Assembly: GCA_027487995.1 (NCBI GenBank)
Contig: JAIYCN010000233.1
Coordinates: 16,168-80,167, forward strand
From: Rubrivivax sp.
Lineage (GTDB): Bacteria > Pseudomonadota > Gammaproteobacteria > Burkholderiales > Burkholderiaceae_C
Direction: 5' to 3'
Length of the DNA: 64,000 nt
The position numbers were made by a program, and so were the translations under genes. Shown here piece after piece: positions 1 through 64,000 of this stretch; position 1 is the first letter of the stretch; each line of letters opens with the position of its first letter. Below the pieces are notes generated by a model. It saw only the letters and a list, made by a program, of their open reading frames with translations. It searched no databases and was not told the DNA's origin.

Positions 1-752
1 TTCAATCCTTCGGCCTTGGCCCGGCGCACCACATCAACACCCGCCGCACTGCTCAGGCGGCACAGGTGGACACGCGCACCAGTGCTGCGCATCAGTTCAA
101 TGATGGTGTGCAGCGCCACGGTCTCCGCGCTCACCGGCACGCCGGACAAACCCATGCGGGTGGCCACCGGCCCGCTGGCCGCCACACCCTTGCCCAACCA
201 GGGGTCCTGCGGGCGCAGCCACACCGTGTAACCATAGGTGGCGGCATACAGCATGGCGCGCTGCAGTACCTGCGTGTCGCGGATGGCCACCTCGGCCTGC
301 GAGAAACCGATGCAGCCGGCCTCGGTGAGTTCAGCCATTTCGGTGAGCACCTCACCGCGCAGCCCCTGCGTGAGGGCCCCCAGCGGGAAGAGTCGGCAAC
401 GCGAGAGCTGGCGCGCGCGGAACTTGAGCATTTCCACGAGGCCCGGCTCGTCCAGCACCGGTTCGGTGTCGGGCGGGCACACGAGGCTCGTGACGCCGCC
501 GGCCGCCGCAGCCGCCAACTCGCTTTCCAGCATGCCCTCGTGTTCGTGGCCTGGTTCGCGCAAGCGTGCGGCCAGATCAACCAGGCCGGGCATCACCACC
601 CAACCTTGCGCGTCCACCCGGCGGTCGGGTGCGAACCCTTCAGGGGCGCGACCGATGGTCACGATGCGGCCGGCGGCGATGGCCACATCGGCTGTTTCAT
701 CGCGGCCGCTGGCGGGGTCCACCACGCGTCCGTTCTGGATCAGGATCTTCAT
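1..752 (-). CDS. dihydroorotase-like protein, PyrC'-type (probably non-catalytic); C-terminus lies outside the window
   Basis: Reverse-strand ATG at 750-752. It is absent from the ORF track because it runs off the window. My translation is MKILIQNGRVVDPASGRDETADVAIAAGRIVTIGRAPEGF...VVMPGLVDLAARLREPGHEHEG, which is DHOase/amidohydrolase-like. It starts 6 nt after the pyrB stop. The usual D-x-H-x-H metal motif reads DLAAR. Confidence 0.8.
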   Translation of the reverse strand, partial: MKILIQNGRVVDPASGRDETADVAIAAGRIVTIGRAPEGFAPDRRVDAQGWVVMPGLVDLAARLREPGHEHEGMLESELAAAAAGGVTSLVCPPDTEPVLDEPGLVEMLKFRARQLSRCRLFPLGALTQGLRGEVLTEMAELTEAGCIGFSQAEVAIRDTQVLQRAMLYAATYGYTVWLRPQDPWLGKGVAASGPVATRMGLSGVPVSAETVALHTIIELMRSTGARVHLCRLSSAAGVDVVRRAKAEGL

Positions 753-757
753 GGGGT

Positions 758-1711
758 TCAAGCCTCGTTGCCGGCAATGATGCTCATGACCGCCATGCGC
801 ACCGCGATGCCGAAGGTCACCTGGGGCAGGATCACGCTGCGCGGACCATCGGCCACGGCTGAATCGATTTCCACCCCGCGGTTGATGGGACCTGGGTGCA
901 TGACGATCACATCGGGTTTGGCCAAGGCCAACTTCTCGGGGGTGAGTCCAAAGTTCTTGAAGAACTCGGCGGAACTGGGCAACATCGCGCCGCTCATGCG
1001 CTCGTTCTGCAGGCGCAGCATGATGATGACGTCCGCGCCCCGAATGCCCTCGGCCATGTCGTGGCAAACGCGCACGCCCATGGACGCCAGATCAGGCGTC
1101 ACCAGCGTCTTGGGACCTACCGCTCGAATCTCGGGCACACCCAGGGTGGTCAGGGCGTGGATGTCGGACCGTGCCACGCGCGAATGCACGATGTCGCCGA
1201 CGATCGCCACGGTGAGGTTGGTGAAGTCCTTCTTGTAGTGCCGGATCGTGTACATGTCCAGCAGGCCCTGCGTAGGGTGGGCGTGCCGCCCGTCGCCCGC
1301 ATTCACCACGTGCACGTGCGGGGCACAGTGCTGGGCGATCAGGTAGGGCGCGCCAGATTCGCTGTGACGCACCACGAACATGTCGGCCTGCATGGCGCTG
1401 AGGTTGGCGATCGTGTCCAGCAGGCTCTCGCCCTTGGCCGCGCTGCTGCGGGCGATGTCGAGGTTGATGACGTCGGCGCTCAGCCGCTTGGCGGCAATCT
1501 CGAAGGTGGTGCGCGTGCGCGTGCTGTTTTCAAAGAAGAGGTTGAAGACGCTCTTGCCACGCAGCAGGGGCACCTTCTTCACCTCGCGCTCATTGACCGA
1601 GAGGAAGGTGCCGGCCGTATCCAGAATGTGGTGCAGCACCGCACGCGGCAGGCCTTCGATGGACAGCAGGTGGATCAGTTCACCGTGTCGGTTGAGCTGG
1701 GGGTTGCGCAT
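758..1711 (-). CDS. pyrB: aspartate carbamoyltransferase catalytic subunit
   Basis: The 317-aa ORF has [13 protein letters not shown] and HPTQ motifs typical of ATCase. It sits in the pyrR-pyrB-pyrC' synteny. Confidence 0.95.
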
Positions 1712-1714
1712 CGT

Positions 1715-2227
1715 TCAGCGTCCTTCCAGGGCAAAGGTGAAACGGCCCTGCTCATCCCGGCTGAGCGACAGGCGCTGGGCCGCGGGCAACTCCAGCCGCG
1801 CGGCCGCGCACTGTGCATCGATGGGCAGCTCCCGGCCTCCGCGGTCCACCAGCACGGCCAGGCTCACCCGCGCAGGGCGGCCGAAGTCGAAGAGCTCATT
1901 GAGCGCCGCGCGGATGGTGCGGCCGGTGTAGAGCACATCATCAACCAGGATGATGTGACGCCCGTCCACTTCGAAGGGCAGACGCGTGGTGCCGGCGGTG
2001 GCGCTCAAGCCCCGCTCGGCGTAATCGTCCCGGTGCAAGGTGATGCTCAAGGTGCCGGAGGGTCCGCTGAGGGCCAGGTCTGTCTGCAGCCTTTCGGCCA
2101 GCCAGGCACCACCTGACCAGATGCCGACCAGCCCCACCGGCAAACCGCCGGAATCCTGCGTGAGTGCCGCCACCTGGCGGCGCAGCTGCCCGTAGAGCGC
2201 TTCGGCGTCGAGTGCGAGTTGGGTCAT
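1715..2227 (-). CDS. pyrR: bifunctional pyrimidine regulatory protein / uracil phosphoribosyltransferase
   Basis: The 170-aa ORF has the PRTase motif ILVDDVLYTGRT and lies directly upstream of pyrB. Confidence 0.9.
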   Translation of the reverse strand: MTQLALDAEALYGQLRRQVAALTQDSGGLPVGLVGIWSGGAWLAERLQTDLALSGPSGTLSITLHRDDYAERGLSATAGTTRLPFEVDGRHIILVDDVLYTGRTIRAALNELFDFGRPARVSLAVLVDRGGRELPIDAQCAAARLELPAAQRLSLSRDEQGRFTFALEGR

Positions 2228-2640
2228 GCGTGCTGGTCCAGAAACTGTTGAAGTATCACCGCGGCCGCTGCGGCGTCCAGGTCGCGGGCGCCATCGGATT
2301 GGGCTTGCACGGTGCTGTAGCGCTCATCCACCAGATGCACGGGCAGGCCCATGCGTCCCTGCAATTGCCGGGCGAAGCGCTGGGCGCGCTGGGTGTTCTC
2401 GTGCGGAGCGCCGTCGGGGTGAAAAGGAACACCCACCACCAGGGCGTCGGGCTGCCACTGCTTCACGAGATCGGCAATCAAGGCAAAGCGCTGGTCGCCT
2501 TCGGCCTGCAAGGTGCGCAAGGGCTGCGCCCTACCCAGCACCGTGTTGCCCGTGGCCACGCCCACCCGCTTGAGTCCGTAATCAAAGCCCAGGAAGGAGC
2601 GCTCAACGCGCGGGGGCAGCGCGTGGGCCGCCTCGCTCAT
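2224..2640 (-). CDS. ruvX: Holliday-junction-resolvase-like pre-16S rRNA nuclease (YqgF family)
   Basis: The 138-aa ORF begins ...FLGFDYGLKRVGVA, typical of YqgF/RuvX. It overlaps pyrR by 4 nt. Confidence 0.9.
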   Translation of the reverse strand: MSEAAHALPPRVERSFLGFDYGLKRVGVATGNTVLGRAQPLRTLQAEGDQRFALIADLVKQWQPDALVVGVPFHPDGAPHENTQRAQRFARQLQGRMGLPVHLVDERYSTVQAQSDGARDLDAAAAAVILQQFLDQHA

Positions 2641-3224
2641 GCGTGCCCGGCCTCCTGGCTGAGCATGCGCGGGTCGATACCCAGGAGGGCCAAGGCCTTG
2701 CTGTAGCGCTGGTCCACCGGCGTGTCGAAGATGACCGACGATTCCGCCTGCACGGTCAGCCAGCCATTGCGGCTGATCTCGTCTTCCAATTGGCCGGCAG
2801 CCCAGCCGCTGTAACCCAAGGTGACGAGCACGCGCCGTGGCCCGGCCCCGCTGGACAGGGCTTCCAGCACGTCTCGGCTGGTGGTCATTTCCACCTGCGC
2901 GCCGGGGATGGCCAGGGTGGAGTGGTAGGGGCTGTCGTCCGTGCCGATGCGCTCGTGCAGCACGAACCCGCGCTCGGTTTGAACGGGGCCGCCAAAGAAC
3001 ACCGGTGACTCCTGCAGGTCGTCGCGCCCCAAGTGCAGGTCCACCTTTTCAAAAAGGCGCGGCAGGGTGATGTCGATGGGCTTGTTGATGACCAACCCCA
3101 AGGCACCACGGTCATTGTGTTCACACAAGTAAACGACCGTGCCGGCGAAACGCTCATCGGCCATGCCGGGCATGGCAATGAGGAACTGATTCGTGAGGTT
3201 GATCGACTCGCCAAGCATCCGCAA
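2637..3224 (-). CDS. YqgE/AlgH family protein
   Basis: The 195-aa ORF contains LTNQFLIAMPGMADERFAGTVVYLCEHNDRGALGLVINKP, the YqgE/AlgH signature. It is coupled to ruvX by an ATGA overlap. Confidence 0.9.
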   Translation of the reverse strand: MRMLGESINLTNQFLIAMPGMADERFAGTVVYLCEHNDRGALGLVINKPIDITLPRLFEKVDLHLGRDDLQESPVFFGGPVQTERGFVLHERIGTDDSPYHSTLAIPGAQVEMTTSRDVLEALSSGAGPRRVLVTLGYSGWAAGQLEDEISRNGWLTVQAESSVIFDTPVDQRYSKALALLGIDPRMLSQEAGHA

Positions 3225-3251
3225 ATTCTATGCTGTCCGATACTGCGGCGC

Positions 3252-4748
3252 ATGATCGAAAAACCCCTGTCGGCCTGTTTGGTCTGGCTGCGCCGCGACC
3301 TGCGCTGTGACGACCATGCGGCCCTGCATCACGCCCTGAAACACGCACGGCAAGTGTGGTGCGCCTTCGTCTTCGACACCGACATCCTCGCCCCCCTGCC
3401 CCGGCGTGACCAGCGCGTGGCCTTCATCCATGCCGCCCTGCAGGAGGTGGATGCCACCTTGCGTGAATGGGCGCAGGCCAGCGGCGTCGAGGGTGCCGCG
3501 CAGGTAGGACTCATCGTTCGCCATGGTCGCGCTGTGGTCGAAATTCCGGCTCTGGCCGCGTCATTGGGCGTGAACCGCGTGGTGGCCAGCCATGACGACG
3601 AGCCGCAGGCCCTGGCACGCGACGCTGAAGTGCTTCAGGCTCTGGCGCGCGACCGTATCGAGTGGGTGAGCGTCAAGGACCATGTGGTGTTCGAGCGTCG
3701 AGAGGTGATGACGCAGACCGGTGGGTCATACGGCGTGTTCACGCCCTACAAGAACGCATGGCTCAAGCGTCTCACTCAGCATCCTGAAGCCCTGGCTGCC
3801 CACGAAACGCGCAGCCTGGCCGGCGCATTGGCGCCGATTCCAGCGCCCCAGCAGCGGGCGTTGCCGACCATGGCTGAGATTGGCTTTGAAGCGATGAGCC
3901 CGCACGACATCCGCGTGCCCACCGGCATGAGCGGAGCCCGAAGCCTGCTGCAGGATTTCCTGGGGCGCATTGACGACTACCGCCACGCGCGCGAGTTCCC
4001 GGCCATCAAGGGGCCCAGCTATCTGTCGGCCCACCTGCGCTTTGGCACCATCTCCGTGCGTGAGCTGGCACGCGAAGCCTGGGCCCGCGCACAAGCAGGC
4101 TCCGAAGGTGCTCAGGGGTGGTTGGCCGAATTGGTCTGGCGGGACTTCTACCACCAGATCCTTCATCACCACCCGCGCGTGGTGGAGCGGGCCTTCAAGC
4201 CGGAATACGACCGCATCGATTGGGCGCAGGGTCCTCAAGCCGAGGCCCATTTCAAGGCCTGGTGCGAAGGCCGCACGGGCTACCCGTTGGTGGACGCGGC
4301 CATGCACCAGATCAACCAAACCGGCTGGATGCACAACCGCTTGCGCATGGTGGTGTCGAGCTTCCTGATCAAGGACCTGGGCATCGACTGGCGGCGCGGC
4401 GAAGCCTATTTCGCGGAGAAGCTGATCGACTTTGATCTGGCAGCCAACAATGGCGGCTGGCAGTGGGCCGCCTCCAGCGGCTGCGATGCCCAGCCCTACT
4501 TCCGCATCTTCAACCCGGTAAGCCAGAGCGAGAAGTTCGACCCCAAGGGTGCCTTCATCCGCCGCTACCTGCCGGCACTGGCCCCACTGCCCGACGCCGC
4601 CCTGCATGCGCCATGGTTGGCGCGACCCATGGACCTGCTGGCTGCGGGTGTGGAGTTGGGCAAGGACTACCCCAGTCCCATCGTGCAGCACGACGTGGCG
4701 CGTCAGGAAACGCTGGCGCGCTATGCGGTGGTGAAGATCAAGGCCTGA
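3252..4748 (+). CDS. phrB: deoxyribodipyrimidine photolyase
   Basis: I take the internal ATG (MIEKPLSACLVWLRRDLR...) of ORF 3033-4748 as the start. FAD-binding motifs are present: WRDFYHQIL, TGYPLVDAAM and NNGGWQWAAS. Confidence 0.9.
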   Translation: MIEKPLSACLVWLRRDLRCDDHAALHHALKHARQVWCAFVFDTDILAPLPRRDQRVAFIHAALQEVDATLREWAQASGVEGAAQVGLIVRHGRAVVEIPALAASLGVNRVVASHDDEPQALARDAEVLQALARDRIEWVSVKDHVVFERREVMTQTGGSYGVFTPYKNAWLKRLTQHPEALAAHETRSLAGALAPIPAPQQRALPTMAEIGFEAMSPHDIRVPTGMSGARSLLQDFLGRIDDYRHAREFPAIKGPSYLSAHLRFGTISVRELAREAWARAQAGSEGAQGWLAELVWRDFYHQILHHHPRVVERAFKPEYDRIDWAQGPQAEAHFKAWCEGRTGYPLVDAAMHQINQTGWMHNRLRMVVSSFLIKDLGIDWRRGEAYFAEKLIDFDLAANNGGWQWAASSGCDAQPYFRIFNPVSQSEKFDPKGAFIRRYLPALAPLPDAALHAPWLARPMDLLAAGVELGKDYPSPIVQHDVARQETLARYAVVKIKA

Positions 4749-6831
4749 TCGAGCGGCGCGCACGCGAGCGCATCAGCACGCGTGCAGCCGCGCCGAAGCG
4801 CTGGTGAAGCAGGAAGGGGTCGGTGACGACGCAGGGCACGCCAGCCGCCGTGCGCTGGGCCAGACCCCAGGAGCCCGAGCGGGCGGCCAGGGGTGCCAGG
4901 GTCATCGGGACGCGCAAGGGACGGACCGTCTCGATGGGCTGCACCGTATCGACCACCAGGGCCAAGCGATCGCCCCCGCGCTGCATGAGCACGACATGCG
5001 AGAGCTCGGCCCCCGCACGATCTGTTCGGATCAACGCACCCAGGTCGGCCACCGGCCACTCCAGACCGTCGTGCCACAACACCCCCTGGGACAAGATCGT
5101 GTCACGCTCGCCACTGGACAAGGCACTGCCTCCAAGCACCCACAGCGCGGGCAGCCAAAGCCAGGCGGACCCCAACTGGACAGGGCACACGGGTAGTTGA
5201 GTCGGCGTGGTGGGCAGATCAATCGTCCAGCCCGTGCCCGCAGGACGCAGTGTTCCCCCTTGGCTCGGCAGCCAGGCAGCCAATGTGGCCATCTGATCCG
5301 TGACCGATACCGGCCAGGCGGCTTCATGCCCATCACCCAGATGAAGACGAACACCGCCGTGATGGACCGAGGCCTGCAGACGCAAGGCTGCGCCCGTGCA
5401 CTGCGCCACACGGGCTGCAATGGCGTGCTCGAGCGTCGGCATCAGCCGTTGCATGGACGCCGCATCCAGCCGAACCTGCGCGCCTTCGATGTCGAAATCC
5501 ACGGTGACGCCATGATCGCGGGCCTCTCGGCGGGCGGTGCGGAACAGAGCCACGGACCACGTCTCGAGGGCCGCGCAGGTGGCCTCCTCCATGATCTGAA
5601 CCAGGCGATCGCGGGCCCCTGCGACGTGCCCCTGAGACCACAGCAGTTCAACCCAACGCCGCACTTCCAGCGTGGACAGCCTCAGGCTGGCATCCTGACT
5701 TTCCGGATCGGGGGACGCATCCTCTGCCACATCCACCGCTGTATCCGCAGCTTCATCGGTCACCCATGCGGACCAATCGACTGCCCACCACCAGGGTGCA
5801 AGCGTCGGGGCGGGTTCCACATGGGATGGAGGCAGCTGAGGAGCCTCCACCACTGTGGGCTGCGGTTTAGCGGGCTCCACTTCCTCATGGTCCTCATGGA
5901 GCGCCGCCGCCAGGGGTTGAGACCCTTCGGGCAACTGCACCGCCGGCGGCGACACGACCTCGGGCACGGGTTCGCCCACCAGGTCCAACAACTCGGCATA
6001 CAGGCGCTGAAGCAACAGTTCCGTTTCGGCCAGGACGCTCGCACCCAGCGCACCGCCCGCATCCAGCAGACGGTCGAACTGGCGCTCTCCCTGTGCAGCC
6101 AGCGCCGCCACGCGGTGCAGCGACATGGAGGTGGCTGCCACGGCCACCGCCTGGAACGACCGGCACAGCACCATCTGCTCGGCGTAATCCCCGGGTTCAC
6201 GGGCCAATGCCTGCAGGGAGAACTCGGCGCCGCGCAACAGTTCGCGCGTTTCAAGCAGGAACATTTGGTTGCTGCCCGTTAGCCCCTCGATCGGGATGGC
6301 CCACCAGTCGCGGCCTGGAGGAGTGGCGGTCAAAGTCTCTGCCGGCATCGGTGCCGAATTCGGCGTGTCGGCCGGGTTCGAGGCAGCGGGCTCACCGGCG
6401 CTGGCGAGAAGGCCCTGGGCCCAGGAAGGGTCCCTTGCAGCCAGCAATTGGCGCAAGTGCAGATCCGCCTGTCGGTCATGCACCAGGGTCAAGGCGGTGG
6501 CCAATGAGCCGGGCAAGGGGGCCTGCGGATCCTCCAGCATCAGCGACAACGCCTGCAAGGCCGCGGCCAGTGACCCGCTGCCCTCCGGCGCCGAGTCCAA
6601 ACCCAGCGCCCCTTGCAGCTCACGCAAGGACAGCGCGACCTGTGCACGAAGGGCACGACATTCGGCGTCACCGTCTGGGCCTTCGCCACCCCGAGCGTCC
6701 AGTGCCTGCGCCCAGGACGCCCATTGGGCATCCACAACACCCAACAAGGACTCCCACTCAGCGCGCGGCTCAAGCCGGGCTGCGCCATGAAGTGATGAAC
6801 GGTCTTCCAAACCGTCTTGAAGTGCGCTCAC
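4738..6831 (-). CDS. CheA/ChpA-like chemosensory scaffold with degenerate Hpt and kinase motifs and a C-terminal CheW-like domain
   Basis: The 697-aa ORF has an Hpt-like stretch LCRSFQAVAVAATSMSL, where CheA P1 has FRAAHSIKGGAGTFGF. A CheA-core-like stretch reads VTVDFDIEGAQVRLDAASMQRLMPTLEHAIAARVAQ...VRLHLGDGHEA. The C-terminus is CheW-like (...HVVLMQRGGDRLALVVDTVQPIETV). It overlaps the upstream CheW-like gene by 4 nt. Confidence 0.65.
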   Translation of the reverse strand: MSALQDGLEDRSSLHGAARLEPRAEWESLLGVVDAQWASWAQALDARGGEGPDGDAECRALRAQVALSLRELQGALGLDSAPEGSGSLAAALQALSLMLEDPQAPLPGSLATALTLVHDRQADLHLRQLLAARDPSWAQGLLASAGEPAASNPADTPNSAPMPAETLTATPPGRDWWAIPIEGLTGSNQMFLLETRELLRGAEFSLQALAREPGDYAEQMVLCRSFQAVAVAATSMSLHRVAALAAQGERQFDRLLDAGGALGASVLAETELLLQRLYAELLDLVGEPVPEVVSPPAVQLPEGSQPLAAALHEDHEEVEPAKPQPTVVEAPQLPPSHVEPAPTLAPWWWAVDWSAWVTDEAADTAVDVAEDASPDPESQDASLRLSTLEVRRWVELLWSQGHVAGARDRLVQIMEEATCAALETWSVALFRTARREARDHGVTVDFDIEGAQVRLDAASMQRLMPTLEHAIAARVAQCTGAALRLQASVHHGGVRLHLGDGHEAAWPVSVTDQMATLAAWLPSQGGTLRPAGTGWTIDLPTTPTQLPVCPVQLGSAWLWLPALWVLGGSALSSGERDTILSQGVLWHDGLEWPVADLGALIRTDRAGAELSHVVLMQRGGDRLALVVDTVQPIETVRPLRVPMTLAPLAARSGSWGLAQRTAAGVPCVVTDPFLLHQRFGAAARVLMRSRARRSIRP

Positions 6832-7331
6832 GACTGCAGTTCCCGAAGACGGGGGTGACCCAGCAAAGCGGACAGACTCAAGACATCACCCGACACGAGC
6901 AAACCGTCGGCTCCCCGCCACTGAGCCTGACCGACACGGAATGCGGGAGGCCTGCGCGACGCCAGGGGATTGCCATCGTCCGCGGCGAAGTCCTGGGCTT
7001 CGCTTGCCTCGCTCACCAATCCCTGCGCGGGTTCGATGTGGTGCGCCTGCACCAGCCAGGCCGAGTGCAGATGCGGGGCCGGGACGAGGATGGGCCCGGG
7101 CGTCATTCGGGCAAGCCCGAGGAAGCGACCCAAATCGATGACGCCCGCGGGCCGCGCCTCCACCAACGCCACACCCGTCAACCAGGATGGCGCGTGGTGC
7201 ACTTGGCACACGGGCAGGGCCTGATGACACGCTGCCACTTCACCCGCGCCAATGAAGAACCGGTAGGCGCCAACGTGCAGGCACCAACCGGCCATTGGGG
7301 TGGGCGCGCCCTGGGCAACGGGCTCCATCAC
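6828..7331 (-). CDS. CheW-like (PilI-like) coupling protein
   Basis: The 167-aa ORF has a CheW-fold-like sequence (...LTGVALVEARPAGVIDLGRFLGL...). It has 4-nt overlaps with both neighbouring genes. Confidence 0.6.
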   Translation of the reverse strand: MMEPVAQGAPTPMAGWCLHVGAYRFFIGAGEVAACHQALPVCQVHHAPSWLTGVALVEARPAGVIDLGRFLGLARMTPGPILVPAPHLHSAWLVQAHHIEPAQGLVSEASEAQDFAADDGNPLASRRPPAFRVGQAQWRGADGLLVSGDVLSLSALLGHPRLRELQS

Positions 7332-7702
7332 CCGGCACTCGCTTCCAGCACGTCAACCATCAAGCGAGGAGAGAAGGGTTTGGTGAGCACGTCCCAGGTG
7401 GGCGCCTGCCCAGTGGTGAGTCGAGCCCAGGCACGCGCCTGTGGAACCTGTGCAGATGGCACCAACATCACCAACAGCCGATTGGCCTGCGCCGAGTCCT
7501 GTTGCCACAGACTGGCCAGCTCCAAGCCGTCCAGCCCGGGGAGATCCCAGGCCACGAACGCGGCGTCACACCCGGTCGATCGCGCCGATTCCCAGGCCTC
7601 AAGCCCATCGGCAGCCAACACCACCTCATGCCCCGCGGCTTGCAGGACCTGCGCCGCGCCATCCCGGAGGGTGGCGCTGTGGTCGGCCACCAGGACGCGC
7701 AT
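7328..7702 (-). CDS. single-domain response regulator receiver (PilG/PilH-like)
   Basis: I take MRVLVADHS as the start. The acceptor Asp context is AFVAWDLPGLDG and the conserved Lys context is LTKPF. Its ATG overlaps the rubredoxin TGA (ATGA). Confidence 0.8.
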   Translation of the reverse strand: MRVLVADHSATLRDGAAQVLQAAGHEVVLAADGLEAWESARSTGCDAAFVAWDLPGLDGLELASLWQQDSAQANRLLVMLVPSAQVPQARAWARLTTGQAPTWDVLTKPFSPRLMVDVLEASAG

Positions 7703-7875
7703 CAGATCTGGACCATCTCGAAATCTTCCTTGCGTGCACCGCACTCCGGACAGGTCCAGTTCATGGGCACGTCGGCCCAGGCGGTGCCCGGCGCAAGGCC
7801 GTGATCAGGGTCCCCCGCGGCCTCGTCGTAGATCCATCCACAAATGAGGCACATCCAGGTTTTGCTTTCCGACAT
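7702..7875 (-). CDS. rubredoxin
   Basis: MSESKTWMCLICGWIYDE...WTCPECGARKEDF carries two CxxC knuckles and is of rubredoxin length (57 aa). Confidence 0.9.
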   Translation of the reverse strand: MSESKTWMCLICGWIYDEAAGDPDHGLAPGTAWADVPMNWTCPECGARKEDFEMVQI

Positions 7876-7964
7876 GATCTTGGGCGGGCGGGAACCGTCA
7901 CTACAATGATTCATGAATTCTAGTCACGCCCCACTGCGGCAAGGGCCGCATCAAGTCGTGGCCC

Positions 7965-8930
7965 ATGTCCATGAGTGATCGACACCCCCCGCAGGGCCCC
8001 TCCGACTCTGCTGCACCGGAACCCGAGCAGGCACCGGCCAACGTGCTGAGCTTCAATGCCAGCGAGGCCACCGGAGCCGGTGGCGTGGGCGGCGACATCG
8101 CCACGTTCTCGGCCATGGGGGCTCACGGGCTTCCGGTGGTGGCCACACTGGTGATGCGGGATACCGCTGAAGTGTTCGGTCAGCATGTGGTGGAAGCCGA
8201 TGCCGTGGCCGAACAGGCCCGCACCGTGCTGGAGGACATCGCCGTTTCCGCGTGGAAGGTCGGTTTCCTTGGGTCGGCTGAAAACGTCAGCGCCGTGGCG
8301 GAAATTCTCTCGGATTACCCGGACATTCCGTTGGTGGCCTACATGCCCGCCGTGGGTTGGATGGACGAGGACGAGCACGCCGCTTACGTGGACGCCTACC
8401 GTGAGCTGATTCTTCCGTCGGCTGAAGTGCTGGTGGGCAATCAGAAGACCCTGACCGATTTCCTGCTGCCCGATTGGGACGGCGAGCGCCCCCCCTCCAC
8501 GCGTGAATTGGCGGTGGCCGCGGCCGAGCATGGCGCGCGGCATGTGCTGGTCACCGGCATCGTGCTGCCCGCCCGCGCGCAGGAAGGCTTCGTCGACAAC
8601 GTTCTGGCCAACGCCAGCGGGGCCATCTGCGGGGAAAAGTTCGAGCGGTTCGAGGCGTCCTTCATCGGCGCGGGCGAAACACTCTCGGCCGCATTGGCGG
8701 CATTGTTGGCGTCGGGTGCTGAACTGCCCAGCGCGGTATCTGAAGCCCTGTCCTTTCTCGACCAGAGCCTGGATGCAGGCTTTCGACCCGGCATGGGCCA
8801 CGTGGTGCCAGACCGCTTCTTCTGGGCCGTGCCCCCGGAGGGCGAGGAGGACGACACCGAGGAACCCTTCGGCGGACCGGGCGGCCTGGAAGATCCCGGG
8901 AATGCACGCGGCCCCAAGCGGATGCATTGA
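7965..8930 (+). CDS. ThiD-family (hydroxymethylpyrimidine/phosphomethylpyrimidine kinase-like) protein, divergent
   Basis: The 321-aa ORF has a ribokinase-fold ThiD-like layout (VLSFNASEATGAGGVGGDIATFSAMG...KVGFLGS). The usual GSD/GGAGI motifs are altered. Confidence 0.6.
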   Translation: MSMSDRHPPQGPSDSAAPEPEQAPANVLSFNASEATGAGGVGGDIATFSAMGAHGLPVVATLVMRDTAEVFGQHVVEADAVAEQARTVLEDIAVSAWKVGFLGSAENVSAVAEILSDYPDIPLVAYMPAVGWMDEDEHAAYVDAYRELILPSAEVLVGNQKTLTDFLLPDWDGERPPSTRELAVAAAEHGARHVLVTGIVLPARAQEGFVDNVLANASGAICGEKFERFEASFIGAGETLSAALAALLASGAELPSAVSEALSFLDQSLDAGFRPGMGHVVPDRFFWAVPPEGEEDDTEEPFGGPGGLEDPGNARGPKRMH

Positions 8931-8954
8931 GATCTTCCTGCGTTTTGGAGAACC

Positions 8955-10259
8955 ATGATGACCACCACCAACGCCGCCCTGTTTGAACGCGCCCAGCGGG
9001 TGATCCCCGGCGGCGTGAATTCACCCGTGCGGGCCTTCCGCGCCGTGGGCGGTACCCCGCGCTTCATCGCCCGCGCCCAAGGGGCCTACCTTTGGGATGC
9101 CGAAGGACAGCGCTACATCGACTACATCGGCTCCTGGGGCCCGATGATCCTGGGCCATGGCCATCCCGCCGTGCTGGAAGCGGTCACCAAAGCCGCCGCG
9201 GACGGCTTGAGCTTCGGTGCGCCCACCGAGCGGGAAATTGAGCTGGCCGAGGCCATCAGTGCCCTGGTACCCGGCCTGGAGCAGGTGCGGCTGGTGAGTT
9301 CGGGCACCGAGGCGGCCATGAGCGCCATCCGGCTGGCACGCGGGGCCACCGGGCGCAGCCGGATGATCAAGTTCGAAGGCTGCTACCACGGCCACGCCGA
9401 CGCGCTGCTCGTGAAGGCCGGTTCGGGCCTGGCCACGTTCGGCAACCCCACCAGCGCCGGCGTGCCGCCCGAGGTGGTGCAGCACACGATCGTGCTGCCC
9501 TACAACGACGTCAGCGCGCTTGAGGCCGCCTTTGCGGAACATGGGCCTCACCTGGCCTGCGTGATGGTCGAGCCCATCGCCGGCAACATGAATTTCGTGC
9601 GGGCGTCCGTTCCCTTCATGACCCGCCTGCGCGCGCTGTGCTCCGCGCACGGTGCATTGTTGGTCTTCGACGAAGTGATGAGCGGATTCCGGGTGGCCCT
9701 GGGCGGTGCCCAGAGCGTCTACGCGCGGTTGATCCCCGGCTTCCGCCCGGACATGAGCGTCTTCGGCAAGGTCATCGGCGGCGGCATGCCGCTGGCTGCC
9801 TTCGGCGGATCGCGTGATGTGATGGCGCACCTGGCGCCGCTGGGCCCGGTATACCAGGCCGGCACGCTCTCGGGCAACCCGGTGGCCACGGCCTGTGGCT
9901 TGGCCACCCTGCGGGAAATCGCCAAGCCGGGGTTCTTCGAGGCCCTGACCGCGAAGACGCAATCCTTGGTCGAGGGCATCGTGGCCGCAGGCCGCAGCGC
10001 GGGCATCCCCATGTGCGGCGACAGCGAAGGGGGCATGTTCGGCTTCTTCTTCCACCAGAACCTTCCGCAGGACTACCCGACCGTGATGACCACGGACAAG
10101 GAGCGCTTCAACCGCTTCTTCCACGGCATGCTCGAGCGCGGTGTGTACTTGGCGCCGGCCTTGTACGAAGCAGGCTTCGTGAGTGCCGCACACACGACCG
10201 AGGACCTGGCGGCCACGCACCAAGCGGCACGGGAGGCTCTGGCAGGCTTGGCGGGCTGA
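8955..10259 (+). CDS. hemL: glutamate-1-semialdehyde 2,1-aminomutase
   Basis: The 434-aa ORF begins ...[19 protein letters not shown] and contains FDEVMSGFR and [11 protein letters not shown] (PLP lysine). Confidence 0.95.
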
Positions 10260-10269
10260 ACCCACGGCC

Positions 10270-11688
10270 ATGCACATCCACATCCTGGGCATCTGCGGCA
10301 CCTTCATGGGGGGCCTGGCAGCGCTCGCGCGCGAGTGCGGGCATCGCGTCACCGGTTGCGACCGAGGCGTCTATCCGCCGATGAGCGACCAGCTTCGCGC
10401 ATTGGGCATCGACCTTATCGAAGGCTACGATGCCGATCAACTGTCGCTTCGGCCCGACCTGTTCGTGGTGGGCAACGTGGTCACGCGCGGCAATCCGCTG
10501 ATGGAAGCCATCCTGGACGCGAGCCTGCCCTACACCAGCGGTCCGCAGTGGTTGAGCGAACACGTGCTGCGCGACCGCCACGTGCTGGCCGTGGCCGGCA
10601 CCCACGGCAAGACCACCACCACGGCGATGCTCACGTGGATCCTGGAGCATGCGGGCCTGCAACCCGGTTTCCTCGTGGGCGGCATTCCAGCCAACTTCGG
10701 CGTCAGCGCACGCTTGGGTGGGGCAACAGCGGTGGGTCAGACACGGCCCCTGTTCGTCATCGAGGCCGACGAGTACGACACCGCCTTCTTCGACAAGCGC
10801 AGCAAATTTGTTCACTACCGGGCCCGCACGGCCGTGCTCAACAATCTCGAGCACGATCACGCCGACATCTTCCCGGACCTTCAGGCCATCGAAACCCAGT
10901 TCCATCATCTGGTGCGCACCGTGCCGGCCGCCGGCACCCTGGTGGTCAACGCGCGTGAAGCCGCGCTCGCGCGGGTGCTGGCCCGGGGCGCCTGGAGCCG
11001 CATCCAGCGGTTTGGATGTGTGAAGGAAGAACCCGGTTGCCTGCGGGCGCGCGGTGAACCGCATGCCTTCGATGTGCTTCGAGGATCGCTGAAGGTCGGG
11101 CGTGTGGAGTGGGCATTGGGTGGAGAGCACAATCAGCTCAACGCGCTGGCCGCCATCGCGGCGGCCGAGTCGGTGGGTGTGGCACCCGAGGCCAGCTGCG
11201 CTGCCTTGGCGCGTTTCGAAAGCGTCAAACGACGAATGGAGCTGGTGGGATCCGCACCCGTTCAGGGCGGGGAAGTGCATGTTTACGACGACTTCGCGCA
11301 CCACCCCACGGCCATCCGCACGACGGTCAATGGTCTTCGGCGGCAACTCGATCGCCAGGCCATCCAACAGCAGCGCAACGGCCGTATCCTGGCCCTCTTC
11401 GAGCCACGGTCCAACACGATGAAGCTGGGCACGATGAAGGCCCAACTGCCCTGGGCACTGGAGGAAGCCGACCTCGCCTTCTGCCACAGTGCGGGCCTTG
11501 ATTGGGACGCCGGCGAAGCACTCAAGCCCATGGGCGCGCGCGCGACGGTGTGCAGTTCCATCGACGCGCTGGTTGAGGCCGTGGTTCGGGAAGCGCGACC
11601 AGGCGACCACCTCCTGTGCATGAGCAACGGCGGTTTTGGGGGCATCCACCAACGCCTGTTGAAAGCGTTGTCGCAAACCGTCATGTGA
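10270..11688 (+). CDS. mpl: UDP-N-acetylmuramate:L-alanyl-gamma-D-glutamyl-meso-diaminopimelate ligase
   Basis: I take MHIHILGICGTFMGGLAALARE as the start, inside ORF 10183-11688. The Mur-ligase P-loop AVAGTHGKTTTT is present. Confidence 0.9.
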   Translation: MHIHILGICGTFMGGLAALARECGHRVTGCDRGVYPPMSDQLRALGIDLIEGYDADQLSLRPDLFVVGNVVTRGNPLMEAILDASLPYTSGPQWLSEHVLRDRHVLAVAGTHGKTTTTAMLTWILEHAGLQPGFLVGGIPANFGVSARLGGATAVGQTRPLFVIEADEYDTAFFDKRSKFVHYRARTAVLNNLEHDHADIFPDLQAIETQFHHLVRTVPAAGTLVVNAREAALARVLARGAWSRIQRFGCVKEEPGCLRARGEPHAFDVLRGSLKVGRVEWALGGEHNQLNALAAIAAAESVGVAPEASCAALARFESVKRRMELVGSAPVQGGEVHVYDDFAHHPTAIRTTVNGLRRQLDRQAIQQQRNGRILALFEPRSNTMKLGTMKAQLPWALEEADLAFCHSAGLDWDAGEALKPMGARATVCSSIDALVEAVVREARPGDHLLCMSNGGFGGIHQRLLKALSQTVM

Positions 11689-11797
11689 TTAACGACCAAG
11701 TCGAGAAGATCGCTCGACTCGTGGAATTCACCGCCCTCGCGCATGGGCAGCTTCGGTTATCGTCCTAGGCTTTGCCACATTTCCCAAAAGGATTTGC

Positions 11798-14689
11798 ATG
11801 AAGGTGACCCATCGCGCCGCCAGCCCCTGGTTTGCAGCGGCCCTGTCTTCCCTGCTGGTCGCATGCGCCCAGAATCCGACCACGCCTTCGGCCACTGAGG
11901 CGGCCAAGCCCGCCCCTGCTGCGGCCACCGCCAGCGGCACCAGCCCTGCACCGGCGCCCGCAACCGGCACGGCGCCACGAGCTGCGGCTTCTTCGACTCC
12001 CGCTGCGCCCGGCACCACCGCTGCTGCCGGTGCGTCGGGCCAGAACCCCGCGGCCGCTGCAGCCGCCGCCCGTGCAGCCGCTGCGGCAGCCAGCGCAGGC
12101 GCTCCGTTCGCGGAAGTCATTCGCGACGCCAAGCGCACCGACGGATTCCTCCCGGTGTGGACCAAGGACGAGAAAACCTGGCTTGAGATTCCCACCACCG
12201 CCCTGGACAAGCCCTTCTTCATGGCCATCTCCGTGGCCAGTGGTCTGGGTGAGCGTTTCTTCTGGCCGGGCCTGATGGGCGGCAGCCAGGTTGTGGAACT
12301 GCGCAAGGTCGGCAACAACATCCAGCTCATTGCCAAGAACTTGAAGGTCCGCGCGCCGGCCAACACCCCGCTGGCCACCGCGCTCAATGAGAGCTACTCG
12401 GACAGCCTCTTGGCCACGGCCACTGTGGCTTCTGCGCCCCACCCGGAGCGCAAGTCCATCCTGATCGACGCCAACGCCCTGCTGGGCGGCGACATCACAG
12501 GTGCACAGACGCGTCTGGAAGGCTCCTATCGCCTGTCCTACACGCTCGACCGCGCCAACTCGGGCATCGTCAAGGCCGCTGCCAACGCCCAAGGCACCAG
12601 CCTGACGGTTCGCCAGCACTTCGCCATCCCGAAGCTGCCGGCCCTTCCCCCTGGTGGTCCGGGCGGCGCCACGCCCAACCCGGCGGCCATGCCCTCACCG
12701 CCCACCGTGGTGCCGGACGCGCGCAGCCTCTTCCTGTCGCACACCTACACGATGGCGCCCCTGCCGGCCACGCCCATGGCCACCCGCGCAGCCGACCAGC
12801 GCGTGGGCTACTTCACCGAGTCCTTCACGGACTTCGGCAGGGACGCCGGTGGCGACCGCCGCACCCACCACATCAAGCGCTGGCGCCTGGAGAAGAAGGA
12901 CCCCGATGCGGCCATCTCGGAGCCCAAGGAGCCCATCCGTGTGGTGATGGACCGCAACATCCCGCTGAAGTGGCGCGAGCCCATCAAGGCCGGCATCCTC
13001 GAATGGAACAAGGCCTTCGAGAAGGCCGGCTGGCGCAACGCCGTCGTCGTGGAGCAGCAGGCCGACAACGCCGACTGGAGCACGTTGGAAGGCACACGGA
13101 TGCTGGCCGTTCGTTGGTTCGCCATCGAAGGCCCGGGGGCCACGGCGGTGGGCCCCAGCCAAGCGGACCCGCGCACGGGCGAAATCCTGCGCGGTGCCTC
13201 CATCATCCCGGAGAACTGGGTGCGCATTGGCCGCAACCGCATCACCGACACGCAGCCGCGCCTGGGTGGCACTTCGCAGGACGCTTCTGGTCTTCAGCCC
13301 GGCCACTTTGTGCAGCCCTACGCGATGCCCGCGGGCCTGGCGCCTGCCCACGACCATGAGTTGTGCACCATGGGTCACGAGGCGATGGAGCAGGCCGAAA
13401 TGGCCTTCGAACTGCTGGTGGCCCGTGGTCAGATCGACCCCGAAGGCCCCGAGGCGGATCGCTTCATCGCCGGCAGCCTCAAGGACGTGACCATGCATGA
13501 AATCGGTCATGCCCTGGGCCTGCGCCACAACTTCAAGGCCTCCACCGGCGTGACGCGCAGCCAGTTGCGCGACAAGGCCTTCACCACCGCGCGCGGCGTG
13601 TCGAACTCGGTGATGGACTACAACGCCCTGAACCTGCCGCTGGGCGATGAAGCCGATGCCGAGCTGCAGATGGGCACCCTGGGCGCCTACGACATCTGGG
13701 CCATCGAGTACGGCTACCGGGCTTTCCCCGCTGGGCAGGAGGCCGCGGGCCTGGCCGCCATTGCGGCGCGCAGTGACAGCGATGCGTCCCTGGCCTACGC
13801 CACGGACGAGGACGCCGCCACGCCCGACCCGCTGGTCAACCGCTATGACCTGGGTGACGACCCGCTTGCGTATGCGCAAAAGCAGATGAAGCTCTCGCGC
13901 GAGTTGTGGAACCGTACGCAGGCCCGCACGCTGGCACCCACCGACGACATGACGATCTACCGTCGTGTCCTGCAGCGGGTGTTCGCGGGCATCAACGCCA
14001 CGGTGCCGCTGGCCACCCGCTATGTGGGTGGCTCCATCCACTCGCGTGCATTGGCCGGCAAGAACGAACCGCTGATCACGCCGGTGCCGGCAGCCCGCCA
14101 GCGCGAGGCCCTGAACTTCGTGGTCGGTGAACTGTTCTCCAGCAACAGCTTCAAGTTCGACCCGAAGATCATGAGCCGCCTGGGCATTGATCAACTGGAC
14201 CGCACGTCGGCACGCGGCAGCACCTCGACCGACTTCAGCCTGGCGCAATCGGTGCTGGGGGTGCAGCGCGGCGCGCTGGATGCCCTGATGACGGACTCGC
14301 TGGCTTCGCGCATGGCCGATGCCGAGTACAAGGTCGACAACCCCAAGGCCTTGATGAGCTTTGCCGATGTGCAGACCCGCTTGAGTGCAGCCATCTGGTC
14401 GGAATTGCGCGACGGCAAGACCAGCGGCCGTGAAGTCGATAGCCTGCGTCGAAACCTCCAGCGCGAGCACGTCAAGCGCTTGGCGGCTGGTCTGCTGCGG
14501 CCCACCGCCACGAGCGGCAATGCCGACGCACCAGCGGTCAACCGCATGGTGGCCCGCCAGCTTGAATCGGACCTGCGCGGTGCACTGTCGGCCGGCGGCT
14601 GGTCGAGCATGGCTCGTGCGCACCTGGAAGACAGCCTGGCACTGGTCAGCGAAGCCCTGAAGGCACCGTTGAACAAGCAGGGCGTTTGA
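11798..14689 (+). CDS. secreted zinc metalloprotease (probable lipoprotein) with an Ala/Pro-rich linker
   Basis: The 963-aa ORF has a lipobox-like N-terminus (SSLLVAC), a roughly 90-aa A/P/T-rich low-complexity region, and an [13 protein letters not shown] zinc motif. Confidence 0.85.
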
Positions 14690-14708
14690 TCACGGGAACC
14701 CGCAAGGC

Positions 14709-15458
14709 ATGAAGCTCAAGGACAAGGTCTGCATCATCACCGGCGCCGGGCAAGGCATCGGCCTGGCCACGGCGCACCGCTTCGCGCAAGACGGCGCGGT
14801 GGTGGTGGTGTGTGACCTTCGTCAGGCCGATGTCGATGCGGCTGTGGCCCTATGTCGACAGCAGGGCGGTCCTGCGGAGCGCTCGGTCGGCTTCACGCTT
14901 AGCGTGACCGACCGCACGCAGGTGGACGCCATGGTGGCGGCTGTGAAAGCGCAGTTCGGCCGTGTGGACGTGTTGGTGAACAACGCGGGCATCACCAAGG
15001 ACGCGCGCCTGCAGAAGATGACCCTGGAGCAGTTTGACGCCGTGATCGACGTCAACCTGCGCGGGGTCTTCCACTGCAGTCAGGCCGTTGCCGACACCAT
15101 GGTCCTGCAGGGCTCGGGCGTGATCCTCAATGCCAGCTCCATCGTGGGCGTGTATGGCAACTTTGGGCAAACCAATTACGCCGCCAGCAAGTTCGGCGTG
15201 ATCGGCTTCACCAAAACATGGAGCCGCGAGCTGGGCCCCAAGGGCGTGCGTGTGAACGCCGTGGCCCCGGGGTTCGTGGCCACCCACATCCTCGACTCCA
15301 TCCCTGAAAAGGTCTTGGCTGAAATGACGCAGGAGGTGCCCCTGCGCCGACTGGGCAAGCCCGAAGAGATTGCCAGCGTCTACGCCTTTCTGGCCAGCGA
15401 TGATGCGAGCTATGTCAACGGCGCCGTCATCGAGGTGGCCGGCGGCTTGACGATCTAG
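14709..15458 (+). CDS. SDR family 3-oxoacyl-ACP / acetoacetyl-CoA reductase-like oxidoreductase
   Basis: The 249-aa ORF has the TGAGQGIG cofactor motif, NNAG, and YAASK catalytic residues. Confidence 0.85.
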
Positions 15459-15485
15459 CTGCGCGAAACAGCCGACAATCCAGGG

Positions 15486-17621
15486 GTGAACTACGCCCTG
15501 TTTGATGACGCCGGCAAATTCCTGGCCGGCCGAGTGATGTCCGAAGCCGAGAGCTCCCTTCAGGTGGAGCTGGACTCGGGCAAGCGCGTGAAGGTGAAGG
15601 CCAGTCATGTGCTGCTGCGCTTTCAGGAGCCCGGCCCTGCCGACCTGTTGGCACGCGCACGCGGGCTCTCCGAACAGATCGACCTAGACCTGGCATGGGA
15701 GTTCGCCCCCGAGGGTGATTTCGGCTTCGCAGACCTGGCGCGCGACTACTTTGACCCCAAGGCCGATGCGGTGCATCAGGCCGCGGCCCTCATTCGCCTG
15801 TTCGAAGCTCCGCACTACTTCCGGCGCATGGGCAAGGGTGTGTTCCGCAAGGCTTCTGAAGACACGCTCAAGGCCGCCTTGTTGGGCATCGAGCGCAAGA
15901 AGCAGGTGGCCGCGCAGATCGAGCAGTGGGCACAGGCCCTGGCGGCCGGCGAATGCCCGGCCCCGGTGCGCGAGCAGCTCTACCGCATCCTCTTCAAGCC
16001 CGACAAGAACGCGCCTGAGTACAAGGCCGTGGTGGAAGCGTCGCGGGGCAGCCAACGCTCGCCGCTGGACCTGCTCAAGGGAGCCGGAGCCATCGACAGC
16101 CCCTACCAATTCCACTGGAAGCGCTTCCTGTTCGAACACTTCCCCAAGGGCACGGGCTTCCCCACGGTGGCGGCACCAGCCGTGGCCGAGGAGTTGCCCC
16201 TGGCCGAGGGCGTACAGGCCTTCTCCATCGACGACTCCAGCACCACGGAAATCGACGACGCCCTTTCGCTGCAAGGCTTGGGTACGGGCCGCGTGGTGCT
16301 GGGCATCCACATTGCAGCACCGGCCCTGGCCATTGCGCCGGGCACGCCCGTGGACCAGATTGCGGTGCAGCGCTTGTCCACGGTTTACATGCCCGGCCAC
16401 AAGCTGACCATGCTGCCCGACGACGTGGTGCAGGCCTACACCCTGGTGGAAGGACGCGCCAGCCCTGCAGTGAGCCTCTATGTGACCCTGGACGAAGCGA
16501 CGCTGGAGATCACCGAGCGACAGACGCGGCTGGAACGGGTTCATGTGGCGGCCAACCTCCGGCACGACCATCTGGAGGCGCACGTCACGGAAGACATCCT
16601 GCTGGATCCCTCAGCCACTGACGGTTCCGTGTCCATTCCCTTCCATCGCGAATTGGCCTTCAGCTTCCGCCTGGCCCGCCATCTCAAGGCGCAGCGCGAA
16701 GTCGCGCGCGGCAAACCAGAGACCTTCAACCGGCCCGACTTCAATTTCCGGCTCGAGGGACGCGACGGCTCGCAGGACGAGGCGCCCCGTGGCGACGAGA
16801 CCGTGGTGATTTCACAGCGCCGGCGAGGCTCGCCGCTGGACCTGCTGGTGGCCGAACTGATGATCCTGGCCAACAGCAGCTGGGGCGCCTGGCTGGCCGA
16901 GTTGGGCGTGCCCGGCATCTACCGCAGCCAGGCCAGTCTGGCCCCGGGCATCAAGGTGCGCATGGGCACCAAGCCCGCGCCGCATGCGGGCATGGGCGTG
17001 AGCCACTACACCTGGGCGTCTTCGCCGCTGCGCCGCTATGTGGACCTGCTCAACCAGTGGCAGATCATCGCGTGTGCGCGGCACGGCCGCACCGCGGCCC
17101 TGGCCGCACCCTTCAAGCCCAAGGACGCACAGCTCTTCTCGGTCGTGTCCTCTTTTGATGCGGCCTACACCGCCTATGCGGACTTTCAACGCGGCATTGA
17201 GCGCTACTGGACGCTGCGGTGGCTGGACCAGAACGGCATTGCGGAATTGCCCGCCACCGTCCTGAAGGACGGACTGGTGCGCGCGGACGAACTGCCCCTG
17301 GTCTTCAAGGTGGCCGGCGCCGAACCCCTGCCCCGCGGTGCGCGCCTGCTGGCACGCGTACAAGGCATGGACCTGTTGACCCTGGACCTGCATGCCACGC
17401 TGGCGGCGCGGCTTGACGAACCGGCTGCAGCTGGTGGCGGCAGTGAAGACGCCGGTGCCGAAGAGGACGAGGACGAGGACGACCTCACTGAGGCCTCCGC
17501 TCCGTTGGCCTTGGCCATTGATGTCACGGCGTCCGATGAAGACGCTGATGCGGCGGGTGGTTCAAACGGCTCATCTGGCGGCCCTGGGCAGGGCGTCAAC
17601 ACGGCGGGTACCAGCACATGA
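15486..17621 (+). CDS. RNB-domain exoribonuclease (RNase II / VacB family)
   Basis: The 711-aa ORF has a GTG start. The RNB signature is FSIDDSSTTEIDDALS...YTWASSPLRRYVDLLNQWQI. The C-terminal tail is acidic. Confidence 0.85.
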   Translation: MNYALFDDAGKFLAGRVMSEAESSLQVELDSGKRVKVKASHVLLRFQEPGPADLLARARGLSEQIDLDLAWEFAPEGDFGFADLARDYFDPKADAVHQAAALIRLFEAPHYFRRMGKGVFRKASEDTLKAALLGIERKKQVAAQIEQWAQALAAGECPAPVREQLYRILFKPDKNAPEYKAVVEASRGSQRSPLDLLKGAGAIDSPYQFHWKRFLFEHFPKGTGFPTVAAPAVAEELPLAEGVQAFSIDDSSTTEIDDALSLQGLGTGRVVLGIHIAAPALAIAPGTPVDQIAVQRLSTVYMPGHKLTMLPDDVVQAYTLVEGRASPAVSLYVTLDEATLEITERQTRLERVHVAANLRHDHLEAHVTEDILLDPSATDGSVSIPFHRELAFSFRLARHLKAQREVARGKPETFNRPDFNFRLEGRDGSQDEAPRGDETVVISQRRRGSPLDLLVAELMILANSSWGAWLAELGVPGIYRSQASLAPGIKVRMGTKPAPHAGMGVSHYTWASSPLRRYVDLLNQWQIIACARHGRTAALAAPFKPKDAQLFSVVSSFDAAYTAYADFQRGIERYWTLRWLDQNGIAELPATVLKDGLVRADELPLVFKVAGAEPLPRGARLLARVQGMDLLTLDLHATLAARLDEPAAAGGGSEDAGAEEDEDEDDLTEASAPLALAIDVTASDEDADAAGGSNGSSGGPGQGVNTAGTST

Positions 17622-18478
17622 TCGAGGCCGCAGCCGCGGACCTGTACGGCGTCATCGGCAACCCCGTGGCGCACAGTCAGTCGCCCTTCATCCACGAATC
17701 CTTCGCTCGGCAGTTGGGGCACCACATCCGCTACGAGCGGGTGCTCTCGCCAATGGATGACTTTCCGGCCACATTGGCAGACTGGGCCCGCCGTGGCGCG
17801 AAGGGCTGCAACGTCACCGTGCCCTTCAAGTTTGAAGTACCCAATTTGGTGGCGGGCTGCACCGCACGAGCCCAACTGGCCCGCGCGGCCAACACGGTGC
17901 GGTTCGACGAGGCCGGATGGCAAGCCGACAACACCGACGGTCAGGGCTTGGTCGCGGACATCCAGGACCATGCCGGACTTTCTCTGAAAGGCTGCACGGT
18001 GCTGCTGGTGGGGGCCGGAGGCGCCGCTGCCGGGGTCCTGGGGCCCTTGCTGGCGGCTCGGCCACGCGTGGTGGTGGTGGTCAATCGAACCGCCGACAAG
18101 GCGGTGGCACTGGCCGCATCCCATCAGGCTTGGGCAGCGGAGCACGGCAGTCGAGTGGTGGGTGGCTCGCTGGCCGAGGCAGCGGGTCTCTGCCCGCAGG
18201 GCTGCGAGGTGCTTGTCAATGGCACGGCCAGCAGTCTGGCCGGACAAGCCAGCCCGGTGGATGCCGGTCTGCTGCGCGCCGGCAGCCTGGCCGTGGACAT
18301 GATGTATGGCCCTGCCGCCCAGCCTTTCTTGAACTGGGCGCGAGCCCAGGGCGCGCAGGCCCGCGACGGCCTGGGCATGCTGGTGGAGCAGGCGGCCGAA
18401 GCCTATGCCTTCTGGCGCGGTGTGCGCCCCCAAACGCCGGCGGTGCTGCAGGCGCTGCGCGGGCGTCTTCAAGGATGA
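17618..18478 (+). CDS. aroE: shikimate dehydrogenase
   Basis: The 286-aa ORF has YGVIGNPVAHSQSPFIH, NVTVPFK and NTDG motifs. Confidence 0.9.
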   Translation: MIEAAAADLYGVIGNPVAHSQSPFIHESFARQLGHHIRYERVLSPMDDFPATLADWARRGAKGCNVTVPFKFEVPNLVAGCTARAQLARAANTVRFDEAGWQADNTDGQGLVADIQDHAGLSLKGCTVLLVGAGGAAAGVLGPLLAARPRVVVVVNRTADKAVALAASHQAWAAEHGSRVVGGSLAEAAGLCPQGCEVLVNGTASSLAGQASPVDAGLLRAGSLAVDMMYGPAAQPFLNWARAQGAQARDGLGMLVEQAAEAYAFWRGVRPQTPAVLQALRGRLQG

Positions 18479-19209
18479 ACGCCCTGCGGCAGGTCGGTCG
18501 CCTATTGGCGTTGCTGGTCGTCTGCGCCCTCGCGTTGCAAATCTACTTTGTGCTGCGTGTGGCCCTGATGGCGCAGGTGGATCCTTCGTCCACCACCTTC
18601 CAGCGCACCCAGGCCGTTCGCATCCTGCAGCGCGACCAGCACCTGTCCTGGAACCACCAATGGCAAGACCTGAGCGCCATGGGCACCCCCCTGCCGCGCG
18701 CCGTGATTGCCAGTGAAGACGCTGGTTTCATCTCCCATGGCGGCCTGGACTGGGATGCCATCGACAAGGCGCGCGAACGCAATGAAAAACGCCAGGCACG
18801 AGGGCCTTCAGGCGGCGCAGCACGGGCACCGATGGGCGGCTCCACCATCACGCAGCAACTGGCCAAGAACCTCTTCCTCAGCGGCGAGCGCCACTACTGG
18901 CGCAAAGGCCAGGAAGCCCTCATCACACTCGCCATGGAAGCCCTGCTGAGCAAAGGCCGCATTCTGGAGATCTACCTGAACAGCGTGGAATGGGGCGAAG
19001 GCGTGTACGGTGCCCGCGCCGCAGCGGAGCACTACTACCGCACCGAACCGCATCGCCTGCTGCCACTTCAGGCCGCCCGCCTGGCCGTGATGCTGCCGGC
19101 GCCGCGCCGCTTCGAGAAACTGCCCCAGTCCCCCTATCTGGCGGGGCGGGCTGAAACCATTGCCGCGCGCATGCCCGCGGTGAACCTGCCCGAAGGCGTA
19201 CGCCCATGA
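18475..19209 (+). CDS. mtgA: monofunctional biosynthetic peptidoglycan transglycosylase
   Basis: I take MNALRQVGRLLALLVV (TM anchor) as the start, inside ORF 17917-19209. GT51 motifs are present: ASEDAGFISHGG, GGSTITQQLAKN and RILEIYLN. Confidence 0.9.
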   Translation: MNALRQVGRLLALLVVCALALQIYFVLRVALMAQVDPSSTTFQRTQAVRILQRDQHLSWNHQWQDLSAMGTPLPRAVIASEDAGFISHGGLDWDAIDKARERNEKRQARGPSGGAARAPMGGSTITQQLAKNLFLSGERHYWRKGQEALITLAMEALLSKGRILEIYLNSVEWGEGVYGARAAAEHYYRTEPHRLLPLQAARLAVMLPAPRRFEKLPQSPYLAGRAETIAARMPAVNLPEGVRP

Positions 19210-19805
19210 GTGCTCAGGAAGAGATTGCGGCGTCGGCCGCCACGTGGATCGTGGAGCACGGTCTGGACTACAGCGCCGCCTGCCGCAAGGCGGCCGAGCA
19301 TCTGGGCCTGTCCGGTACGCGCGGCTTGACGATGCCCGACCACCTGGTGGTCGAGGACGCGGTGCGCGAGCACCTGGCCCTCTTCTTCGCCGACACCCAG
19401 CCCCAGGCGCTTCGGGTCTTGCGGGAGATGGCCGCCACCTGGATGCGCCGACTGCAGGACCACCAGCCCTATGTGGGCGGCGCGGTCTGGCGGGGTACGG
19501 CCACGGAAAACTCGCCCATCCTGCTGGACCTGTACACCGATGACCCGACCGGGCCTGAACTTGCCCTGATCGACCAGGGCGTGCCCTTCGAGACGGGACA
19601 GCGCGCGGGCCGAGGGCGCGAACCGGTGCCCGTGATCGGGCTGGAGGTGCCGTGCCCCGCACTGCGCACCACCATCCCCATCGAAATCAGCGTTTGGCCC
19701 CATGACGACCTCAGGGGTGCCCTCAAGCCCGATGCGCGCGGCGGCAGTTGGCGCGGCACACTGCAGGGTCTTGAACAGCGGCTGCGCGAGGCTTCTGCGC
19801 CATGA
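19206..19805 (+). CDS. conserved hypothetical protein
   Basis: The 199-aa ORF is coupled to mtgA and to the downstream tlpA-like gene by 4-nt overlaps. I recognise no motif. Confidence 0.6.
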   Translation: MSAQEEIAASAATWIVEHGLDYSAACRKAAEHLGLSGTRGLTMPDHLVVEDAVREHLALFFADTQPQALRVLREMAATWMRRLQDHQPYVGGAVWRGTATENSPILLDLYTDDPTGPELALIDQGVPFETGQRAGRGREPVPVIGLEVPCPALRTTIPIEISVWPHDDLRGALKPDARGGSWRGTLQGLEQRLREASAP

Positions 19806-20461
19806 ATCACCCCTCCCCTCCTCCCTCCACTGGACCTGAAAGCCGCGCCCCGGATTCCACGGCGCAAGGCGCGACCGCCACCAAACGGCGAACCTGGGTG
19901 GTGGCCCTGGCCGCGGTGACGGCGGGTGCGGCAGGGTCCTGGTGGAGCCGGTCATCCCCAGACCCGACATCAGGTGCCCACCCAAGCGCAGCGCCCGGCA
20001 GGAAGGATGCGTCAGGGGGCGTCGCCTCCAACGCCACCCAGCTGGGTGAGGACTTTTGGGCGCTTTCTCTGCCGCGGCCCGATGAACAGTCCCTTGCCTT
20101 GGTGGCGTTCAAGGGGCAGCCCCTGCTGATTAACTTCTGGGCCACGTGGTGCCCCCCTTGCGTTCGAGAAATGCCGCTTCTTGACGACTTTTACAAGCAG
20201 ATGAAATCCTCAGGAATGCAGATGCTGGGTGTTGCGGTGGACTCACCGACACCTGTACGGAGTTTTCTGGGCAAGAACCCTGTGGAGTTTCCAGTGGTGC
20301 TGACAGGCGCTGACGGGGCAGGTTTGGCACGGGCACTCGGCAATGCCCAAGGTGGACTGCCCTACACGGTCTTGGCCGATGCGAGCGGCCGTGTAATGGC
20401 GCGGCAGATGGGTGAGTTGACGGCCGCGCAGTTGGCGCAATGGGCTCTGCTGATCAAGTAA
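19802..20461 (+). CDS. TlpA-family periplasmic thiol:disulfide oxidoreductase
   Basis: The 219-aa ORF has a Tat/Sec-like N-terminus and the thioredoxin motif FWATWCPPCVREMP. Confidence 0.85.
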   Translation: MNHPSPPPSTGPESRAPDSTAQGATATKRRTWVVALAAVTAGAAGSWWSRSSPDPTSGAHPSAAPGRKDASGGVASNATQLGEDFWALSLPRPDEQSLALVAFKGQPLLINFWATWCPPCVREMPLLDDFYKQMKSSGMQMLGVAVDSPTPVRSFLGKNPVEFPVVLTGADGAGLARALGNAQGGLPYTVLADASGRVMARQMGELTAAQLAQWALLIK

Positions 20462-20744
20462 GCCCCCCGAAGCCCGGGCGGTGTGCCGGTTGAACGGCCC
20501 CAGCCCCTTGATTGAGGGGCAGTAGACCGAAAATTCGTTTTATTTGATTCGAACTGACCCCAACTTCAGTCAACGTTGCCTCATCATCATTTGTCAAGCT
20601 TCATTTTTTGAACAAAAGAGGGCTTGAGCCCACCGTGTCGACTACACTTCGACGCTTTCCGGACTGAGCAATTCGCCGGAAAATGAGCCACAAATCGCGG
20701 CGTTTGGCTTCCGTTGAACGCTGCCGGCCCCAACTGGAGCCCGC

Positions 20745-21215
20745 ATGGATCTGCGAAAACTCAAGACTCTCATCGACCTGGTCTCGGAATCCAACATCTC
20801 GGAACTCGAGATCACGGAAGCCGAAGGGAAGGTCCGAATCGTCAAAGCCGGCGCATCTGCTGTGGCCATGCCAACTGCGTTGGCAGCGCCCGTCGTCCCC
20901 GTGGTTGCCTCGCCGGCGACTGGTGCCCAGGCTGCAGGCGCGGCGGCACCCGCAGCTGCGCCCGTCATCGCTGAACCAACGGGCCACGCGGTCAAGTCCC
21001 CGATGGTGGGCACGTTCTATCGGGCTGCCAGTCCGGGCGCCAAGGCTTTTGCCGAGGTGGGTCAGCAGGTCAAGGAAGGCCAGGCAATCTGCATCATCGA
21101 AGCCATGAAGATCATGAACGAGATCGAAGCCGACAAGGCAGGCACGATCACGCAGATCCTATGCGAAAACGGACAAGCGGTCGAATTCGGCCAACCCCTG
21201 TTCATCATCGAATGA
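20745..21215 (+). CDS. accB: acetyl-CoA carboxylase biotin carboxyl carrier protein
   Basis: The 156-aa ORF has an A/P-rich hinge and the biotinyl motif [14 protein letters not shown]. Confidence 0.95.
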
Positions 21216-21298
21216 CGATGATGCTGGCAACCGAGGCTGCGCCGCAGCCGGATTGCACGTCCTGCCCTGCAGGCCGGGGCGATTGAGCCGAGGCACCC

Positions 21299-22648
21299 AT
21301 GTTCAAGAAGATTCTGATCGCCAATCGCGGGGAGATCGCGCTGCGGATCCAGCGCGCCTGCAAGGAAATGGGCATCCGCTCGGTGGTGGTGTATTCCGAA
21401 GCCGACCGCGACGCCAAGTATGTGAAGCTTGCCGATGAAGCCGTGTGCATCGGCCCGGCCCCGTCGGCGCAGAGCTATCTCAACATGCCGGCCATCATCT
21501 CCACCGCAGAGGTGACGGACGCAGAAGCCATCCACCCCGGCTACGGCTTTCTGTCAGAGAACGCCGACTTCGCCGAGCGGGTCGAAAAGAGCGGATTCGT
21601 CTTCATCGGCCCGACGCCCGAAAGCATCCGCATCATGGGCGACAAGGTCTCGGCCAAGCAAGCCATGATCAAGAGCGGCGTGCCCTGCGTGCCCGGTTCG
21701 CCCGACGCGCTGCCGGATGACCCCAAGGAAATCATCCGCATCGCGCGCTCGGTCGGCTATCCCGTCATCATCAAGGCCGCCGGTGGCGGTGGCGGGCGCG
21801 GCATGCGCGTGGTGCACACCGAAGCGGCCCTCCTGCACGCAGTGCAGACCACCCGCAGTGAGGCGGGTGCGGCCTTCGGCAACCCGGCCGTGTACATGGA
21901 GAAGTTCCTCGAGAATCCGCGGCACATCGAGATCCAGGTGCTGGCCGATGAACACCGCAATGCCGTGTGGTTGGGCGAGCGCGACTGTTCCATGCAGCGG
22001 CGTCACCAGAAGATCATCGAAGAGGCGCCGGCTCCCGGCATTCCCCGGCGCGTGATCGAAAAGATCGGAGACCGCTGCGCCGCGGCTTGCAAGAAGATCG
22101 GCTACCGCGGCGCCGGCACCTTCGAATTTCTCTACGAAAACGGCGAGTTCTACTTCATTGAGATGAACACGCGCGTGCAGGTGGAGCACCCGGTGACTGA
22201 ACTCGTCACCGGCATCGACATCGTGCAGATGCAGATCCGCGTGGCCGCCGGACAGAAGCTGCCTTTCGCCCAGCGCAACATTGAGATGCGCGGCCACGCC
22301 ATCGAGTGCCGCATCAACGCTGAGGACCCGTACAAGTTCACACCATCGCCGGGCCGCATCACCATGTGGCATCCGCCCGGTGGGCCGGGCGTGCGGGTGG
22401 ATTCCCACGTCTACACCAACTACTTCGTGCCACCGAATTACGACTCGATGATCGGCAAGGTGATCTGCCACGGCGACACGCGTGACCAAGCCCTGGCACG
22501 CATGCGCACCGCCCTGTCCGAGACGCTGGTGGATGGCATCCAGACCAACATCCCGCTGCACCGGGAGTTGATGGCCGACGCCAAGTTCATCGAAGGCGGG
22601 ACCAGCATCCATTACCTTGAGCATTGGCTCAACGAGCACCGCCGCTGA
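21299..22648 (+). CDS. accC: acetyl-CoA carboxylase biotin carboxylase subunit
   Basis: The 449-aa ORF begins [17 protein letters not shown] and contains the [11 protein letters not shown]-grasp motif. Confidence 0.95.
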
Positions 22649-22673
22649 AGCAGCGCGGCTGCTGTCTTTCAAC

Positions 22674-23606
22674 ATGGCACTGACTGAACTCGTTCTGCGC
22701 GCACCGGCGCACCTCGTGGAGGATGTGTCCACCGCCTTGATGGACGAACTCGATGCCGTGTCGGTCTCGGTGGAAGACGCCGATGCGGACACGGAGGCCG
22801 AGCAGGCGCTCTTCGGCGAGCCCGGCATGCCGGCGCCGGCCGAAGGCTGGAACCGGTCCTGCCTGAAGGCAGCTTTTGAGAGCGAAGCGGCCGCCACCGA
22901 GGCTGCCACCCTGTTGTTGGCCCAGGACTGGAGCGCAGGGCTGAGCATCGAAGCCATTCAGCCGGTCCCCGAAGAGGACTGGGTGCGCCTGACGCAGTCC
23001 CAGTTCGAACCCGTGCCGATCACGCCAACCTTCTGGGTGGTCCCCACTTGGCACGAACCACCGGCACAGGCACTCCAGGTCATCCGCCTGGACCCAGGTA
23101 TGGCCTTCGGTACCGGCACGCACCCCACCACACGCATGTGCCTGCGCTGGATCGCCACCCGCGGGCCCACGCTTCAGCGGTCCTGGGTCCGCATGTTGGA
23201 CTATGGTTGCGGCTCGGGTATCTTGGCCATCGGCGCTGGCCTGTGCGGCGCGCGCGAAATTGATGCGGTCGATATTGACCCGGCTGCGGTGCAGGCCACG
23301 CAGGACAACGCAATGGCCAATGGCGTAGCCCTTCGCGCGGCCTTGCCGGATGCCGCAACGGGCGTCTACCCACTGGTGGTCGCCAACATCCTCGCCACGC
23401 CCCTGAAGCTGCTGGCCCCCCTGCTCTGTGGGCATGTGGAGTCGGGCGGGCATCTCGTGCTGGCCGGTATCCTGGCACGCCAAGCCGAGGAATTGAAGTT
23501 GGCGTATGCCCCCTGGCTGGCCCTGGAAGTCAGTGACGAGGAAGACGGCTGGATCCTCATGACCGCACAGCGCCACAGTGCCAGTGCGACGGGCCGCATG
23601 GCATGA
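22674..23606 (+). CDS. prmA: ribosomal protein L11 methyltransferase
   Basis: I take MALTELVLR as the start, inside ORF 22617-23606. The SAM motif LDYGCGSGILAI is present, and accBC-prmA synteny is conserved. Confidence 0.9.
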   Translation: MALTELVLRAPAHLVEDVSTALMDELDAVSVSVEDADADTEAEQALFGEPGMPAPAEGWNRSCLKAAFESEAAATEAATLLLAQDWSAGLSIEAIQPVPEEDWVRLTQSQFEPVPITPTFWVVPTWHEPPAQALQVIRLDPGMAFGTGTHPTTRMCLRWIATRGPTLQRSWVRMLDYGCGSGILAIGAGLCGAREIDAVDIDPAAVQATQDNAMANGVALRAALPDAATGVYPLVVANILATPLKLLAPLLCGHVESGGHLVLAGILARQAEELKLAYAPWLALEVSDEEDGWILMTAQRHSASATGRMA

Positions 23607-23613
23607 TGCGCGG

Positions 23614-24729
23614 ATGAGTCTGGCCGCACGCTGCACCCACTGTCGCACCGTCTTCCGCATCAGCGGACCCCAGCTTGCCGCCGCGCAGGGATGGGTTCGC
23701 TGCGGGCAGTGCAACCACGTCTTTGACGCCACTTCGAATCTGGTCACACCCCAAGGCCAGGCCATCGAGGTTCCCACGGTGGATGTCCGTCAGCCGGTGA
23801 CCCCACAGGCTGACCTCGCGCGTGCCGAACTGACCGCGGCCACGCCCAGCCCTGCAACGCCGTTCCAAGCCATGCCGGAAATCGACCTGGAGTTGCCGGA
23901 CCTCGGCGCACTCAAGGCCGAGGCCGCTGCGGAAGTGGCACCGCAACCAAAAGCCACCGCTCTTCCTCAGAAGTCACCATCGGCGCTGGATCCTGCGCCG
24001 GTGGAGCCTGAACCGACGATCGCCTCGGACGTGCGGGTGGACGCGGAGCGTGCATTGGGCACCGACCCGGCAGCGATCTCTTCTTCCACTGCCAGGGACG
24101 CCTCACCGGAGACCGACCGTCCAACGCCACCGCGAGACCTGCGCGACCTGCGCGAACCCGCTTGGGTGGAGCCTCCCCCAACCTTGGACACCGTGCCCGA
24201 CCGCACATCCATGGCCGGTGCACCGGATGTGCCAAGGTCTTCGGCCCAGCCTGCGCCACCGGGCAATCGATGGGGCGCTGCGCTGGTCGTGCTCTTGTGC
24301 ACCACCTTGGCAGGCCTTGTGACCTACGCCGCGCGCGGCCACTTGGCACAGGCTTGGCCCGAAATGCGTCCCGCCATCGTCACCGCTTGTGCATCCATCG
24401 GCTGCCGACTGCCGGCGCTGCGCCTTATCGACGCGATTGAAGTTCAGGGCACCAGCCTTTCGCTGGATGACCAGACCGGCCACCACCGCTTGCGCGTCCA
24501 ACTGCATCACCGAGGCGACTGGCCGGTGCAGACGCCGGCGTTCGACCTCAGCATCCTGGACGAGAGCGGCACCGTGATCGCGCGCCGGATGCTCGACCCC
24601 ACCGAGTTCACGCCCGCCGCCGCCACGCTGGAACCGGGTGCCGACATGGACTTGACGATTGCACTGAACCTCAAGGCGCTCGAACCAGCGGCCATGGGCA
24701 GTTTCCGCGTCTCGCCCTATTACCCCTGA
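23614..24729 (+). CDS. zinc-ribbon (MJ0042-type) plus DUF3426-like membrane protein
   Basis: I take MSLAARCTHCRTVFRISGPQLAAAQGWVRCGQCNHVF (CxxC...CxxC) as the start. A Pro-rich linker, one TM segment and a C-terminal domain follow. Confidence 0.75.
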   Translation: MSLAARCTHCRTVFRISGPQLAAAQGWVRCGQCNHVFDATSNLVTPQGQAIEVPTVDVRQPVTPQADLARAELTAATPSPATPFQAMPEIDLELPDLGALKAEAAAEVAPQPKATALPQKSPSALDPAPVEPEPTIASDVRVDAERALGTDPAAISSSTARDASPETDRPTPPRDLRDLREPAWVEPPPTLDTVPDRTSMAGAPDVPRSSAQPAPPGNRWGAALVVLLCTTLAGLVTYAARGHLAQAWPEMRPAIVTACASIGCRLPALRLIDAIEVQGTSLSLDDQTGHHRLRVQLHHRGDWPVQTPAFDLSILDESGTVIARRMLDPTEFTPAAATLEPGADMDLTIALNLKALEPAAMGSFRVSPYYP

Positions 24730-24756
24730 CCGACCACACCCGACTGGAGCGCCACC

Positions 24757-25668
24757 ATGCCTGCCTTGATCTGCGGATCCCTGGCCTTTGACACGATCAC
24801 GAATTTCCACGGTCGCTTCGCACAGCAGATCCTGCCCGAGCAGGTGCACATCCTGAATGTGTCCTTCCTGGTGCCCACATTGCGCCGGGAGTACGGCGGT
24901 TGTGCGGGCAACATTGCCTACACCCACAAGGCCCTGGGTGCTGAGCCCATCGTGATGGCCACGCTGGGCTCAGATGGCCACGACTACCGCCAAAGGTTGA
25001 CTGAACTTGGCCTGGACCTGTCCTGCGTGCGGAGCATCGAGCACAACTACACCGCGCAAGCCATCATCATCACCGACGAGTCCAACAACCAGATCACGGC
25101 CTTCCACCCCGGCGCCATGGGTGAAGCGCACTTGACGCCGGTGCCGACGAACCGCCAGGACATCCGCCTGGGCATCATCGCACCGGATGGGCGGGACGCC
25201 ATGATGGTGCACGCCCAACAGATGCATGCCGCGGGCATCCCGTTCATCTTCGATCCGGGCCAGGGCCTGCCGATGTTCAACGGAGACGAGCTCAAGAGCT
25301 TCGTGCAGCAGGCCACCTGGGTGGCAGTCAACGACTATGAAGCCCGCATGCTTACCGAGCGCACCGGGCAGAGCCTGGAGGCGATGTCACGTTCGCACCT
25401 TCAGGGCATCATCGTCACGCTGGGCGCCGACGGATGCGAGTTGTGGGTTCAGGGCTCACGCACGCATGTTCCAGGGCACGCCGCACAAGCCGTCGTCGAC
25501 CCCACTGGCTGCGGCGATGCCTTCCGCGCTGCCCTGCTCTACGGGCTGGAACACAACTGGCCGTTGGCGCGCTGCGTCGAATTGGGCAACCGCATCGGCG
25601 CCATCAAGATCGCGCACCGAGGTGGGCAGAACCACCCGGTGGATCGGGTGGCCCTGGGCTTGAACTGA
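24757..25668 (+). CDS. PfkB-family carbohydrate/nucleoside kinase
   Basis: The 303-aa ORF has the PfkB C-terminal motif DPTGCGDAFRAAL. Confidence 0.85.
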   Translation: MPALICGSLAFDTITNFHGRFAQQILPEQVHILNVSFLVPTLRREYGGCAGNIAYTHKALGAEPIVMATLGSDGHDYRQRLTELGLDLSCVRSIEHNYTAQAIIITDESNNQITAFHPGAMGEAHLTPVPTNRQDIRLGIIAPDGRDAMMVHAQQMHAAGIPFIFDPGQGLPMFNGDELKSFVQQATWVAVNDYEARMLTERTGQSLEAMSRSHLQGIIVTLGADGCELWVQGSRTHVPGHAAQAVVDPTGCGDAFRAALLYGLEHNWPLARCVELGNRIGAIKIAHRGGQNHPVDRVALGLN

Positions 25669-25692
25669 AGTTTGTTCCAGAGGCCGAACGCC

Positions 25693-26289
25693 TCAGCCAA
25701 ACAAACCTGGCGCCTGTTCCGGCCCCACACCATCGTCGGCGTAGAAACAGGACGGGCATACCGCCCGGTAGCGCTCATTGCCGCCAATCTCCACCTGCTC
25801 GCCCTGCAGCACGCGCCGTCCCTGCCCATCGATGCGTATGTTCATGGACGCCTTGCGGCCGCAGGCGCAGATCGTCTTCATCTCTTCCAAGTCGTCGGCC
25901 AGTGTCAGCAGGGTCAAGGCGCCCGGGAAACCGTCGCCCCGGAAGTCACTGCGCAGGCCGAAGCAGATCACGGGCAGGTTGTCGCGGTGGGCCATGCGGT
26001 GCAGTTGGCGCACCTGCTCGGGTTGCAGGAACTGCGCCTCGTCGATCAGCACACAGGCCACACCCTCGGCCAACCCTTGGCGACTGAACACCGTGTCGGG
26101 CCCGAAGGTTTCCACTGTGCGGTGCAAGCCCAAACGGGATCCAATCACGCCGCTTCCACTGCGATCATCATGCGCAGCGGTGAACAGGGCCACCCGCATC
26201 CCACGCTCTTCATAGTTGTGCGCAGCTTGCAGCAAGGCGGTGGACTTGCCCGCGTTCATTGCGGCAAAACGGAAGTGAAGCTTGGCCAT
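25693..26289 (-). CDS. tdk: thymidine kinase
   Basis: The 198-aa ORF has the P-loop AMNAGKST and C-terminal zinc cysteines (CxxC...CxxC). Confidence 0.9.
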   Translation of the reverse strand: MAKLHFRFAAMNAGKSTALLQAAHNYEERGMRVALFTAAHDDRSGSGVIGSRLGLHRTVETFGPDTVFSRQGLAEGVACVLIDEAQFLQPEQVRQLHRMAHRDNLPVICFGLRSDFRGDGFPGALTLLTLADDLEEMKTICACGRKASMNIRIDGQGRRVLQGEQVEIGGNERYRAVCPSCFYADDGVGPEQAPGLFG

Positions 26290-26314
26290 GACGAACCGAC
26301 TATAGCGGCCGCGT

Positions 26315-27268
26315 TCAAGCGCCCGTTGGGTTGTCCGACCGCGTGCGGCGCAGCACCTCTTCGAAGATCACGGGGTGGTGCGCCAGAGCCACATGGGGCC
26401 GCCCAAACACCGCCACCGACCGCGCCCCCGGCAGCGTGGCCGTGTTGGCGGGGAACACGATGTTGTCGCACACGCTCCAGAAGCAGGTGAAACGCGCTCG
26501 GCGCTGTTCGTTCTCGCGCGCGGCCAAATTCTGCAGGAAAGGGCTGAGCAACTGCATCTGCAGGGCCGCAGGCGAGCGGGCCATCATGGCCAGCGCGGTG
26601 CCGTGGTGGGGCGAACCGATGGTGATCACCTCATGTGCCAGAGCCCGCTCTTCAGGCTGCTCGGCCAGCCAGCTGCGGATCATCAAACCACCCATGCTGT
26701 GACCCACCAGCAGGGGTGCCATGCCAGTGGCGTCGAAGAGCCGTTGCCATGCGGTCTGAAGCCCTTGGGCCTGCAAGGCAATGTCCCCAAACGGCGGGCC
26801 GAGAGACACCGCGACGTGGGGCACATCCAACCGGCGCAGCCGTGCCATCCACGGGTTCCAAAAGCCCCGGTTGCACACGAAACCGTGCACCAGGAGCACC
26901 CCTCGGCGCCCGCGCGCATGCTCGGGCAGGTGGTCAGGCCAACGCTGGTGCGCCCAGGGTTGACGCCAGCCGAAGGTCTGAACGGAAGCCCACACTTCCT
27001 GCAGCCACGCCAACACCCACACCAACGCACCGGGGTAAGGCTCAACCGGAGCATGCGGATGACCCAGCGGTCGGCGGGTGCCCTCGCGTCGGGCAACGAG
27101 GGCTGCCCAAACCGTCTCCAGGGCCAGGACCGGCGCCTGGGGCACCACAGCCAACACCACCAACACACATCCTGCCCACCAACCCCGCAACACACAGAAG
27201 GTGATCCAGCCAAGGGCCACCAGGGCCGAGCTGATTGTCAACAGTTGCTGGATGCGCGCATTGGTCAT
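26315..27268 (-). CDS. membrane-anchored alpha/beta hydrolase (lipase-like)
   Basis: TM segments are followed by VLLVHGF and the nucleophile elbow GHSMGG. The start is uncertain. I chose MTNARIQQ at 27268 to avoid overlapping selO; the ORF itself extends to 27487. Confidence 0.7.
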   Translation of the reverse strand: MTNARIQQLLTISSALVALGWITFCVLRGWWAGCVLVVLAVVPQAPVLALETVWAALVARREGTRRPLGHPHAPVEPYPGALVWVLAWLQEVWASVQTFGWRQPWAHQRWPDHLPEHARGRRGVLLVHGFVCNRGFWNPWMARLRRLDVPHVAVSLGPPFGDIALQAQGLQTAWQRLFDATGMAPLLVGHSMGGLMIRSWLAEQPEERALAHEVITIGSPHHGTALAMMARSPAALQMQLLSPFLQNLAARENEQRRARFTCFWSVCDNIVFPANTATLPGARSVAVFGRPHVALAHHPVIFEEVLRRTRSDNPTGA

Positions 27269-27326
27269 CTCGCCATTCTCACCGGGCAAAACCGTCCAGA
27301 TCCGTTGGCCGAACACCTCGGCCGGT

Positions 27327-28802
27327 TCAGGTTCCGCAGAACGTGCGGTGCGCAGTGGCCAGTTCAGGTGGCGCAGGCTCGCCATAGGCTTGAAGAGCCT
27401 CGTCGTCTTCCCACGGCCGCCGGACGGCATCCAGCAGCCTGTTGAACAGTGCCAAGTCCCCCTCACGGCTCGCAGCGCCCAGCGCATCCTCCACCAGATG
27501 GTTGCGTGGGATCACAAAGGGGTTGGCCCGGCGCAAGCCAGACGTATCCACCTCGAGATTCATTGCGCGGGTCTCGTGGAGCCAGGTCTCGATCCACTGG
27601 ACAGCATCCTGGCCACCTTCACCAAAGCATTCGGTGATCGCCCTGTATTCACCGTTTGCGGCCTCACATAGACGACGCCATCCCAAGGTGTGGTCCACCC
27701 GGTGTTGGTGCATCAGCGCTTGCCAGAAAGTTGCCAAACTCCGCGCAGCCTCCAGCATCGACTCATCCTGCGCCGCACCCCAACCCAGTTTGTAGGACCA
27801 CACGCTCGCCATGGCTCGGTTGAATTCAGCCTCGAACCCCTGGACCACCGCCTGCGCGCCCTGCAGCTTCTCGTCTTCCGTGCCCTTCATCACCGGCCAC
27901 AGCGCGTCGGCCAGGCGCGCCAAGTTCCACTGCGCGATCGTCGGCTGATTGCCGTAGGCATAGCGCCCTTGCTGATCAATGGAGCTGTAGACCGTTGCAG
28001 GATCATGCGGCTCCATGAAGGCACACGGCCCAAAGTCGATGCTCTGGCCAGAGATGCTCATGTTGTCGGTGTTCATCACGCCATGAATGAACCCCACGCC
28101 CATCCACTGCGCCACCAACGCCGCCTGTTTCTGGCAAACGTGTTCCAAGAGACCCAATGCCGGGTCTTGCGCCTGGGCCGCCGCTGGCGCGTGCCGTGCC
28201 ACGGCATAGTCCAACAGCCGCTGAAGCCTCACCGTGTCTCCACGGGCGGCAAAGAATTCAAAGGTTCCCACGCGCAGGTGGCTGTCGGCCACACGGGTGA
28301 GCACCGCCCCGGGCAGCGAGCGTTCGCGGTGCACCACGTCACCGGTGGCCACCACCGCCAGAGCACGCGTACTGGGGATTCCCAACGCATGAAGGGCCTC
28401 GCCAATCAGCACCTCGCGCAGCATGGGTCCCACCGCAGCTTTGCCATCGCCGCCCCTGGAGAACGGTGTTCGTCCCGACCCCTTGAATGCAATGTCACGA
28501 CGGCGGCCCTGTACGTCGATCACCTCGCCCAGCAGCAGCGCGCGCCCATCCCCCAGCTGCGGTGAAAAACCACCGAACTGGTGGCCCGCGTAGGCCTGTG
28601 CAATCGGCTGTGCGCCTTCGGGCACTTGATTGCCGCTGAATACGGCCTCGCGCTGTTCCAGTGGCCATTGAACAAGGTCACCACCAAGCTCGTTGGCCAA
28701 GGCCCCGTTGAAGAACAACTCGCGTGGGCGCGGGGCCTGTGCAGGCTGCCACGGCGCGAAGGCGCCTTCTAGTTCGCAGGCGTAGGTGTTGTCGAAGATC
28801 AT
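27327..28802 (-). CDS. selO: protein adenylyltransferase SelO (YdiU family)
   Basis: I take MIFDNTYACEL as the start. The QLGDGRALLLGEV and HGVMNTDNMS motifs are typical of SelO/YdiU. Confidence 0.9.
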   Translation of the reverse strand: MIFDNTYACELEGAFAPWQPAQAPRPRELFFNGALANELGGDLVQWPLEQREAVFSGNQVPEGAQPIAQAYAGHQFGGFSPQLGDGRALLLGEVIDVQGRRRDIAFKGSGRTPFSRGGDGKAAVGPMLREVLIGEALHALGIPSTRALAVVATGDVVHRERSLPGAVLTRVADSHLRVGTFEFFAARGDTVRLQRLLDYAVARHAPAAAQAQDPALGLLEHVCQKQAALVAQWMGVGFIHGVMNTDNMSISGQSIDFGPCAFMEPHDPATVYSSIDQQGRYAYGNQPTIAQWNLARLADALWPVMKGTEDEKLQGAQAVVQGFEAEFNRAMASVWSYKLGWGAAQDESMLEAARSLATFWQALMHQHRVDHTLGWRRLCEAANGEYRAITECFGEGGQDAVQWIETWLHETRAMNLEVDTSGLRRANPFVIPRNHLVEDALGAASREGDLALFNRLLDAVRRPWEDDEALQAYGEPAPPELATAHRTFCGT

Positions 28803-28874
28803 GAGAGCGACGGCGCTTGAAGATTCAACATTGTGCTCGTTGACGCGTCCTGCACTGGACGGAACCCCGCAACG

Positions 28875-28905
28875 AAAAAAGGGGCAGGCCTTTCGGCCAA
28901 CCCCT
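28875..28905 (-). terminator. rho-independent terminator after the S8 protease gene
   Basis: The minus strand reads AGGGGTTGGCC-gaaa-GGCCTGCCCC followed by TTTTTT, about 30 nt after the stop at 28936. Confidence 0.7.
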
Positions 28906-28935
28906 CTTGGATGAATTCCTTGATTGGGAATCGAC

Positions 28936-31461
28936 TCAGAGTCCGTCTTCACCCGTGCGGTACTTCGCCGAAAACGCGACCGTATGCTGGGCATACTGAG
29001 CACGCGTCACGTTGCTCGAAGGTTTGAACACCCAGTTCGAACCCTCCATCACCGGGATGATGATGCCGTTGGCGATGGCCTGTTGCACGTAGCCGCGATC
29101 CACGTTGGTGAGCATGGCCACATCCGACACCGTCACAGACGCGGTCGCACCCCGCGGCGTGTAGGTCACAACACCCGTGTGCTGCTGAGCGGCGGCCACC
29201 GCGGCCGGGCCCAGTGCCTTCACCAGTGATTGCGCCACGTCCAAGCGAGACACCGTTCCGTCGGGTTGGAATACCCGCTTGCCGCCCGCGAGTTTCAACG
29301 ACATGACCGAAGGAGTCCGATGGGTCAAATCCCGCAGCACACCGCCGGCCGCCAGAACCGACTCCACCGCCGGATACAGAGGACTCGTCGGGGCTACATC
29401 CGCTGCCGACTGGCTGGTGGCCGTAAACGGCAGATGCTGGCGAATGTTGGCCCCCATCACCAGGTACTGGGCCAATTCCGCACGGGTCAACGGCTCATCC
29501 GGCGCAAAGTTGTTTGCGGCACGAGAGTCCATCAGCCGCCTTGAAATGGCAGCCTCGATCGACGTCCTCAGCGGATGGGAGGCCACCGCACTGCCCAGAC
29601 CCGTGAAGCCGCCGCTGGCGAGCGTTGAGATCACCACGTCAAAGGTCTCCGGCGCGCCCAATCCATCGGTGAGACCCAAGGGGTCCAGTGCGACCCCGGA
29701 AGCCGTGCCCACGCCGCGAACGGTGACCTGCCAGTCCTGCCCATCGGTGGTCGAGTCAACCGGTGCGCTCGCGGTCACCGTGTCACCCAACACCGGCAGT
29801 GCAACGCTGGAACCATAGCGGTTGCCCTTGGGGTCGATCAGGACCACGGCGACAGGGTTGGCAGTCGACACCACGCGTGCGGAAACCTTCATCACCCCCT
29901 TTTCCACTTTGAACGACTGAGAAGCGGTCTGTCCCCGAACTGGTACGAAGCTCACCTGTTTGGTCATCGGCTCGCCACCAGGCAACACGACCTCATTGGC
30001 TTTCCAGGTGCGCGGCTGACCGGGATCCACCGTGGATAGGGTGGTGGCGCCGAAGTCGTTGCGCAAACCGGCGGACATGGCCACCGCGGCAAAGGCGTTC
30101 AGGTGGCCTGCTCCGACTTCCCAGGTGTCACGCCCGGACATGTTGGTGGCGGTGGCCTTGAGGATCTCCTTGACCTGCAAGGGGTTCAGGTCCTTGTTGG
30201 CCTCCAGCATCTGCGCCACAACCCCCGTCACGTGGGGCGCAGCCATTGAGGTGCCACTGCTCAGCGTGTAGTAGGGCAACTGCGCCGGCGCAATCATCGC
30301 CGCGTCGTCCTGGGCTGCCAGGGCAGGCAAGGCGCCCGTGACTGCCCGCGTGGAGACGATGTTGACGCCCGTGGCGACGATCGTGGGCTGGTTGTGGTAG
30401 GTCCATTCCGATCCATCGGGCATCGTGAACTGGCCTTTTTCACCACGCTTGCCGCGCGAAGAGAAGCCTGTCAGCACGCCATCCTTCTCACCGGCACCCA
30501 CCGAGATCACCCAGGGCGCCTGTGCGTATGGGTTGTGCGTGTCTTCGCCAGGGCCGTCATTGCCGGCGGCGAACACCGACACGATACCGGCCTTGTAAAG
30601 GTTGTAGGTGGAGATACTCACCGGGTCGGTCGCATCGAACTTGCCGCTGCTGCCCCAGGAGTTGCTCACCACGCGAATCGGTGTGCGATAGGAGAATTGG
30701 TTCGTCAGGGCGTAATCCAAGCCCCCTACGGCGTCCAGGACCAGCAGCACGCCACCCGAGCCATAGCCCACGATATCGGCGTTCGGCGCGGCACCCTTGA
30801 AGCGCCCACCGGATGCGGCACCCGTGCCGCCGACCGTTCCCGCGCAGTGCGTGCCATGGCCGGAACCCAAGTCGGTGTTGATCTGGTTCTTGATCAGCAC
30901 TATCGGGGTCAGATCGGTGCCGAACATATTCTGCGCGGCCTGCACGTTGTCCACCACCTTGGTGCCCATCGGCAGATCCGGGTTCGTGGTGTCGATGCCC
31001 GAGTCGTTCACCACAACCGTCACGCCCCTGCCGGTGAAGGTGTTGGCACCCGTGCGGCGAAGCAAGGAAGGCTGGTCCAGCACCCGTGCAGAACCGGAGA
31101 TTTGACGCTGCTCGAGGTTGAAGTACTTCAGCGGCTTGTTGTAGTAGATGGACACCACATCCGAGCGCTTGGCCAGTTGCTTGATGCGGGCCGGCGTGGC
31201 CAGGGCACCCATGATGGGCAGCGAGCGCATGGTCACGCCCTTGGTGATGCCCAAGGACCGAACGGCATTGACCTGAGCAGGCGTCACCGGACCGCTTTGC
31301 TTGAAGCTCACCACGACCTGCAACTGGTCGGTGGCCTTGGCCTTGGTCATCAGCTTGTTGAGCAGCGGGTCGATGCGGGCATCGGCCAACGCCAGGTCGC
31401 TGGCCAGCAAAGCAACCGAAAGAGCTGTGATCTTCACCCAATTTGCGGTCCAAGTCGCCAT
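28936..31461 (-). CDS. secreted subtilisin-like (S8) serine protease with three C-terminal SLH-like repeats
   Basis: I take MATWTANWVKITALSVALLA (signal peptide) as the start. The catalytic triad contexts are VNDSGID, GHGTHCAGT and GTSMAAPHVTG. The C-terminus carries three F-x-P-D...TRAE/SRLD/TRAQ repeats. Confidence 0.85.
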   Translation of the reverse strand: MATWTANWVKITALSVALLASDLALADARIDPLLNKLMTKAKATDQLQVVVSFKQSGPVTPAQVNAVRSLGITKGVTMRSLPIMGALATPARIKQLAKRSDVVSIYYNKPLKYFNLEQRQISGSARVLDQPSLLRRTGANTFTGRGVTVVVNDSGIDTTNPDLPMGTKVVDNVQAAQNMFGTDLTPIVLIKNQINTDLGSGHGTHCAGTVGGTGAASGGRFKGAAPNADIVGYGSGGVLLVLDAVGGLDYALTNQFSYRTPIRVVSNSWGSSGKFDATDPVSISTYNLYKAGIVSVFAAGNDGPGEDTHNPYAQAPWVISVGAGEKDGVLTGFSSRGKRGEKGQFTMPDGSEWTYHNQPTIVATGVNIVSTRAVTGALPALAAQDDAAMIAPAQLPYYTLSSGTSMAAPHVTGVVAQMLEANKDLNPLQVKEILKATATNMSGRDTWEVGAGHLNAFAAVAMSAGLRNDFGATTLSTVDPGQPRTWKANEVVLPGGEPMTKQVSFVPVRGQTASQSFKVEKGVMKVSARVVSTANPVAVVLIDPKGNRYGSSVALPVLGDTVTASAPVDSTTDGQDWQVTVRGVGTASGVALDPLGLTDGLGAPETFDVVISTLASGGFTGLGSAVASHPLRTSIEAAISRRLMDSRAANNFAPDEPLTRAELAQYLVMGANIRQHLPFTATSQSAADVAPTSPLYPAVESVLAAGGVLRDLTHRTPSVMSLKLAGGKRVFQPDGTVSRLDVAQSLVKALGPAAVAAAQQHTGVVTYTPRGATASVTVSDVAMLTNVDRGYVQQAIANGIIIPVMEGSNWVFKPSSNVTRAQYAQHTVAFSAKYRTGEDGL

Positions 31462-31594
31462 TGATAGATCCCTTGAGGCGCCCCGCACCGCGCGGGGCAA
31501 CATGGGCCGGAACTATTGACGACGCAGGCAACTTGCAACACCCCGTGGTCGGGGGTGAACCACCTGATCAGGGGGGTGTGATCACCCCACAGTC

Positions 31595-32311
31595 TCAGGA
31601 GTGAACGCGGTTGGGGCCCACCGTAAGCGTGACTGCTCCAACTCCCTGGACATGGCCTTCCAGCCGGTCACCCGGCACCACCGCCCCCACCCCTTCAGGG
31701 GTGCCGGTGTAGATCAGGTCACCGGGCTGCAAGCGGTAGTACAGCGACAGGTCCGCGATGATCTCCCGGATGTTCCAGATCAGCTTCGACACGTCCGAAC
31801 GCTGGCGCGTCTGGCCGTTGACCTCCAAGGCAATCTCGCCCTTCTCAATCACATGCCCAGGCATGGGCACCACCTCGGAGCACACCGAGCCTTCCTCGAT
31901 GTCCTTGCCCAGATCCCAGGGGCGGCCCTTTTCGCGGGCGATCAACTGCAGGTCGCGCCGCGTCATGTCCAGACCGCAGGCATAGCCGTAGATCAGCTCA
32001 TGGGCCTTGTCGGCGGGCACTTCAAATCCTTCGCGGCCGATCACCAGCACCAGTTCCATCTCGTAGTGGTAGTCCTTGGTTTGCGGCGGGTAGGCCACCG
32101 TGGCACCGCTTTGCACCAGCGTCTGTGGCGACTTGGTGAAGTAGAAGGCGCGCTCGGCGGCCTTGTCCACCGGGCGGCCCATCTCCACCGCATGGGCGTG
32201 GTAGTTGCGGCCCACACAGAAGATGCGGTTGATCGGTAGGCGTTGCGCGCTGCCGCGCACAGGCAGGCTGGCCACGGGCGGCGGGTTCCAGAGGTATTGG
32301 ACGTCGGACAT
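31595..32311 (-). CDS. fumarylacetoacetate hydrolase family protein (fumarylpyruvate/maleylpyruvate hydrolase-like)
   Basis: I take MSDVQYLWNPPP as the start. The FAH motif is FCVGRNYHAHAVEMG...YHYEMELVLVIG. The gene is adjacent to gentisate dioxygenase. Confidence 0.85.
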   Translation of the reverse strand: MSDVQYLWNPPPVASLPVRGSAQRLPINRIFCVGRNYHAHAVEMGRPVDKAAERAFYFTKSPQTLVQSGATVAYPPQTKDYHYEMELVLVIGREGFEVPADKAHELIYGYACGLDMTRRDLQLIAREKGRPWDLGKDIEEGSVCSEVVPMPGHVIEKGEIALEVNGQTRQRSDVSKLIWNIREIIADLSLYYRLQPGDLIYTGTPEGVGAVVPGDRLEGHVQGVGAVTLTVGPNRVHS

Positions 32312-32364
32312 GAATGGATCCAGTAGAGGTTGAATGAATCGGCTGAAGGCGCCCATTGCAGGCT

Positions 32365-33405
32365 TTACGGACGCACCTCGTACACGCCCAGCTTGCGGTG
32401 GAGGGGCGCTTCGTCGGCAATGAACAAAAAGGCGGGATGGGTGGTCGATCGGTTGCTCAGCGTCACGGCTTCGTAGCCCGGCGCGCAGCAGGTGTCGGCC
32501 TCGGCCAACTGGAAACGCTGGTCGACGATCTGCGCGTCGACCGTGCCTTCAATCAAGTGGAAGACCTGGGCCGGTGAACGGGCCGGCAGCTTCAGCGTCT
32601 GGCCAGGGCGCAGCATCATCGCGCCAAATCCCAGGTTGTTCTGCACATCACGTCCCGTGTCGGGGTTCACGTAGGTCACCTGAACCGCCTGCAGCTCAGG
32701 CTGGCTCTGGGCCAGGGCCACCAGGGCGGCGCGCGTGTCCTTCCAGGGATAGCGCAGCATGGGGTAAGCCTCGCGGCCGCGCTCGAACCAGGGCGTGGGC
32801 ACGATGCCGCCGGCCGCATAGGCTTGGTCGCCGCGCCCGGGCTTGACGTGCTGCCGCTGGCCTTCCTCGGAGTAAGACACCTCGCCGTAGACCATCAGCG
32901 GCAGGTCTAACACGTCGAGCCACACCACCGGCTCATCACCGGTGTGCCCATGCTCGTGCCACTGTCCGGTTGGCGTGAGGATCAGGTCACCGCGCTCCAT
33001 CGGGCACTGCTCGCCATTCACGGTCGTGGTGGCGCCGCGCCCCTCCACGATCATGCGCACGGCATTGGGCGTGTGCCGGTGCGCCGGCGCCCACTCCTTG
33101 GGCAGCAGCAACTGCATGCCCAGGTACAGCGCGGGGCTGACCTTCATGTTGTCCAGGCCGTGGCCGGGGTTGGCCAGCACCAGCACGCGGCGCTCGGCCT
33201 TCTCCATGGGGGTGAGCTCGCCGGCGCGCATCAGCAAGGGGCGCAGGGTGGCATAGGGCCAGTGCACCGGGCGGGTGTTGCGGCTGGGCACCCCGGGCGG
33301 CAGCAGCGCGCGCAGGTTGGGCCAAAGCGGCACCAAGTTCAGCCGCGTGAGTTCATCACGGTAGTCCTGCGGCAGGTCTTCCAGTCGTCCCAATGCGTGC
33401 ATCAT
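32365..33405 (-). CDS. gentisate 1,2-dioxygenase
   Basis: The 346-aa bicupin has WAPAHRHTPNAVRMIVEG...GQWHEHGH. It sits in gentisate-pathway context. Confidence 0.85.
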   Translation of the reverse strand: MMHALGRLEDLPQDYRDELTRLNLVPLWPNLRALLPPGVPSRNTRPVHWPYATLRPLLMRAGELTPMEKAERRVLVLANPGHGLDNMKVSPALYLGMQLLLPKEWAPAHRHTPNAVRMIVEGRGATTTVNGEQCPMERGDLILTPTGQWHEHGHTGDEPVVWLDVLDLPLMVYGEVSYSEEGQRQHVKPGRGDQAYAAGGIVPTPWFERGREAYPMLRYPWKDTRAALVALAQSQPELQAVQVTYVNPDTGRDVQNNLGFGAMMLRPGQTLKLPARSPAQVFHLIEGTVDAQIVDQRFQLAEADTCCAPGYEAVTLSNRSTTHPAFLFIADEAPLHRKLGVYEVRP

Positions 33406-33438
33406 GTGTCCCCTCTTGAATTCAGTTGTGCGACTGGC

Positions 33439-34647
33439 TCAGCCTTGTTGCAGGCAGTTGCCCACATTCCAGCCGTACAGCCATTCAATGGCGTCGTAGA
33501 AGCGTTCCTGGCTGCGGCCTCTCCACAAGGAATTGCGCACCAGTCGTTCCACACCGGCTGCATGGTAGAGCCGACCCATCTCGCGGCCCGACAGCACGAT
33601 GCGCGCCGTGCGGGCCACGCGGTTGTGCTGGTAGAGCTGCAGGGCCTTGTCCCAATCGTGGTCGCAGGCCTTGAGCGCTTCACCCAGCGTCACCGCGTCT
33701 TCCATCGCCATGCAGGCACCCTGGGCCATGTACTGGGTGGTGGGGTGCGCGGCGTCCCCCAGCAGCGTGGTGCGGCCGAACACCCAGTTGCCGATGGGCT
33801 CACGGTCGGCCGTGGCCCAGCGCTTCCAGCTCTTGGGCAGTTCGATCAACTGGCGCGCCTTGGGGCTGATGCCCTGAAAGTAGCTCTCCACCTCTTCCTT
33901 GCTGCCGTCGGTGACGCCCCACTGTTCCTGCTGCCGGCTGTGGAAGGTGACGACCACGTTGTACTGCTCGCCCCCGCGCAACGGGTAGTGCACCAGGTGG
34001 CATTTCGGCCCGGCCCAAAGGCTGGCTGCGTTCCAGCGCAAGTTTTCGGGGAAGTCGGCCTTGTCCACCACCGCGCGGTAAACCACATGGCCGGTGACGC
34101 GCGGCGGGTCATTCACGTACTGCTCCCGCACCACCGACTTGCCGCCATCCGCACCAATCAGCGCCTGCCCTGTCCAGCGCTTGCCGTTCTGGTCGATGGC
34201 AGTCACGGTCTTGTTCGCGTCGTCCTGCTCAATGCGCTGCACGCGGACGTTGGTGTGGAACGTCACGCGGCCACTTTCCTGCGCGCCTTCGAGCAGCGAA
34301 AGGTGCACGTCGGCGCGGTGGATGACGGCATAGGGGTTGCCGAAGCGTTGGCGAAACGCTTCGCCGGTTTCGATGCGGCCCACCAGGGACTCGTCGATGG
34401 CATCGTGCATCACCATGCATTCGGTGTAGACCGCGCGGCTGCGGGCCTTGTCACCCACGCCCAGGGCGTCGAATGCGTGGAAGGCGTTGGGGCCGAGCTG
34501 GATGCCCGCGCCGATCTCGCCGATTTCCGGGGCCTGCTCAAGCACTGTGACGGTGTAGCCCTGGCGAACCAGCGCCAGCGCGGCGGCCAGGCCACCAATG
34601 CCACCGCCGGCCACGATGACGGGCATGTCCTGTTGGGATTTGCTCAT
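33439..34647 (-). CDS. FAD-dependent 3-hydroxybenzoate 6-hydroxylase-like monooxygenase
   Basis: It has the VIVAGGGIGGLAAA dinucleotide fold and the LLGDAAHPTTQYMAQGACMAMEDA motif. I chose the start MSKSQQ, which has GGAG 8-11 nt upstream; the ORF extends to 34659. Confidence 0.8.
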   Translation of the reverse strand: MSKSQQDMPVIVAGGGIGGLAAALALVRQGYTVTVLEQAPEIGEIGAGIQLGPNAFHAFDALGVGDKARSRAVYTECMVMHDAIDESLVGRIETGEAFRQRFGNPYAVIHRADVHLSLLEGAQESGRVTFHTNVRVQRIEQDDANKTVTAIDQNGKRWTGQALIGADGGKSVVREQYVNDPPRVTGHVVYRAVVDKADFPENLRWNAASLWAGPKCHLVHYPLRGGEQYNVVVTFHSRQQEQWGVTDGSKEEVESYFQGISPKARQLIELPKSWKRWATADREPIGNWVFGRTTLLGDAAHPTTQYMAQGACMAMEDAVTLGEALKACDHDWDKALQLYQHNRVARTARIVLSGREMGRLYHAAGVERLVRNSLWRGRSQERFYDAIEWLYGWNVGNCLQQG

Positions 34648-34678
34648 TGCCGTCTCCATTTTGAACTCATATCATCAG

Positions 34679-34697
34679 TACACTGACGAAAAGTGTA
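34679..34697. promoter_or_regulatory. candidate MarR operator (TACACT-N7-AGTGTA) in the divergent promoter region
   Basis: This inverted repeat lies between the hydroxylase start and the marR start. The same half-site recurs at 35347-35359. Confidence 0.4.
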
Positions 34698-34748
34698 GTG
34701 ATAACATCGAAATCAATCATTAGGGTGAACCCTTACCTGGGTACATTG

Positions 34749-35225
34749 ATGGGCCAGAGCAAAGCCAATTCCCACCAAGTCGATCTCGACGACCTGCCCG
34801 GTCACCACATCCGGCGCCTGCAACAGATTGCCGTGGCCCTGTTCCTGCAGGAGACCGAAGCCTTCAACCTCACGCCCGTGCAGTACGCCGCACTCAAGGG
34901 CGTGGCCGCTGCGCCAGGTATTGATCAACGCACCTTGGCGCGCACCATCGGCCTGGACACCTCCACCACCGGGGGCGTGCTGGACCGCCTGGAAGCCCGC
35001 GGGCTGCTGCAGCGCAACGCCAACCCGGATGACCGCCGCGTGCGCCTGTTGACCATGACAGCCGAGGGACATCAGCTGCTCAAGCAGATCACACCGGCCA
35101 TGTTGCGGGCGCAAGAGCGCATCCTGGAGCCCCTGCCCGCAACGGAGCGCAAGCAGTTCATGCGGATGTTGCGCACGGTGGTGGAGGCGAACAATGCCCT
35201 CAGCCGCGCACCCAGCGATGCCTGA
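34749..35225 (+). CDS. MarR family transcriptional regulator
   Basis: I take MGQSKANSH as the start. The winged-helix region is LTPVQYAALKGVAAAPGIDQRTLARTIGLDTSTTGGVLDRLEARGLL. Confidence 0.85.
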   Translation: MGQSKANSHQVDLDDLPGHHIRRLQQIAVALFLQETEAFNLTPVQYAALKGVAAAPGIDQRTLARTIGLDTSTTGGVLDRLEARGLLQRNANPDDRRVRLLTMTAEGHQLLKQITPAMLRAQERILEPLPATERKQFMRMLRTVVEANNALSRAPSDA

Positions 35226-35346
35226 GCCCCGGCGCTGACCGGCACTGCAGGCATTGCGTGGAGCGGCGTTCGCCGCACGCATTCAAGTCCAGGATCCCAG
35301 CCCGAATTCGGGTTTTCACTCATACCCTCCATATCGTCCGCACACA

Positions 35347-35359
35347 TACACTAAGTGTA
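35347..35359. promoter_or_regulatory. candidate MarR operator (TACACT-A-AGTGTA palindrome)
   Basis: This is a perfect 6+1+6 palindrome about 85 nt upstream of the Bug-family gene. It shares its half-site with 34679-34697. Confidence 0.4.
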
Positions 35360-35441
35360 CTGATCATAAGCATGGTGAATAAAAGAAGCTGCCAGCACCG
35401 TGCAAACCACGTCTGAAACCACCCTCACGAGGAGACAAACC

Positions 35442-36416
35442 ATGACCAGCCGCCGCCATCTCTTGCTTGCAGCCGCCCTCAGCCTGTACGCCACCGCACC
35501 CGCCATCGCACAGGTGTTCCCCAGCAAGCCGGTGACCATCTACACCGCCTTCGCCCCCGGCAGCGGCCCCGACGCCGTGCTGCGCTTGGTGGCCGAGAAG
35601 CTGGGCAAGACCTGGAAGCAGCGCGTGCTGGTGGAGAACCGACCCGGTGGTGGCGGATTCATCGCCATGGAAGCCGCGCGCCGTGCCGCGCCGGACGGGC
35701 ACACGCTGCTGCAGTTGGACAGCGAGCACCTGGCCGCCGTTCCGCACCTCTACAAGGCGCGCAACTTCGACACGCTCAAGGTCTTCGACCCCGTGGCCAC
35801 GCTGTTCCGCACCAACTTCTTCATTGCCGTGCCCACTGACTCGAAGTGGAAGACGGTAGCCGACCTGGTGGCTGCCTCCAAGGCCGCGCCGGGGCGCCTG
35901 ACCTACGGGTCTTGGGGCGTGGGCAGCCCGGGCCACCTGGGAGGCGAGCGCCTGGAACTGCTCACCTCCATCGACATGCAGCACGTGCCCTTCCGTGAGG
36001 TGTCACAGTTGTTCACCTCTGTGGCGGCCGGTGAACCTTCGTGGAGCTTTGCCACCCTGCCCTCCAGCCAAGGCCCCTACAAGGCCGGCCGCATCCGCTA
36101 TTTGGCCGTGGCCGCGCCCAAGCGCCAGCCCCAGATGCCCGACGTGCCCACCGTGGCCGAAGCCGGTGGCCCGAAGGACCTGGAAGTGAACTCCTTCGTG
36201 GTGCTGGTGTCTCCCAAGGGCGTGAGCCCTGCCGTGCGCGACCGCATCAACGCCGATGTGGCAGCCGCATTGGCCGAGCCCGACATCAAGGCCCGATTCG
36301 AGACCTTCGCATTTGAAAGCCCGGGCTGGTCGCCCGCTGAGATTGAAAAGCAGGCGGCCATCAAGAGCAAGGTCTACAGCGAACTGATCGCGCGCAAGAG
36401 CATCAGCCTGGAGTGA
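35442..36416 (+). CDS. Bug-family (TctC-like) tripartite tricarboxylate transporter substrate-binding protein
   Basis: I take MTSRRHLLLAAALSLYATAPAIAQ (signal peptide) as the start, with GGAGA upstream. It has FPSKPVTIY...RPGGGG, typical of the Bug family. Confidence 0.85.
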   Translation: MTSRRHLLLAAALSLYATAPAIAQVFPSKPVTIYTAFAPGSGPDAVLRLVAEKLGKTWKQRVLVENRPGGGGFIAMEAARRAAPDGHTLLQLDSEHLAAVPHLYKARNFDTLKVFDPVATLFRTNFFIAVPTDSKWKTVADLVAASKAAPGRLTYGSWGVGSPGHLGGERLELLTSIDMQHVPFREVSQLFTSVAAGEPSWSFATLPSSQGPYKAGRIRYLAVAAPKRQPQMPDVPTVAEAGGPKDLEVNSFVVLVSPKGVSPAVRDRINADVAAALAEPDIKARFETFAFESPGWSPAEIEKQAAIKSKVYSELIARKSISLE

Positions 36417-36840
36417 CCTTTGCGCCGAGGTGTGGGCCGAGATCGAGCCCACACTCGCATGCGCCATGCGGCCGGACTTCCGGTGCGCGGATCAGGGGCG
36501 CCGCATTGGCGGAACTCCATCGTCTCGTGCCCGCTCATCGCACTGGCGCCTGGGATGCCATTCGCAAACCTGTGCTGATGGTCACGGGGACGCGGGACAC
36601 GGAACTTGGCGGCGCATCCTGGGTGACGCGAACAGAAGCCTTCGACAACATGCCTCCGGGTTGCAAGTGGCTGGGCGTGATCGAGGGCGCCACCCACATG
36701 CACTTTGCCGGGCGAGGCGATGGTTCGCAGCAGACCTAGGGCATCGTGACCCGGTTGACGGCGGCCTTTTTGGATGGCGTGGATGGTGGGGATTGTTCGC
36801 GGCCTTCAGCTGAACCGGGCCTTGCCATCAGGACGAAGTA
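36417..36840 (+). pseudogene. alpha/beta (dienelactone-type) hydrolase remnant: C-terminal part only, frameshifted
   Basis: One frame reads ...WDAIRKPVLMVTGTRDTELGG...LGVIEGATHMHFAG. After a stop, another frame reads IVTRLTAAFLDGV.... There is no N-terminal catalytic half, and the fragment abuts the Bug gene stop. Confidence 0.45.
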
Positions 36841-36892
36841 GATTCAAAGGGTCGAGTGCAGGGTGTAAAGGCAGGCTGCGGTCCACAGTTCC

Positions 36893-37273
36893 TCAAAGGC
36901 AGAGTGCCATGCTCTGCGCAAGGAGGGGTGACCCTTCGCGAGGAGGCTCTGGCGCAACCCACATCTGGTAGAGGTTGACCACACCAAGCTTCGCCGAGTC
37001 GCGCTTGGCCCAGCACAAACCGGCCGGCAACTCTCCCACCCGCGCCAGGAGGGGAAGATCAAGGCCAGAGGTGGCCGCAGCAGCGAGACGGGATTGCCAC
37101 ACTTCCGGCGGGCGCGCCGCCTCCAGTGCGTGTGCGCCTCCGAAGGCGTCAGGAGAGTCTAGAAGTGAAGACAGGCGCAGATCGCGATAAGGCTCCCACA
37201 CCGTTAGAAAAAACAAGTCAAGCAGGCACGGCATGGACCCGCTCCCAACGTGGCTGCCCCTGGCATTCGACAT
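36893..37273 (-). pseudogene. GNAT acetyltransferase, truncated
   Basis: The N-terminal GNAT-like sequence (...LRLSSLLDSPDAFGG...VVNLYQMWVAPE) stops prematurely soon after the point where the R-x-x-G-x-G/A CoA motif is expected. It overlaps the next fragment. Confidence 0.45.
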
Positions 37274-37553
37274 GACGACACTCTATGGGTTCGAAGCCAA
37301 GGCGATGAAGCAGCTTGACGTTGCCAAAGGACTGCGCAGTGTCACGCACGGTCCAGAAGGTAGTCTCCACAGCTTTCAGACGCGAAACATCAAGTGACTG
37401 AACGCGCTCGGGCGGCGAGAGCTCATGCATATGGCGAAGATGCTCTTCCAGGAGGGCATGCACGGCTTGGCTGCCGATGCCTCGCCGCCAGTATTGGCTG
37501 TTGAGTTCGTATGCGACGTAGGCGCAATGATCTGTAAGGACCGTGGCTTGCAC
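37218..37553 (-). pseudogene. GNAT acetyltransferase fragment (C-terminal half)
   Basis: The sequence is ...AYVAYELNSQYWRRGIGSQAVHALL...GNVKLLHRLGFEP. An in-frame TAA lies directly upstream of the GTG, and the N-terminal third is missing. Confidence 0.45.
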
Positions 37554-37611
37554 TTATCCTGCGCCCCGCAGGCAAGGTGGCCAGCCGTTGACGCTCAGGT
37601 TGAACGACCAG

Positions 37612-38121
37612 TCAGGCTGCACTCTCGCGGCCCCTGACCAGCGCCCAGCGCTCGTGATCACGCCACTTACCCCCAAGCTTGAGGTACGCCGGCGAGTAGC
37701 CCTCCTTCTTGAAGCCGCAACTTCGAACCAATGCGATGGAACTCACGTTCGAGGGCTGGATGTTGGCTTCAAGGCGGTGCAGTCCAAGTTCGCGGAAGGC
37801 ATGACGCGTCACAAGGGACAGGCCCTTCTTCATGAAGCCACGGCCTTCGTGACCCTTGAAAACGAAGTAGCCAAGATAGCCACTCTTGAAGACCCCATAG
37901 ATCACGTTGGTGAGATTGATGGCGCCAACCAACTCACCAGTGTCAGTGAGCGAAACGACGAACCCAAAGTGATGCCGGGTGTCGAAGCGCGCGATGTAGC
38001 GGTCGAAGGCGGCGGCGTCGCAAGGCGCTGTGGCCCACGGACGATGAAGTTGTCGGCTTCGGCGAGCGGCAGCAGTGAATGCTGGGAGGTCAGTGGATTG
38101 AACGGCGCGAACGGCAATCAT
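37612..38121 (-). CDS. GNAT family N-acetyltransferase (RimJ/RimL-like)
   Basis: I take MIAVRAVQSTD as the start, just outside the attC. The sequence contains ...GYLGYFVFKGHEGRGFMKKGL...ANIQPSNVSSIALVRSCGFKKEG. Confidence 0.8.
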   Translation of the reverse strand: MIAVRAVQSTDLPAFTAAARRSRQLHRPWATAPCDAAAFDRYIARFDTRHHFGFVVSLTDTGELVGAINLTNVIYGVFKSGYLGYFVFKGHEGRGFMKKGLSLVTRHAFRELGLHRLEANIQPSNVSSIALVRSCGFKKEGYSPAYLKLGGKWRDHERWALVRGRESAA

Positions 38122-38133
38122 GCGAGGTGAGCA

Positions 38134-38259
38134 GCCTAACGTTTGAGCTGAGGGTTCGTGCCTTCGTGGCGCCTGACCCACGAGGCGAATGATGACAGCA
38201 AGCGTCTCGCGGGCCAAGTGCCACACCGACGCGCGTCCCCTCGAGCGAAGGTTTAGGTC
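38134..38259 (-). repeat. attC-like recombination site (126 bp)
   Basis: It starts GCCTAACGTTTGAGCTGAGG and ends CCTCGAGCGAAGGTTTAGGTC. The ends are imperfect inverted repeats with RYYYAAC / GTTRRRY-type cores. Confidence 0.65.
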
Positions 38260-38430
38260 TCGCCCTGCGTGGCATCACTTGGCGTGAAGTGGCAGTTGAA
38301 GCAGCGCGGAACTACAGAAGGCTGATGTCTCTTGGAGTCACCGTGCGTGGGACCGTCGACGTACTGATCGCAACTCGGATGACCACCTCACTCGGGTGAG
38401 CGAGTAAAGACGGGGCTCATGGGTCGTTTT

Positions 38431-38961
38431 TCAGATGGGTGCATCAAGCCGGTAGTGCACCACCACCTGACGCTTCCCACTGGTCTCGTTGACCTTCTCG
38501 TGGGATAGCCGTGCACCCAACTTCTCCACTGCCCGACGTGACCGAAGGTTCTCGCTTCCGATGTGGAACCAAACGCTTGAGGCGGTCTGGAACGCATGCT
38601 CAAGCATCAAGTTCTTGAGCTCGGTGTTGGTCGGTCCTCCCCAATGTCGCGTGACCAGAAAGGTGTAACCGATCACGACGCTGCGATCGGCTGGGTTCCA
38701 CTGATAGAACCGCGAGGACCCGATGCAATGGCCGGTCGTGTTTTCCAAGACCATCAGCAGGCCACCCGTCCGGGCGGCGGTGTCCCAGAACTCAGTCTTG
38801 AACACCTCGCGGCGGTACCGGTTCGGTGAGGGATGCTGAGCCCAAACCGCAGGATCTGCCGCCGCCGTGAACACCGCATCAAAATCCTCAATGGTGGCAG
38901 GTCGGACCATGATGGTCGGCCCGCCCAAATTGGGCTGGCTATCGAAAGTGCTGGTTTGCAT
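38431..38961 (-). CDS. GNAT family N-acetyltransferase
   Basis: The 176-aa ORF contains ...IGYTFLVTRHWGGPTNTELKNLMLEHAF...GSENLRSRRAVEKLGA. Confidence 0.8.
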   Translation of the reverse strand: MQTSTFDSQPNLGGPTIMVRPATIEDFDAVFTAAADPAVWAQHPSPNRYRREVFKTEFWDTAARTGGLLMVLENTTGHCIGSSRFYQWNPADRSVVIGYTFLVTRHWGGPTNTELKNLMLEHAFQTASSVWFHIGSENLRSRRAVEKLGARLSHEKVNETSGKRQVVVHYRLDAPI

Positions 38962-38982
38962 GGGAAGCTCAGAGTCGAGATC

Positions 38983-39750
38983 TCACTGCCCCTTGAACAA
39001 ACCCTGAAACGGCCGCGACACCGTGAGTTGATCGGGGCAGCCGCGCAGCTTGAGCACCATGCCCCCGGCATCGTCGCGTATGGCGCTGGCGATCTGGCTG
39101 CTGGCCACGATGACCGAGCGGTGAACCTGCTGGAACTGCCCCGGGTTCAGCTGCACCAGCAAATCCTTGAGCGGCGTGCGCAGCAACGCCTCGCGCTGCT
39201 CGCCGTCTTCGCGGTAAACCACGCGCGTGTAGCGCGCATCCGATTCGAAATACACCACATCGGCCACCCGGATGATCCGGATCTCCTTGCCGATGCTGGC
39301 CTGCAGGGTCTCCGGCTGAGGCGGGCGGGCCGGAACCAGGCGCGACAGGAGAGCCTGCAGGGCTTCGGCCTGCGCGGGCTCCGAGGTGGGCCGTGCCAGG
39401 CGCTGCTTCAGGCGCTCCACCGTCTGCGCCAAGCGCTGTGGCTCCACCGGTTTGACGAGGTAGTCCACCGCGCCAGTCTCAAAGGCCTGCAGCGCATGGT
39501 CGCCATAGGCGGTCACGAACACCACCGGGCAGCGCCCCTCGATCTTCTGCGCCACCTCCAGACCTGTCATGCCAGGCATGCGAATGTCCAGGAAGCAGGC
39601 ATCGGGCTGGTGCTGCAGCCACTGGTCCCAGGCATCGGCCCCGTGCACGGCTTGGGCCACGATATCGGCCTCGGGCCACGCTGCGTACAGCGCATCGGCC
39701 AACTGCTCGCGCATGGCGGCTTCATCATCGGCAATCAGGATGCGGGGCAT
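38983..39750 (-). CDS. LytR/AlgR family response regulator (receiver + LytTR DNA-binding domain)
   Basis: I take MPRILIADDE as the start, in an ATGA overlap with the kinase stop. The acceptor context is DACFLDIRMPGMTG. The LytTR C-terminus is ...IRVADVVYFESDARYTRVVY...HRSVIV. Confidence 0.9.
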   Translation of the reverse strand: MPRILIADDEAAMREQLADALYAAWPEADIVAQAVHGADAWDQWLQHQPDACFLDIRMPGMTGLEVAQKIEGRCPVVFVTAYGDHALQAFETGAVDYLVKPVEPQRLAQTVERLKQRLARPTSEPAQAEALQALLSRLVPARPPQPETLQASIGKEIRIIRVADVVYFESDARYTRVVYREDGEQREALLRTPLKDLLVQLNPGQFQQVHRSVIVASSQIASAIRDDAGGMVLKLRGCPDQLTVSRPFQGLFKGQ

Positions 39751-40946
39751 CAGGCCTCCTCGAATTGCAGTTCGGCCCGCGTACCGCCCGTGCTCAGCGC
39801 TTGAAGGGTGAACCGGGCCTTCAAGCCGTAATGCTGCTGCAGGCGCTGGCGCAGGTTCGACAAGCCCACCTGATCGCATGCCTCGGGCGACAAACCCAAA
39901 CCATCGTCTTCCACGCGAAGCCACCAGCCGCCCGTGGCCAAGTCACCGCGCCCACTGCTCAGGTTGAGCCTGCCGCCCTCGATCTTGGGCTCCAGGCCAT
40001 GCTCGATGGCATTCTCGACCAAGGTCAGCAGCAGACCGGGCGGAACCTTCTGCGCCGCGCACTGGGGATCCAGTTCAATCTCGAAACTCAACCGATCACC
40101 CATGCGGGTCTGCATGATGGCCAGGTAGTGCGCCGCCGCCCGCACCTCGTCGCCCAGCGGCACCAACGGTCGACCCAGCATCTCGGTGCTGCCACGCAGA
40201 AATCCCGTGAGTTCGCGCAACAGCGGCCCGGCCCGCGGGTCGGCCCTGTCGACCCAATGCTGCAGCGTGGCCAGTGTGTTGAATACGAAGTGCGGGTGGA
40301 TCTGCGCCTGCAGTAGGCGCAGTTCCGTCTCGGCGGCCACCGCGCGTACCGCATCGCGTTCGGCCAGCAGTTGCAGTCGCTGCAGACGCTGGGCACGAGC
40401 GGTCTTTCCTGCCCACGACACCATCGCCACCACCACGATGAGCCCCACCAACAACAGAAGCGCGGGCAAGGCCCCCCTCTCGGCGGCGTGCTGCAGGCGC
40501 GCCCAATCAACATCACCGTGGCGGACCCATTGGCCGAACACCAAGCCCACGACTGCACCGGCCACGCCCACCAGCATGCCCCAGCCAAAGCCGGCAACGA
40601 GTTTGGATGTACCTTTGCGCTTGGGTGAAAACCAAGCCCCGAAAATGACCCAGGTCAAGGCCAACCACAGCACGCTGGCCAGGCCAATGGCCTTCAGCCA
40701 GGTGACATCGAGCCCGGCCCGAACACCCAATACCGCGCCCAAGCCACCTAGCGCCCAGCCGAACCATGCAAACAACCCGCGTCGGGTGTAGAGAAACTGG
40801 TCGACCTCCTCGATCTCTCGGGCCAGTTCGGGATCGTCCCGCCCGATACGCTCGTAGTGGGGCTGGGCCCAGCGGTAGTAGGCACGCTGCAGGCGGTTGC
40901 CCGTCGCCAGGGAGTTGCCGGTAGCCAATGGGTTGGTGCTCATCAT
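39750..40946 (-). CDS. LytS/YehU-family sensor histidine kinase
   Basis: The 398-aa ORF has TM segments, then QAQIHPHFVFNTL (H-box of the His_kinase family) and the LVENAIEHG N-box. Confidence 0.9.
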   Translation of the reverse strand: MMSTNPLATGNSLATGNRLQRAYYRWAQPHYERIGRDDPELAREIEEVDQFLYTRRGLFAWFGWALGGLGAVLGVRAGLDVTWLKAIGLASVLWLALTWVIFGAWFSPKRKGTSKLVAGFGWGMLVGVAGAVVGLVFGQWVRHGDVDWARLQHAAERGALPALLLLVGLIVVVAMVSWAGKTARAQRLQRLQLLAERDAVRAVAAETELRLLQAQIHPHFVFNTLATLQHWVDRADPRAGPLLRELTGFLRGSTEMLGRPLVPLGDEVRAAAHYLAIMQTRMGDRLSFEIELDPQCAAQKVPPGLLLTLVENAIEHGLEPKIEGGRLNLSSGRGDLATGGWWLRVEDDGLGLSPEACDQVGLSNLRQRLQQHYGLKARFTLQALSTGGTRAELQFEEA

Positions 40947-41180
40947 GGCTTAGATTGTGCAAAGCCTGCAGCGACCGGTGAAGCGAAAAGCGATCAGGCA
41001 TGCCGCGAGATTCATGAACCATAGCTCTGGACGTATGAGTCGCAGATGTCGATTTGCAGCGGTCTTCTTTCGCGGAGGGTCAGGGGGCCGGGCGCGCGGC
41101 GTCGGTGGTTGCCGAAACGCTTGGGATGACCAATGCCAGGTTGAAGATGAAGCGCGACATAACCTCTTGACGGTTCACAG

Positions 41181-41657
41181 CTAGCCCGCCGGTACAGGTA
41201 GAACACGCACAGTCGCTTCTATGATTGCTCGCTCCTCTGCGTCCTCAAGCGCGGCCGTTAGTCGGGTAGCTTCGTTGTAGTGCCGAGCGTGATCCGCGGC
41301 GTTGCCGCTTGCTGATGCAACATTCGCTGCAACGGCATGCGCCAGGGCGCGCTCCCATGGCTTGGCGGATTCCCCAAGAAACACTGGCAAACACCTTTCC
41401 AGGTAGGGAGCGGCAGCGCTCGGTTGCTTGAGCAAGGCATACGTATGTGCGAGTAGTTGCGCCGCATGTATCTGCGTGTTTGCATCGCCCACGATGCCCC
41501 AGAAGTACATTGCTCCGTGTGCCGCATTGAGCATCTCTTCGTCCTCAGCTGCAGTACGAGCATGCTGCTCTGAAAGTGACCAAGCGCGATTGTTCGCTTG
41601 ACTCGCGAGACGACGCTGCCAACGAACTACTTCTTCGGGGGACGGCTTTTCAGTCAC
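41181..41657 (-). CDS. hypothetical protein (helical; integron-cassette-like position)
   Basis: The 158-aa ORF starts 28 nt from the attC at 41685. I recognise no motif. It is less GC-rich than the adjacent two-component genes. Confidence 0.6.
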   Translation of the reverse strand: MTEKPSPEEVVRWQRRLASQANNRAWSLSEQHARTAAEDEEMLNAAHGAMYFWGIVGDANTQIHAAQLLAHTYALLKQPSAAAPYLERCLPVFLGESAKPWERALAHAVAANVASASGNAADHARHYNEATRLTAALEDAEERAIIEATVRVLPVPAG

Positions 41658-41684
41658 GACGACCTCCTCAGTGTTGCTTGCGCT

Positions 41685-41810
41685 GCCTAACGTTTGAGCT
41701 AACCGGTACGGCGCGGCATGGCACCCTTTCCGCGAGGCGGATGATGTGAAGAAGTGCCTCGCAGCCAGGGTGCCGTGCCGTGGCGTGTCCGATTGAGCGA
41801 AGAGTTAGCC
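41685..41810 (-). repeat. attC-like recombination site (126 bp)
   Basis: It starts GCCTAACGTTTGAGCTAACCGG and ends CCGATTGAGCGAAGAGTTAGCC. It lies 15 nt 3' of the higA-like stop. Confidence 0.7.
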
Positions 41811-41825
41811 GTCGCTGCCTGTGCG

Positions 41826-42164
41826 CTATTTGCCGGCAACCGCCAGCAGCGCCTTCGGGTTGGTACGAGCAATGGTCAGCAACGTGCGCGCAGCACCACT
41901 TGGCTGCTTACGACCTTGTTCCCAGCCTTGCAAGGTGCGCACCGACACGCCCAGCAGCGCCGCGAACTGGCTTTGGGACAAGCCAGTCTTCTCCCGCGCC
42001 TCGGTGGCGGGACTGTAGGCGACACGGACCTTGCCAGACTTCATTTCGCGAATGGACTGCAGGAGTTCGGCGCCAAGATCGCGGCCGGCCTCGTACTTGG
42101 CAAGTTCCTTGGCGGACAGAGGACTAGTCTTCGAGGGCACGACGGATCTCCTTGAGTACAGCAC
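41826..42164 (-). CDS. higA: HigA-2-like antitoxin (XRE-type HTH)
   Basis: The sequence is ...REKTGLSQSQFAALLGVSVRTLQGWEQGRKQPSGAARTLL. It lies downstream of and overlaps the HigB-2-like toxin. The exact start is uncertain. Confidence 0.8.
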   Translation of the reverse strand: MLYSRRSVVPSKTSPLSAKELAKYEAGRDLGAELLQSIREMKSGKVRVAYSPATEAREKTGLSQSQFAALLGVSVRTLQGWEQGRKQPSGAARTLLTIARTNPKALLAVAGK

Positions 42165-42438
42165 CGGTGAGGTTGTCGGTCTTGGACTTCGCGTACAGAG
42201 TCAGAAGCACCAGTTCTTCAGCCTCGTTCCGAATGAAGTAGATGACCCTGACTCCGCCTGACTTACCAGTGCCCTGACGCTTCCAGCGGACCTTGCGAAT
42301 GCCACCAGACTCCGGCACGACATCGCCGGCTTCCGGGTTTGCTGAGAGGAACGACGCGAACTCGCCGAGTTCATCCTCTGTCCAGTACGCGGGCCACTGC
42401 TTCTGAAAGAGCAGGGTCTCGACTACGGTGAACATCAC
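42124..42438 (-). CDS. higB: HigB-2-like (RelE/ParE superfamily) toxin
   Basis: The 104-aa ORF matches, from memory, the Vibrio cholerae superintegron HigB-2 pattern: ...NPEAGDVVPESGGIRKVRWKRQGTGKSGGVRVIYFIRNEAEELVLLTLYAKSKTDNL. Confidence 0.8.
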   Translation of the reverse strand: MMFTVVETLLFQKQWPAYWTEDELGEFASFLSANPEAGDVVPESGGIRKVRWKRQGTGKSGGVRVIYFIRNEAEELVLLTLYAKSKTDNLTGAVLKEIRRALED

Positions 42439-42489
42439 AGAACTATACGCCTAAGGCGCACAGCTGTCGAGCCCCCGGGTGCTTGCGAC

Positions 42490-42598
42490 GGCCAACGTTC
42501 GAGTTAAGCCGCAGTGGCTGAGCAGCTAGCATGCTTAAAGGCACTGCTTTTCACTCAATTGACTCGCTCAAGTTCAGCGAGAACAGCCTCGGTTAGTT
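42490..42598 (-). repeat. attC-like recombination site (about 109 bp, more diverged)
   Basis: It starts GGCCAACGTTCGAGTTAAGCC and ends ...GCTCAAGTTCAGCGAGAACAGCCTCGGTTAGTT. It lies 52 nt upstream of the higB-like start. Confidence 0.55.
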
Positions 42599-42749
42599 CA
42601 AAGCGTAAGTCGACGCAATCGAATCCACTTCGATAACCATTTGGCCAACTTGCCATGACTTCGAATCCGCTCTTCACATAGAAGCCAGCGATGTGCGGTG
42701 TTGTGAACCGTTGCGAAAGCCCCGGATGGTGATCCGGCCGCGGTGGCTA
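42555..42749 (-). pseudogene. GNAT acetyltransferase C-terminal remnant
   Basis: My reverse-frame translation is ...TPHIAGFYVKSGFEVMASWPNGYRSGFDCVDLRFELTEAVLAELERVN*. Its stop lies inside the attC. A TAG is upstream, and the rest is replaced by the plus-strand S41 ORF. Confidence 0.4.
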
Positions 42750-43543
42750 CGCCACGGGCCAAGCCGCCGCAGGCGTCCGTGCGATGGCTCTCGAAGACCA
42801 CAGTGCTGTTGAACTTTCCCACCTTCCATCCGTCTGCCGAAGCACAGGTGCGCGAACTCTTCAAGAACAACCGCAACCGCCTGGCGCAGACACCCCACTG
42901 GATCATCGATGTTCGCCGCAATGATGGCGGGAGCGACAGCACCTACCATCCCATCGTTCAAGCAGTCGTCGGCAATTCGCTTCTTCACCACATGGTGGAA
43001 TTCCTGGCCACGCCGGCCAATATGGAGTCCACCTTGCGGGTTTGCGAGATGGAGGCGCCCGGCGACGCGGACTGCGTCAAGTGGGCCCAATCGATGGTCG
43101 AGTTGATGCGCGCTGCCCCACCAGGGTCTTACGTGCTACCTCCGGGCTTGAAGAGCGCGGTGATCCGCGTTGAACCGGAACCGCCCGCGCGCAAGCGGCC
43201 TCAGCGCGTGGCCGTCTTGATCGACAAGGACTGTGGCAGTTCCTGCGAACAGTTTGCCCTGACCATGCGGCAAAGCTGGAACGTCAAGCTGATGGGAAGG
43301 CGCACCTACGGCGCGCTCGACTATTCCAACCTGCGCCCGCACCCCTTGCCGTCCGGACAGCGGGTGCTGCAGTACGCCACCTCCCGCTCGCTTCGCCTGC
43401 CTCACCTTCCCGTGGATGCCGTGGGTGTGCTGCCCGATGTGCTTCTGACGCCGCCGGTCGATGAGGCCGGGCGCGAGAGGGAAGTTGCATTCGTCCGCGC
43501 GCTGCTCGAGGGTCGGCCGATGGACCCGCCGCCGGGGCGGTGA
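42743..43543 (+). CDS. S41-family peptidase catalytic-domain protein (possibly 5'-truncated), opposite in orientation to the cassettes
   Basis: The 266-aa ORF has WIIDVRRNDGGSDS and VAVLIDKDCGSSCEQFAL motifs, like tail-specific protease cores. It lacks the N-terminal and PDZ parts and is GC-rich. Confidence 0.5.
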   Translation: MATPRAKPPQASVRWLSKTTVLLNFPTFHPSAEAQVRELFKNNRNRLAQTPHWIIDVRRNDGGSDSTYHPIVQAVVGNSLLHHMVEFLATPANMESTLRVCEMEAPGDADCVKWAQSMVELMRAAPPGSYVLPPGLKSAVIRVEPEPPARKRPQRVAVLIDKDCGSSCEQFALTMRQSWNVKLMGRRTYGALDYSNLRPHPLPSGQRVLQYATSRSLRLPHLPVDAVGVLPDVLLTPPVDEAGREREVAFVRALLEGRPMDPPPGR

Positions 43544-43676
43544 ACGCGGCCTGCATGTGAACCGTCAAACCACGACAGCGCCCATCCGCGCCCGTACATC
43601 ACCAAACGGCGACGAATTCAGCGAGGCGATCGAAAGCCGTCGGTGAAAGGTAACCGCAGGTGAGCGGATGGTGCGC

Positions 43677-43773
43677 GCCAGCGTTCGTACCCCAATGTTT
43701 GCGCCATGCTGCCCGCGGAGGCAGGTTTTGTAAGCCCGCGCCGTAGCGGGTCAGCTTGAGCGAGGGGTTAGGC
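43677..43773 (-). repeat. attC-like recombination site (about 97 bp; left end degenerate)
   Basis: The right end, TCAGCTTGAGCGAGGGGTTAGGC, is identical over 23 nt to 44461-44483. The left end, GCCAGCGTTCGTACC, is a decayed GCCTAACGTTCGAGCT. The brnA TAA lies in the core. Confidence 0.6.
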
Positions 43774-44001
43774 TGTACTTTTGGCCGGAGCGGACTTCCA
43801 TGCCAAGTTCAGCTTCTTTTGAGTTGCCGCGCAGTCTTTGAGGTACAGATTGATGAGGCTTTGGTAAGGAATGCCTGTTTCCTCTGCCATGCCCTTGAAG
43901 TATGAGATCGAGCCTTCATCGAGTCTGATCGTCACAGACTTCTTGAGCTGCGAGGCGTATGGGTTCTTCCGAGCGTTGCTGAAGTCGTATTGCTTGCGCA
44001 T
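43768..44001 (-). CDS. brnA: BrnA-family antitoxin
   Basis: I take MRKQYDFSNARKNPYA as the start. The sequence continues ...VTIRLDEGSISYFKGMAEETGIPYQSLINLYL, typical of BrnA. It begins 4 nt after the brnT stop. Confidence 0.8.
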   Translation of the reverse strand: MRKQYDFSNARKNPYASQLKKSVTIRLDEGSISYFKGMAEETGIPYQSLINLYLKDCAATQKKLNLAWKSAPAKSTA

Positions 44002-44005
44002 GTGC

Positions 44006-44296
44006 TCACCTTTGGTAGCTTGATCGTTCTTGGGCGTCCGCCTTGCGCGCGGAGATGATGCGGATGACTCTGCCCTCGCTTCTGTAGCAGTGAACGACAA
44101 CAAGAAGGCGGAGGCTTTGGCTCAGGCCGAGAAGGACGAACCGATCTTCTTCCTCGGAGTGGTCAGGGTCGTCGATCAACAACGCGTTCTCATCCGAGAA
44201 GACAGATTGCGCATCCTCGAAGGAGACGCTGTGCTTTCGAAGATTCAGCGCGCCCTTCTTGGGATCCCACTCGAAGCGTAGACTCGACATACGCAC
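44006..44296 (-). CDS. brnT: BrnT-family (DUF497) toxin
   Basis: The 96-aa ORF contains FEWDPKKGALNLRKHSVSFEDAQSVF...RFVLLG...RIISARKA. Confidence 0.8.
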   Translation of the reverse strand: MRMSSLRFEWDPKKGALNLRKHSVSFEDAQSVFSDENALLIDDPDHSEEEDRFVLLGLSQSLRLLVVVHCYRSEGRVIRIISARKADAQERSSYQR

Positions 44297-44354
44297 ATTG
44301 TACGCATATCGTACATACGCGGCAATGGGTTGATGCCCGGTTGTGCTTCGTGCA

Positions 44355-44483
44355 GCCTAACGTTCGAGCTAAGCTGGGACCGAAGGTACTTGGTGCTTGC
44401 CCGCGGAAGGCAAGATGCCACAGGCGACTGGAGCGGGCAAGCGCCGAGTGCCGTAGGGCCTCAGCTTGAGCGAGGGGTTAGGC
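44355..44483 (-). repeat. attC-like recombination site (129 bp; best-preserved copy)
   Basis: GCCTAACGTTCGAGCTAAGCTGGG at one end pairs with CCTCAGCTTGAGCGAGGGGTTAGGC at the other. The arms are reverse complements with a few bulges. The TAA stop of the GNAT ORF lies inside the GTTAGGC core. Confidence 0.75.
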
Positions 44484-45002
44484 CGCAGTTTCACTCGGTT
44501 GAAGCCGCAGGGCCATGTGTACCTTGGCCTTGAACCCGCTTGATGTTCGAATGGCCATGGGCTCGATGCCGAAGGTCTCGAAGCCGACGCTTCGATACAA
44601 GTTTATGGCTGGCTCATTGCCTTCTGTGACCGTAAGCGTGAGCACGAGCAAATCTTCCCGGGCTCGTGCTTCGCTCACGATGGCATCTAGAAGCGCCCGA
44701 CCGATACCTTTGCCTCGGACACTCGGCGATGTGTACATGCCAATGACCAAACCCTTGTGCCTTATCTTGGGCTTTGTTGAGCACTCAAGCGCGACAGTCC
44801 CGACCAGGGCTTGACCGTCAAAGGCGCCCAGCGCCGCACTTAGACCAGTGGGATCTGCGATGCGCTTGACCCAGAAGGCTTCAGGTTCTGCTGCCCGCTC
44901 GTTGGCAGTTGAAGTAAACGCGTCAGTAGCAAACTCATAGGCCTGCAGCATGAGCTCGCGGTACTGCTTGGCGTCCGAGGGCTGAAGGCGGGCAACGTGC
45001 AT
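44478..45002 (-). CDS. GNAT family N-acetyltransferase (first cassette next to attI)
   Basis: The 174-aa ORF has the CoA-binding motif YTSPSVRGKGIGRALL and ...EGNEPAINLYRSVGFE. Confidence 0.85.
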   Translation of the reverse strand: MHVARLQPSDAKQYRELMLQAYEFATDAFTSTANERAAEPEAFWVKRIADPTGLSAALGAFDGQALVGTVALECSTKPKIRHKGLVIGMYTSPSVRGKGIGRALLDAIVSEARAREDLLVLTLTVTEGNEPAINLYRSVGFETFGIEPMAIRTSSGFKAKVHMALRLQPSETAA

Positions 45003-45012
45003 CGTTTTTGCG

Positions 45013-45080
45013 GCCTAACTAGTTCTAGAGCCTGTATTTGCAGCACTAACGTCACAAAAGCATCAACAGCGGCCGCACAA
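45013..45080 (-). other. attI-like site / cassette junction
   Basis: The minus strand reads ...GACGTTAGTGCTGCAAATACAGGCTCTAGAACTAGTTAGGCC. This gives a GTTAGGC core 10 nt before the first cassette ATG and a second GTTAG repeat 31 nt upstream. The site lies between the array and the divergent intI stub. Confidence 0.45.
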
Positions 45081-45187
45081 CAGGAGTTGCCGCAATTCTG
45101 CTGGATGACCGGGGGCAGTCAACAGTGCCATCCCCAAGATGGGCGCGCCCGTCGGAGGTGTTTCACTGCTGAGTCAGCGGCCTTATC

Positions 45188-45465
45188 GTGCCTCGAATGG
45201 AGGAATTCACTTCACCACCGGCCGGTTTACTCCAGCGCATGAGGGAGAGCATTCGTTACCACCACTACAGCCTTCGTACCGAGTCGGCCTACATCCACTG
45301 GGCTCGACAGTACCTTCGAATTCACAGCATGCGGCACCCACGCACCATGGGTGCGCCCGAGGTGCAGGCCTTCCTGAAGTGGTTGTCCACCGAACGCCGT
45401 GTTCAGCCTCCACTCACCGGCAAGCCCTTGAGGCCCTACTCTTCCTCTACCGCCACGGAAGATAC
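45188..45465 (+). pseudogene. intI: integron integrase, N-terminal ~93 codons only, frameshifted
   Basis: LLQRMRESIRYHHYSLRTESAYIHWARQYLRIHSMRHPRTMGAPEVQAFLKWLSTERRV parallels the IntI1 N-terminus ([34 protein letters not shown]...EVEAFLSWLANERKV). The next block, SASTHRQALEALLFLYRH, is in another frame, consistent with a 1-nt loss near 45402. Similarity ends at 45465. No catalytic domain is present. Confidence 0.8.
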
Positions 45466-45515
45466 TGGTAGGCCGTGCTGGACTTGAACCAGCGACCAAA
45501 GGATTATGAGTCCTT
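45466..45515 (-). pseudogene. tRNA 3' fragment (CAT anticodon arm, T arm, acceptor 3' strand, CCA); no 5' half
   Basis: The minus strand reads AAGGA-CTCATAA-TCCTT-TGGTC-GCTGG-TTCAAGT-CCAGC-ACGGCCT-A-CCA. The complementary acceptor 5' strand (AGGCCGT) and the D arm are absent from the adjacent sequence. Confidence 0.6.
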
Positions 45516-45994
45516 TGGTTTGAGCCCTATCCTCTCCGCAGCGCAGCACTGGCGAGGGGTTGCCCCTGCCGGTGTGCGCGGGATTTCGTGCACATGCGCC
45601 TAACCCGGCGCCTCGCGTGCACATGATGCCTCGAGAGGATTTCGATGGCAACACTTCAACGAAATCACCACAAAATCTTGTCAGGTCCCAGAGCCGATGA
45701 GCGCCGTTTAATCGACGGCATGAACGTGTCGGACGCGCAGCGTCATCGGCAGCTTTCATGACCACATCAAACAGAGCACATAGGCGAATCGGCACGGTCT
45801 CGGTAGGCTTAACTCGTATTGAGGAGCCTAAATTTTTTGCGGCCGATGCGGTTTCTCCAACGTGGGGATCTTGTGCCGACCCACTGATCACATCCAGGTC
45901 TTTACTTCGATGTGCGTCCGTTTCCCGATGAATCCTTTCTTCCTTTATGCAGATTTCGAACGGAGTCGGAGGGATTTGGTGCCGCGAGCTCAGA

Positions 45995-46717
45995 TCAAGA
46001 CGTTCCCAAGTGCCCAGATCGACCGACGGTCAATCTAATATTTGCCACGCCTTCGACTCGACCCTCAACATGATCTCCCGGGAGCAGTGGTCCTACTCCC
46101 TCGGGAGTCCCCGTGTAAATGATGTCGCCAGGCTGCAGGTGGTAATAAAGGGACAGATCAGAAATGATCTCTCGGATGTTCCAAATGAGATTGCTCACAT
46201 CGGACTTCTGCTTGACCTCGCCGTTAACCTCTAGCTCGATCTCGCCTTGCTCGATGACGACGCCGGGCATGGGCACTACTTCTGAGCAGACAGAGCCGTC
46301 CTCAATATCTTTGCCAAGGTCCCAGGGTCGCCCCTTGTCGCGTGCGATCAGTTGCAGGTCGCGCCGCGTCATGTCCAGACCACAGGCATAGCCAAAGATC
46401 AGCTCATGCGCTCGCTCGGTGGGCACCCGAAACCCCGACTTGCCGATGACCAACACGAGTTCCATTTCATAGTGGTAGTTGTTGGTTTCAGGCGGGTAGG
46501 CCACCGTGGCGCCACTCGGCACCAGGGTCTGAGGAGACTTGGTGAAGTAGAAGGCGCGCTCAGTTGCCTTATCGACGGGGCGGCCCATCTCCACCGCGTG
46601 GGCATGGTAGTTACGGCCCACGCAGAAGATGCGATTGACCGGTAGATGCTCATGGTGGCCGCGCACCGGAAGGCTGGCGACGGGGGGCGGGTTCCAAAGG
46701 TAGGTGGTTGCGGTCAT
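45995..46717 (-). CDS. fumarylacetoacetate hydrolase family protein (paralogue of 31595-32311)
   Basis: The 240-aa ORF is roughly 80% identical by eye to the first copy. It has more A/T at third codon positions. Confidence 0.85.
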   Translation of the reverse strand: MTATTYLWNPPPVASLPVRGHHEHLPVNRIFCVGRNYHAHAVEMGRPVDKATERAFYFTKSPQTLVPSGATVAYPPETNNYHYEMELVLVIGKSGFRVPTERAHELIFGYACGLDMTRRDLQLIARDKGRPWDLGKDIEDGSVCSEVVPMPGVVIEQGEIELEVNGEVKQKSDVSNLIWNIREIISDLSLYYHLQPGDIIYTGTPEGVGPLLPGDHVEGRVEGVANIRLTVGRSGHLGTS

Positions 46718-46726
46718 GGGCGGCTG

Positions 46727-47833
46727 TCAGCTGCGGACTTCATAGACACCGAGCTTTCGGTGCAGTGGCGACTCGTCGGCGACGAAGAGGAACGCGGGTT
46801 CCGTGGTCGAGCGATTGGTCAGCGTCACGGCCTCATAGCCGGGCGTGCAGCAGGTGTCGGCTTCTGCCAGGGTGAATGTGTGCTCGGTTACCGCCAAATC
46901 TACGCGCCCTTCGATAACGTGGAATACCTGCGAAGGTGAGCGTGCGGGCAGCCGAAGCTGCTGAGCAGGGCGCAGCATCATCGCGTAGTAGCCCAGGTTG
47001 TTTTGTATGTGGTACCCGGTATCGGGGTTCACATAGGTGACCTGCACACAAGTCAGGCTTGGCTGGGTTTGCGCAAGCGCCTCCAGCGCGGCTCGCGCCT
47101 CCCGCCACGGATAGCGCAGCATCGGGTACTCAGCGCGGCCTCGCTCGAAGTAGGACGTGGGCACCAACCCGCCGTGCAGGTACACCTCGTCTCCGCGGCC
47201 GGTTTGCACAGTCTGGCGCTGACCTTCCACAGCGTACGAAACCTCCGAGTAGTACATCAGGGGCAAATCCAGCACATCAAGCCATACAACTGGGTCACTG
47301 CCACTGTGCTCGTGCTCGTGCCATTGCCCAGTGGGCGTCAGGATCAGGTCACCGCGCTCCATGGGGCACTTTTCGCCATTGACCGTGGTGGTAGCGCCGT
47401 GCCCCTCGACGATCATGCGCACCGCATTGGGCGTATGGCGGTGGGCGGGTGCCCACTCACCCGGCAGCAACAATTGCATGCCCAAGTACATGGCCGGACT
47501 GGCCTTCATGTTTTCAAGCCCATGGCCCGGATTGGCCAGCACCAATACACGGCGCTCGGCCTTGTGCATGGGAGTGAGCTCACCCGCCTGCATCAATAGG
47601 GGCTTGAGGGTGGTGTAGGGCCAGTGAGTGGGCCGGGTATTCCGGCTGGGGACCTGGGGCGGTAGCACCGAACGCAGGTTGGGCCACAGGGGCACCAGGT
47701 TCAGCCGGGTCAGTTGGTCGCGGTAGTCCTGCGGGAGGTCCTCAAGTCGTCCAAGTTCATGCACGTGTTGCCCTCCCCTCGCTGACCATACTGCCCAGTG
47801 AAACCGGTCTTCAAATCGTCCGAGTTCATGCAT
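46727..47833 (-). CDS. gentisate 1,2-dioxygenase (second copy)
   Basis: This bicupin is collinear with 32365-33405. The homologous start is the GTG at 47764 (VHELGRLEDLPQDYRD). The ATG at 47833 adds 23 codons created by a tandem duplication. Confidence 0.85.
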   Translation of the reverse strand: MHELGRFEDRFHWAVWSARGGQHVHELGRLEDLPQDYRDQLTRLNLVPLWPNLRSVLPPQVPSRNTRPTHWPYTTLKPLLMQAGELTPMHKAERRVLVLANPGHGLENMKASPAMYLGMQLLLPGEWAPAHRHTPNAVRMIVEGHGATTTVNGEKCPMERGDLILTPTGQWHEHEHSGSDPVVWLDVLDLPLMYYSEVSYAVEGQRQTVQTGRGDEVYLHGGLVPTSYFERGRAEYPMLRYPWREARAALEALAQTQPSLTCVQVTYVNPDTGYHIQNNLGYYAMMLRPAQQLRLPARSPSQVFHVIEGRVDLAVTEHTFTLAEADTCCTPGYEAVTLTNRSTTEPAFLFVADESPLHRKLGVYEVRS

Positions 47834-48129
47834 GTGTCGCCCGCCCCATCCTGACTACAGGATCCAGTGAAACCAGTTGATGCGAGAGCCCGGTGCAGGG
47901 CCCGCCGGCGATTTCGCCATGCACCGCTGCCAATTCGCTGGCAGATCAATTCGACGGCATGGTCGACACCCACACGGCGCAATGCCGCCAAGGATGGAAT
48001 GCCCACCTCACTCAGGCGCTCGACGACCTCAGGGCCGAGTAAAGGGGTGACATGGATCACCCTTCGGTCTTCCTCTGGCCATTCAGCCCCTGACTCGGAT
48101 CTCATCTGAGTCGATTTCATACTCGGCAC
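47710..48129 (-). CDS. TfoX C-terminal-like helix-hairpin-helix domain protein (3' end uncertain)
   Basis: The sequence is ...VTPLLGPEVVERLSEVGIPSLAALRRVGVDHAVELICQRIG. The ORF tail runs out of frame through the duplicated dioxygenase leader, so the real stop and functionality are unclear. Confidence 0.4.
   Translation of the reverse strand: MPSMKSTQMRSESGAEWPEEDRRVIHVTPLLGPEVVERLSEVGIPSLAALRRVGVDHAVELICQRIGSGAWRNRRRALHRALASTGFTGSCSQDGAGDTCMNSDDLKTGFTGQYGQRGEGNTCMNLDDLRTSRRTTATN
47741..47877 (-). repeat. tandem duplication (68 + 69 nt) of the dioxygenase start codon and leader
   Basis: Unit 1 (47741-47808) and unit 2 (47809-47877) align at about 80% identity. Each contains CGTCC[A/G]AGTTCATGCA[C/T]GTG and CCAGTGAAACC[G/A]GT. 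Confidence 0.8.
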
Positions 48130-48139
48130 TCATGCGGTC

Positions 48140-48181
48140 CCGAGCGGAATACCGTGATCTCGCGATCGGTATCCCGCTCGG
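48140..48181 (-). terminator. long hairpin downstream of the TonB-dependent receptor gene (no U-tract)
   Basis: CCGAGCGGAATACCG-N12-CGGTATCCCGCTCGG has 15-nt arms with one mismatch. It lies 22 nt after the receptor stop. Confidence 0.4.
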
Positions 48182-48202
48182 CCACGCAGATTCGAACTTA
48201 CG

Positions 48203-50662
48203 TCACAAGGAAGCCGAGAATGTGATGCCGACCGTTCTCGGATCTCCGATCAAGGCCTGCATCGTTCCTGAATTCACGAAGCTCGAGCGGTTCAGGTAGT
48301 ACAAGGCGTTGGTCGCGTTCTTGACCCACAGTTGCGTGGAGTAGCGCTGCTGGGGACCGAATCTCAGTCCGACTTGCGCGTTGTACAACGCATAGCCGTC
48401 GGCGCGCTGCAAGGCGTCGTTTTCCAGTGTGAAGAAGCGCGAGCCTCGGTAACTCACGTCGGCCCCTACCGTCATATCAACTCCCGAGGCGACCGCGAAC
48501 TGCCTGCGGGCGGCAACAGTGCCGGTGAGCTTGGGACTGTTGGTCAACTGCTTACCCGTGTAGTTGGTGCCTTCGACCTGGCCATTGAGAATCCGCGTCT
48601 GCAGCAAGCCCAGGTTGGCATCGATCGTCCAGCCGCTACCTGGCTTGATGTTGGTTTCCACCTCAAGCCCACGCACCTGCGATTTCGGCACATTGATCAC
48701 TGCCGCATACACCTCGCCGCCGATGGAACGAACCGACAGCAATTGCTGATCCTTGTAAGCATAGTTGTATGCCGTAAGGTTGAAGCGCACCGCACCGTTG
48801 GCCAGCGTGCTCTTGCTGCCCACTTCCGTGGCCGTCAGGGTCTCGGGCTTGGTGGGTGTAAAGAAACCGGGGTTGGGCAAGTTCGTAGTGGCCACGATGC
48901 TCGTGGCAGGTGCCGCGCTGAAGCTGCCAGCCTTGAAGCCTTCGGCCAAGTTGGCGAACACCATGTGATTGCGGTCAATCACATACTTGCCGCCCAGCTT
49001 CCAGCCTTGGCGATTCCAACTGGCCGCGTAGGGGGTGGCCAAGTAGGTGTTAGATCCTGTGGCTCCGGCGAATCCCTGCACGAACGGCGTGCTCAGCAGG
49101 CGCGTCGTGGAAATCGGGTTCTGCCCGGTGATGGGGGACAGCGCCGCCAATGTGTTGGCGTCCAGCAGGCTTCGGCGCACGGACGTGTTGGCGCCGTCGA
49201 TCTCTTCAGACGTCAAGCGCAAGCCGAAGGTGGCCGTGAACTGCTTGGTGAGGTCGTGTTCGAGTTCACCGTAAAGCGACTTGACCGTGTTGGCCTGGTC
49301 CAGCTGAGTGGAGAAGATTCGACGGTCAGGGCGGAAGTACTGGGCTGAAGTGGTGCTGCCGAGCAGGTTCTCTTTGAAGAGGAACACTCCACCAATCCAG
49401 CGCGTAGCCTGTTGCGAGGGCGAGGTGAGGCGCAGTTCCTGGCTGTACTGCTTGGCCTGGCTGGTTTGGAAGAAGTCAAAGCCGAAGGTCGTCAGCGACT
49501 GGGGGCCGGCATCGATATCTTCAGCCTTGCGGTACTGATTGGCCTCGTAGGCGGTGATGGATGTCAGTCGAACCGCGTTCGGGAACTGGTGATTCACAAC
49601 AATCGAAGAACCCCGCGCGCTGACCGCTTCGATCGGCTTGCTCAGGCTGGCGCTGAACGTGGTGAGATCCTTGGGATCGGACGGAGCGCCGGTACGGCTC
49701 ACGCAGGTCGAACCTAAGCCCACGCGATCCGGCGGGCACAACAAGGCCGCATTGGTGGCCGCATTGCCTGCTGCGGTCTGTAGCCCGAGCATCTTCCAGA
49801 GTTTGTTCGTCTGGTCCACCTCCTCGGCGTGAACCTTCACCAGGACACTGGTAGCCGCGCTCGGCTCAAAGAGAAGCTGGAAACGACCCGCCTGGTTGTT
49901 GCGGTTGTAGACCTTCTCGCCCGTGGTGCGGTTGTCGTAGAGCCCGTCGCGCTTCTGTGACAGGATGGCCACTCGGGCCGCAGCCGACTTGCCCAGGTCG
50001 AAGCCAACGGCAGTGTCGACATCGAACTGACCATAGCTGCCGAAGGTCAGCGCCGCGCGCCCGTTCAAGCCCTCGCCCACAACGGGCTTGGCAGAGATGT
50101 AGTTGATGGCACCACCCGTGGTGTTGCGACCGTAGAGGGTGTTTTGTGGGCCACGAAGCACCTCCACTCGCTCCAGGTCAAACAGTTGCAGCACGTTGAC
50201 GATGGGGGAATTCAGGGAGACCTCGTCTGAGTAGACGCCCACCGCACTGACCTGGTTAATGCCGGGCCCCTTGGTTCCGATGCCGCGGATGTAGATGTTG
50301 GCATTGGTCGAGCCGTTGTTCAGCGTCAGGTCGGTGCTGGGGACCCGGGACAGCAGTTCCTGTGAATTGGAGATGCCAAGCTCAGTCAACGCCGCACCGC
50401 TGATTGCTGAGACGGGCACCGCAACGTCTTGAATGCCGCCGAGGCGCTTGGTGGCCGTGATCATGACGGTGTCCGTGTCACCCTTCTTGGCGTTTGAGCC
50501 TTGCGAAGCCGCTGCACTCGACGACGATCCTGTTTCGGTCTTGGCCTGAGGCTGCGAGGTCGACTGCGCATAGGCGCCTGCGGCAAGCGAAAGGGCCACG
50601 GCATTGGCCACGATGGTTCGCTTCAAAAGCGTGCTTCCCCGGGGGAGCCAATCGGTTTGCAT
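48203..50662 (-). CDS. TonB-dependent outer-membrane receptor
   Basis: The 819-aa ORF has a signal peptide, a plug region (VMITATKR...), and a beta-barrel with a terminal aromatic residue context (...ITFSASL). Confidence 0.9.
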   Translation of the reverse strand: MQTDWLPRGSTLLKRTIVANAVALSLAAGAYAQSTSQPQAKTETGSSSSAAASQGSNAKKGDTDTVMITATKRLGGIQDVAVPVSAISGAALTELGISNSQELLSRVPSTDLTLNNGSTNANIYIRGIGTKGPGINQVSAVGVYSDEVSLNSPIVNVLQLFDLERVEVLRGPQNTLYGRNTTGGAINYISAKPVVGEGLNGRAALTFGSYGQFDVDTAVGFDLGKSAAARVAILSQKRDGLYDNRTTGEKVYNRNNQAGRFQLLFEPSAATSVLVKVHAEEVDQTNKLWKMLGLQTAAGNAATNAALLCPPDRVGLGSTCVSRTGAPSDPKDLTTFSASLSKPIEAVSARGSSIVVNHQFPNAVRLTSITAYEANQYRKAEDIDAGPQSLTTFGFDFFQTSQAKQYSQELRLTSPSQQATRWIGGVFLFKENLLGSTTSAQYFRPDRRIFSTQLDQANTVKSLYGELEHDLTKQFTATFGLRLTSEEIDGANTSVRRSLLDANTLAALSPITGQNPISTTRLLSTPFVQGFAGATGSNTYLATPYAASWNRQGWKLGGKYVIDRNHMVFANLAEGFKAGSFSAAPATSIVATTNLPNPGFFTPTKPETLTATEVGSKSTLANGAVRFNLTAYNYAYKDQQLLSVRSIGGEVYAAVINVPKSQVRGLEVETNIKPGSGWTIDANLGLLQTRILNGQVEGTNYTGKQLTNSPKLTGTVAARRQFAVASGVDMTVGADVSYRGSRFFTLENDALQRADGYALYNAQVGLRFGPQQRYSTQLWVKNATNALYYLNRSSFVNSGTMQALIGDPRTVGITFSASL

Positions 50663-50934
50663 GCTGATCTCCTCTTCAGTTCAGCGGACTTAATGGGCGG
50701 GTGAACTCGGCCAGCGAACCCCATTTCATGCACCCCAGAGGGAACGAATTGGGCAACGTGGTTTCTTTATTGTTAACCTAGTCACTGAATACGAAACTCG
50801 TGCAAACCCTAGATGACAACATGTACAACGCCAGAACAATGGCACAGGCCCATCTGTTTGTCGGAATCGCGTTTTGTCGTTTCTCTTTGAATAACCGCGT
50901 TTCCAATTTTTGAAGCACCCAACCCCAGCGATCG

Positions 50935-52239
50935 ATGAAGGATTCACCCACTGTCCGATCGGTGCCCGCGCCCGCCGACAAGAACACCACGCCGTGGCGC
51001 GTCGTGGTGATGTGTGCGCTGTTGATGATGCTGGACGGCTACGACCTTTCGGTCATGGGCTTGGCTCTGCCTGCAGTCGCACAAGCGTGGTCGCTCGAGC
51101 CCTCTGCCTTCCGATGGGCGCTGTCGGCCTCCCTCGTAGGGGTGGGCGTCGGCTCGGTGCTCGCCGGCCTGCTGGGCGATCGCTTCGGCCGCAAGACGAC
51201 CCTGCTGGGCATGTTCAGCTTTGGTGGGGCAGTCAGTTTGGCCACCATGAGCACCACCAGCATCGATCAACTGGTCATCTGGCGTTTCCTGGTGGGCGTA
51301 GGGATGGGCGGTGCGATCCCGAACGTCATCGCACTCGTCAGTGAGCTGGTTCCTGAAAAGAGGCGCAATCTGATGGTCGTGGTGGTCTACAGCGGCGCGG
51401 CCCTCGGTGGAGCGATGGGCAGTCTGCTCGCTTCGGTGGTGATACCGGCCTACGGATGGCCCTCCGTATTCCTCTTTGGTGGCGCCGCGCCGCTTCTGTT
51501 GGCCGTGGTGGCGTGGCGCGTGATTCCAGAGTCGCCGGCCTTCCTGTTGGCAAGGCAGACTGCCAAGAAGGCGGCCGCCCTCTCATTGGGCAGTGAGCCC
51601 CACACGGATCCATCGCGAGAGGCTCAATCGGGCGTTTTGGCGCTCTTCCAAGAGGGCCGCACCCGGACGACCCTGCTGCTGTGGGTGCTGTTCATCTGCA
51701 CCCAAGCGATGGTGTTCTTTGTGCAGAGTTGGTACGTCACGCTCTTGGAGCGCAGCGGAATACCGTTGGATGGCGTCCTGCGGACGTTCTCGCTGTGGGA
51801 CTTCGGTGCCCTCATCGGCGGTGTGGCTGTGGCCGCGCTGTCGAGTCGAATGCCGCTGGAGCGACTGCTCGCGGTGGCTTACCTGGCGGCAGCTGCCTGC
51901 TTGGTGTCACTAGGACAGATACAAAACTTGTCCATCATCACCAGCATCGTGACGTTCCTGACCGGCTTCTCCGTTGTAGGTGCATCACTATGCCTGGGTG
52001 CCTTGGCTGCAAGCCACTACCCACCGGCCATTCGTGCCTCCGGCGTGGGTCTGGGTTTGGGTGTAGGGCGCGTGGGTGCAGTGCTCAGCCCGCTGTTGGC
52101 GGGGTCGGCGTTGTCGGCGGGATGGAGCAATGCTCAGATCTTTTCTGCCGCCGTTGCGCCGGCAATCGTGGCGGCCTTGGCCGTCATCGCCCTGGCCACC
52201 ACACGACGTGCGCCGTCCACACCATCGCAATTCGAGTAG
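50935..52239 (+). CDS. MFS transporter, aromatic acid:H+ symporter-like
   Basis: The 434-aa ORF has about 12 TM segments. LDGYDLSVMG...GLLGDRFGRKTTL is typical of PcaK/MhbT-type transporters. Confidence 0.85.
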   Translation: MKDSPTVRSVPAPADKNTTPWRVVVMCALLMMLDGYDLSVMGLALPAVAQAWSLEPSAFRWALSASLVGVGVGSVLAGLLGDRFGRKTTLLGMFSFGGAVSLATMSTTSIDQLVIWRFLVGVGMGGAIPNVIALVSELVPEKRRNLMVVVVYSGAALGGAMGSLLASVVIPAYGWPSVFLFGGAAPLLLAVVAWRVIPESPAFLLARQTAKKAAALSLGSEPHTDPSREAQSGVLALFQEGRTRTTLLLWVLFICTQAMVFFVQSWYVTLLERSGIPLDGVLRTFSLWDFGALIGGVAVAALSSRMPLERLLAVAYLAAAACLVSLGQIQNLSIITSIVTFLTGFSVVGASLCLGALAASHYPPAIRASGVGLGLGVGRVGAVLSPLLAGSALSAGWSNAQIFSAAVAPAIVAALAVIALATTRRAPSTPSQFE

Positions 52240-52247
52240 GTCTGTTC

Positions 52248-53945
52248 ATGAGCATCCCATCTGTTGGCCGATTGGCTCTGCTGTGCCTCGCGCTGACGGG
52301 CATGGCCAGCGCCGCCCATGCTCTTCGTTTCACTGAGGCACCCAAGGTATCGCAGAACCCCAACCCGCGCGCGCCCCTGGCTGCCGTGTTAACGGTGGCG
52401 ACCGACAAGGCCGCCGCCATTGAAGTCGCCATGGACGATGGGCGCGACCAGTGGACCCTGCGCTTTAAACCCGGCAGCCCATCGGCACAGCTACCCATCG
52501 TGGGTATGCGCCCAGGCATCGAACATCGCTTGACGGTGACCGCCATAGGCACCGATGGCGCCCGCGCGCAGGCTGGCGAAGTGCTGCGCTACCGCCCACC
52601 GCCCCTACCTTCGGACGCGCTGGAGTTCCCCCGACTGCAAGTGCATCGAGTGGAGCCCACTCAGATGGAGCCAGGCATTACTCTGGCCACCGTACGTCGC
52701 CGCGCACTGGGTCGCTCAGAGTTGATGACAGCAGCGCAGCGGCAATTCACCGTGGGCTGGGCGCTCATCCTGGGGCTCAATAGCCGCGGGGAAGTCGTCT
52801 GGTACTACCGATCGGACTCCCGCATTTCCGGCGTGGCCACGCTAGCCAATGGCAACATCTTTTTCCACACGGCGCAGTTCAGCCCAGTGGAGATCGACGT
52901 CCTGGGCAATGAAGTGCGACGTTGGGGAGCCGCAAAAGGCCCGCGCCCAATGCCGCCGCGGTCCATACCCGTGGACGCAGTGACGCTGCACCATCAGCCC
53001 GAGGAAATGCCCAATGGCAACTTCCTTTCGCTTGAGGCCGTGCCGCGTGTCATCGAGAACTACTACACCAGCGAACACGATGCCCGTGCACCGCGCGCCA
53101 CTCAAACGGTGATGGGGGACCGGATCATCGAGTTCACGCCGGAAGGCCGCGTCGTTTGGACTTGGGATGCCTTCGACTACTTGGATCCCTTCAAGATCGG
53201 GTTTGACACCTTCTGGTCCTACTGGACGGTACGGGGCTTTCCGGGTGCGGTGGACTGGACCCATGGCAACGGCGTGCACCATGACGCCCGCGACGACTCG
53301 GTACTCGTGTCTTTCCGTAATCTGGATGCCGTCATCAAGATCGACCGCAAGACCAAGGCGATCAAATGGATCCTGTCGCGGGATGTGGGTTGGTCACCCG
53401 CGCTGCGGCAGAAGCTGCTCAGGCCGGTGGGCGAGAACTTCCAGTACCCCAGTCATCAGCACAACCCTCGGGTGACGCCCGACGGACACATCGTTGTCTT
53501 CAACAACAACGTACACCAAGCCATACCCTTCACAGGTGAGGTATCCAAGCCAGCCAGCGAATCCTTCAGCAACGCACTGGTCTACGAGATCGACGATAAG
53601 GCCATGACGGCACGCGTCACCTTCGCCACGCCGATGCGCGGCGACGTATCGTGCAACTCGTTTGCGATGGGCGATGCCCATGTGCTGCCCAAGACGCGTA
53701 ATGTGCTGGTGGCCTTCTCCCTGTGCTTCCCTGGGTTGACCATCGAGACATGGGACCAGCGGGATCGCAGCAAGGTTTATGCGGACGACCTGCCTTCATC
53801 GCCCCGGATTCGCGAATTCAGGAAGTCAGATCCACTCAAGCCGGTGCTGGACATTGAGTTTCAACCGGCACATCAGATCTACCAGCTGGAGGTCTTCGGG
53901 GTTCACCGCGTACCCTCGCTGCTCCTGGGGAACGCGCATCCCTGA
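52248..53945 (+). CDS. periplasmic aryl-sulfate sulfotransferase (ASST family)
   Basis: I take MSIPSVGRLALLCLALTGMASAAHA (signal peptide) as the start, inside ORF 51681-53945. The sequence ...VDWTHGNGVHHDARDDSVLVSFRNLDAVIKIDRKTKAIKWIL is ASST beta-propeller-like. Confidence 0.75.
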   Translation: MSIPSVGRLALLCLALTGMASAAHALRFTEAPKVSQNPNPRAPLAAVLTVATDKAAAIEVAMDDGRDQWTLRFKPGSPSAQLPIVGMRPGIEHRLTVTAIGTDGARAQAGEVLRYRPPPLPSDALEFPRLQVHRVEPTQMEPGITLATVRRRALGRSELMTAAQRQFTVGWALILGLNSRGEVVWYYRSDSRISGVATLANGNIFFHTAQFSPVEIDVLGNEVRRWGAAKGPRPMPPRSIPVDAVTLHHQPEEMPNGNFLSLEAVPRVIENYYTSEHDARAPRATQTVMGDRIIEFTPEGRVVWTWDAFDYLDPFKIGFDTFWSYWTVRGFPGAVDWTHGNGVHHDARDDSVLVSFRNLDAVIKIDRKTKAIKWILSRDVGWSPALRQKLLRPVGENFQYPSHQHNPRVTPDGHIVVFNNNVHQAIPFTGEVSKPASESFSNALVYEIDDKAMTARVTFATPMRGDVSCNSFAMGDAHVLPKTRNVLVAFSLCFPGLTIETWDQRDRSKVYADDLPSSPRIREFRKSDPLKPVLDIEFQPAHQIYQLEVFGVHRVPSLLLGNAHP

Positions 53946-53984
53946 TCATTGCGTAACCTGCCCTCTTGTGGGGGCAGGTTCGCT

Positions 53985-54485
53985 TCAGCCCCCGATGAGT
54001 TCGAGCGTGAAGCCCTGTGCGTCGCGTATGTAGGCCACACGCCGGCCTGCGAAGGGCCCCCCGGTCAGCGGCTGAATACCACCGGCCACATCGAATCCCC
54101 ACGCAGCAGCCCGGTCGATCACATCCTGCACCGATTCCACGTCAAGTGCCAAGTGGGCCGCGCCAATGTCACATGGCCTAGGCGCACGCGTGGTCGCCGA
54201 GTCCGGTGCGCTGTATTCCAACAGCTCCACCACCGCGCCGCAAGGTGAGGTGACCATCACCACTCGGGCCGCGGCATCGGCTATCCCCGTGATGGTCGGC
54301 AGGGTTGGCCCAGGCGGAATTTGTCGCACGGGCGCCGAGGTGAAACCCAATACCTCCACAAGGAAGGACACCATGTGCTCGAGTCGGTGCACCGTCATCC
54401 CGGTGTGAATGATGCGCCGCACGGGTAGCCCTGCGGCTGACGAAAACTCAAGGGGGTTACCCGACTGGAGGCCCGAATGGATCAT
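53985..54485 (-). CDS. VOC (glyoxalase/extradiol dioxygenase) family protein
   Basis: The 166-aa ORF contains ...IIHTGMTVHRLEHMVSFLVEVLGF...HLALDVESV. Confidence 0.7.
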   Translation of the reverse strand: MIHSGLQSGNPLEFSSAAGLPVRRIIHTGMTVHRLEHMVSFLVEVLGFTSAPVRQIPPGPTLPTITGIADAAARVVMVTSPCGAVVELLEYSAPDSATTRAPRPCDIGAAHLALDVESVQDVIDRAAAWGFDVAGGIQPLTGGPFAGRRVAYIRDAQGFTLELIGG

Positions 54486-54498
54486 CTGCCGGGGCTCC

Positions 54499-55677
54499 TC
54501 ACTGCAGGCTGACCGTGAGAGGGTCGTAGGGGTAGAGCCACTCGTTGCGTGACTTGGCGATGTTCCGGTCGTGGAAGGCCTGCCGCATTTCCTGCGCGTT
54601 ATCGATTTGGTAGAGACTGCCCATTTCAGAGGACTCTCGAACGATCCTCGTGGTGCGCGGGGCGCGGTGCTCGTGATAAGTCTTTAAAGCCTGCGAAAGG
54701 TTCAGGTTCGGCCCGTCCAAGACTCGTGTGAGCACGGCGGCGTCTTCGATGGCCATGGCTGCGCCCTGCGCCATATAGGGCAAGGTGGAGTGCACTGCGT
54801 CTCCCAACAGGGTCACACGTTCGGTGCTCCACACCGTGGCGGGTTCGCGGCTGTTGAGCGCCCATCGATAGCACTGATCCCTGTCTGCGGATTCGATCAC
54901 TGCGCGGACCATCGGATGCCAACCGGTGTAGTCGTCGCTCAACTCCTGCCAGGGGCGCGCCGAAGTCCAGGACTCCTCCTCCCACGGGCGCGCCATGCAA
55001 CCCACAAAGTTCAGAAGACGACCACCCCTCAGGTAGTACATCACCCCGTGATTGCGAGGCCCGCACCACACCGTGGATACCACTGGCGGACGTTGATCCA
55101 CAGCAATGCGTTCAGTGGGCACCGTTACGCGCCACGCCACTTGGCCGGTGAAGACCGGCTTGTCGGCACCCAAGACATGCTGCCGAACGACTGACTTCAC
55201 GCCATCGGCCCCCACGACCAGATCCGCCTTGAAGGTTCGACCGTCGCTGGTGGTGACCGCCGCACCGTTTGCATCCTCATGCACGGACTGCACCCGGCAA
55301 TTGAGTTCGATCGCACCGGGCTGCCGCATCAGCACCGTGTCGACCAGGGCAGCATGAAGGTCCACTCGGTGCATCTGGTAATAGCAGGCACCATGGCGCT
55401 CCAAGTGCGAGATGCCAAGAGGAATGCGGTGGAGAAGTTCCCCGGTATTGAATCGGCGGAACTCGAAGGCCTCAGGCTTGACACCCTTCGCCTCAAGTGT
55501 GGGCTCGACACCGACCGCCTTGAGTACCTTGACGGCATTGGCACTCATCTGGATACCGGCCCCCACCTCACCCAGCTGGGACGCCTGCTCCAACACCCGG
55601 ACCCGATAGCCCTTGGCCAAAAGCAAGGAGGCCGCCGTCAGTCCTCCGATCCCGGCCCCCACGATCACGATGTCCAT
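54499..55677 (-). CDS. FAD-dependent aromatic-ring hydroxylase (salicylate / 3-hydroxybenzoate hydroxylase-like)
   Basis: I take MDIVIVGAGIGGLTAA as the start. The LLGDAVHSTLPYMAQGAAMAIEDA motif is present. Confidence 0.85.
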   Translation of the reverse strand: MDIVIVGAGIGGLTAASLLLAKGYRVRVLEQASQLGEVGAGIQMSANAVKVLKAVGVEPTLEAKGVKPEAFEFRRFNTGELLHRIPLGISHLERHGACYYQMHRVDLHAALVDTVLMRQPGAIELNCRVQSVHEDANGAAVTTSDGRTFKADLVVGADGVKSVVRQHVLGADKPVFTGQVAWRVTVPTERIAVDQRPPVVSTVWCGPRNHGVMYYLRGGRLLNFVGCMARPWEEESWTSARPWQELSDDYTGWHPMVRAVIESADRDQCYRWALNSREPATVWSTERVTLLGDAVHSTLPYMAQGAAMAIEDAAVLTRVLDGPNLNLSQALKTYHEHRAPRTTRIVRESSEMGSLYQIDNAQEMRQAFHDRNIAKSRNEWLYPYDPLTVSLQ

Positions 55678-55832
55678 CGAAGCGCGCCTGTCTGCCCAAC
55701 CGGGCCTTTCCATTGATGATGAAACGGTCAGAGTCGACCTAGTGTTGCTTCATTATCAATGGAATTGCTCAAAGTGCAAATCCCATGGCATGGCCATGTG
55801 GAGCGATGCAAGGCCTGTAAGGCGCGGTGACG

Positions 55833-56588
55833 CTACGCGGCGGGAAGGTGTCCGAAACTCTCGGAGATCGCCTTTGCAGCCGCGCGCAACTCAGGGACGA
55901 TGCGTTGAAGCACCTCGTCACCCATGCGGGACTTCGGCCCTCTGACGATCAGACAGGCCTGCACTTCACCAAGGCGGGAGAAGATCGGAGCGGCAATGGC
56001 GCGGATGCCCATGACGTTCTCCTCGTCATCCAAAGCCCACCCTTGGGTCTTGGCGCGCGCAACTTCGGCGCGCAACTTGTCGGGCGTTCGAATCGTCCGC
56101 TCCGTCAACGCTGGCAAACCTCCCAGCAGTAACTGGTCGAACAGGGCCTGAGGCCCCCACGCCAGCATCAGCTTGCCCGATGCAGTGCAATGCAGCGACT
56201 CGGCGTCCCCCACAGCGGCGGTCACACGCATGGCCTGGCGGCTCTCCAGCGCGCTGACCACCACGACCTCGGTGCCACGCCGAACACTGATCATCAGGGT
56301 TTCGTCACACAGGTCGCGCAGTTTGAGCATCCACGGCAATCCGACCTCGGCAATCGGTGCCTCACGCAAGTTGTGACTTGCCAAGCTGATCAGGCCCGGG
56401 CCCAGCCGAAAACGCCGAGTCACAGGGTCCTGAACCACGAATTCCTCGGCCGCCAGCGTCCTGAGCAGGCGGTGTGCGATCACCTTGTCCATATCAAGCA
56501 TGCGCCCGATCTCGCTGGCACCTAGATCGTCAACGCCGGGCTTGAACTGCTTGAGGATGAGGAGCGCCTTGGCAACGGTCTTGCTCAT
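55833..56588 (-). CDS. IclR family transcriptional regulator
   Basis: I take MSKTVAKALLILKQF as the start. An N-terminal HTH is followed by an IclR effector domain. It is divergent from the E1 operon. Confidence 0.85.
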   Translation of the reverse strand: MSKTVAKALLILKQFKPGVDDLGASEIGRMLDMDKVIAHRLLRTLAAEEFVVQDPVTRRFRLGPGLISLASHNLREAPIAEVGLPWMLKLRDLCDETLMISVRRGTEVVVVSALESRQAMRVTAAVGDAESLHCTASGKLMLAWGPQALFDQLLLGGLPALTERTIRTPDKLRAEVARAKTQGWALDDEENVMGIRAIAAPIFSRLGEVQACLIVRGPKSRMGDEVLQRIVPELRAAAKAISESFGHLPAA

Positions 56589-56759
56589 GGTCACTTTCTT
56601 GGGCTGGTCATCCGCACATCGTAACCATAGTTGCAACGTTTCGCTTGCATATCTTGAGTTATCGGATGAGTGAGTGGTCGGTGTTAACGATATATATCTT
56701 TTAGAAACGTCGGTTGCTATATTTGCACCCTATTGAACGCATCTCCACAAGGTTCAGAC

Positions 56760-57767
56760 ATGTCATCACCGCCATCGACCGACGCTATCAACGCAGGCGA
56801 GCCCTCTGGCGGCGCGTTGTTGGCCATGTATGAGCGGATGCTGCTGATCCGCCGGACGGAAGAGAGGCTGGGAGCCGACTTCAAGGCGGGCGAGTTGATC
56901 GCCGGCGTACACCTTTACAGCGGCCAAGAGGCCGTGGCGGTTGGCGTGTGCCACCACTTGAGCGACCGCGACTGGATCGCCAGCACCCATCGTGGACACG
57001 GCCACTTTCTTGCGAAGGGCGGCGATCTGCCAGCCATGATGGCGGAGATCCACGCCAAGGCCACGGGTGTGTGCAAGGGTATGGGTGGCACCATGCACGT
57101 CGCCGATTTCTCGCGCGGAATCCTGGGTGCTAACGGGATCGTAGGGGGAGGCGTGAGCCTCATCTGCGGTGCCGCCTACTCCGAGCACCTCAAGGGCGAC
57201 GGTCATGTGGCCGTGGTGTTCTTCGGCGACGGCGCCAGCACTCAAGGTGTGGTGTCCGAGGCCTTGAACTTGGCCGCGCTGTGGAAGTTGCCGATGCTGT
57301 TCGTCTGCGAGAACAACCGGTTCTCGGAGTTTTCGGCCACCTCCACCGTCGTGGCCGGCGAGATTGCCGACCGCGCCGCACCGTACGGCGTGCCTGCTTG
57401 TGTGGTCGATGGCAACGACGTGAATGAGGTGTGGGAGGCCGCACGGCGGGCAGTCGCCCGGGCGCGATCCGGCCAGGGCCCCACCCTCATTGAGGCCATG
57501 ACGTACCGCCTGTCCGGTCACGTGGAGGCTGAAACGGGTTTCCTTCAAGGTGCTCGCTACCGAGAGGCTGCCGAAGTGGAGGAGTGGATCGAGCGTGACC
57601 CGCTGCGGCGTTCGGCACAGGTGCTCCAGGCCCGCGGCATAGCCGTGGCGGCTGACATAGATGCGATCGAAGCGCGTGTCATGGATGCGGTTGAGAGGGC
57701 CGTCGAGTTCGCCAAGAACAGCCCGCCCCCGCCTGATACGCAGGCGCTTGAGTTCGTCTACGCCTAA
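56760..57767 (+). CDS. TPP-dependent 2-oxoacid/acetoin-type dehydrogenase E1 alpha subunit
   Basis: It has the YSGQEAVAVG...HRGHGH and GDGASTQG...CENN TPP motifs. I chose the ATG at 56760; the ORF track starts at the TTG at 56733. Confidence 0.85.
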   Translation: MSSPPSTDAINAGEPSGGALLAMYERMLLIRRTEERLGADFKAGELIAGVHLYSGQEAVAVGVCHHLSDRDWIASTHRGHGHFLAKGGDLPAMMAEIHAKATGVCKGMGGTMHVADFSRGILGANGIVGGGVSLICGAAYSEHLKGDGHVAVVFFGDGASTQGVVSEALNLAALWKLPMLFVCENNRFSEFSATSTVVAGEIADRAAPYGVPACVVDGNDVNEVWEAARRAVARARSGQGPTLIEAMTYRLSGHVEAETGFLQGARYREAAEVEEWIERDPLRRSAQVLQARGIAVAADIDAIEARVMDAVERAVEFAKNSPPPPDTQALEFVYA

Positions 57768-57795
57768 CGGCCCCTTTTTCCTTCGAGACCTCGAT

Positions 57796-58773
57796 ATGGC
57801 CAAACGCCGCCTCATTCAAGCGATCAACGATGCCCTGGTAGAAGAGATGACGCGCGACGAACGCGTCATCCTCTTCGGTGAAGACGTCGAGATCAGCCTC
57901 TTTGGGGACACACGCGGCTTGTCTGAGCGCTTCGGTCCCACTCGAATCCGAAACACCCCGATCTGCGAAACCTTGATCACCGGAATGGCCCTGGGGGCTG
58001 CCGCCGCTGGCCATCGCGTCGTGGCCCACATGATGTTCGCCAACTTCGTTTACACGGGGTTTGACTCGATCGCCAATCAGGCGGCCAAGCTGCGCTACAT
58101 GACCGGTGGTCAGGCTAGGCTGCCGGTGACCTATGTGGCGGCCTATGGAGGCGGCAAGTCCATCGCAGCCCACCACTCGGATACGCCCTACCCGATGCTG
58201 ATGAACCTCAGCGGAATCCAGGTGGTGGTGCCATCGACCCCGGCAGACGCCAAGGGCTTGATGAAGGCGTGTATCCGTGGTGACAACCCGAGTTTCTTCC
58301 TGGAAGCCGGTGGGCGGGGGGGCGAGATGGGTGACGTGCCGGACGAGGACTTCGTCATCCCGCTCGGGCAAGCCGCGGTGCGGCGCGAGGGAGGTGACGT
58401 AACGGTGGTCGCCATCGGCTCGATGGTCAAGCTGGCTCTGCAAGCCGCACAACTGGAGTACGAAACCAGTGGGCTGAACGCAGAAGTGATCGATCCCCGA
58501 ACCCTGGTTCCGCTGGACATCGGATCGATCGTGAAGTCGGTGCAAAAGACAGGTCGCCTGGTGATCGTCGACGAATCGCGCGACTGCTGCAGTGCGGCCA
58601 GCCACATCGCAGCAGTCGTAGCCGATGAGGCCTTCGAATCCTTGAAGGCCCCCATCAAGCGAGTCACGGTTCCCGACGTGCCCATGCCGTATGCCCCCAA
58701 TCTTGAAAAGCTGGTGATGCCCAGCGTTCCCCGCATTCAAGCCGCCATCACGGCGGTTACCCGTCAACTTTGA
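57796..58773 (+). CDS. E1 beta subunit (transketolase-like pyrimidine-binding / C-terminal domains)
   Basis: I take MAKRRLIQAINDALVEEMTRDERVILFGEDV as the start, inside ORF 57661-58773. Confidence 0.85.
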   Translation: MAKRRLIQAINDALVEEMTRDERVILFGEDVEISLFGDTRGLSERFGPTRIRNTPICETLITGMALGAAAAGHRVVAHMMFANFVYTGFDSIANQAAKLRYMTGGQARLPVTYVAAYGGGKSIAAHHSDTPYPMLMNLSGIQVVVPSTPADAKGLMKACIRGDNPSFFLEAGGRGGEMGDVPDEDFVIPLGQAAVRREGGDVTVVAIGSMVKLALQAAQLEYETSGLNAEVIDPRTLVPLDIGSIVKSVQKTGRLVIVDESRDCCSAASHIAAVVADEAFESLKAPIKRVTVPDVPMPYAPNLEKLVMPSVPRIQAAITAVTRQL

Positions 58774-58780
58774 GGATCAC

Positions 58781-59032
58781 GTGAAGGTCAATCTCAAGCT
58801 CTCCCGCGTCGGCATGAACATGGAGTCGGCCACCATCAGCCAATGGCATAAGTCTCCGGGCCAGCGCTTCGCGAAGGGCGAGGCGCTGTACGACATCGAA
58901 AGCGAAAAGGTGACGATGGAGATTGAAGCTCCCTGCGACGGTCTGCTCCTTTCAATTGCTGTTGCTGCCGGAAGCGACGTCAACGTCGGCGATACCGTTT
59001 GCACCATCGACAACAACCCGGCTGCATCATGA
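58781..59032 (+). CDS. free-standing lipoyl/biotinyl-attachment domain protein (83 aa)
   Basis: It has a GTG start with GAGGA upstream. ...GEALYDIESEKVTMEIEAPCDGLL carries the lipoyl-lysine context. No E2 catalytic domain follows. Confidence 0.75.
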   Translation: MKVNLKLSRVGMNMESATISQWHKSPGQRFAKGEALYDIESEKVTMEIEAPCDGLLLSIAVAAGSDVNVGDTVCTIDNNPAAS

Positions 59033-60366
59033 ATCAACCCATCGAAAGCGGAGTAACCGCAACCGCTCGGACCGCTGAACTCGCGCAGAGGGCCATGGCG
59101 GTGATGCCTGGGCGCCAAAGCAACCTGCGTGCGAGTCCCGAGCCGGCCGTCTTTATAGAGCGTGGCCTGGGGCAGCGGCTGTGGGACGTGGACGGCCGAG
59201 AGCTCATCGACTTCGCCATCGGCATGGGTCCCGGAATCTGGGGCCATGGTCACCGGGAATATCTGAAGACACTGCACGAGCAACTCGACAAGCTGTTCGT
59301 AATTGCATCCGGCATGCTGCAGACAGCCAATGAGGTGGTCTTGGCGGAGCACATCGTCAAGAACGTACCCTGTGCCGACAAGGTTCGATTTGTGACCACC
59401 GGCTCGGAGGCCGTGCAGATGGTGGTGCGGCTGGCGCGAGCCTATACCGGCCGGCGCCTGTTTGTTCGCTTCGATGGGCATTACCACGGCTGGCTTGACA
59501 ACGTGTTGGGTGGCCGTGCCGACGCAGCCGAAGACGCTCTACCCTTCGCGCGCGAGAACGAGCACGACCCCATGCATACCGAGGGTCGCTCACATCTGGC
59601 CTTCCAGGAGTCGCTCAAGATTCCTTGGAACGACGCAGATGCACTCGAGACTCTGCTCAAGCGATGTGGCCACGAGGTTGCACTGGTGATCATGGAAGGG
59701 GCCATGACCAACGGGGGCTGCTGCCTACCCAAGCCCGGCTATCTGGAGCGGGTGCGGGAACTGTGCACGCAGTACGGCGTGATCTTCTGCATTGATGAGG
59801 TGATCACGGGGTTCCGAATGGGCCTCTCCGGTGCGCAAGGCCATTACGGCGTGACGCCGGATGTATCGAGCTTCGGCAAGGCCATAGCCGGTGGAATGCC
59901 GCTGGCGGCTGTGGCCGGGCGTGAAGACTTGATGGACCTCATCCGCACGAACCGTGTGGTGGGCGCTGGGACTTTCAACGCCGCACCCATGAGCATGGCT
60001 GCTGGCGTGACCACGATGCGAATGCTGGAGCGCGATGAAGGAGCCGTATACCGCCAGATCGATCGCCTCCAAGGCCTGTTCATGCAGGAGTTTCGGCAGC
60101 TCGCCCAACGCCATGGGCACGCCATGTTGATCCAGGGCGTTCGTGGCGTTTTCTGTGGGCACTTCACGGATTTGCAGGTAGCACACACGCCAGCGCAGCT
60201 GGCGGCACATGCCGACCGGCAAAAGGCAGCGCGATTCCGCCTTGCGCTGATTGAAGAAGGTGTGTACCCAGGTCGGGGAGACCGCTACTTCGTGGGTGCG
60301 GGGCTCACCGAAGAAGACCTCGCAGACGGACTGCGACGCATCGACCGGGCCTTGGCCCGTATCTGA
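59029..60366 (+). CDS. class-III (GSA-aminomutase-like) PLP aminotransferase
   Basis: I take MNQPIESGV as the start, in an ATGA overlap. It has the TTGSEAVQ, IDEVITGFR and SFGKAIAGGMP motifs. Confidence 0.85.
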   Translation: MNQPIESGVTATARTAELAQRAMAVMPGRQSNLRASPEPAVFIERGLGQRLWDVDGRELIDFAIGMGPGIWGHGHREYLKTLHEQLDKLFVIASGMLQTANEVVLAEHIVKNVPCADKVRFVTTGSEAVQMVVRLARAYTGRRLFVRFDGHYHGWLDNVLGGRADAAEDALPFARENEHDPMHTEGRSHLAFQESLKIPWNDADALETLLKRCGHEVALVIMEGAMTNGGCCLPKPGYLERVRELCTQYGVIFCIDEVITGFRMGLSGAQGHYGVTPDVSSFGKAIAGGMPLAAVAGREDLMDLIRTNRVVGAGTFNAAPMSMAAGVTTMRMLERDEGAVYRQIDRLQGLFMQEFRQLAQRHGHAMLIQGVRGVFCGHFTDLQVAHTPAQLAAHADRQKAARFRLALIEEGVYPGRGDRYFVGAGLTEEDLADGLRRIDRALARI

Positions 60367-60388
60367 AGGCTTGCTCGCCGCACTGCGC

Positions 60389-61156
60389 ATGGAGATCTTG
60401 CAGCACATGGTGTTCGGCACCGCCGCTGGGCTGCTGATGTACCTGAGCGGAGTGGGCGGCGGCGTTCTGGTGGTGCCATCGCTGATCGTCCTCTTCGGCC
60501 TTGAGCCAGTCTTGGCGGTAGGAACGGCCAGCGTGTTTTCCTTTGTGTTCAAAGTGGGCGCAGGATGGAGCCACGGATGCCGTGGTCATGTGTCAGCAGG
60601 CCTGCTGCGTGTATTCCTACCCGCGGCCTTGGCGGCCTGCACCGCCAGCGCAGTGATGGTGTCTTGGCTGCACAGCACCATGGCTGATCACCAGAGCCTC
60701 GACCTGGTGCTGCAGTGCCTGACCGTCAGTGCTGGCCTGATGGCCTGGATGAGCCTGTATATCAACCGCTGGGAGGTGATGCTGCAGCGGTTGGGATTGC
60801 CTGCCCTGGCAGCCACATCGGGCGCATTGGTAGGCGCCACCGGCACCGGTGGCGGTGTACTGGTCACACCAGCCTTGTTGTCCGTCACATCCGAGTCCGC
60901 CAAGACAGTGGTGGGAACCTCGCTTGTGATCGGCTTGGCGCTTTCAGGCGTCACGAGCCTGGCCTTCGGTTTCCATAACGCCGTGGCTTGGCGCGTGGTT
61001 GTTGCCGTCTGCGCAGGCGGGTTGATCGCTCTGTTGTTCGGCCCTTGGGTCTTTCAAAGGCTAAGCCCCGTTCATATTCGCCGGCTGACATCAACCTTGA
61101 TTGGCCTGGCTCTGCTCGGGCTGGTGTCGCAGATGCTCAAAGCGCATTGGGCTTGA
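60389..61156 (+). CDS. TauE/SafE family sulfite / organosulfonate exporter
   Basis: I take MEILQHMVFG as the start. Two GxGGGxLxxP repeats are present (GVGGGVLVVPSL, GTGGGVLVTPAL) and the protein is multi-TM. Confidence 0.8.
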   Translation: MEILQHMVFGTAAGLLMYLSGVGGGVLVVPSLIVLFGLEPVLAVGTASVFSFVFKVGAGWSHGCRGHVSAGLLRVFLPAALAACTASAVMVSWLHSTMADHQSLDLVLQCLTVSAGLMAWMSLYINRWEVMLQRLGLPALAATSGALVGATGTGGGVLVTPALLSVTSESAKTVVGTSLVIGLALSGVTSLAFGFHNAVAWRVVVAVCAGGLIALLFGPWVFQRLSPVHIRRLTSTLIGLALLGLVSQMLKAHWA

Positions 61157-61165
61157 TTGAGGGAG

Positions 61166-62629
61166 ATGAGCGTGAGCCTTGAACCAGAAGCGACCACCCT
61201 ACCTGTACCGCGAATATTGATCAATGGTGAGTGGCGGGAAGGTGCTGGGGATACGCAGTGGAAGCTGCTGAACCCGGCTACTGAGCAAGCCTTACAAAGT
61301 TACCGCGGAGCCACTTCGCAAGACCTTGATACGGCGCTACTGGCGGCGCAACAAGCACTCAAACCCTGGGGTCAGACGCCCGCCTTTCAGCGCGCGCAAC
61401 TGATCGAACAAGGGCTACAGAAGGTGCTCGGCTCCATCGATGAAATGAGCCGCTGGCTGACGGTCGAGCAGGGCAAAACCCTGGGCGAGTCACGCCTGGA
61501 AATCCAGGTAGCTGTTGAGATGGTGCGTTGGTTCGCACAGGAGGGACGGCGCATCCATGGTCGCACGATCCCCTCGCGCCTTCCGCAGGGCGTGGTCACC
61601 GTCATACCTCGCCCAGCCGGTGTGGCCCTTGCGATCTCCCCATGGAACTACCCAGTCATCCTGTGCGCGCGCAAAGTTGGCGCAGCCTTGGCAGCAGGCT
61701 GCAGCGTCATCGCCAAGTTGCCGGAGGAAACGCCGGTGGCCGTCGGGGCATTTCTGTCGGCGCTCAATCAGGCCCTACCACCGGGCGTACTGCAGGCGGT
61801 GTTCGGAGATGCCAAGGCCCTGTGCTCGCAAGCGATCGCCAGCCCCGTGGTTCGCAACGTGAGCTTCACTGGATCTGTTGCGGTGGGTCGCGCTCTGGCA
61901 CATCAATGCAGCGCCGATTTCAAGCGTGCGACCCTCGAGTTGGGTGGACACGCGCCTGTGATCGTGTGTCGCGACGCACCACTTGAATCTGTGGCCAACC
62001 TGCTGGTTGCCCACAAGCACCGCAATGCTGGGCAGGCCTGCATGGCCCCTTCGCGGCTCTATGTAGACCAGGGCGTGTTGCCTGCCTTCACCGATCACTA
62101 CGTTGCCGCGATGCGTCGACTGCGGGTAGGCAACGGCATCAAGGCCGACATCGACATGGGGCCGGTGCAAAACCACCGGCGCCAGGCGGCGCTCGAGTTC
62201 TTGATCGAGGATGCCCGGTCGCATGGCGCGGACGTGGTGCAGGGTCCGTCTGTTGAGGGCCCAGGCTTCTTCGTACCCCCAACCGTACTGCTGGGCAACA
62301 TGGAGGGTGCTCGGGTTATGCAGGACGAACCTTTCGGGCCGGTTTGCGCGATCCAAGGTTTCTCTACTCTGGATGAAGCCATTGCGCGTGCCAACGCCAG
62401 CCGCCTCGGGCTGGCGGGCTACCTGTTCACCGATAGCGCGTCGATCCAAGCCCGCTGCATGCGCGAATTGGAGGTCGGTGCACTGTCCATCAACAACGTG
62501 ATGGTCTCAATGCCAGAGGCGCCATTCGGTGGGCTCAAGGACAGCGGCTTGGGTGCTGAAAGCGGCATCGAGGGACTGAGCGCCTACCTGGCCCCCATGA
62601 GCGTCCACACCACACCAATAGCGCCTTGA
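61166..62629 (+). CDS. NAD(P)+ aldehyde dehydrogenase (succinate-semialdehyde dehydrogenase-like)
   Basis: It has ELGGHAP and NAGQACMAPSR catalytic motifs. The ATG has GAGGGA upstream. The ORF track starts at 61157. Confidence 0.85.
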   Translation: MSVSLEPEATTLPVPRILINGEWREGAGDTQWKLLNPATEQALQSYRGATSQDLDTALLAAQQALKPWGQTPAFQRAQLIEQGLQKVLGSIDEMSRWLTVEQGKTLGESRLEIQVAVEMVRWFAQEGRRIHGRTIPSRLPQGVVTVIPRPAGVALAISPWNYPVILCARKVGAALAAGCSVIAKLPEETPVAVGAFLSALNQALPPGVLQAVFGDAKALCSQAIASPVVRNVSFTGSVAVGRALAHQCSADFKRATLELGGHAPVIVCRDAPLESVANLLVAHKHRNAGQACMAPSRLYVDQGVLPAFTDHYVAAMRRLRVGNGIKADIDMGPVQNHRRQAALEFLIEDARSHGADVVQGPSVEGPGFFVPPTVLLGNMEGARVMQDEPFGPVCAIQGFSTLDEAIARANASRLGLAGYLFTDSASIQARCMRELEVGALSINNVMVSMPEAPFGGLKDSGLGAESGIEGLSAYLAPMSVHTTPIAP

Positions 62630-62675
62630 CCATGCCCCCGAGTCCTCACGCCTTCTCGTCTGAATGGAGTTTTCG

Positions 62676-63434
62676 ATGAACACCCGCACACGCGTGGCCC
62701 TGATCACAGGGGGTGCCACCGGATTGGGACGCGCCATGGCCGAACGCCTGGCTGCCGATGGTCTGCGCATCGTCATTGGCGACCTTCGCGGTGCGCAGGA
62801 GGCCGCGCAAGCAATCCAGGATCAGCACGGAGTGGACTGCCTGGGCCTGCACATGGACGTGACCGATGCGGTCAGTATTCAAGAGACCGTTGACGCCGCC
62901 GCTTCCCGCTTCGGCGGCATCGACGTGCTCGTGAACAACGCGGCCCTCTTTTCCACCTTGGTCAACCGGCCATTCGATCAATACGACGCTGAAGAATGGA
63001 TGCAGGTCATGCGGGTCAACACGCTCGGACCCTTCCTGTGTGCCAAGGCTGTGGCTCCCCACATGAAGCAGCAGCGCTGGGGCCGCATCATCAACGTAGC
63101 TTCCACATCGGCCCTCAAGGGCCTTGCCAACATGGCGCACTACGTCACCAGCAAGGGAGCGGTCATCACCTTCACCCGTGTGCTGGCTCGGGAACTCGGA
63201 GCCTGGGAGATCACGGCCAACGCCATTGCCCCGGGCCTGACGCTGTCGGACCAGATCCTTCAGAACGATGCCCATGTGCAGCAGTTCGGGGAAGCGATCC
63301 GAAAGTCACGCTCCATCCAGCGCGATGCCTACCCCTCAGATCTGGTCGGCACGGTGAGCTTTCTGGCAGGCGACGATTCGGCCTTCATGACCGGCCAGAC
63401 TCTTTGCGTGGAAGGCGGAGCCGTCTTCGTCTGA
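62676..63434 (+). CDS. SDR family oxidoreductase
   Basis: It has the TGGATGLG, NNAA and YVTSK motifs. The ATG has GGAG upstream. The ORF track starts at 62664. Confidence 0.85.
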   Translation: MNTRTRVALITGGATGLGRAMAERLAADGLRIVIGDLRGAQEAAQAIQDQHGVDCLGLHMDVTDAVSIQETVDAAASRFGGIDVLVNNAALFSTLVNRPFDQYDAEEWMQVMRVNTLGPFLCAKAVAPHMKQQRWGRIINVASTSALKGLANMAHYVTSKGAVITFTRVLARELGAWEITANAIAPGLTLSDQILQNDAHVQQFGEAIRKSRSIQRDAYPSDLVGTVSFLAGDDSAFMTGQTLCVEGGAVFV

Positions 63435-63468
63435 TGGCCTTCCAACTTCATCCAAGGAAGGTCCCGCG

Positions 63469-64000
63469 ATGAGCGCCAAGCCCCTGCGCAATGTCATCTT
63501 CATCATGTGCGACCAGCTGCGCCATGACCACCTTGGGTTCAACGGGCACCCGCACATGTGCACGCCGAACCTGGACAGTCTGGCCCGCCGCTCGACCTTT
63601 TTCAACCATGCCTATGTGCAGGCTGGCGTCTGCGGTCCCAGCCGCATGAGTTACTACACCGGTCGCTATGTGTCTTCACACGGCGTGACCTGGAACAGGG
63701 TGCCCCTATCGGTTTCGCAGCGTACGCTCGGCGATCACTTCCGCGCCGCAGGCCGGGAGTTGCATCTCGTGGGCAAGTCTCATGTGATCCCCGACGTGGA
63801 AGGTCTGGCACGACTGGGCGTAGACAAGGGATCAGCCATCTGGCGCCACGTGGCGGCAGGCGGCTTCAGCGAAATCGACCGTATCGACGGTCATGCGGAG
63901 CCTGGACCTGAGAGTCGATACGGCGACTTCCTTCGGCGCACCGGGTACGCGGGAGACCGGCCTTGGCACGACCACGTTATCAGTGGCGTGAACGAGCAGG
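63469..64000 (+). CDS. sulfatase family protein (N-terminal part; continues beyond the window)
   Basis: My translation is MSAKPLRNVIFIMCDQLRHDHLGF...AGVCGPSRMSYYTGR, which contains the C-x-P-S-R formylglycine motif. It is absent from the ORF track because it is open-ended. Confidence 0.8.
   Translation, partial: MSAKPLRNVIFIMCDQLRHDHLGFNGHPHMCTPNLDSLARRSTFFNHAYVQAGVCGPSRMSYYTGRYVSSHGVTWNRVPLSVSQRTLGDHFRAAGRELHLVGKSHVIPDVEGLARLGVDKGSAIWRHVAAGGFSEIDRIDGHAEPGPESRYGDFLRRTGYAGDRPWHDHVISGVNEQ

Follow-up and report, generated by a model that had tools for sequence, protein, structure and literature searches.

Integron integrases (IntI) are tyrosine recombinases whose substrate at attC is the bottom strand, folded into a hairpin. 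They integrate circular cassettes at the attI G/TT and excise them by recombination between two attC sites. In canonical integrons, intI is divergent from the cassettes, and in working integrons the first of these are transcribed from a promoter near attI. Clusters of attC sites lacking an integron integrase have been defined as CALINs, which have been proposed to arise, among other ways, by loss of intI (Cury et al, 2016; PMC4889954).

In the 64-kb stretch of DNA analysed here (the window), we identified a minus-strand array that is very probably a degenerate chromosomal integron of a freshwater Burkholderiales-type betaproteobacterium, corresponding in IntegronFinder terms to a CALIN with an N-terminal intI relic and an attI junction. 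An earlier note had read the region as a decayed integron, and as a whole this reading proved essentially right. The array holds about 6–8 cassettes, including two toxin–antitoxin pairs, and its surviving parts are the attI junction, three structurally intact attC sites, one eroded attC and two half sites. In common with CALINs (PMC4889954), it has two or more same-strand attC sites separated by less than 4 kb, no functional intI nearby, and cassettes mostly of unknown or non-resistance function. It differs in that the parent platform is still visible, as the intI relic and attI junction. Pseudogenes of intI were found beside only 15 of 279 CALINs in a search that used a C-terminal profile (Cury et al, 2016; PMC4889954); the relic described here keeps only the N-terminus, so that search would miss it. 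The locus also resembles the Vibrio cholerae superintegron and other VCR-type sedentary integrons in its chromosomal location, its homogeneous, lineage-specific attC family and its toxin–antitoxin cassettes. In contrast with the more than 100 cassettes of the superintegron, however, the array is small, its integrase is destroyed, several of its attC sites are eroded and it is interrupted by non-cassette genes.

Integrase relic and attI region

The intI remnant (45188–45457, plus strand) preserves the N-terminal part of an integron integrase, about 90 codons long, after which the gene is truncated. An intI stub had been proposed to start at 45188 on this strand, and IntI similarity indeed extends from there to about 45457. 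The stub matched the NCBIfam integron integrase model NF011946 (positions 16–75 of 337, E 1.5e-21) as well as TIGR02249 (E 2.2e-15), and no NCBIfam family besides integron-integrase models, which identifies it as an IntI. Its Pfam domain is Phage_int_SAM_4, and it shows 64% identity with residues 14–88 of IntI1. A tblastn search detected two frames and no C-terminal match anywhere in the window, from which the catalytic domain is absent. With about 27% of the gene left, a frameshift caused by a 1-nt deletion near 45405 and no catalytic domain, the integrase is dead.

The attI region (45013–45187, minus strand) carries a GTTAGGC crossover core at 45013–45019, located 10 nt ahead of the ATG at 45002, as previously noted. 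The junction reads CTGCA..GAACTAGTTAGGCC and resembles ..GAACAAGTTAGGCC, found beside the intact IntI of metagenome contig L095. The stub and the cassettes are divergently transcribed, and a scan for promoters, which provides consensus-level evidence, identified a promoter-like site in the attI region (TTGACT-16-CAGAAT, 45122 to 45095) directed into the cassettes.

The locus resembles class 1 platforms in its IntI1 identity (64% for the stub, 68% for the L095 integrase) and in the R and L boxes and extrahelical bases, which are as in attC aadA1 and aadB. The identity of the stub is far below the level of class 1 recognition, so this is not a class 1 platform. Also, the locus has no tni or 3′-CS genes and no resistance cassettes, and its attC sites are about twice the length of aadA-type sites. 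These features identify the element as something other than a class 1 integron.

attC sites and cassettes

The window was scanned with a covariance model whose training set consisted only of nine plasmid-borne attC sites from clinical class 1 integrons (R1), and with a family model (R2). The training set of R2 included sites 1, 4 and 5, and therefore only the R1 scores are independent for these sites. Across the 64 kb, the significant R1 matches were exactly sites 1, 4 and 5 (40.3, 34.2 and 27.1 bits; E 3.6e-8, 1.5e-6 and 1.2e-4) and nothing else; sites 3 and 2 ranked next, below significance. Five palindromes had been proposed as attC sites; three are thus supported by R1 and a fourth, site 2, by R2 (49 bits), whereas site 3 is not. 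In palindromes 44355–44483, 41685–41810 and 38134–38259, the 5′ ends are GCCTAAC-like and the 3′ ends read ...CTCRAACGTTAGGC. Four copies of the 3′ motif lie in the region, with no other exact copy within the 64 kb, and the 5′ motif (three mismatches allowed, whole window) occurs five times against 0.49 expected. As single-stranded DNA, sites 1 and 4 fold far better than shuffled sequences. The layout is that of attC aadA1 and aadA7, with an R box of 7 bp, an L box, a spacer of 5 nt and, on the bottom strand, two extrahelical bases (T and G) that lie six bases apart. Two ORFs (44478–45002 and 43768–44001) terminate at the TAA within the 5′ box, as the earlier note pointed out.

All features of the right-hand block are on the minus strand unless stated. 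Cassette 1 encodes a GNAT acetyltransferase (44478–45002; Pfam Acetyltransf_1, E 9.9e-16), whose reading frame ends on the TAA within the R″ box of site 1. This intact, 129-nt attC (44355–44483) has an R box, an L box and the extrahelical T and G, and folds at −41.2 kcal/mol (z −6.5). Cassette 2 (43768–44296) encodes a BrnT toxin (44006–44296; BrnT_toxin, E 2.4e-28) and a BrnA antitoxin (43768–44001; BrnA_antitoxin, E 5.2e-7), with its own promoter-like site ahead of BrnT (44325 to 44297) in the consensus scan. The same cassette, at 91–94% protein identity, is flanked by two intact attCs in metagenome contig L153. Site 2 (43690–43773), which scored 49.2 bits with R2 (E 8.6e-12) and only 13.6 bits with R1, is decayed. 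Alignment with its intact ortholog in L153 revealed a 43-nt internal deletion and L′/R′ boxes mutated to GCAGCATGGCGCAAACATTGGGG; measured against this ortholog, the site has clearly been eroded by deletion and point mutation. Both the models and the alignment place its true end at 43690, at a decayed ATTGGGG box, and not at 43677 as first annotated.

The content of cassette 3 is an S41 peptidase-like ORF in reverse orientation (42743–43543, plus strand; Peptidase_S41, E 1.8e-16). The attC remnant that follows, site 3 (42490–42552), is recognisable only as an L′/R′ half (GGCTTAACTCGAACGTTGGCC), an exact match to the 3′ motif; it was not significant by R1 (13.7 bits, E 0.41) and not detected by R2, and the 5′ boundary formerly placed at 42598 found no support. 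Cassette 4 (41826–42438) encodes a HigB-2-like toxin (42124–42438) and a HigA-2-like antitoxin (41826–42164), with best PDB matches to V. cholerae HigB-2 (E 7.7e-17) and HigA-2 (E 4.1e-11) and Pfam matches to RelE (PF06296) and HTH_3. The prototype HigBA-2 is a V. cholerae integron cassette. Site 4 (41685–41810), an intact 126-nt attC, folds at −35.9 kcal/mol (z −5.7). The last cassette of the block is an orphan ORF of 158 aa (41181–41657) with no Pfam or NCBIfam match, after which neither R1 nor R2 recognised an attC.

The left-hand block, likewise on the minus strand, begins with site 5 (38134–38259, 126 nt; R1 match at 38134–38258), which shows slight decay in its R″ box (ACCTAAA). Next comes a GNAT cassette ORF (37612–38121; Acetyltransf_3, E 4.9e-22), the third with its stop in a 5′ box, here the TGA of GCCTGAC. 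Site 6 (37599–37617), absent from the earlier note, is the 5′ half of an attC (GCCTGACTGGTCGTTCAAC; pattern match with three mismatches) that has lost its 3′ half by deletion and is directly followed by a GNAT fragment without its N-terminus. The two ORF fragments at 36893–37553 are presumed to be eroded cassettes: 37218–37553 has weak Pfam GNAT matches (E 0.0026), whereas 36893–37273 has no HMM support and is GNAT-like by eye only. GNATs, a HigBA-2-like pair, BrnTA and an orphan ORF had been listed as cargo, and HigBA-2, BrnTA and GNATs are typical of chromosomal integrons; the list missed the S41 peptidase-like gene and a LytS/LytTR pair (38983–40946).

We identified the same attC repeat family on at least 120 metagenome contigs. 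On 80 of these, 140 sites were never found on both strands of one contig and had a median spacing of 710 bp. Family members score 20–47 bits with R1, and compensatory changes affect 29 of 48 predicted pairs. The sites described here belong to a homogeneous family, mostly 129–132 nt long, that forms single-strand arrays. In contig L095, the intact IntI is divergent from two family attC sites; other members are carried by Aquabacterium and Polaromonas plasmids, and one follows an aac(6′) cassette beside blaVIM-2 in a Tn402-type class 1 integron. Cassette turnover, for which a comparison with sister genomes had been suggested, was observed as predicted in contig L219 (98.4% identical), where a different cassette and a 64-nt attC precede the same orphan ORF and the switch point is the attC end. 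Long GC-rich imperfect palindromes 3′ of genes could, taken alone, be terminators or REPs, and the stub a fragment of an unrelated tyrosine recombinase. The three tests that the earlier note had put forward against the integron reading left it standing, and this alternative is vanishingly improbable and was rejected: R1, with its exclusively class 1 training set, matches the palindromes (E 1e-4 to 4e-8), which are confined to this region of the window; they are strand-specific and cassette-spaced, in arrays; an intact IntI lies beside such sites in one relative; and the stub matches only integron-integrase families.

Interrupting module and chromosomal setting

Between the two blocks lies a minus-strand module (38431–40946) that encodes a LytS-type histidine kinase (39750–40946; His_kinase), a LytTR response regulator (38983–39750; Response_reg/LytTR) and a GNAT (38431–38961; Acetyltransf_3). 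The same trio (38442–40917) is present in contigs L216 and L217 at 81–86% nucleotide identity, with different neighbours and no attC. GC3 of the module genes is 0.73–0.84, in comparison with 0.55–0.73 for the array-strand cassette genes. These properties indicate a conserved chromosomal module rather than cassettes, and this module divides the array into two blocks. To tie the small genes into one element, as the earlier note did, is thus too simple.

The presence of accB, accC and tdk marks the window as chromosomal. At the right end, the broken intI abuts a 5′-truncated tRNA-Met fragment (45469–45533, minus strand), which matched the Rfam tRNA model at 45477–45533 (34.4 bits, positions 9–63 of 71) and annotated tRNA-Met genes by blastn at 45460–45517; ARAGORN found no tRNA here, and the acceptor/CCA end (45469–45476) was assigned by eye and from blastn. 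Low-GC filler (45534–46023), with no match in plasmids, phages or Rfam, extends to a breakpoint at 46023 within the last ~10 codons of a fumarylacetoacetate-hydrolase-family gene. Collinearity of the window with its two closest relatives (L003 and L004) extends from the right only as far as this point, and their protein ends differently. Strain-specific DNA hence reaches 46023, beyond the end at 45515 given previously. In an independent assembly, a contig break falls within the tRNA-derived piece, where the contigs overlap by 30 nt, so the join between the integron and its right flank rests on a short repeat. The term “sedentary” fits the chromosomal location, but long-term residence is unsupported because L003 and L004 lack the element at the junction. 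The lower GC content of the region is real but modest (0.59–0.61 versus 0.657 in the left flank and 0.617 in the right).

Another reading takes the region as a recently acquired genomic island or other mobile DNA instead of a long-resident integron, with the relic carried in by foreign DNA that integrated or recombined beside the gentisate genes. The relatives, 88–97% identical, lose collinearity exactly at 46023; the tRNA-Met fragment, a typical attachment scar of integrative elements, is at the inner side of this junction; GC is below that of the left flank; and the attC family is plasmid-borne elsewhere. However, no island-type integrase, transposase, tni or conjugation gene was found among the ORFs of the region that were checked here or in the contig gene calls, the stub with its mere 64% identity to IntI1 is not a class 1 platform, and the left boundary was not located; we consider recent acquisition unlikely. 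Somewhat less doubtful, yet still short of probable, is the view that two separate elements are present. The span 41160–45457, with intI′, attI and five cassettes, would then be an integron remnant that ends against native chromosome, and 36850–38275 would be an independent small cassette cluster, brought to the far side of the module when an array fragment was translocated or when an integrase inserted it at a secondary site in the genome. The attC-free conservation and high GC3 of the module and the lack of an attC after the orphan ORF favour this view, as does contig L219, which matches the window only as far as 38275, 16 nt short of site 5, and then differs, although L219 reaches only 63 nt past this breakpoint. 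On the other hand, the blocks share orientation and attC family and are 3.4 kb apart, which one interrupted array fits equally well. Furthermore, none of the neighbours of the module in L216 were found in the window, so the module is outside its usual neighbourhood here too.

Fate of the array

In the degenerate-integron reading that we prefer, intI would have been cut by the junction with the tRNA-Met fragment, and a rearrangement after formation of the array would have left the kinase/regulator/GNAT module between a right block, from intI′ to the orphan cassette, and a left block, from site 5 to the GNAT fragments. The element is real, yet of an already well-known kind. The array would be frozen in cis and decaying neutrally, with large deletions possibly discouraged by its toxin–antitoxin cassettes, and its three good attC sites may still serve as substrates for any integron integrase provided in trans.

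The integrase relic and the adjoining attI junction

Between 36.9 and 45.0 kb of the window, nearly all real genes are small and lie on the minus strand. To the right of this run is a plus-strand ORF (45188–45487) whose N-terminal start resembles an integron integrase, as the earlier note had proposed. The database matches bear this out: within NCBIfam, the stub matched only two models, both of integron integrases (NF011946, positions 16–75 of 337, E 1.5e-21; TIGR02249, E 2.2e-15), its Pfam match is Phage_int_SAM_4, and it shares 64% identity with IntI1 over residues 14–88 once a 1-nt deletion in the T run near 45405 is corrected. The similarity ends at about 45457, leaving the frameshifted equivalent of about residues 14–90 of IntI1. 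The PF00589 region is missing from the stub, and a tblastn search with full-length IntI1 as the query identified no catalytic or C-terminal part in the 64 kb. What remains of the gene (intI', 45188–45457) is thus a relic of about 90 of some 320–340 codons, and the integrase is dead; the full protein with catalytic domain and IntI-specific insertion that defines a complete integron is absent. No LexA box was identified near the intI start.

As a query for homologs, the 90-residue stub retrieved 20 short N-terminal fragments and no full-length integrase. Two of these, P0005 and P0002, represent further frameshifted intI genes, and the class 1 attC model described below found no attC adjoining either. 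Several metagenomic intI genes related to the stub (L086–L093) are split by frameshifts into N-terminal and C-terminal ORFs. These split genes suggest that integrase inactivation is common in this group.

A GTTAGGC core on the minus strand (45013–45019) is located 10 nt ahead of the first cassette ATG and 169 nt from the intI start, on the opposite strand to that gene. The last 30 nt before the core (CTGCA...GAACTAGTTAGGCC) are similar to the junction (...GAACAAGTTAGGCC) beside the intact IntI of the metagenome contig L095. With a GTTRRRY core by the intI start and cassettes divergent from intI, this junction is a candidate attI. A sigma-70-like site of consensus level on the cassette strand (45122 to 45095), directed into the cassettes, hints weakly at a Pc.

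Intact and eroded attC sites of one family

The five palindromes that the earlier note took for attC sites were compared with a covariance model of nine attCs excised from three class 1 integrons of clinical plasmids (aadB, aadA1, catB8, aac(6')-IIa, aadA5, cmlA1, aac(6')-Il, dfrA17 and qnrVC1). After alignment, only the R-box and L-box pairs were modelled, and the whole window was scanned without filters. Three matches were significant, all on the minus strand: site 1 (44355–44483; 40.3 bits, E 3.6e-8), site 4 (41685–41810; 34.2 bits, E 1.5e-6), and site 5 (38134–38258; 27.1 bits, E 1.2e-4). These share the coordinates of three of the palindromes and support their reading as attC; no other match in the window was significant, the remainder being noise. 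The sites show the canonical architecture, in which the R box spans 7 bp and is separated from the L box by a 5-nt spacer. In the bottom strand of sites 1, 4, and 5 and of their wider family, the L box carries an extrahelical G, and an extrahelical T is found six bases further in, comparable with the attCs of aadA1 and aadA7. The R boxes of sites 1 and 4 are GCCTAAC/GTTAGGC or a one-mismatch variant, and R'' of site 5 is ACCTAAA. Sites 1 (z −6.5) and 4 (z −5.7) both fold far better than shuffled controls. Covariance-model score and layout (RYYYAAC...GTTRRRY, L box, and extrahelical bases) are those of attC sites, and recombination by an integrase is predicted.

A search of metagenome contigs with an exact pattern that combines the two ends of sites 1 and 4 gave matches in at least 120 of them. 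The 80 stored contigs contained 140 sites (137 distinct sequences), never on both strands of one contig, spaced 415–2866 bp apart (median 710 bp), with lengths clustering at 129, 132, and 112 nt. When 27 diverse members were aligned with sites 1, 4, and 5, compensatory changes were seen in 29 of 48 predicted pairs, with little or no variation in the R box, the L box, and the two extrahelical bases. The class 1 model scored family members at 20–47 bits, a range that includes the window sites. The IntI encoded by L095 is intact, shares 68% identity with IntI1 and 64% with the stub, and is divergent from two family sites. Taken by themselves, such palindromes could be REP-like repeats; the single-strand, cassette-spaced arrays, the class 1 model scores, and the intact IntI of L095 beside such sites rule out this explanation. 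Sites 1, 2, 4, and 5 all align to this one family, mostly 129–132 nt long and abundant in metagenomes, and thus show the homogeneity of attCs within an array.

Site 2 (43690–43773, minus strand) scored only 13.6 bits (E 0.44) with the class 1 model, and 49.2 bits (E 8.6e-12) with a family model whose training set included sites 1, 4, and 5. The contig L153 contains the same BrnT/BrnA cassette (91–94% protein identity) between two intact attCs. Relative to its ortholog there, site 2 has lost 43 internal nt, and its L'/R' end reads GCAGCATGGCGCAAACATTGGGG instead of GCAGCTTAGCTCGAACGTTAGGC; one attC has been eroded by deletion and substitution. The palindrome proposed at 43677–43773 is accordingly an attC by the family model, with its end, from the L153 alignment, at 43690 and not at 43677. 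Site 3 (42490–42552, minus strand) was not significant with the class 1 model (13.7 bits, E 0.41) and gave no match with the family model. Of the palindrome proposed at 42490–42598, the family-like 3' end alone is retained, and its reading as an attC is not statistically supported. Site 6 is a 5' half at 37599–37617, located at the stop codon of the GNAT cassette 37612–38121 and followed by a GNAT fragment without an N-terminus and then by a second eroded ORF. The fragment at 36893–37273 is GNAT-like by eye, with no HMM support. A further 5' half seen by eye after the orphan ORF (GGCTAGC..CGTCAAG, about 41160–41186) had no model support and is not claimed.

Two cassette blocks around a conserved module

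The LytS-type kinase, LytTR regulator, and GNAT genes at 38431–40946 (minus strand) recur as the same trio in the contigs L216 and L217 at 81–86% nucleotide identity, with no attC and with quite different neighbours. Their GC3 (0.73–0.84) is higher than that of the array-strand cassette genes (0.55–0.73). Judged by these comparisons, the trio is a conserved chromosomal module and not cassettes, so that it is flanked by two cassette blocks: the right block is composed of intI', attI, four cassettes, and the orphan, the left block of site 5, the GNAT cassette, half-site 6, and fragments. The earlier note had described a single element; the integron cassettes stand, but the one array resolves into two blocks with the module between them. 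Two histories are possible: insertion of the module into a single array, or a separate arrival of the left block.

Over 38275–41700, the window and the contig L219 are 98.4% identical. In L219, the cassette found upstream of the orphan cassette is a different one, a GNAT gene with its TAA stop inside a 64-nt attC (class 1 model, 40.9 bits), at the position occupied in the window by the HigBA-2 cassette and site 4. The two sequences merge within a shared attC end (...AGCTCAAACGTTAGGC), and at its other end the homology stops 16 nt before site 5. The sister-genome comparison suggested earlier thus revealed the anticipated pattern of a fixed flank with variable cassettes. The GNAT cassette of L219 (1–453), which precedes the orphan cassette common to both, thus ends in a short attC of aadA-like type, so that arrays of this lineage contain attCs of both the short and the long type.

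Within 38134–41810, the module and the orphan cassette are bracketed by the good, same-orientation sites 4 and 5, an arrangement that in principle amounts to a 3.55-kb unit open to excision. How new cassettes originate is an open question in the integron field. We consider it quite improbable that the module is an ordinary chromosomal operon trapped between these sites, with 38134–41684 excisable as a 3.55-kb circle by an integrase acting in trans. If true, the trapped module would be a natural intermediate in the recruitment of chromosomal genes to the cassette pool.

The cargo starts with a GNAT cassette (44478–45002). The BrnT/BrnA cassette (Pfam BrnT, E 2.4e-28; BrnA, E 5.2e-7) is accompanied by a promoter-like site, TTGCCG-17-TACAAT, in a block largely kept in L153 with one −35 hexamer change. 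We also identified an S41 peptidase-like gene in reverse orientation, a toxin-antitoxin pair whose closest solved relatives in the PDB are V. cholerae HigB-2 (E 7.7e-17) and HigA-2 (E 4.1e-11), the orphan ORF of 158 aa, and the second GNAT cassette (37612–38121). Based on homology to prototypes, adjacent genes, and toxin-first order, HigBA-2 and BrnTA are putative type II toxin-antitoxin systems with predicted activity. We rejected the array GNATs as resistance genes: none reaches a curated resistance cut-off, and the one GNAT compared with the plasmid aac(6'), that of cassette 1, is not related to it; they are generic GNATs. Exact-sequence look-ups of the GNATs returned the same strain only, and those of the TctC, MarR, orphan, and response-regulator proteins gave no matches.

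The presence of accB, accC, and tdk (thymidine kinase) in the same window places the element on a chromosome, and the gene tables for 34.5–56.7 kb list neither plasmid nor transposon genes. For the closest species-level relatives, L003 and L004 (88–97% identical), collinearity with the right flank extends only as far as 46023, beyond which they contain other DNA. This point falls inside the last ~10 codons of a fumarylacetoacetate-hydrolase-family gene, whose C-terminus differs in the window. Between it and the broken intI are 490 bp of unmatched low-GC DNA and a 5'-truncated tRNA-Met (anticodon arm to CCA; 45469 on), the latter abutting the intI end. Strain-specific DNA hence extends beyond the right limit of 45515 assigned in the earlier note, which is superseded. 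The tRNA piece was detected by Rfam only, as partial, and ARAGORN found no tRNA in the window; a permissive Rfam search of 36.4–46.1 kb yielded nothing else relevant and no group II intron. The filler (45534–46023) had no match in plasmid or phage collections. The stretch 45469–46023 resembles a scar, left either by an integrative element or by illegitimate joining. In an independent assembly of the same strain (99.75% identical), two contigs end within the tRNA piece with a 30-nt overlap; the junction between intI' and the tRNA end lies inside one contig and is therefore safe, and the onward link to the hydrolase gene rests on a short repeat. The left boundary lies somewhere within 36.4–36.9 kb, and relatives with the MarR cluster (60–81% identical) share nothing with 36.4–46 kb. 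The element is common to near-identical strains only, the two closest species-level relatives carrying other DNA, and does not show stable inheritance at one locus across related genomes.

In L003 (RFTU01000098.1), the homolog of window 62.3–64.0 kb (62331–64000) sits 3.2 kb from the hydrolase gene end, the interval being taken up by genes for a sulfatase and an aldehyde dehydrogenase; this is the side that the integron occupies in the window (compared with window 46023–49250). Such an order points to a rearrangement or to a block in tandem or circular form, unless the MAG contig is chimeric. Two paralogous gentisate-pathway sets (31595–34659 and 45995–47833), each a hydrolase with a gentisate 1,2-dioxygenase, lie one on each side of the integron region with about 74–80% nucleotide identity; GC3 is lower in the right-hand set than in the left-hand genes.

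Classification and a possible relation to class 1 cassettes

By the definitions of Cury et al. (2016, PMC4889954), the element is a CALIN, a cluster of attC sites lacking an integron integrase: the four sites with significant scores (44355, 43690, 41685, and 38134) share the minus strand, the largest gap between them is 3.4 kb, and the stub is without the PF00589 region. Its one unusual feature is the N-terminal intI relic, which keeps the parent platform recognisable and which a C-terminal integrase profile search would miss. With no functional intI it is not a complete integron, and with 64% identity over residues 14–88 it lacks the near-identical IntI1 of class 1 integrons. It shares chromosomal location and attC homogeneity with sedentary chromosomal integrons, but not locus conservation across relatives. 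The kind of element is already known, and the window adds another case, with a preserved attI core, three structurally intact attCs, half sites, and cassettes that are polymorphic relative to a near-identical strain.

Going by what is established for integrons, the element would once have taken up and shuffled cassettes through IntI recombination of folded bottom-strand attCs at G/TT. Loss of intI would then have fixed the array in cis, and it would now be decaying; the toxin-antitoxin pairs probably slow the loss of the array. An integrase acting in trans may still be able to use sites 1, 4, and 5, in line with the proposal of Cury et al. (PMC4889954) for CALINs. The locus is a clean example of an integron relic overlooked by gene-by-gene annotation and by integrase C-terminus searches, and it documents one case in which a CALIN follows from loss of the integrase, an attC being caught in erosion relative to an intact ortholog.

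The attC family itself is a side observation that may outweigh the relic in importance. It is large and very homogeneous, mostly 129–132 nt, and found in freshwater and wastewater Burkholderiales, with boxes close enough to aadA/aadB-type sites for detection by the class 1 model. On a clinical Pseudomonas plasmid (L214; Pseudomonas kurunegalensis, NZ_CP156903), a Tn402-type class 1 integron contains a family attC (5001–5132; 79% identity over 132 nt, 35.9 bits) after an aac(6') cassette adjoining blaVIM-2. Further members are present on pTB101 of Aquabacterium olei (L215) and on a Polaromonas CJ2 plasmid. The data suggest that this family gave at least one clinical resistance cassette. The bacterial class that includes the Burkholderiales family is also the presumed source of the class 1 platform (PMC8352920); Ghaly et al. 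(2021, PMC8352920) placed aadA/aadB/catB-type sites in a "Xanthomonadales-like" clade and modelled no betaproteobacterial attC family. Because of the class 1-like boxes, an IntI 68% identical to IntI1, and the aac(6')/blaVIM-2 case, the Burkholderiales family is a plausible donor pool for class 1 cassettes, worth testing as another such source besides the "Xanthomonadales-like" clade.

Follow-up and report, generated by a model that had tools for sequence, protein, structure and literature searches.

A TPP-dependent E1 paired with a free-standing lipoyl carrier in a conserved, so far uncharacterised cluster of genes from freshwater bacteria

The window, the whole 64,000-nucleotide stretch of Rubrivivax sp. 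DNA that was analysed, ends in eight tightly packed genes on the + strand, running from 56733 to beyond 64000 with intergenic gaps of −4 to 34 nt. Profile searches with Pfam and NCBIfam, which provided the domain calls, give an E1 α subunit (E1a), an E1 β subunit (E1b), a lipoyl carrier (Lip), an aminotransferase (AT), a TauE/SafE-family exporter, an aldehyde dehydrogenase (ALDH1), a short-chain dehydrogenase (SDR) and a sulfatase. This layout, with a divergent IclR regulator and a CGPSR motif in the sulfatase, had been described in an earlier note on the same DNA, and all of it is present. The unit is larger than the operon recognised there, which forms the right-hand arm of an island of about 18 kb that starts at 45995 and extends beyond 64000. 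The gene order is FAAH-GDO-TonB, MFS-ASST, VOC-FADmono-IclR, E1a-E1b-Lip-AT-TauE-ALDH-SDR-sulfatase; the upstream partners ASST, MFS, TonB, VOC, FADmono and the gentisate-type dioxygenase (GDO) and hydrolase (FAAH) genes had been missed. The island adjoins a cassette-like region with toxin–antitoxin pairs, a truncated integrase and a tRNA remnant.

The E1a gene (56733–57767, +; PF00676, E 5e-74) encodes a TPP-dependent subunit of the pyruvate dehydrogenase (PDH)/acetoin dehydrogenase type, with PDH E1 α as its nearest relative and every NCBIfam equivalog match under its cut-off. An ATG at 56760 is a likelier start than 56733. The TPP motif GDG...NN covers residues 165–194, and the histidine of the GH(S) loop is kept in comparison with human PDHA1, as is the active-site histidine of HHS in E1b (57796–58773, +; PF02779 and PF02780) in comparison with 1UM9. 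The 83-residue Lip (58781–59032, +; PF00364, E 3e-14) best matches the N-terminal lipoyl domain of AcoC (PRK14875) among NCBIfam models, and biotin carrier models score far below lipoyl models. Its predicted lipoyl-lysine is K43 (codon 58907–58909) of an IE[ST][ED]K motif, a residue that is invariant in 23 sequences. With the TPP motif, both active-site histidines and the invariant lysine present, E1 and Lip look competent. The Lip stop codon and the AT start overlap by 4 nt, and the two genes are translationally coupled.

In place of a complete dehydrogenase complex, this cluster has E1 α/β with a free lipoyl carrier. The survey for missing components covered the window, the contig L009 and about 125 related loci, both from alpha- and betaproteobacteria and from metagenomes. 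Searching the 64-kb window by tblastn with full E2 and E3 queries detected neither. An E2 core, an AcoC hydrolase domain and an E3 are likewise absent from about 45 alpha/beta genome loci and from 80 metagenomic loci with flanks up to 8–10 kb, and the window has no AcoC hydrolase domain either. The earlier note had reported the lack of an E2 core and E3 and had considered that such genes might lie just past the window, which would leave an ordinary acetoin or pyruvate dehydrogenase. This explanation is in agreement with the PDH-type E1 subunits and the AcoC-like lipoyl domain. However, L009, which is 96–98% identical to the window and runs past its end, carries no E2 core or E3 and goes on with a full sulfatase (532 aa) followed by a second ALDH. 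Lip also ends at a stop codon overlapping the AT start, and the regulator is IclR rather than AcoR, so that an ordinary dehydrogenase is very improbable. Relatives show what the Lip-only module replaces. In gammaproteobacterial loci the same AT, ALDH, VOC and MFS genes stand with a full PDH-type E2, nearest to the acetyl-transferring PDH E2, to which L026 adds an E3, and Skermanella has IclR followed by E1a-E1b-AcoC-VOC, with AcoC where the window has Lip.

The AT (59029–60366, +; PF00202) is a class-III, GSAM-like enzyme for which no NCBIfam model reaches its cut-off, the best being HemL-like. Its relatives in the PDB are GSAM, 4ZM3/4ZM4 (deposited as 'Aminotransferase', presumably PctV), D-phenylglycine aminotransferase and β-Phe aminotransferase. 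Homologues with at least 50% identity form more than 100 clusters, all environmental. Next come TauE (60389–61156, +; PF01925), a TSUP-family anion exporter, and the NAD(P)-dependent, SSADH-like ALDH1 (61157–62629, +; PF00171), which scores 390 bits against the SSADH subfamily (cut-off 646). The adjacency of AT, TauE and ALDH1, together with the membership of SafE in the TauE family, had led the earlier note to propose nitrogen scavenging from aminosulfonates such as taurine or homotaurine, in which AT forms a sulfo-aldehyde, ALDH a sulfo-carboxylate and TauE/SafE exports the product. Comparison with relatives makes this highly unlikely. No more than about half of the related loci have TauE, and TauE and ALDH1, the least conserved members, are both missing from 10 loci that cover the region. 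In one lineage (L023, L024) a SulP permease, also present in L063, replaces TauE. ALDH1 reaches only 245 bits against SafD (cut-off 700), the taurine–pyruvate aminotransferase model is not among the best NCBIfam matches of AT, and aminosulfonate scavenging provides no role for the conserved partners ASST, sulfatase, E1/Lip, FADmono and dioxygenase.

The SDR (62664–63434, +; adh_short families) always adjoins the sulfatase in relatives, and the pair is kept in L005, L009, L011–13, L017–19, L021–25, L038, L051 and L058–59. The sulfatase is of the formylglycine (Cys) type (63469–64000, +; PF00884), cut by the window end, with its start at 63469 rather than 63466 and the CGPSR motif at 63631–63645. 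It lacks a recognisable signal peptide on reading of the sequence and is probably cytoplasmic. Its full-length orthologue in L009 matches the sulfatase-family structures 4UPL (E 1e-141) and 4UPI (E 1e-139) from S. pomeroyi, with phosphonate monoester hydrolases as the next PDB matches. No sulfonate-cleaving enzyme was found among the cluster genes; of the sulfonated or sulfated substrate suggested earlier, the sulfate-ester part is retained in view of the sulfatase and ASST, and the sulfonate part is not.

The upstream arm starts with an FAA-hydrolase family protein (FAAH) resembling fumarylpyruvate hydrolase (copy 1, 45995–46717, −; PF01557, E 6e-50), with a second copy, 80% identical, at 31595–32356; related loci have homologues in their divergent arm. 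Adjacent is a bicupin ring-cleavage dioxygenase of gentisate 1,2-dioxygenase type (copy 1, 46727–47833, −; PF07883), which scores 242 bits with TIGR02272, under the cut-off of 442, and is 65–67% identical to the cluster-adjoining dioxygenase of relatives. The TonB-dependent outer-membrane receptor (48203–50662, −; Plug and β-barrel domains) has orthologues of 67–70% identity between IclR and E1a in L017–L019 and L022, and more distant ones adjoin AT in alpha and gamma loci. The MFS transporter (50935–52239, +; PF07690) is of the aromatic acid/H+ symporter type (TIGR00895, 300 bits, cut-off of 418.55 not reached; MhpT and PcaK next), and its orthologues lie directly 3′ of AT in L017–L019, L023 and L024. 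The ASST homologue (52248–53945, +; PF05935, E 8e-51) belongs to the periplasmic, PAPS-independent aryl-sulfate sulfotransferases, and its N-terminus, MSIPSVGRLALLCLALTGMASAAHA, reads as a probable signal peptide. In the profile alignment with E. coli AssT (3ELQ), the catalytic His356, Arg374 and His436 correspond to H337, an Arg and H403 of the window protein, both histidines being invariant in five homologues. ASST follows AT in most beta loci and occurs together with AT in L042, L043 and L046.

Two further genes complete this arm. The small glyoxalase-I-like VOC protein (53985–54485, −; PF00903 and PF13669) has H27, E87, H111 and E162 invariant in 22 homologues; its AF2 model (pLDDT 81) finds glyoxalase-I-type folds as top PDB matches, and across alpha, beta and gamma loci VOC accompanies the genes for E1, AT and ALDH. 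The group-A FAD monooxygenase FADmono1 (54499–55713, −; PF01494) resembles 3-hydroxybenzoate 6-hydroxylase or a decarboxylative para-hydroxylase. It scores 307 bits with PRK08163, under the cut-off of 459, and its nearest solved relatives are 8GSM (deposited as '4-hydroxybenzoate decarboxylase'), NicC, 3HB6H (4BJY) and vanillate 1-hydroxylase. Orthologues with 72–76% identity adjoin IclR in beta loci, and others with 47–48% identity are present in the gamma locus L026 and in L091. The IclR regulator itself (55833–56636, −; PF09339 and PF01614) is divergent from the operon and has the same position in all beta loci covering it. The divergent control region (56637–56732) contains a conserved box, CTTTTAGAAACG, at 56698–56709, which may be an operator or promoter; near-identical boxes lie 5′ of E1a in L001, L005 and L025.

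Neighbourhood mining, which the earlier note had proposed, found the E1a-E1b-Lip-AT block syntenic in every betaproteobacterial genome locus covering it, and lake metatranscriptome contigs cover most cluster genes, including the AT/TauE and ALDH/SDR junctions. In view of this synteny and transcription in lakes, the cluster is real and not a chance arrangement. Freshwater Burkholderiales are the carriers of its island. The literature yielded no description of the cluster, which agrees with the claim that the route is undescribed. Many lake bacteria have the island genes grouped together, each time in a different arrangement. Rubrivivax and Limnohabitans loci have IclR-FADmono-GDO-FAAH-GST, then E1a-E1b-Lip-AT-ASST-TctBAC-(TauE-ALDH)-porin-SDR-sulfatase; L058 has IclR, then E1a-E1b-Lip-VOC-AT-porin-SDR-ALDH-sulfatase-ASST; and in L091 all functions except AT lie on one strand as SDR-SDR-ALDH-sulfatase-ALDH-E1a-E1b-Lip-VOC-ASST-FADmono-FAAH-GST-GDO-TonB. 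Such co-occurrence suggests one shared function rather than mere neighbourhood. The opposite possibility is a mosaic, in which E1/Lip/AT, sulfatase/SDR, TauE/ALDH and the gentisate genes each act on a substrate of their own and share only their location on a catabolic island. Module content indeed differs among lineages, the adjoining region is cassette-like, and E1a-E1b-Lip has quite other partners elsewhere: Sphingobium plasmids combine it with an AMP-binding enzyme, and many soil contigs with nothing but an SDR. Yet the same set of functions is present in at least four gene orders in three proteobacterial classes, and the window genes are spaced as in an operon, with junctions spanned by metatranscriptome contigs; a mosaic is unlikely.

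The reading we tentatively prefer, and to which we give a little under an even chance, is that the island serves to degrade the sulfate ester of a phenolic amine or of an aromatic amino acid by means of the TPP-dependent E1 and free Lip. A sulfate ester rather than a sulfonate is suggested by the ASST equivalents of His356, Arg374 and His436, by the CGPSR sulfatase with its strong orthologue match, by SulP where TauE is absent, by a formylglycine-generating (FGE) gene after AT-MFS in the alpha locus L036, and by the grouping of AT with ASST and TctCBA, which extends even to a deltaproteobacterial MAG. An aromatic substrate is suggested by the MFS, nearest to the aromatic acid/H+ symporter family albeit below cut-off, by the kinship of FADmono1, by the gentisate-type dioxygenase and by an alpha-lineage ALDH closest to phenylacetaldehyde dehydrogenase. 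The co-occurrence of the ASST, MFS, TonB, VOC, FADmono and gentisate genes with the operon in other genomes points to an aromatic sulfate ester.

We infer both this substrate class and every chemical step of the route. The substrate would cross the outer membrane by way of the TonB receptor, for which relatives have a porin, and be taken up by the MFS transporter (TctABC in relatives). The aryl sulfate would be removed both in the periplasm, where ASST would transfer it to another phenol, and in the cytoplasm through hydrolysis by the sulfatase. For TauE we propose sulfate or sulfite efflux, by which freed sulfate would be exported (by SulP in some relatives). AT would convert the amino carbon to a carbonyl, after which SDR, the ALDHs and VOC could oxidise the side chain to a 2-oxo acid of the arylglyoxylate type or an acyloin. 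E1 would then cleave a C–C bond on TPP with reductive acylation of Lip. The acyl group may leave by hydrolysis or via a housekeeping E2, and a housekeeping E3 would re-oxidise dihydrolipoyl-Lip. The hydroxy-aromatic acid product would be hydroxylated by FADmono1 and its ring opened by the dioxygenase and hydrolase, with both arms possibly under IclR control.

Several observations do not fit the preferred reading well. The UKL13-2-type loci L023 and L024 have neither ASST nor gentisate genes, and the same holds for alphaproteobacterial loci within the flanks covered, so the aromatic part may be lineage-specific. The absence of AT from L091 implies that an amine may be just one of several entry points. 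In L045 the gene after a 53% identical AT encodes a β-keto-acid cleavage enzyme, which hints at a β-amino acid substrate that E1 would not accept directly. The sulfatase clade falls among promiscuous alkaline-phosphatase-superfamily enzymes, and the TauE family is not tied to one substrate. The PDH-like E1 α and the gamma E2 would also suit a small substrate, e.g. pyruvate.

Alternatively, the operon might serve a small aliphatic amino-ketone or amino-alcohol, and the aromatic and sulfate genes would be neighbours with another function. Thus 1-amino-2-propanol or aminoacetone, to give one example, could be converted by AT to methylglyoxal, by ALDH with VOC as glyoxalase I to pyruvate, and by E1/Lip to an acetyl group. 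AT, ALDH, a VOC with the fold and the H/E/H/E metal site of glyoxalase I, and a PDH-like E1 are exactly the set required, and the compact gamma cluster L029 (MFS-ALDH-E2-E1a-E1b-VOC-AT-AT) combines them with an E2 nearest PDH acetyltransferase. However, small cations would be odd cargo for a TonB receptor and for aromatic-acid-type or Tct carboxylate transporters, ASST, sulfatase and FADmono accompany E1/Lip in several independent orders, including the single-strand operon of L091, and the cell already has a pyruvate dehydrogenase. We consider this aliphatic route, including the example, to have a small chance of being correct.

A role in biosynthesis may also be considered, with AT aminating a keto intermediate, ASST sulfating a phenol and E1/Lip providing a C2 unit. 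A parallel would be the E1/E2-like enzymes of quinocarcin and naphthyridinomycin biosynthesis, which make glycolyl-ACP. Lipoyl-dependent E1-like enzymes serve in this way in some natural-product clusters, and ASSTs are reversible transferases. Yet ACP, NRPS, PKS and other genes for building a scaffold are absent from the loci, whose genes are for uptake (TonB, porin, Tct, MFS), for ring cleavage and for a sulfatase that hydrolyses, and the regulators are of catabolic type (IclR, GntR), which makes biosynthesis hardly credible. The trio of E1 α/β and Lip, for which no literature description was found, reaches well beyond the window cluster: it is widespread, with more than 500 metagenomic matches, and the Lip-only gene lies directly 3′ of E1b in 55 of the 58 informative metagenomic loci.

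The region from 56733 to 64000 contains eight co-directional genes on the forward strand, spaced by -4 to 34 nt. They encode the E1 alpha (56733-57767, PF00676; the ATG at 56760 is the likelier start) and E1 beta (57796-58773, PF02779 and PF02780) subunits of a TPP-dependent enzyme, the free-standing lipoyl carrier Lip (58781-59032, 83 aa, with PF00364 as its only domain), the class-III, GSAM-like aminotransferase AT (59029-60366, its start overlapping the Lip stop), TauE (60389-61156), the aldehyde dehydrogenase ALDH1 (61157-62629), an SDR (62664-63434) and a sulfatase (from 63469). An IclR regulator gene (55833-56636) is divergent from the operon. This layout was correctly described in the earlier note, and gene calls, domains and coordinates agree. 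Since all NCBIfam equivalog models remain below their cut-offs, none of the eight operon proteins or IclR can be equated with a named enzyme.

The functional unit is larger than this operon, with further genes upstream. Beyond IclR lie the group-A FAD monooxygenase FADmono1 (54499-55713, reverse strand), a glyoxalase-I-like small VOC protein (53985-54485, reverse), an aryl-sulfate sulfotransferase (ASST) homologue (52248-53945, forward; PF05935, E 8e-51) and an MFS transporter (50935-52239), of which the nearest family is that of the aromatic acid/H+ symporters, with a score below the cut-off of that model. A TonB receptor (48203-50662, reverse), the gentisate-dioxygenase-like bicupin GDO (46727-47833, reverse) and the FAA-family hydrolase FAAH (45995-46717, reverse) complete the island. 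Lake metatranscriptome contigs of 93-99% identity cover FADmono1, E1 alpha, AT, TauE, ALDH, SDR and sulfatase, and such contigs bridge the AT/TauE and ALDH/SDR junctions, at low depth and with possible DNA carry-over. A box CTTTTAGAAACG (56698-56709) upstream of E1 alpha is common to the related loci L001, L005 and L025, and a related GTTGCAACG occurs at 56630, at the 5' end of IclR; the two are possible candidates for IclR operator half-sites. A scan for promoters and terminators performed no better than on shuffled sequence, and Rfam revealed no riboswitch or leader in the region, its sole match being a tRNA fragment at 45477-45533 (reverse strand, 34 bits, without an ARAGORN call).

The E1 subunits retain the TPP-binding GDG...NN motif and both catalytic histidines when compared with 3EXF and 1UM9, the loop His in E1 alpha and the active-site His in E1 beta. 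In Lip the lipoyl lysine K43, within the motif IE[ST][ED]K, is invariant in 23 sequences. Lip reaches 40-68 bits with lipoyl models and at most 25 bits with biotin carriers (NCBIfam), and is predicted to be a lipoyl-type and not a biotinyl-type carrier domain, closest to the lipoyl domain of AcoC. It aligns with positions 5-80 only of the 372-position PRK14875 model. The LarG protein of Pelobacter, called a lipoyl carrier protein in the literature, is GcvH-like and unrelated to Lip.

The partners that such a carrier would normally serve are missing from the cluster. In tblastn searches with two full E2s no E2 core (PF00198) was found in the window, in alpha- and betaproteobacterial loci or among 80 loci from metagenomes, and an E3 was likewise absent from the 64-kb window and from the same sets of loci. 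The sole window match of the E2 and E3 queries is the AccB biotin carrier region. No homologue of the C-terminal hydrolase part of AcoC occurs in any alpha or beta locus; an alpha/beta hydrolase near the alpha clusters was considered as the other half of a split AcoC and rejected, as it is PcaD-like and scores 27-31 bits against PRK14875. An E2 or E3 gene just beyond the window end, which according to the earlier note would make this an ordinary acetoin/pyruvate dehydrogenase, is not there either: L009, a contig 96-98% identical to the window, continues with the remainder of a 532-aa sulfatase and then a second ALDH. With no E2 catalytic core, peripheral-subunit-binding domain or E3 in the cluster, no multi-enzyme core can form.

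The lipoyl partner of E1 occurs in three architectures. In gammaproteobacterial clusters that also carry AT, ALDH, VOC and MFS genes it is a full PDH-type E2, accompanied by an E3 in L026. In Skermanella it is AcoC, a lipoyl domain joined to a hydrolase fold, and in the alpha and beta lineages, including cultured Sphingobium plasmids, it is the lipoyl domain only. A metagenome scan with the Lip-only alignment gave at least 514 confirmed relatives, and flanks were inspected for the best 80 of these. E1 beta directly precedes Lip in 55 of the 58 loci with enough upstream sequence, the gene after Lip is most often SDR, AT or VOC, and an E2 core, AcoC hydrolase domain or E3 was found in the available flanks (up to 8-10 kb) of none of the 80. 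This metagenomic and lineage distribution indicates that the lipoyl-only layout is old, widespread and under selection, and not a truncation artefact. An exhaustive Lip search at 50% clustering is unsuited to counting, as multi-lipoyl E2s dominate and few representatives are stand-alone.

The module can be compared with several known systems. In the acetoin dehydrogenase system of Cupriavidus necator, Pseudomonas putida and their relatives (AcoA/AcoB/AcoC, in some cases also AcoL), a heterodimeric TPP-dependent E1 is likewise paired with a downstream partner that carries a lipoyl domain. Lip most resembles the lipoyl domain at the N-terminus of AcoC (PRK14875), and an aldehyde dehydrogenase beside E1 is expected for acyloin cleavage. 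Some aco clusters lack their own E3 and borrow that of the cell. The relative on plasmid pTT6-1 of Skermanella sp. TT6 (L049, 5945-13058), in which a divergent IclR gene is followed by E1a-E1b-AcoC-type lipoyl/hydrolase protein-VOC-amino-acid ABC transporter, has a layout that appears intermediate between the full aco system and the lipoyl-only form. However, the window partner is an 83-aa lipoyl domain without the alpha/beta-hydrolase part and without an E2 core, the regulator is IclR, and the module sits among aminotransferase, sulfatase, ASST and ring-cleavage genes. Acetoin itself is an unlikely substrate. The catabolism of branched-chain amino acids follows the same logic, a transaminase supplying the oxo product on which a 2-oxo acid dehydrogenase complex (PDH/BCKDH type) then acts through its E1. 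With such complexes the window E1 shares the TPP motif and both histidines, and in the gamma relatives the same AT, ALDH and VOC genes stand beside a complete PDH-type E2 and an E3, but the window cluster has none of the E2 core, peripheral-subunit-binding domain and E3, and its proteins stay below the equivalog cut-offs. On this comparison the system is predicted to be acetoin/2-oxo-acid-dehydrogenase-like, reduced to E1 and a free lipoyl carrier.

A conceptual parallel is the H-protein, which moves between the P, T and L proteins of glycine cleavage as a small free lipoyl carrier, is loaded by a decarboxylase-type enzyme and is re-oxidized by a shared dihydrolipoyl dehydrogenase. By analogy, the TPP-dependent E1 could load a diffusible lipoyl carrier as P-protein loads H-protein. 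The likeness would be functional, since Lip is a PF00364 E2-type lipoyl domain and not of the GcvH (PF01597) fold, and the loading enzyme is TPP-dependent instead of PLP-dependent. The same trio also occurs elsewhere. On plasmid pSRL1 of Sphingobium indicum B90A, a cultured HCH degrader (L047, 9397-15872), E1a, E1b and Lip are 62%, 62.5% and 53% identical to those of the window and carry generic annotation only. There a TetR gene is divergent from AMP-binding-E1 alpha-E1 beta-79-aa 'lipoyl domain-containing protein'-TonB receptor, followed by XdhC, a molybdopterin-binding protein and gorA. AT, sulfatase and ASST are absent, and the gene translationally coupled to the trio on its upstream side encodes an acyl-adenylate-forming enzyme. 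The pairing of an AMP-binding gene with E1a-E1b-Lip is also found in the metagenomic loci L100 and L121.

The context of the trio was followed in about 45 genome and contig loci gathered by searching with Lip and with AT. Nearly all are from freshwater organisms (Limnohabitans, Rubrivivax, Rhodoferax, Ideonella, UKL13-1, UKL13-2, Sphingomonadaceae and Caulobacteraceae), UKL13-1 and UKL13-2 being genomes from cyanobacterial co-culture, and freshwater metagenomes match the window itself. The block E1a-E1b-Lip-AT, with IclR divergent, does not vary among the betaproteobacterial loci, and the remaining genes are reshuffled. AT can be directly followed by ASST or MFS; TctBAC, a porin, the SDR-sulfatase pair and a second ALDH with VOC recur in changing order; and the opposite arm carries FADmono-GDO-FAAH-GST. 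In L058 the order, from a divergent IclR, is E1a-E1b-Lip-VOC-AT-porin-SDR-ALDH-sulfatase-ASST. L091, which lacks AT, has SDR-SDR-ALDH-sulfatase-ALDH-E1a-E1b-Lip-VOC-ASST-FADmono-FAAH-GST-GDO-TonB on one strand. The main argument that these genes serve one pathway is that the same functions stay together across several rearrangements. MlrC-like (DUF1485/MlrC_C) and YjgF-family genes flank the gentisate arm in Rubrivivax loci (L001, 251-2287); one locus with this flank originates from a cyanobacterial culture (CCAP 1403/21).

At 50% identity or higher the AT family forms over 100 clusters, all environmental. No close relative occurs in the plasmid database, where the best match is at most 42% identical, and an exact-sequence look-up of the window SDR returned no match. 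Further loci pair AT with part of the same functions, repeatedly with sulfate-ester genes such as ASST. The order is ASST-TctCBA-AT in the deltaproteobacterial MAG L046 and TonB-ADH-GntR-MFS-ALDH-VOC-AT-AT-ASST-VOC in L042, and in L041 a sulfatase fragment and VOC accompany an AT-family gene. In L043 (8571-13368) ASST-TctCBA is divergent from an AT that is 54% identical. Downstream of this AT, a B12-binding protein and a methyltransferase of the URO-D type are encoded, a pair that looks like a corrinoid O-demethylase system. The gammaproteobacterial loci L026 (11473-17678) and L029 (3106-12632), from SAR92 and another organism, contain the full PDH-type E2, E1 alpha/beta, ALDH, VOC, MFS and one or two AT genes; L026 adds, besides E3, a FADmono1 homologue and an aminotransferase of class IV (D-amino-acid/BCAT type). 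In L045 (9152-16544) a GntR gene is divergent from AT (53% identical)-BKACE beta-keto-acid cleavage enzyme-VOC-VOC-TctCBA. This context suggests that some members of the AT family act on beta-amino acids.

Two types of desulfating enzyme are predicted in the island. When a profile of the ASST homologues is aligned to E. coli AssT (3ELQ), His356, Arg374 and His436, the last being the sulfo-histidine of AssT, pair with H337, an Arg and H403 of the window protein. The alignment covers only about 130 residues with 73 bits, the protein being very divergent. Both histidines are invariant across the ASST homologues of the clusters, and the N-terminus is signal-peptide-like. The PF05935 protein thus has the residues expected of an ASST and is a predicted sulfotransferase. 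The sulfatase (PF00884), truncated by the window end, has the CxPxR motif as CGPSR (63631-63645) and no signal peptide, and its orthologue closely matches sulfatase-family structures of S. pomeroyi (4UPL, E 1e-141 to 3e-141; 4UPI, E 1e-139). AssT and 4UPI/4UPL have no known physiological substrate and no catabolic operon context like that of the window. A sulfatase maturation enzyme (FGE or anSME) was not found in the window. In L036 (12451-15254), an alpha-lineage, Erythrobacter-like contig binned as Synechococcus, AT-MFS precedes an FGE-family protein and a group-II PLP decarboxylase, with no sulfatase visible in the locus.

The earlier note compared AT-TauE-ALDH1 with nitrogen scavenging from aminosulfonates, in which taurine gives sulfoacetate (exporter SafE) and homotaurine gives 3-sulfopropanoate. 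The taurine pathway comprises Tpa, SafD and SafE. The likeness is the adjacency of an aminotransferase, a TauE/SafE-family protein and an ALDH. The analogy is not supported by the further evidence: the cluster lacks a sulfonate-cleaving enzyme, and ALDH1 reaches 245 bits with the SafD model (NF047626), far below its cut-off of 700 and less than with SSADH-like models. TauE and ALDH1 are the least constant part of the cluster, and TauE is missing in 10 loci that cover the region (L005, L012, L013, L017-19 and L021-24); the partners that do persist are enzymes for sulfate esters and genes of aromatic catabolism. In UKL13-2 (L023, complete genome CP012157), where the cluster is bounded by mutY, rapZ and hprK, a SulP sulfate permease takes the place of TauE. 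The likeliest role of TauE (TSUP family) and of SulP would be that of an outlet for the sulfate set free in the cytoplasm. Of the sulfonated or sulfated substrate proposed initially, a sulfate ester would agree with ASST and sulfatase, and the sulfonate is not supported.

The aromatic side is indicated by FADmono1, GDO and FAAH. The nearest solved relatives of FADmono1 are 8GSM (deposited as '4-hydroxybenzoate decarboxylase'), NicC, 4BJY (3-hydroxybenzoate 6-hydroxylase) and decarboxylative vanillate 1-hydroxylase. With 307 bits for FADmono1 in PRK08163 (3-hydroxybenzoate 6-hydroxylase, cut-off 459) and 242 bits for GDO in TIGR02272 (gentisate 1,2-dioxygenase, cut-off 442), both appear to be family members of gentisate-pathway enzymes with putative substrates. 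A second contiguous gentisate-type set in the window (31595-36416) consists of MarR (34698-35225, forward), FADmono2 (33439-34659, reverse), GDO2 (32365-33405, reverse) and FAAH2 (31595-32356, reverse), with TctC (35400-36416, forward) beyond MarR. GDO2 and FAAH2 share 80% identity with their counterparts in the island (45995-47833) whereas FADmono2 is only 35% identical to FADmono1, which argues that FADmono1 is the cluster-specific monooxygenase. The closest relative of the alpha-lineage ALDH is phenylacetaldehyde dehydrogenase. VOC travels with the E1, AT and ALDH genes almost everywhere; a homologue in Thalassobaculum has an unrelated context. Its invariant residues H27, E87, H111 and E162 read as a glyoxalase-I pattern, and structures of the glyoxalase-I type are the closest matches of its AF2 model (pLDDT 81). 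Ring-cleaving dioxygenases of the small VOC type, for instance L-DOPA dioxygenase, also match.

In view of the above, the island may be an uncharacterized catabolic unit for a sulfated aromatic nitrogen compound. The compound would be desulfated by periplasmic ASST and cytoplasmic sulfatase and taken up via carboxylate-type carriers, after which AT would transaminate the amino carbon. SDR, the ALDHs and VOC could turn the side chain into a 2-oxo acid of the arylglyoxylate type or an acyloin. TPP-dependent cleavage would then reductively acylate free Lip, the acyl group being released by hydrolysis or a housekeeping E2 and the carrier re-oxidized by an assumed housekeeping E3. Hydroxylation by FADmono1 would lead to gentisate-type ring cleavage. 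Three variants can be considered. An arylethanolamine may be converted via a mandelate-type acid to an arylglyoxylate and aroyl-Lip, which fits AT, VOC, ALDH and SDR as well as the AT-less L091 with its two SDRs. A 1-aryl-2-aminopropanol may give an acyloin and from it an aryl aldehyde and acetyl-Lip, which agrees with E1 and the gamma E2 being PDH- or acetoin-dehydrogenase-like. The third option is an aromatic alpha-amino acid of which the oxo acid may be the direct E1 substrate, in line with the presence of carboxylate transporters and with the constancy of the E1-Lip-AT block. L045 is a warning that beta-amino acids are also possible substrates in this AT family.

Candidate sources of such compounds are sulfo-conjugated arylethanolamines of the octopamine or noradrenaline type, and the tri-O-sulfated 1-aryl-1-hydroxy-2-propylamine unit of the Microcystis aeruginoguanidines, described in the literature as sulfated peptides. 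Degradation of the latter unit would use AT, an acyloin-cleaving E1, two ALDHs, SDR and both kinds of desulfating enzyme, and a decarboxylative hydroxylase could lead to gentisate. Two other substrates were set aside since they leave E1/Lip, ASST and the dioxygenase unexplained: vitamin B6 (pyridoxamine), raised by pyridoxal 4-dehydrogenase as the best model of SDR (224 bits, cut-off 325), and 5-aminolevulinate, raised by the GSAM-like AT and glyoxalase-type VOC. The combined reading, in which the E1a/E1b/Lip-only trio is a distinct, widespread lipoate-dependent system without a dedicated E2 core that here, in lakes, serves breakdown of a sulfated aromatic amine, is tentative, and we regard it as rather unlikely to hold in full.

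Textbooks assign lipoate-dependent oxidative C-C cleavage to very large E1-E2-E3 complexes. In this cluster all that is left of E2 is the swinging-arm domain, and if the module works alone it would represent a new way of using lipoate. This raises the question which partner unloads and re-oxidizes the carrier. Searches of the full-text literature gave no description of the cluster, nor of an E1 whose partner is a lipoyl domain alone, and annotation pipelines name the parts only generically. The module is present in more than 500 metagenomic places, on plasmids of cultured Sphingobium and in Limnohabitans and other abundant bacteria of lakes. The island would provide a genetic handle on the freshwater turnover of sulfated aromatic nitrogen compounds, and so on the release of C, N and S by bacterioplankton that are very common and in some cases live as partners of cyanobacteria that form blooms. 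As the cluster is present in isolates, namely Limnohabitans sp. 2KL-51 (L025), Sphingomonadaceae RE-M21a (L035) and Caulobacteraceae RH-10 (L037), the hypothesis is directly testable.

Some further features of the window were noted. Two large secreted-protease-like genes are found at 11798-14689 and 28936-31503, a DUF4953 Met-zincin (963 aa) and an 855-aa subtilase that bears an S-layer homology domain, and a SelO adenylyltransferase is encoded at 27327-29003 (reverse). Directly left of the catabolic island, the stretch 41800-45550 is cassette-like and its GC content dips to 0.57. It carries a RelE/HTH pair (41826-42438, reverse), BrnT/BrnA (43768-44296, reverse), GNAT (44478-45002, reverse), a truncated ORF of the integrase N-terminal SAM-like type (45188-45487, forward) and the partial tRNA, which suggests an old integration site.
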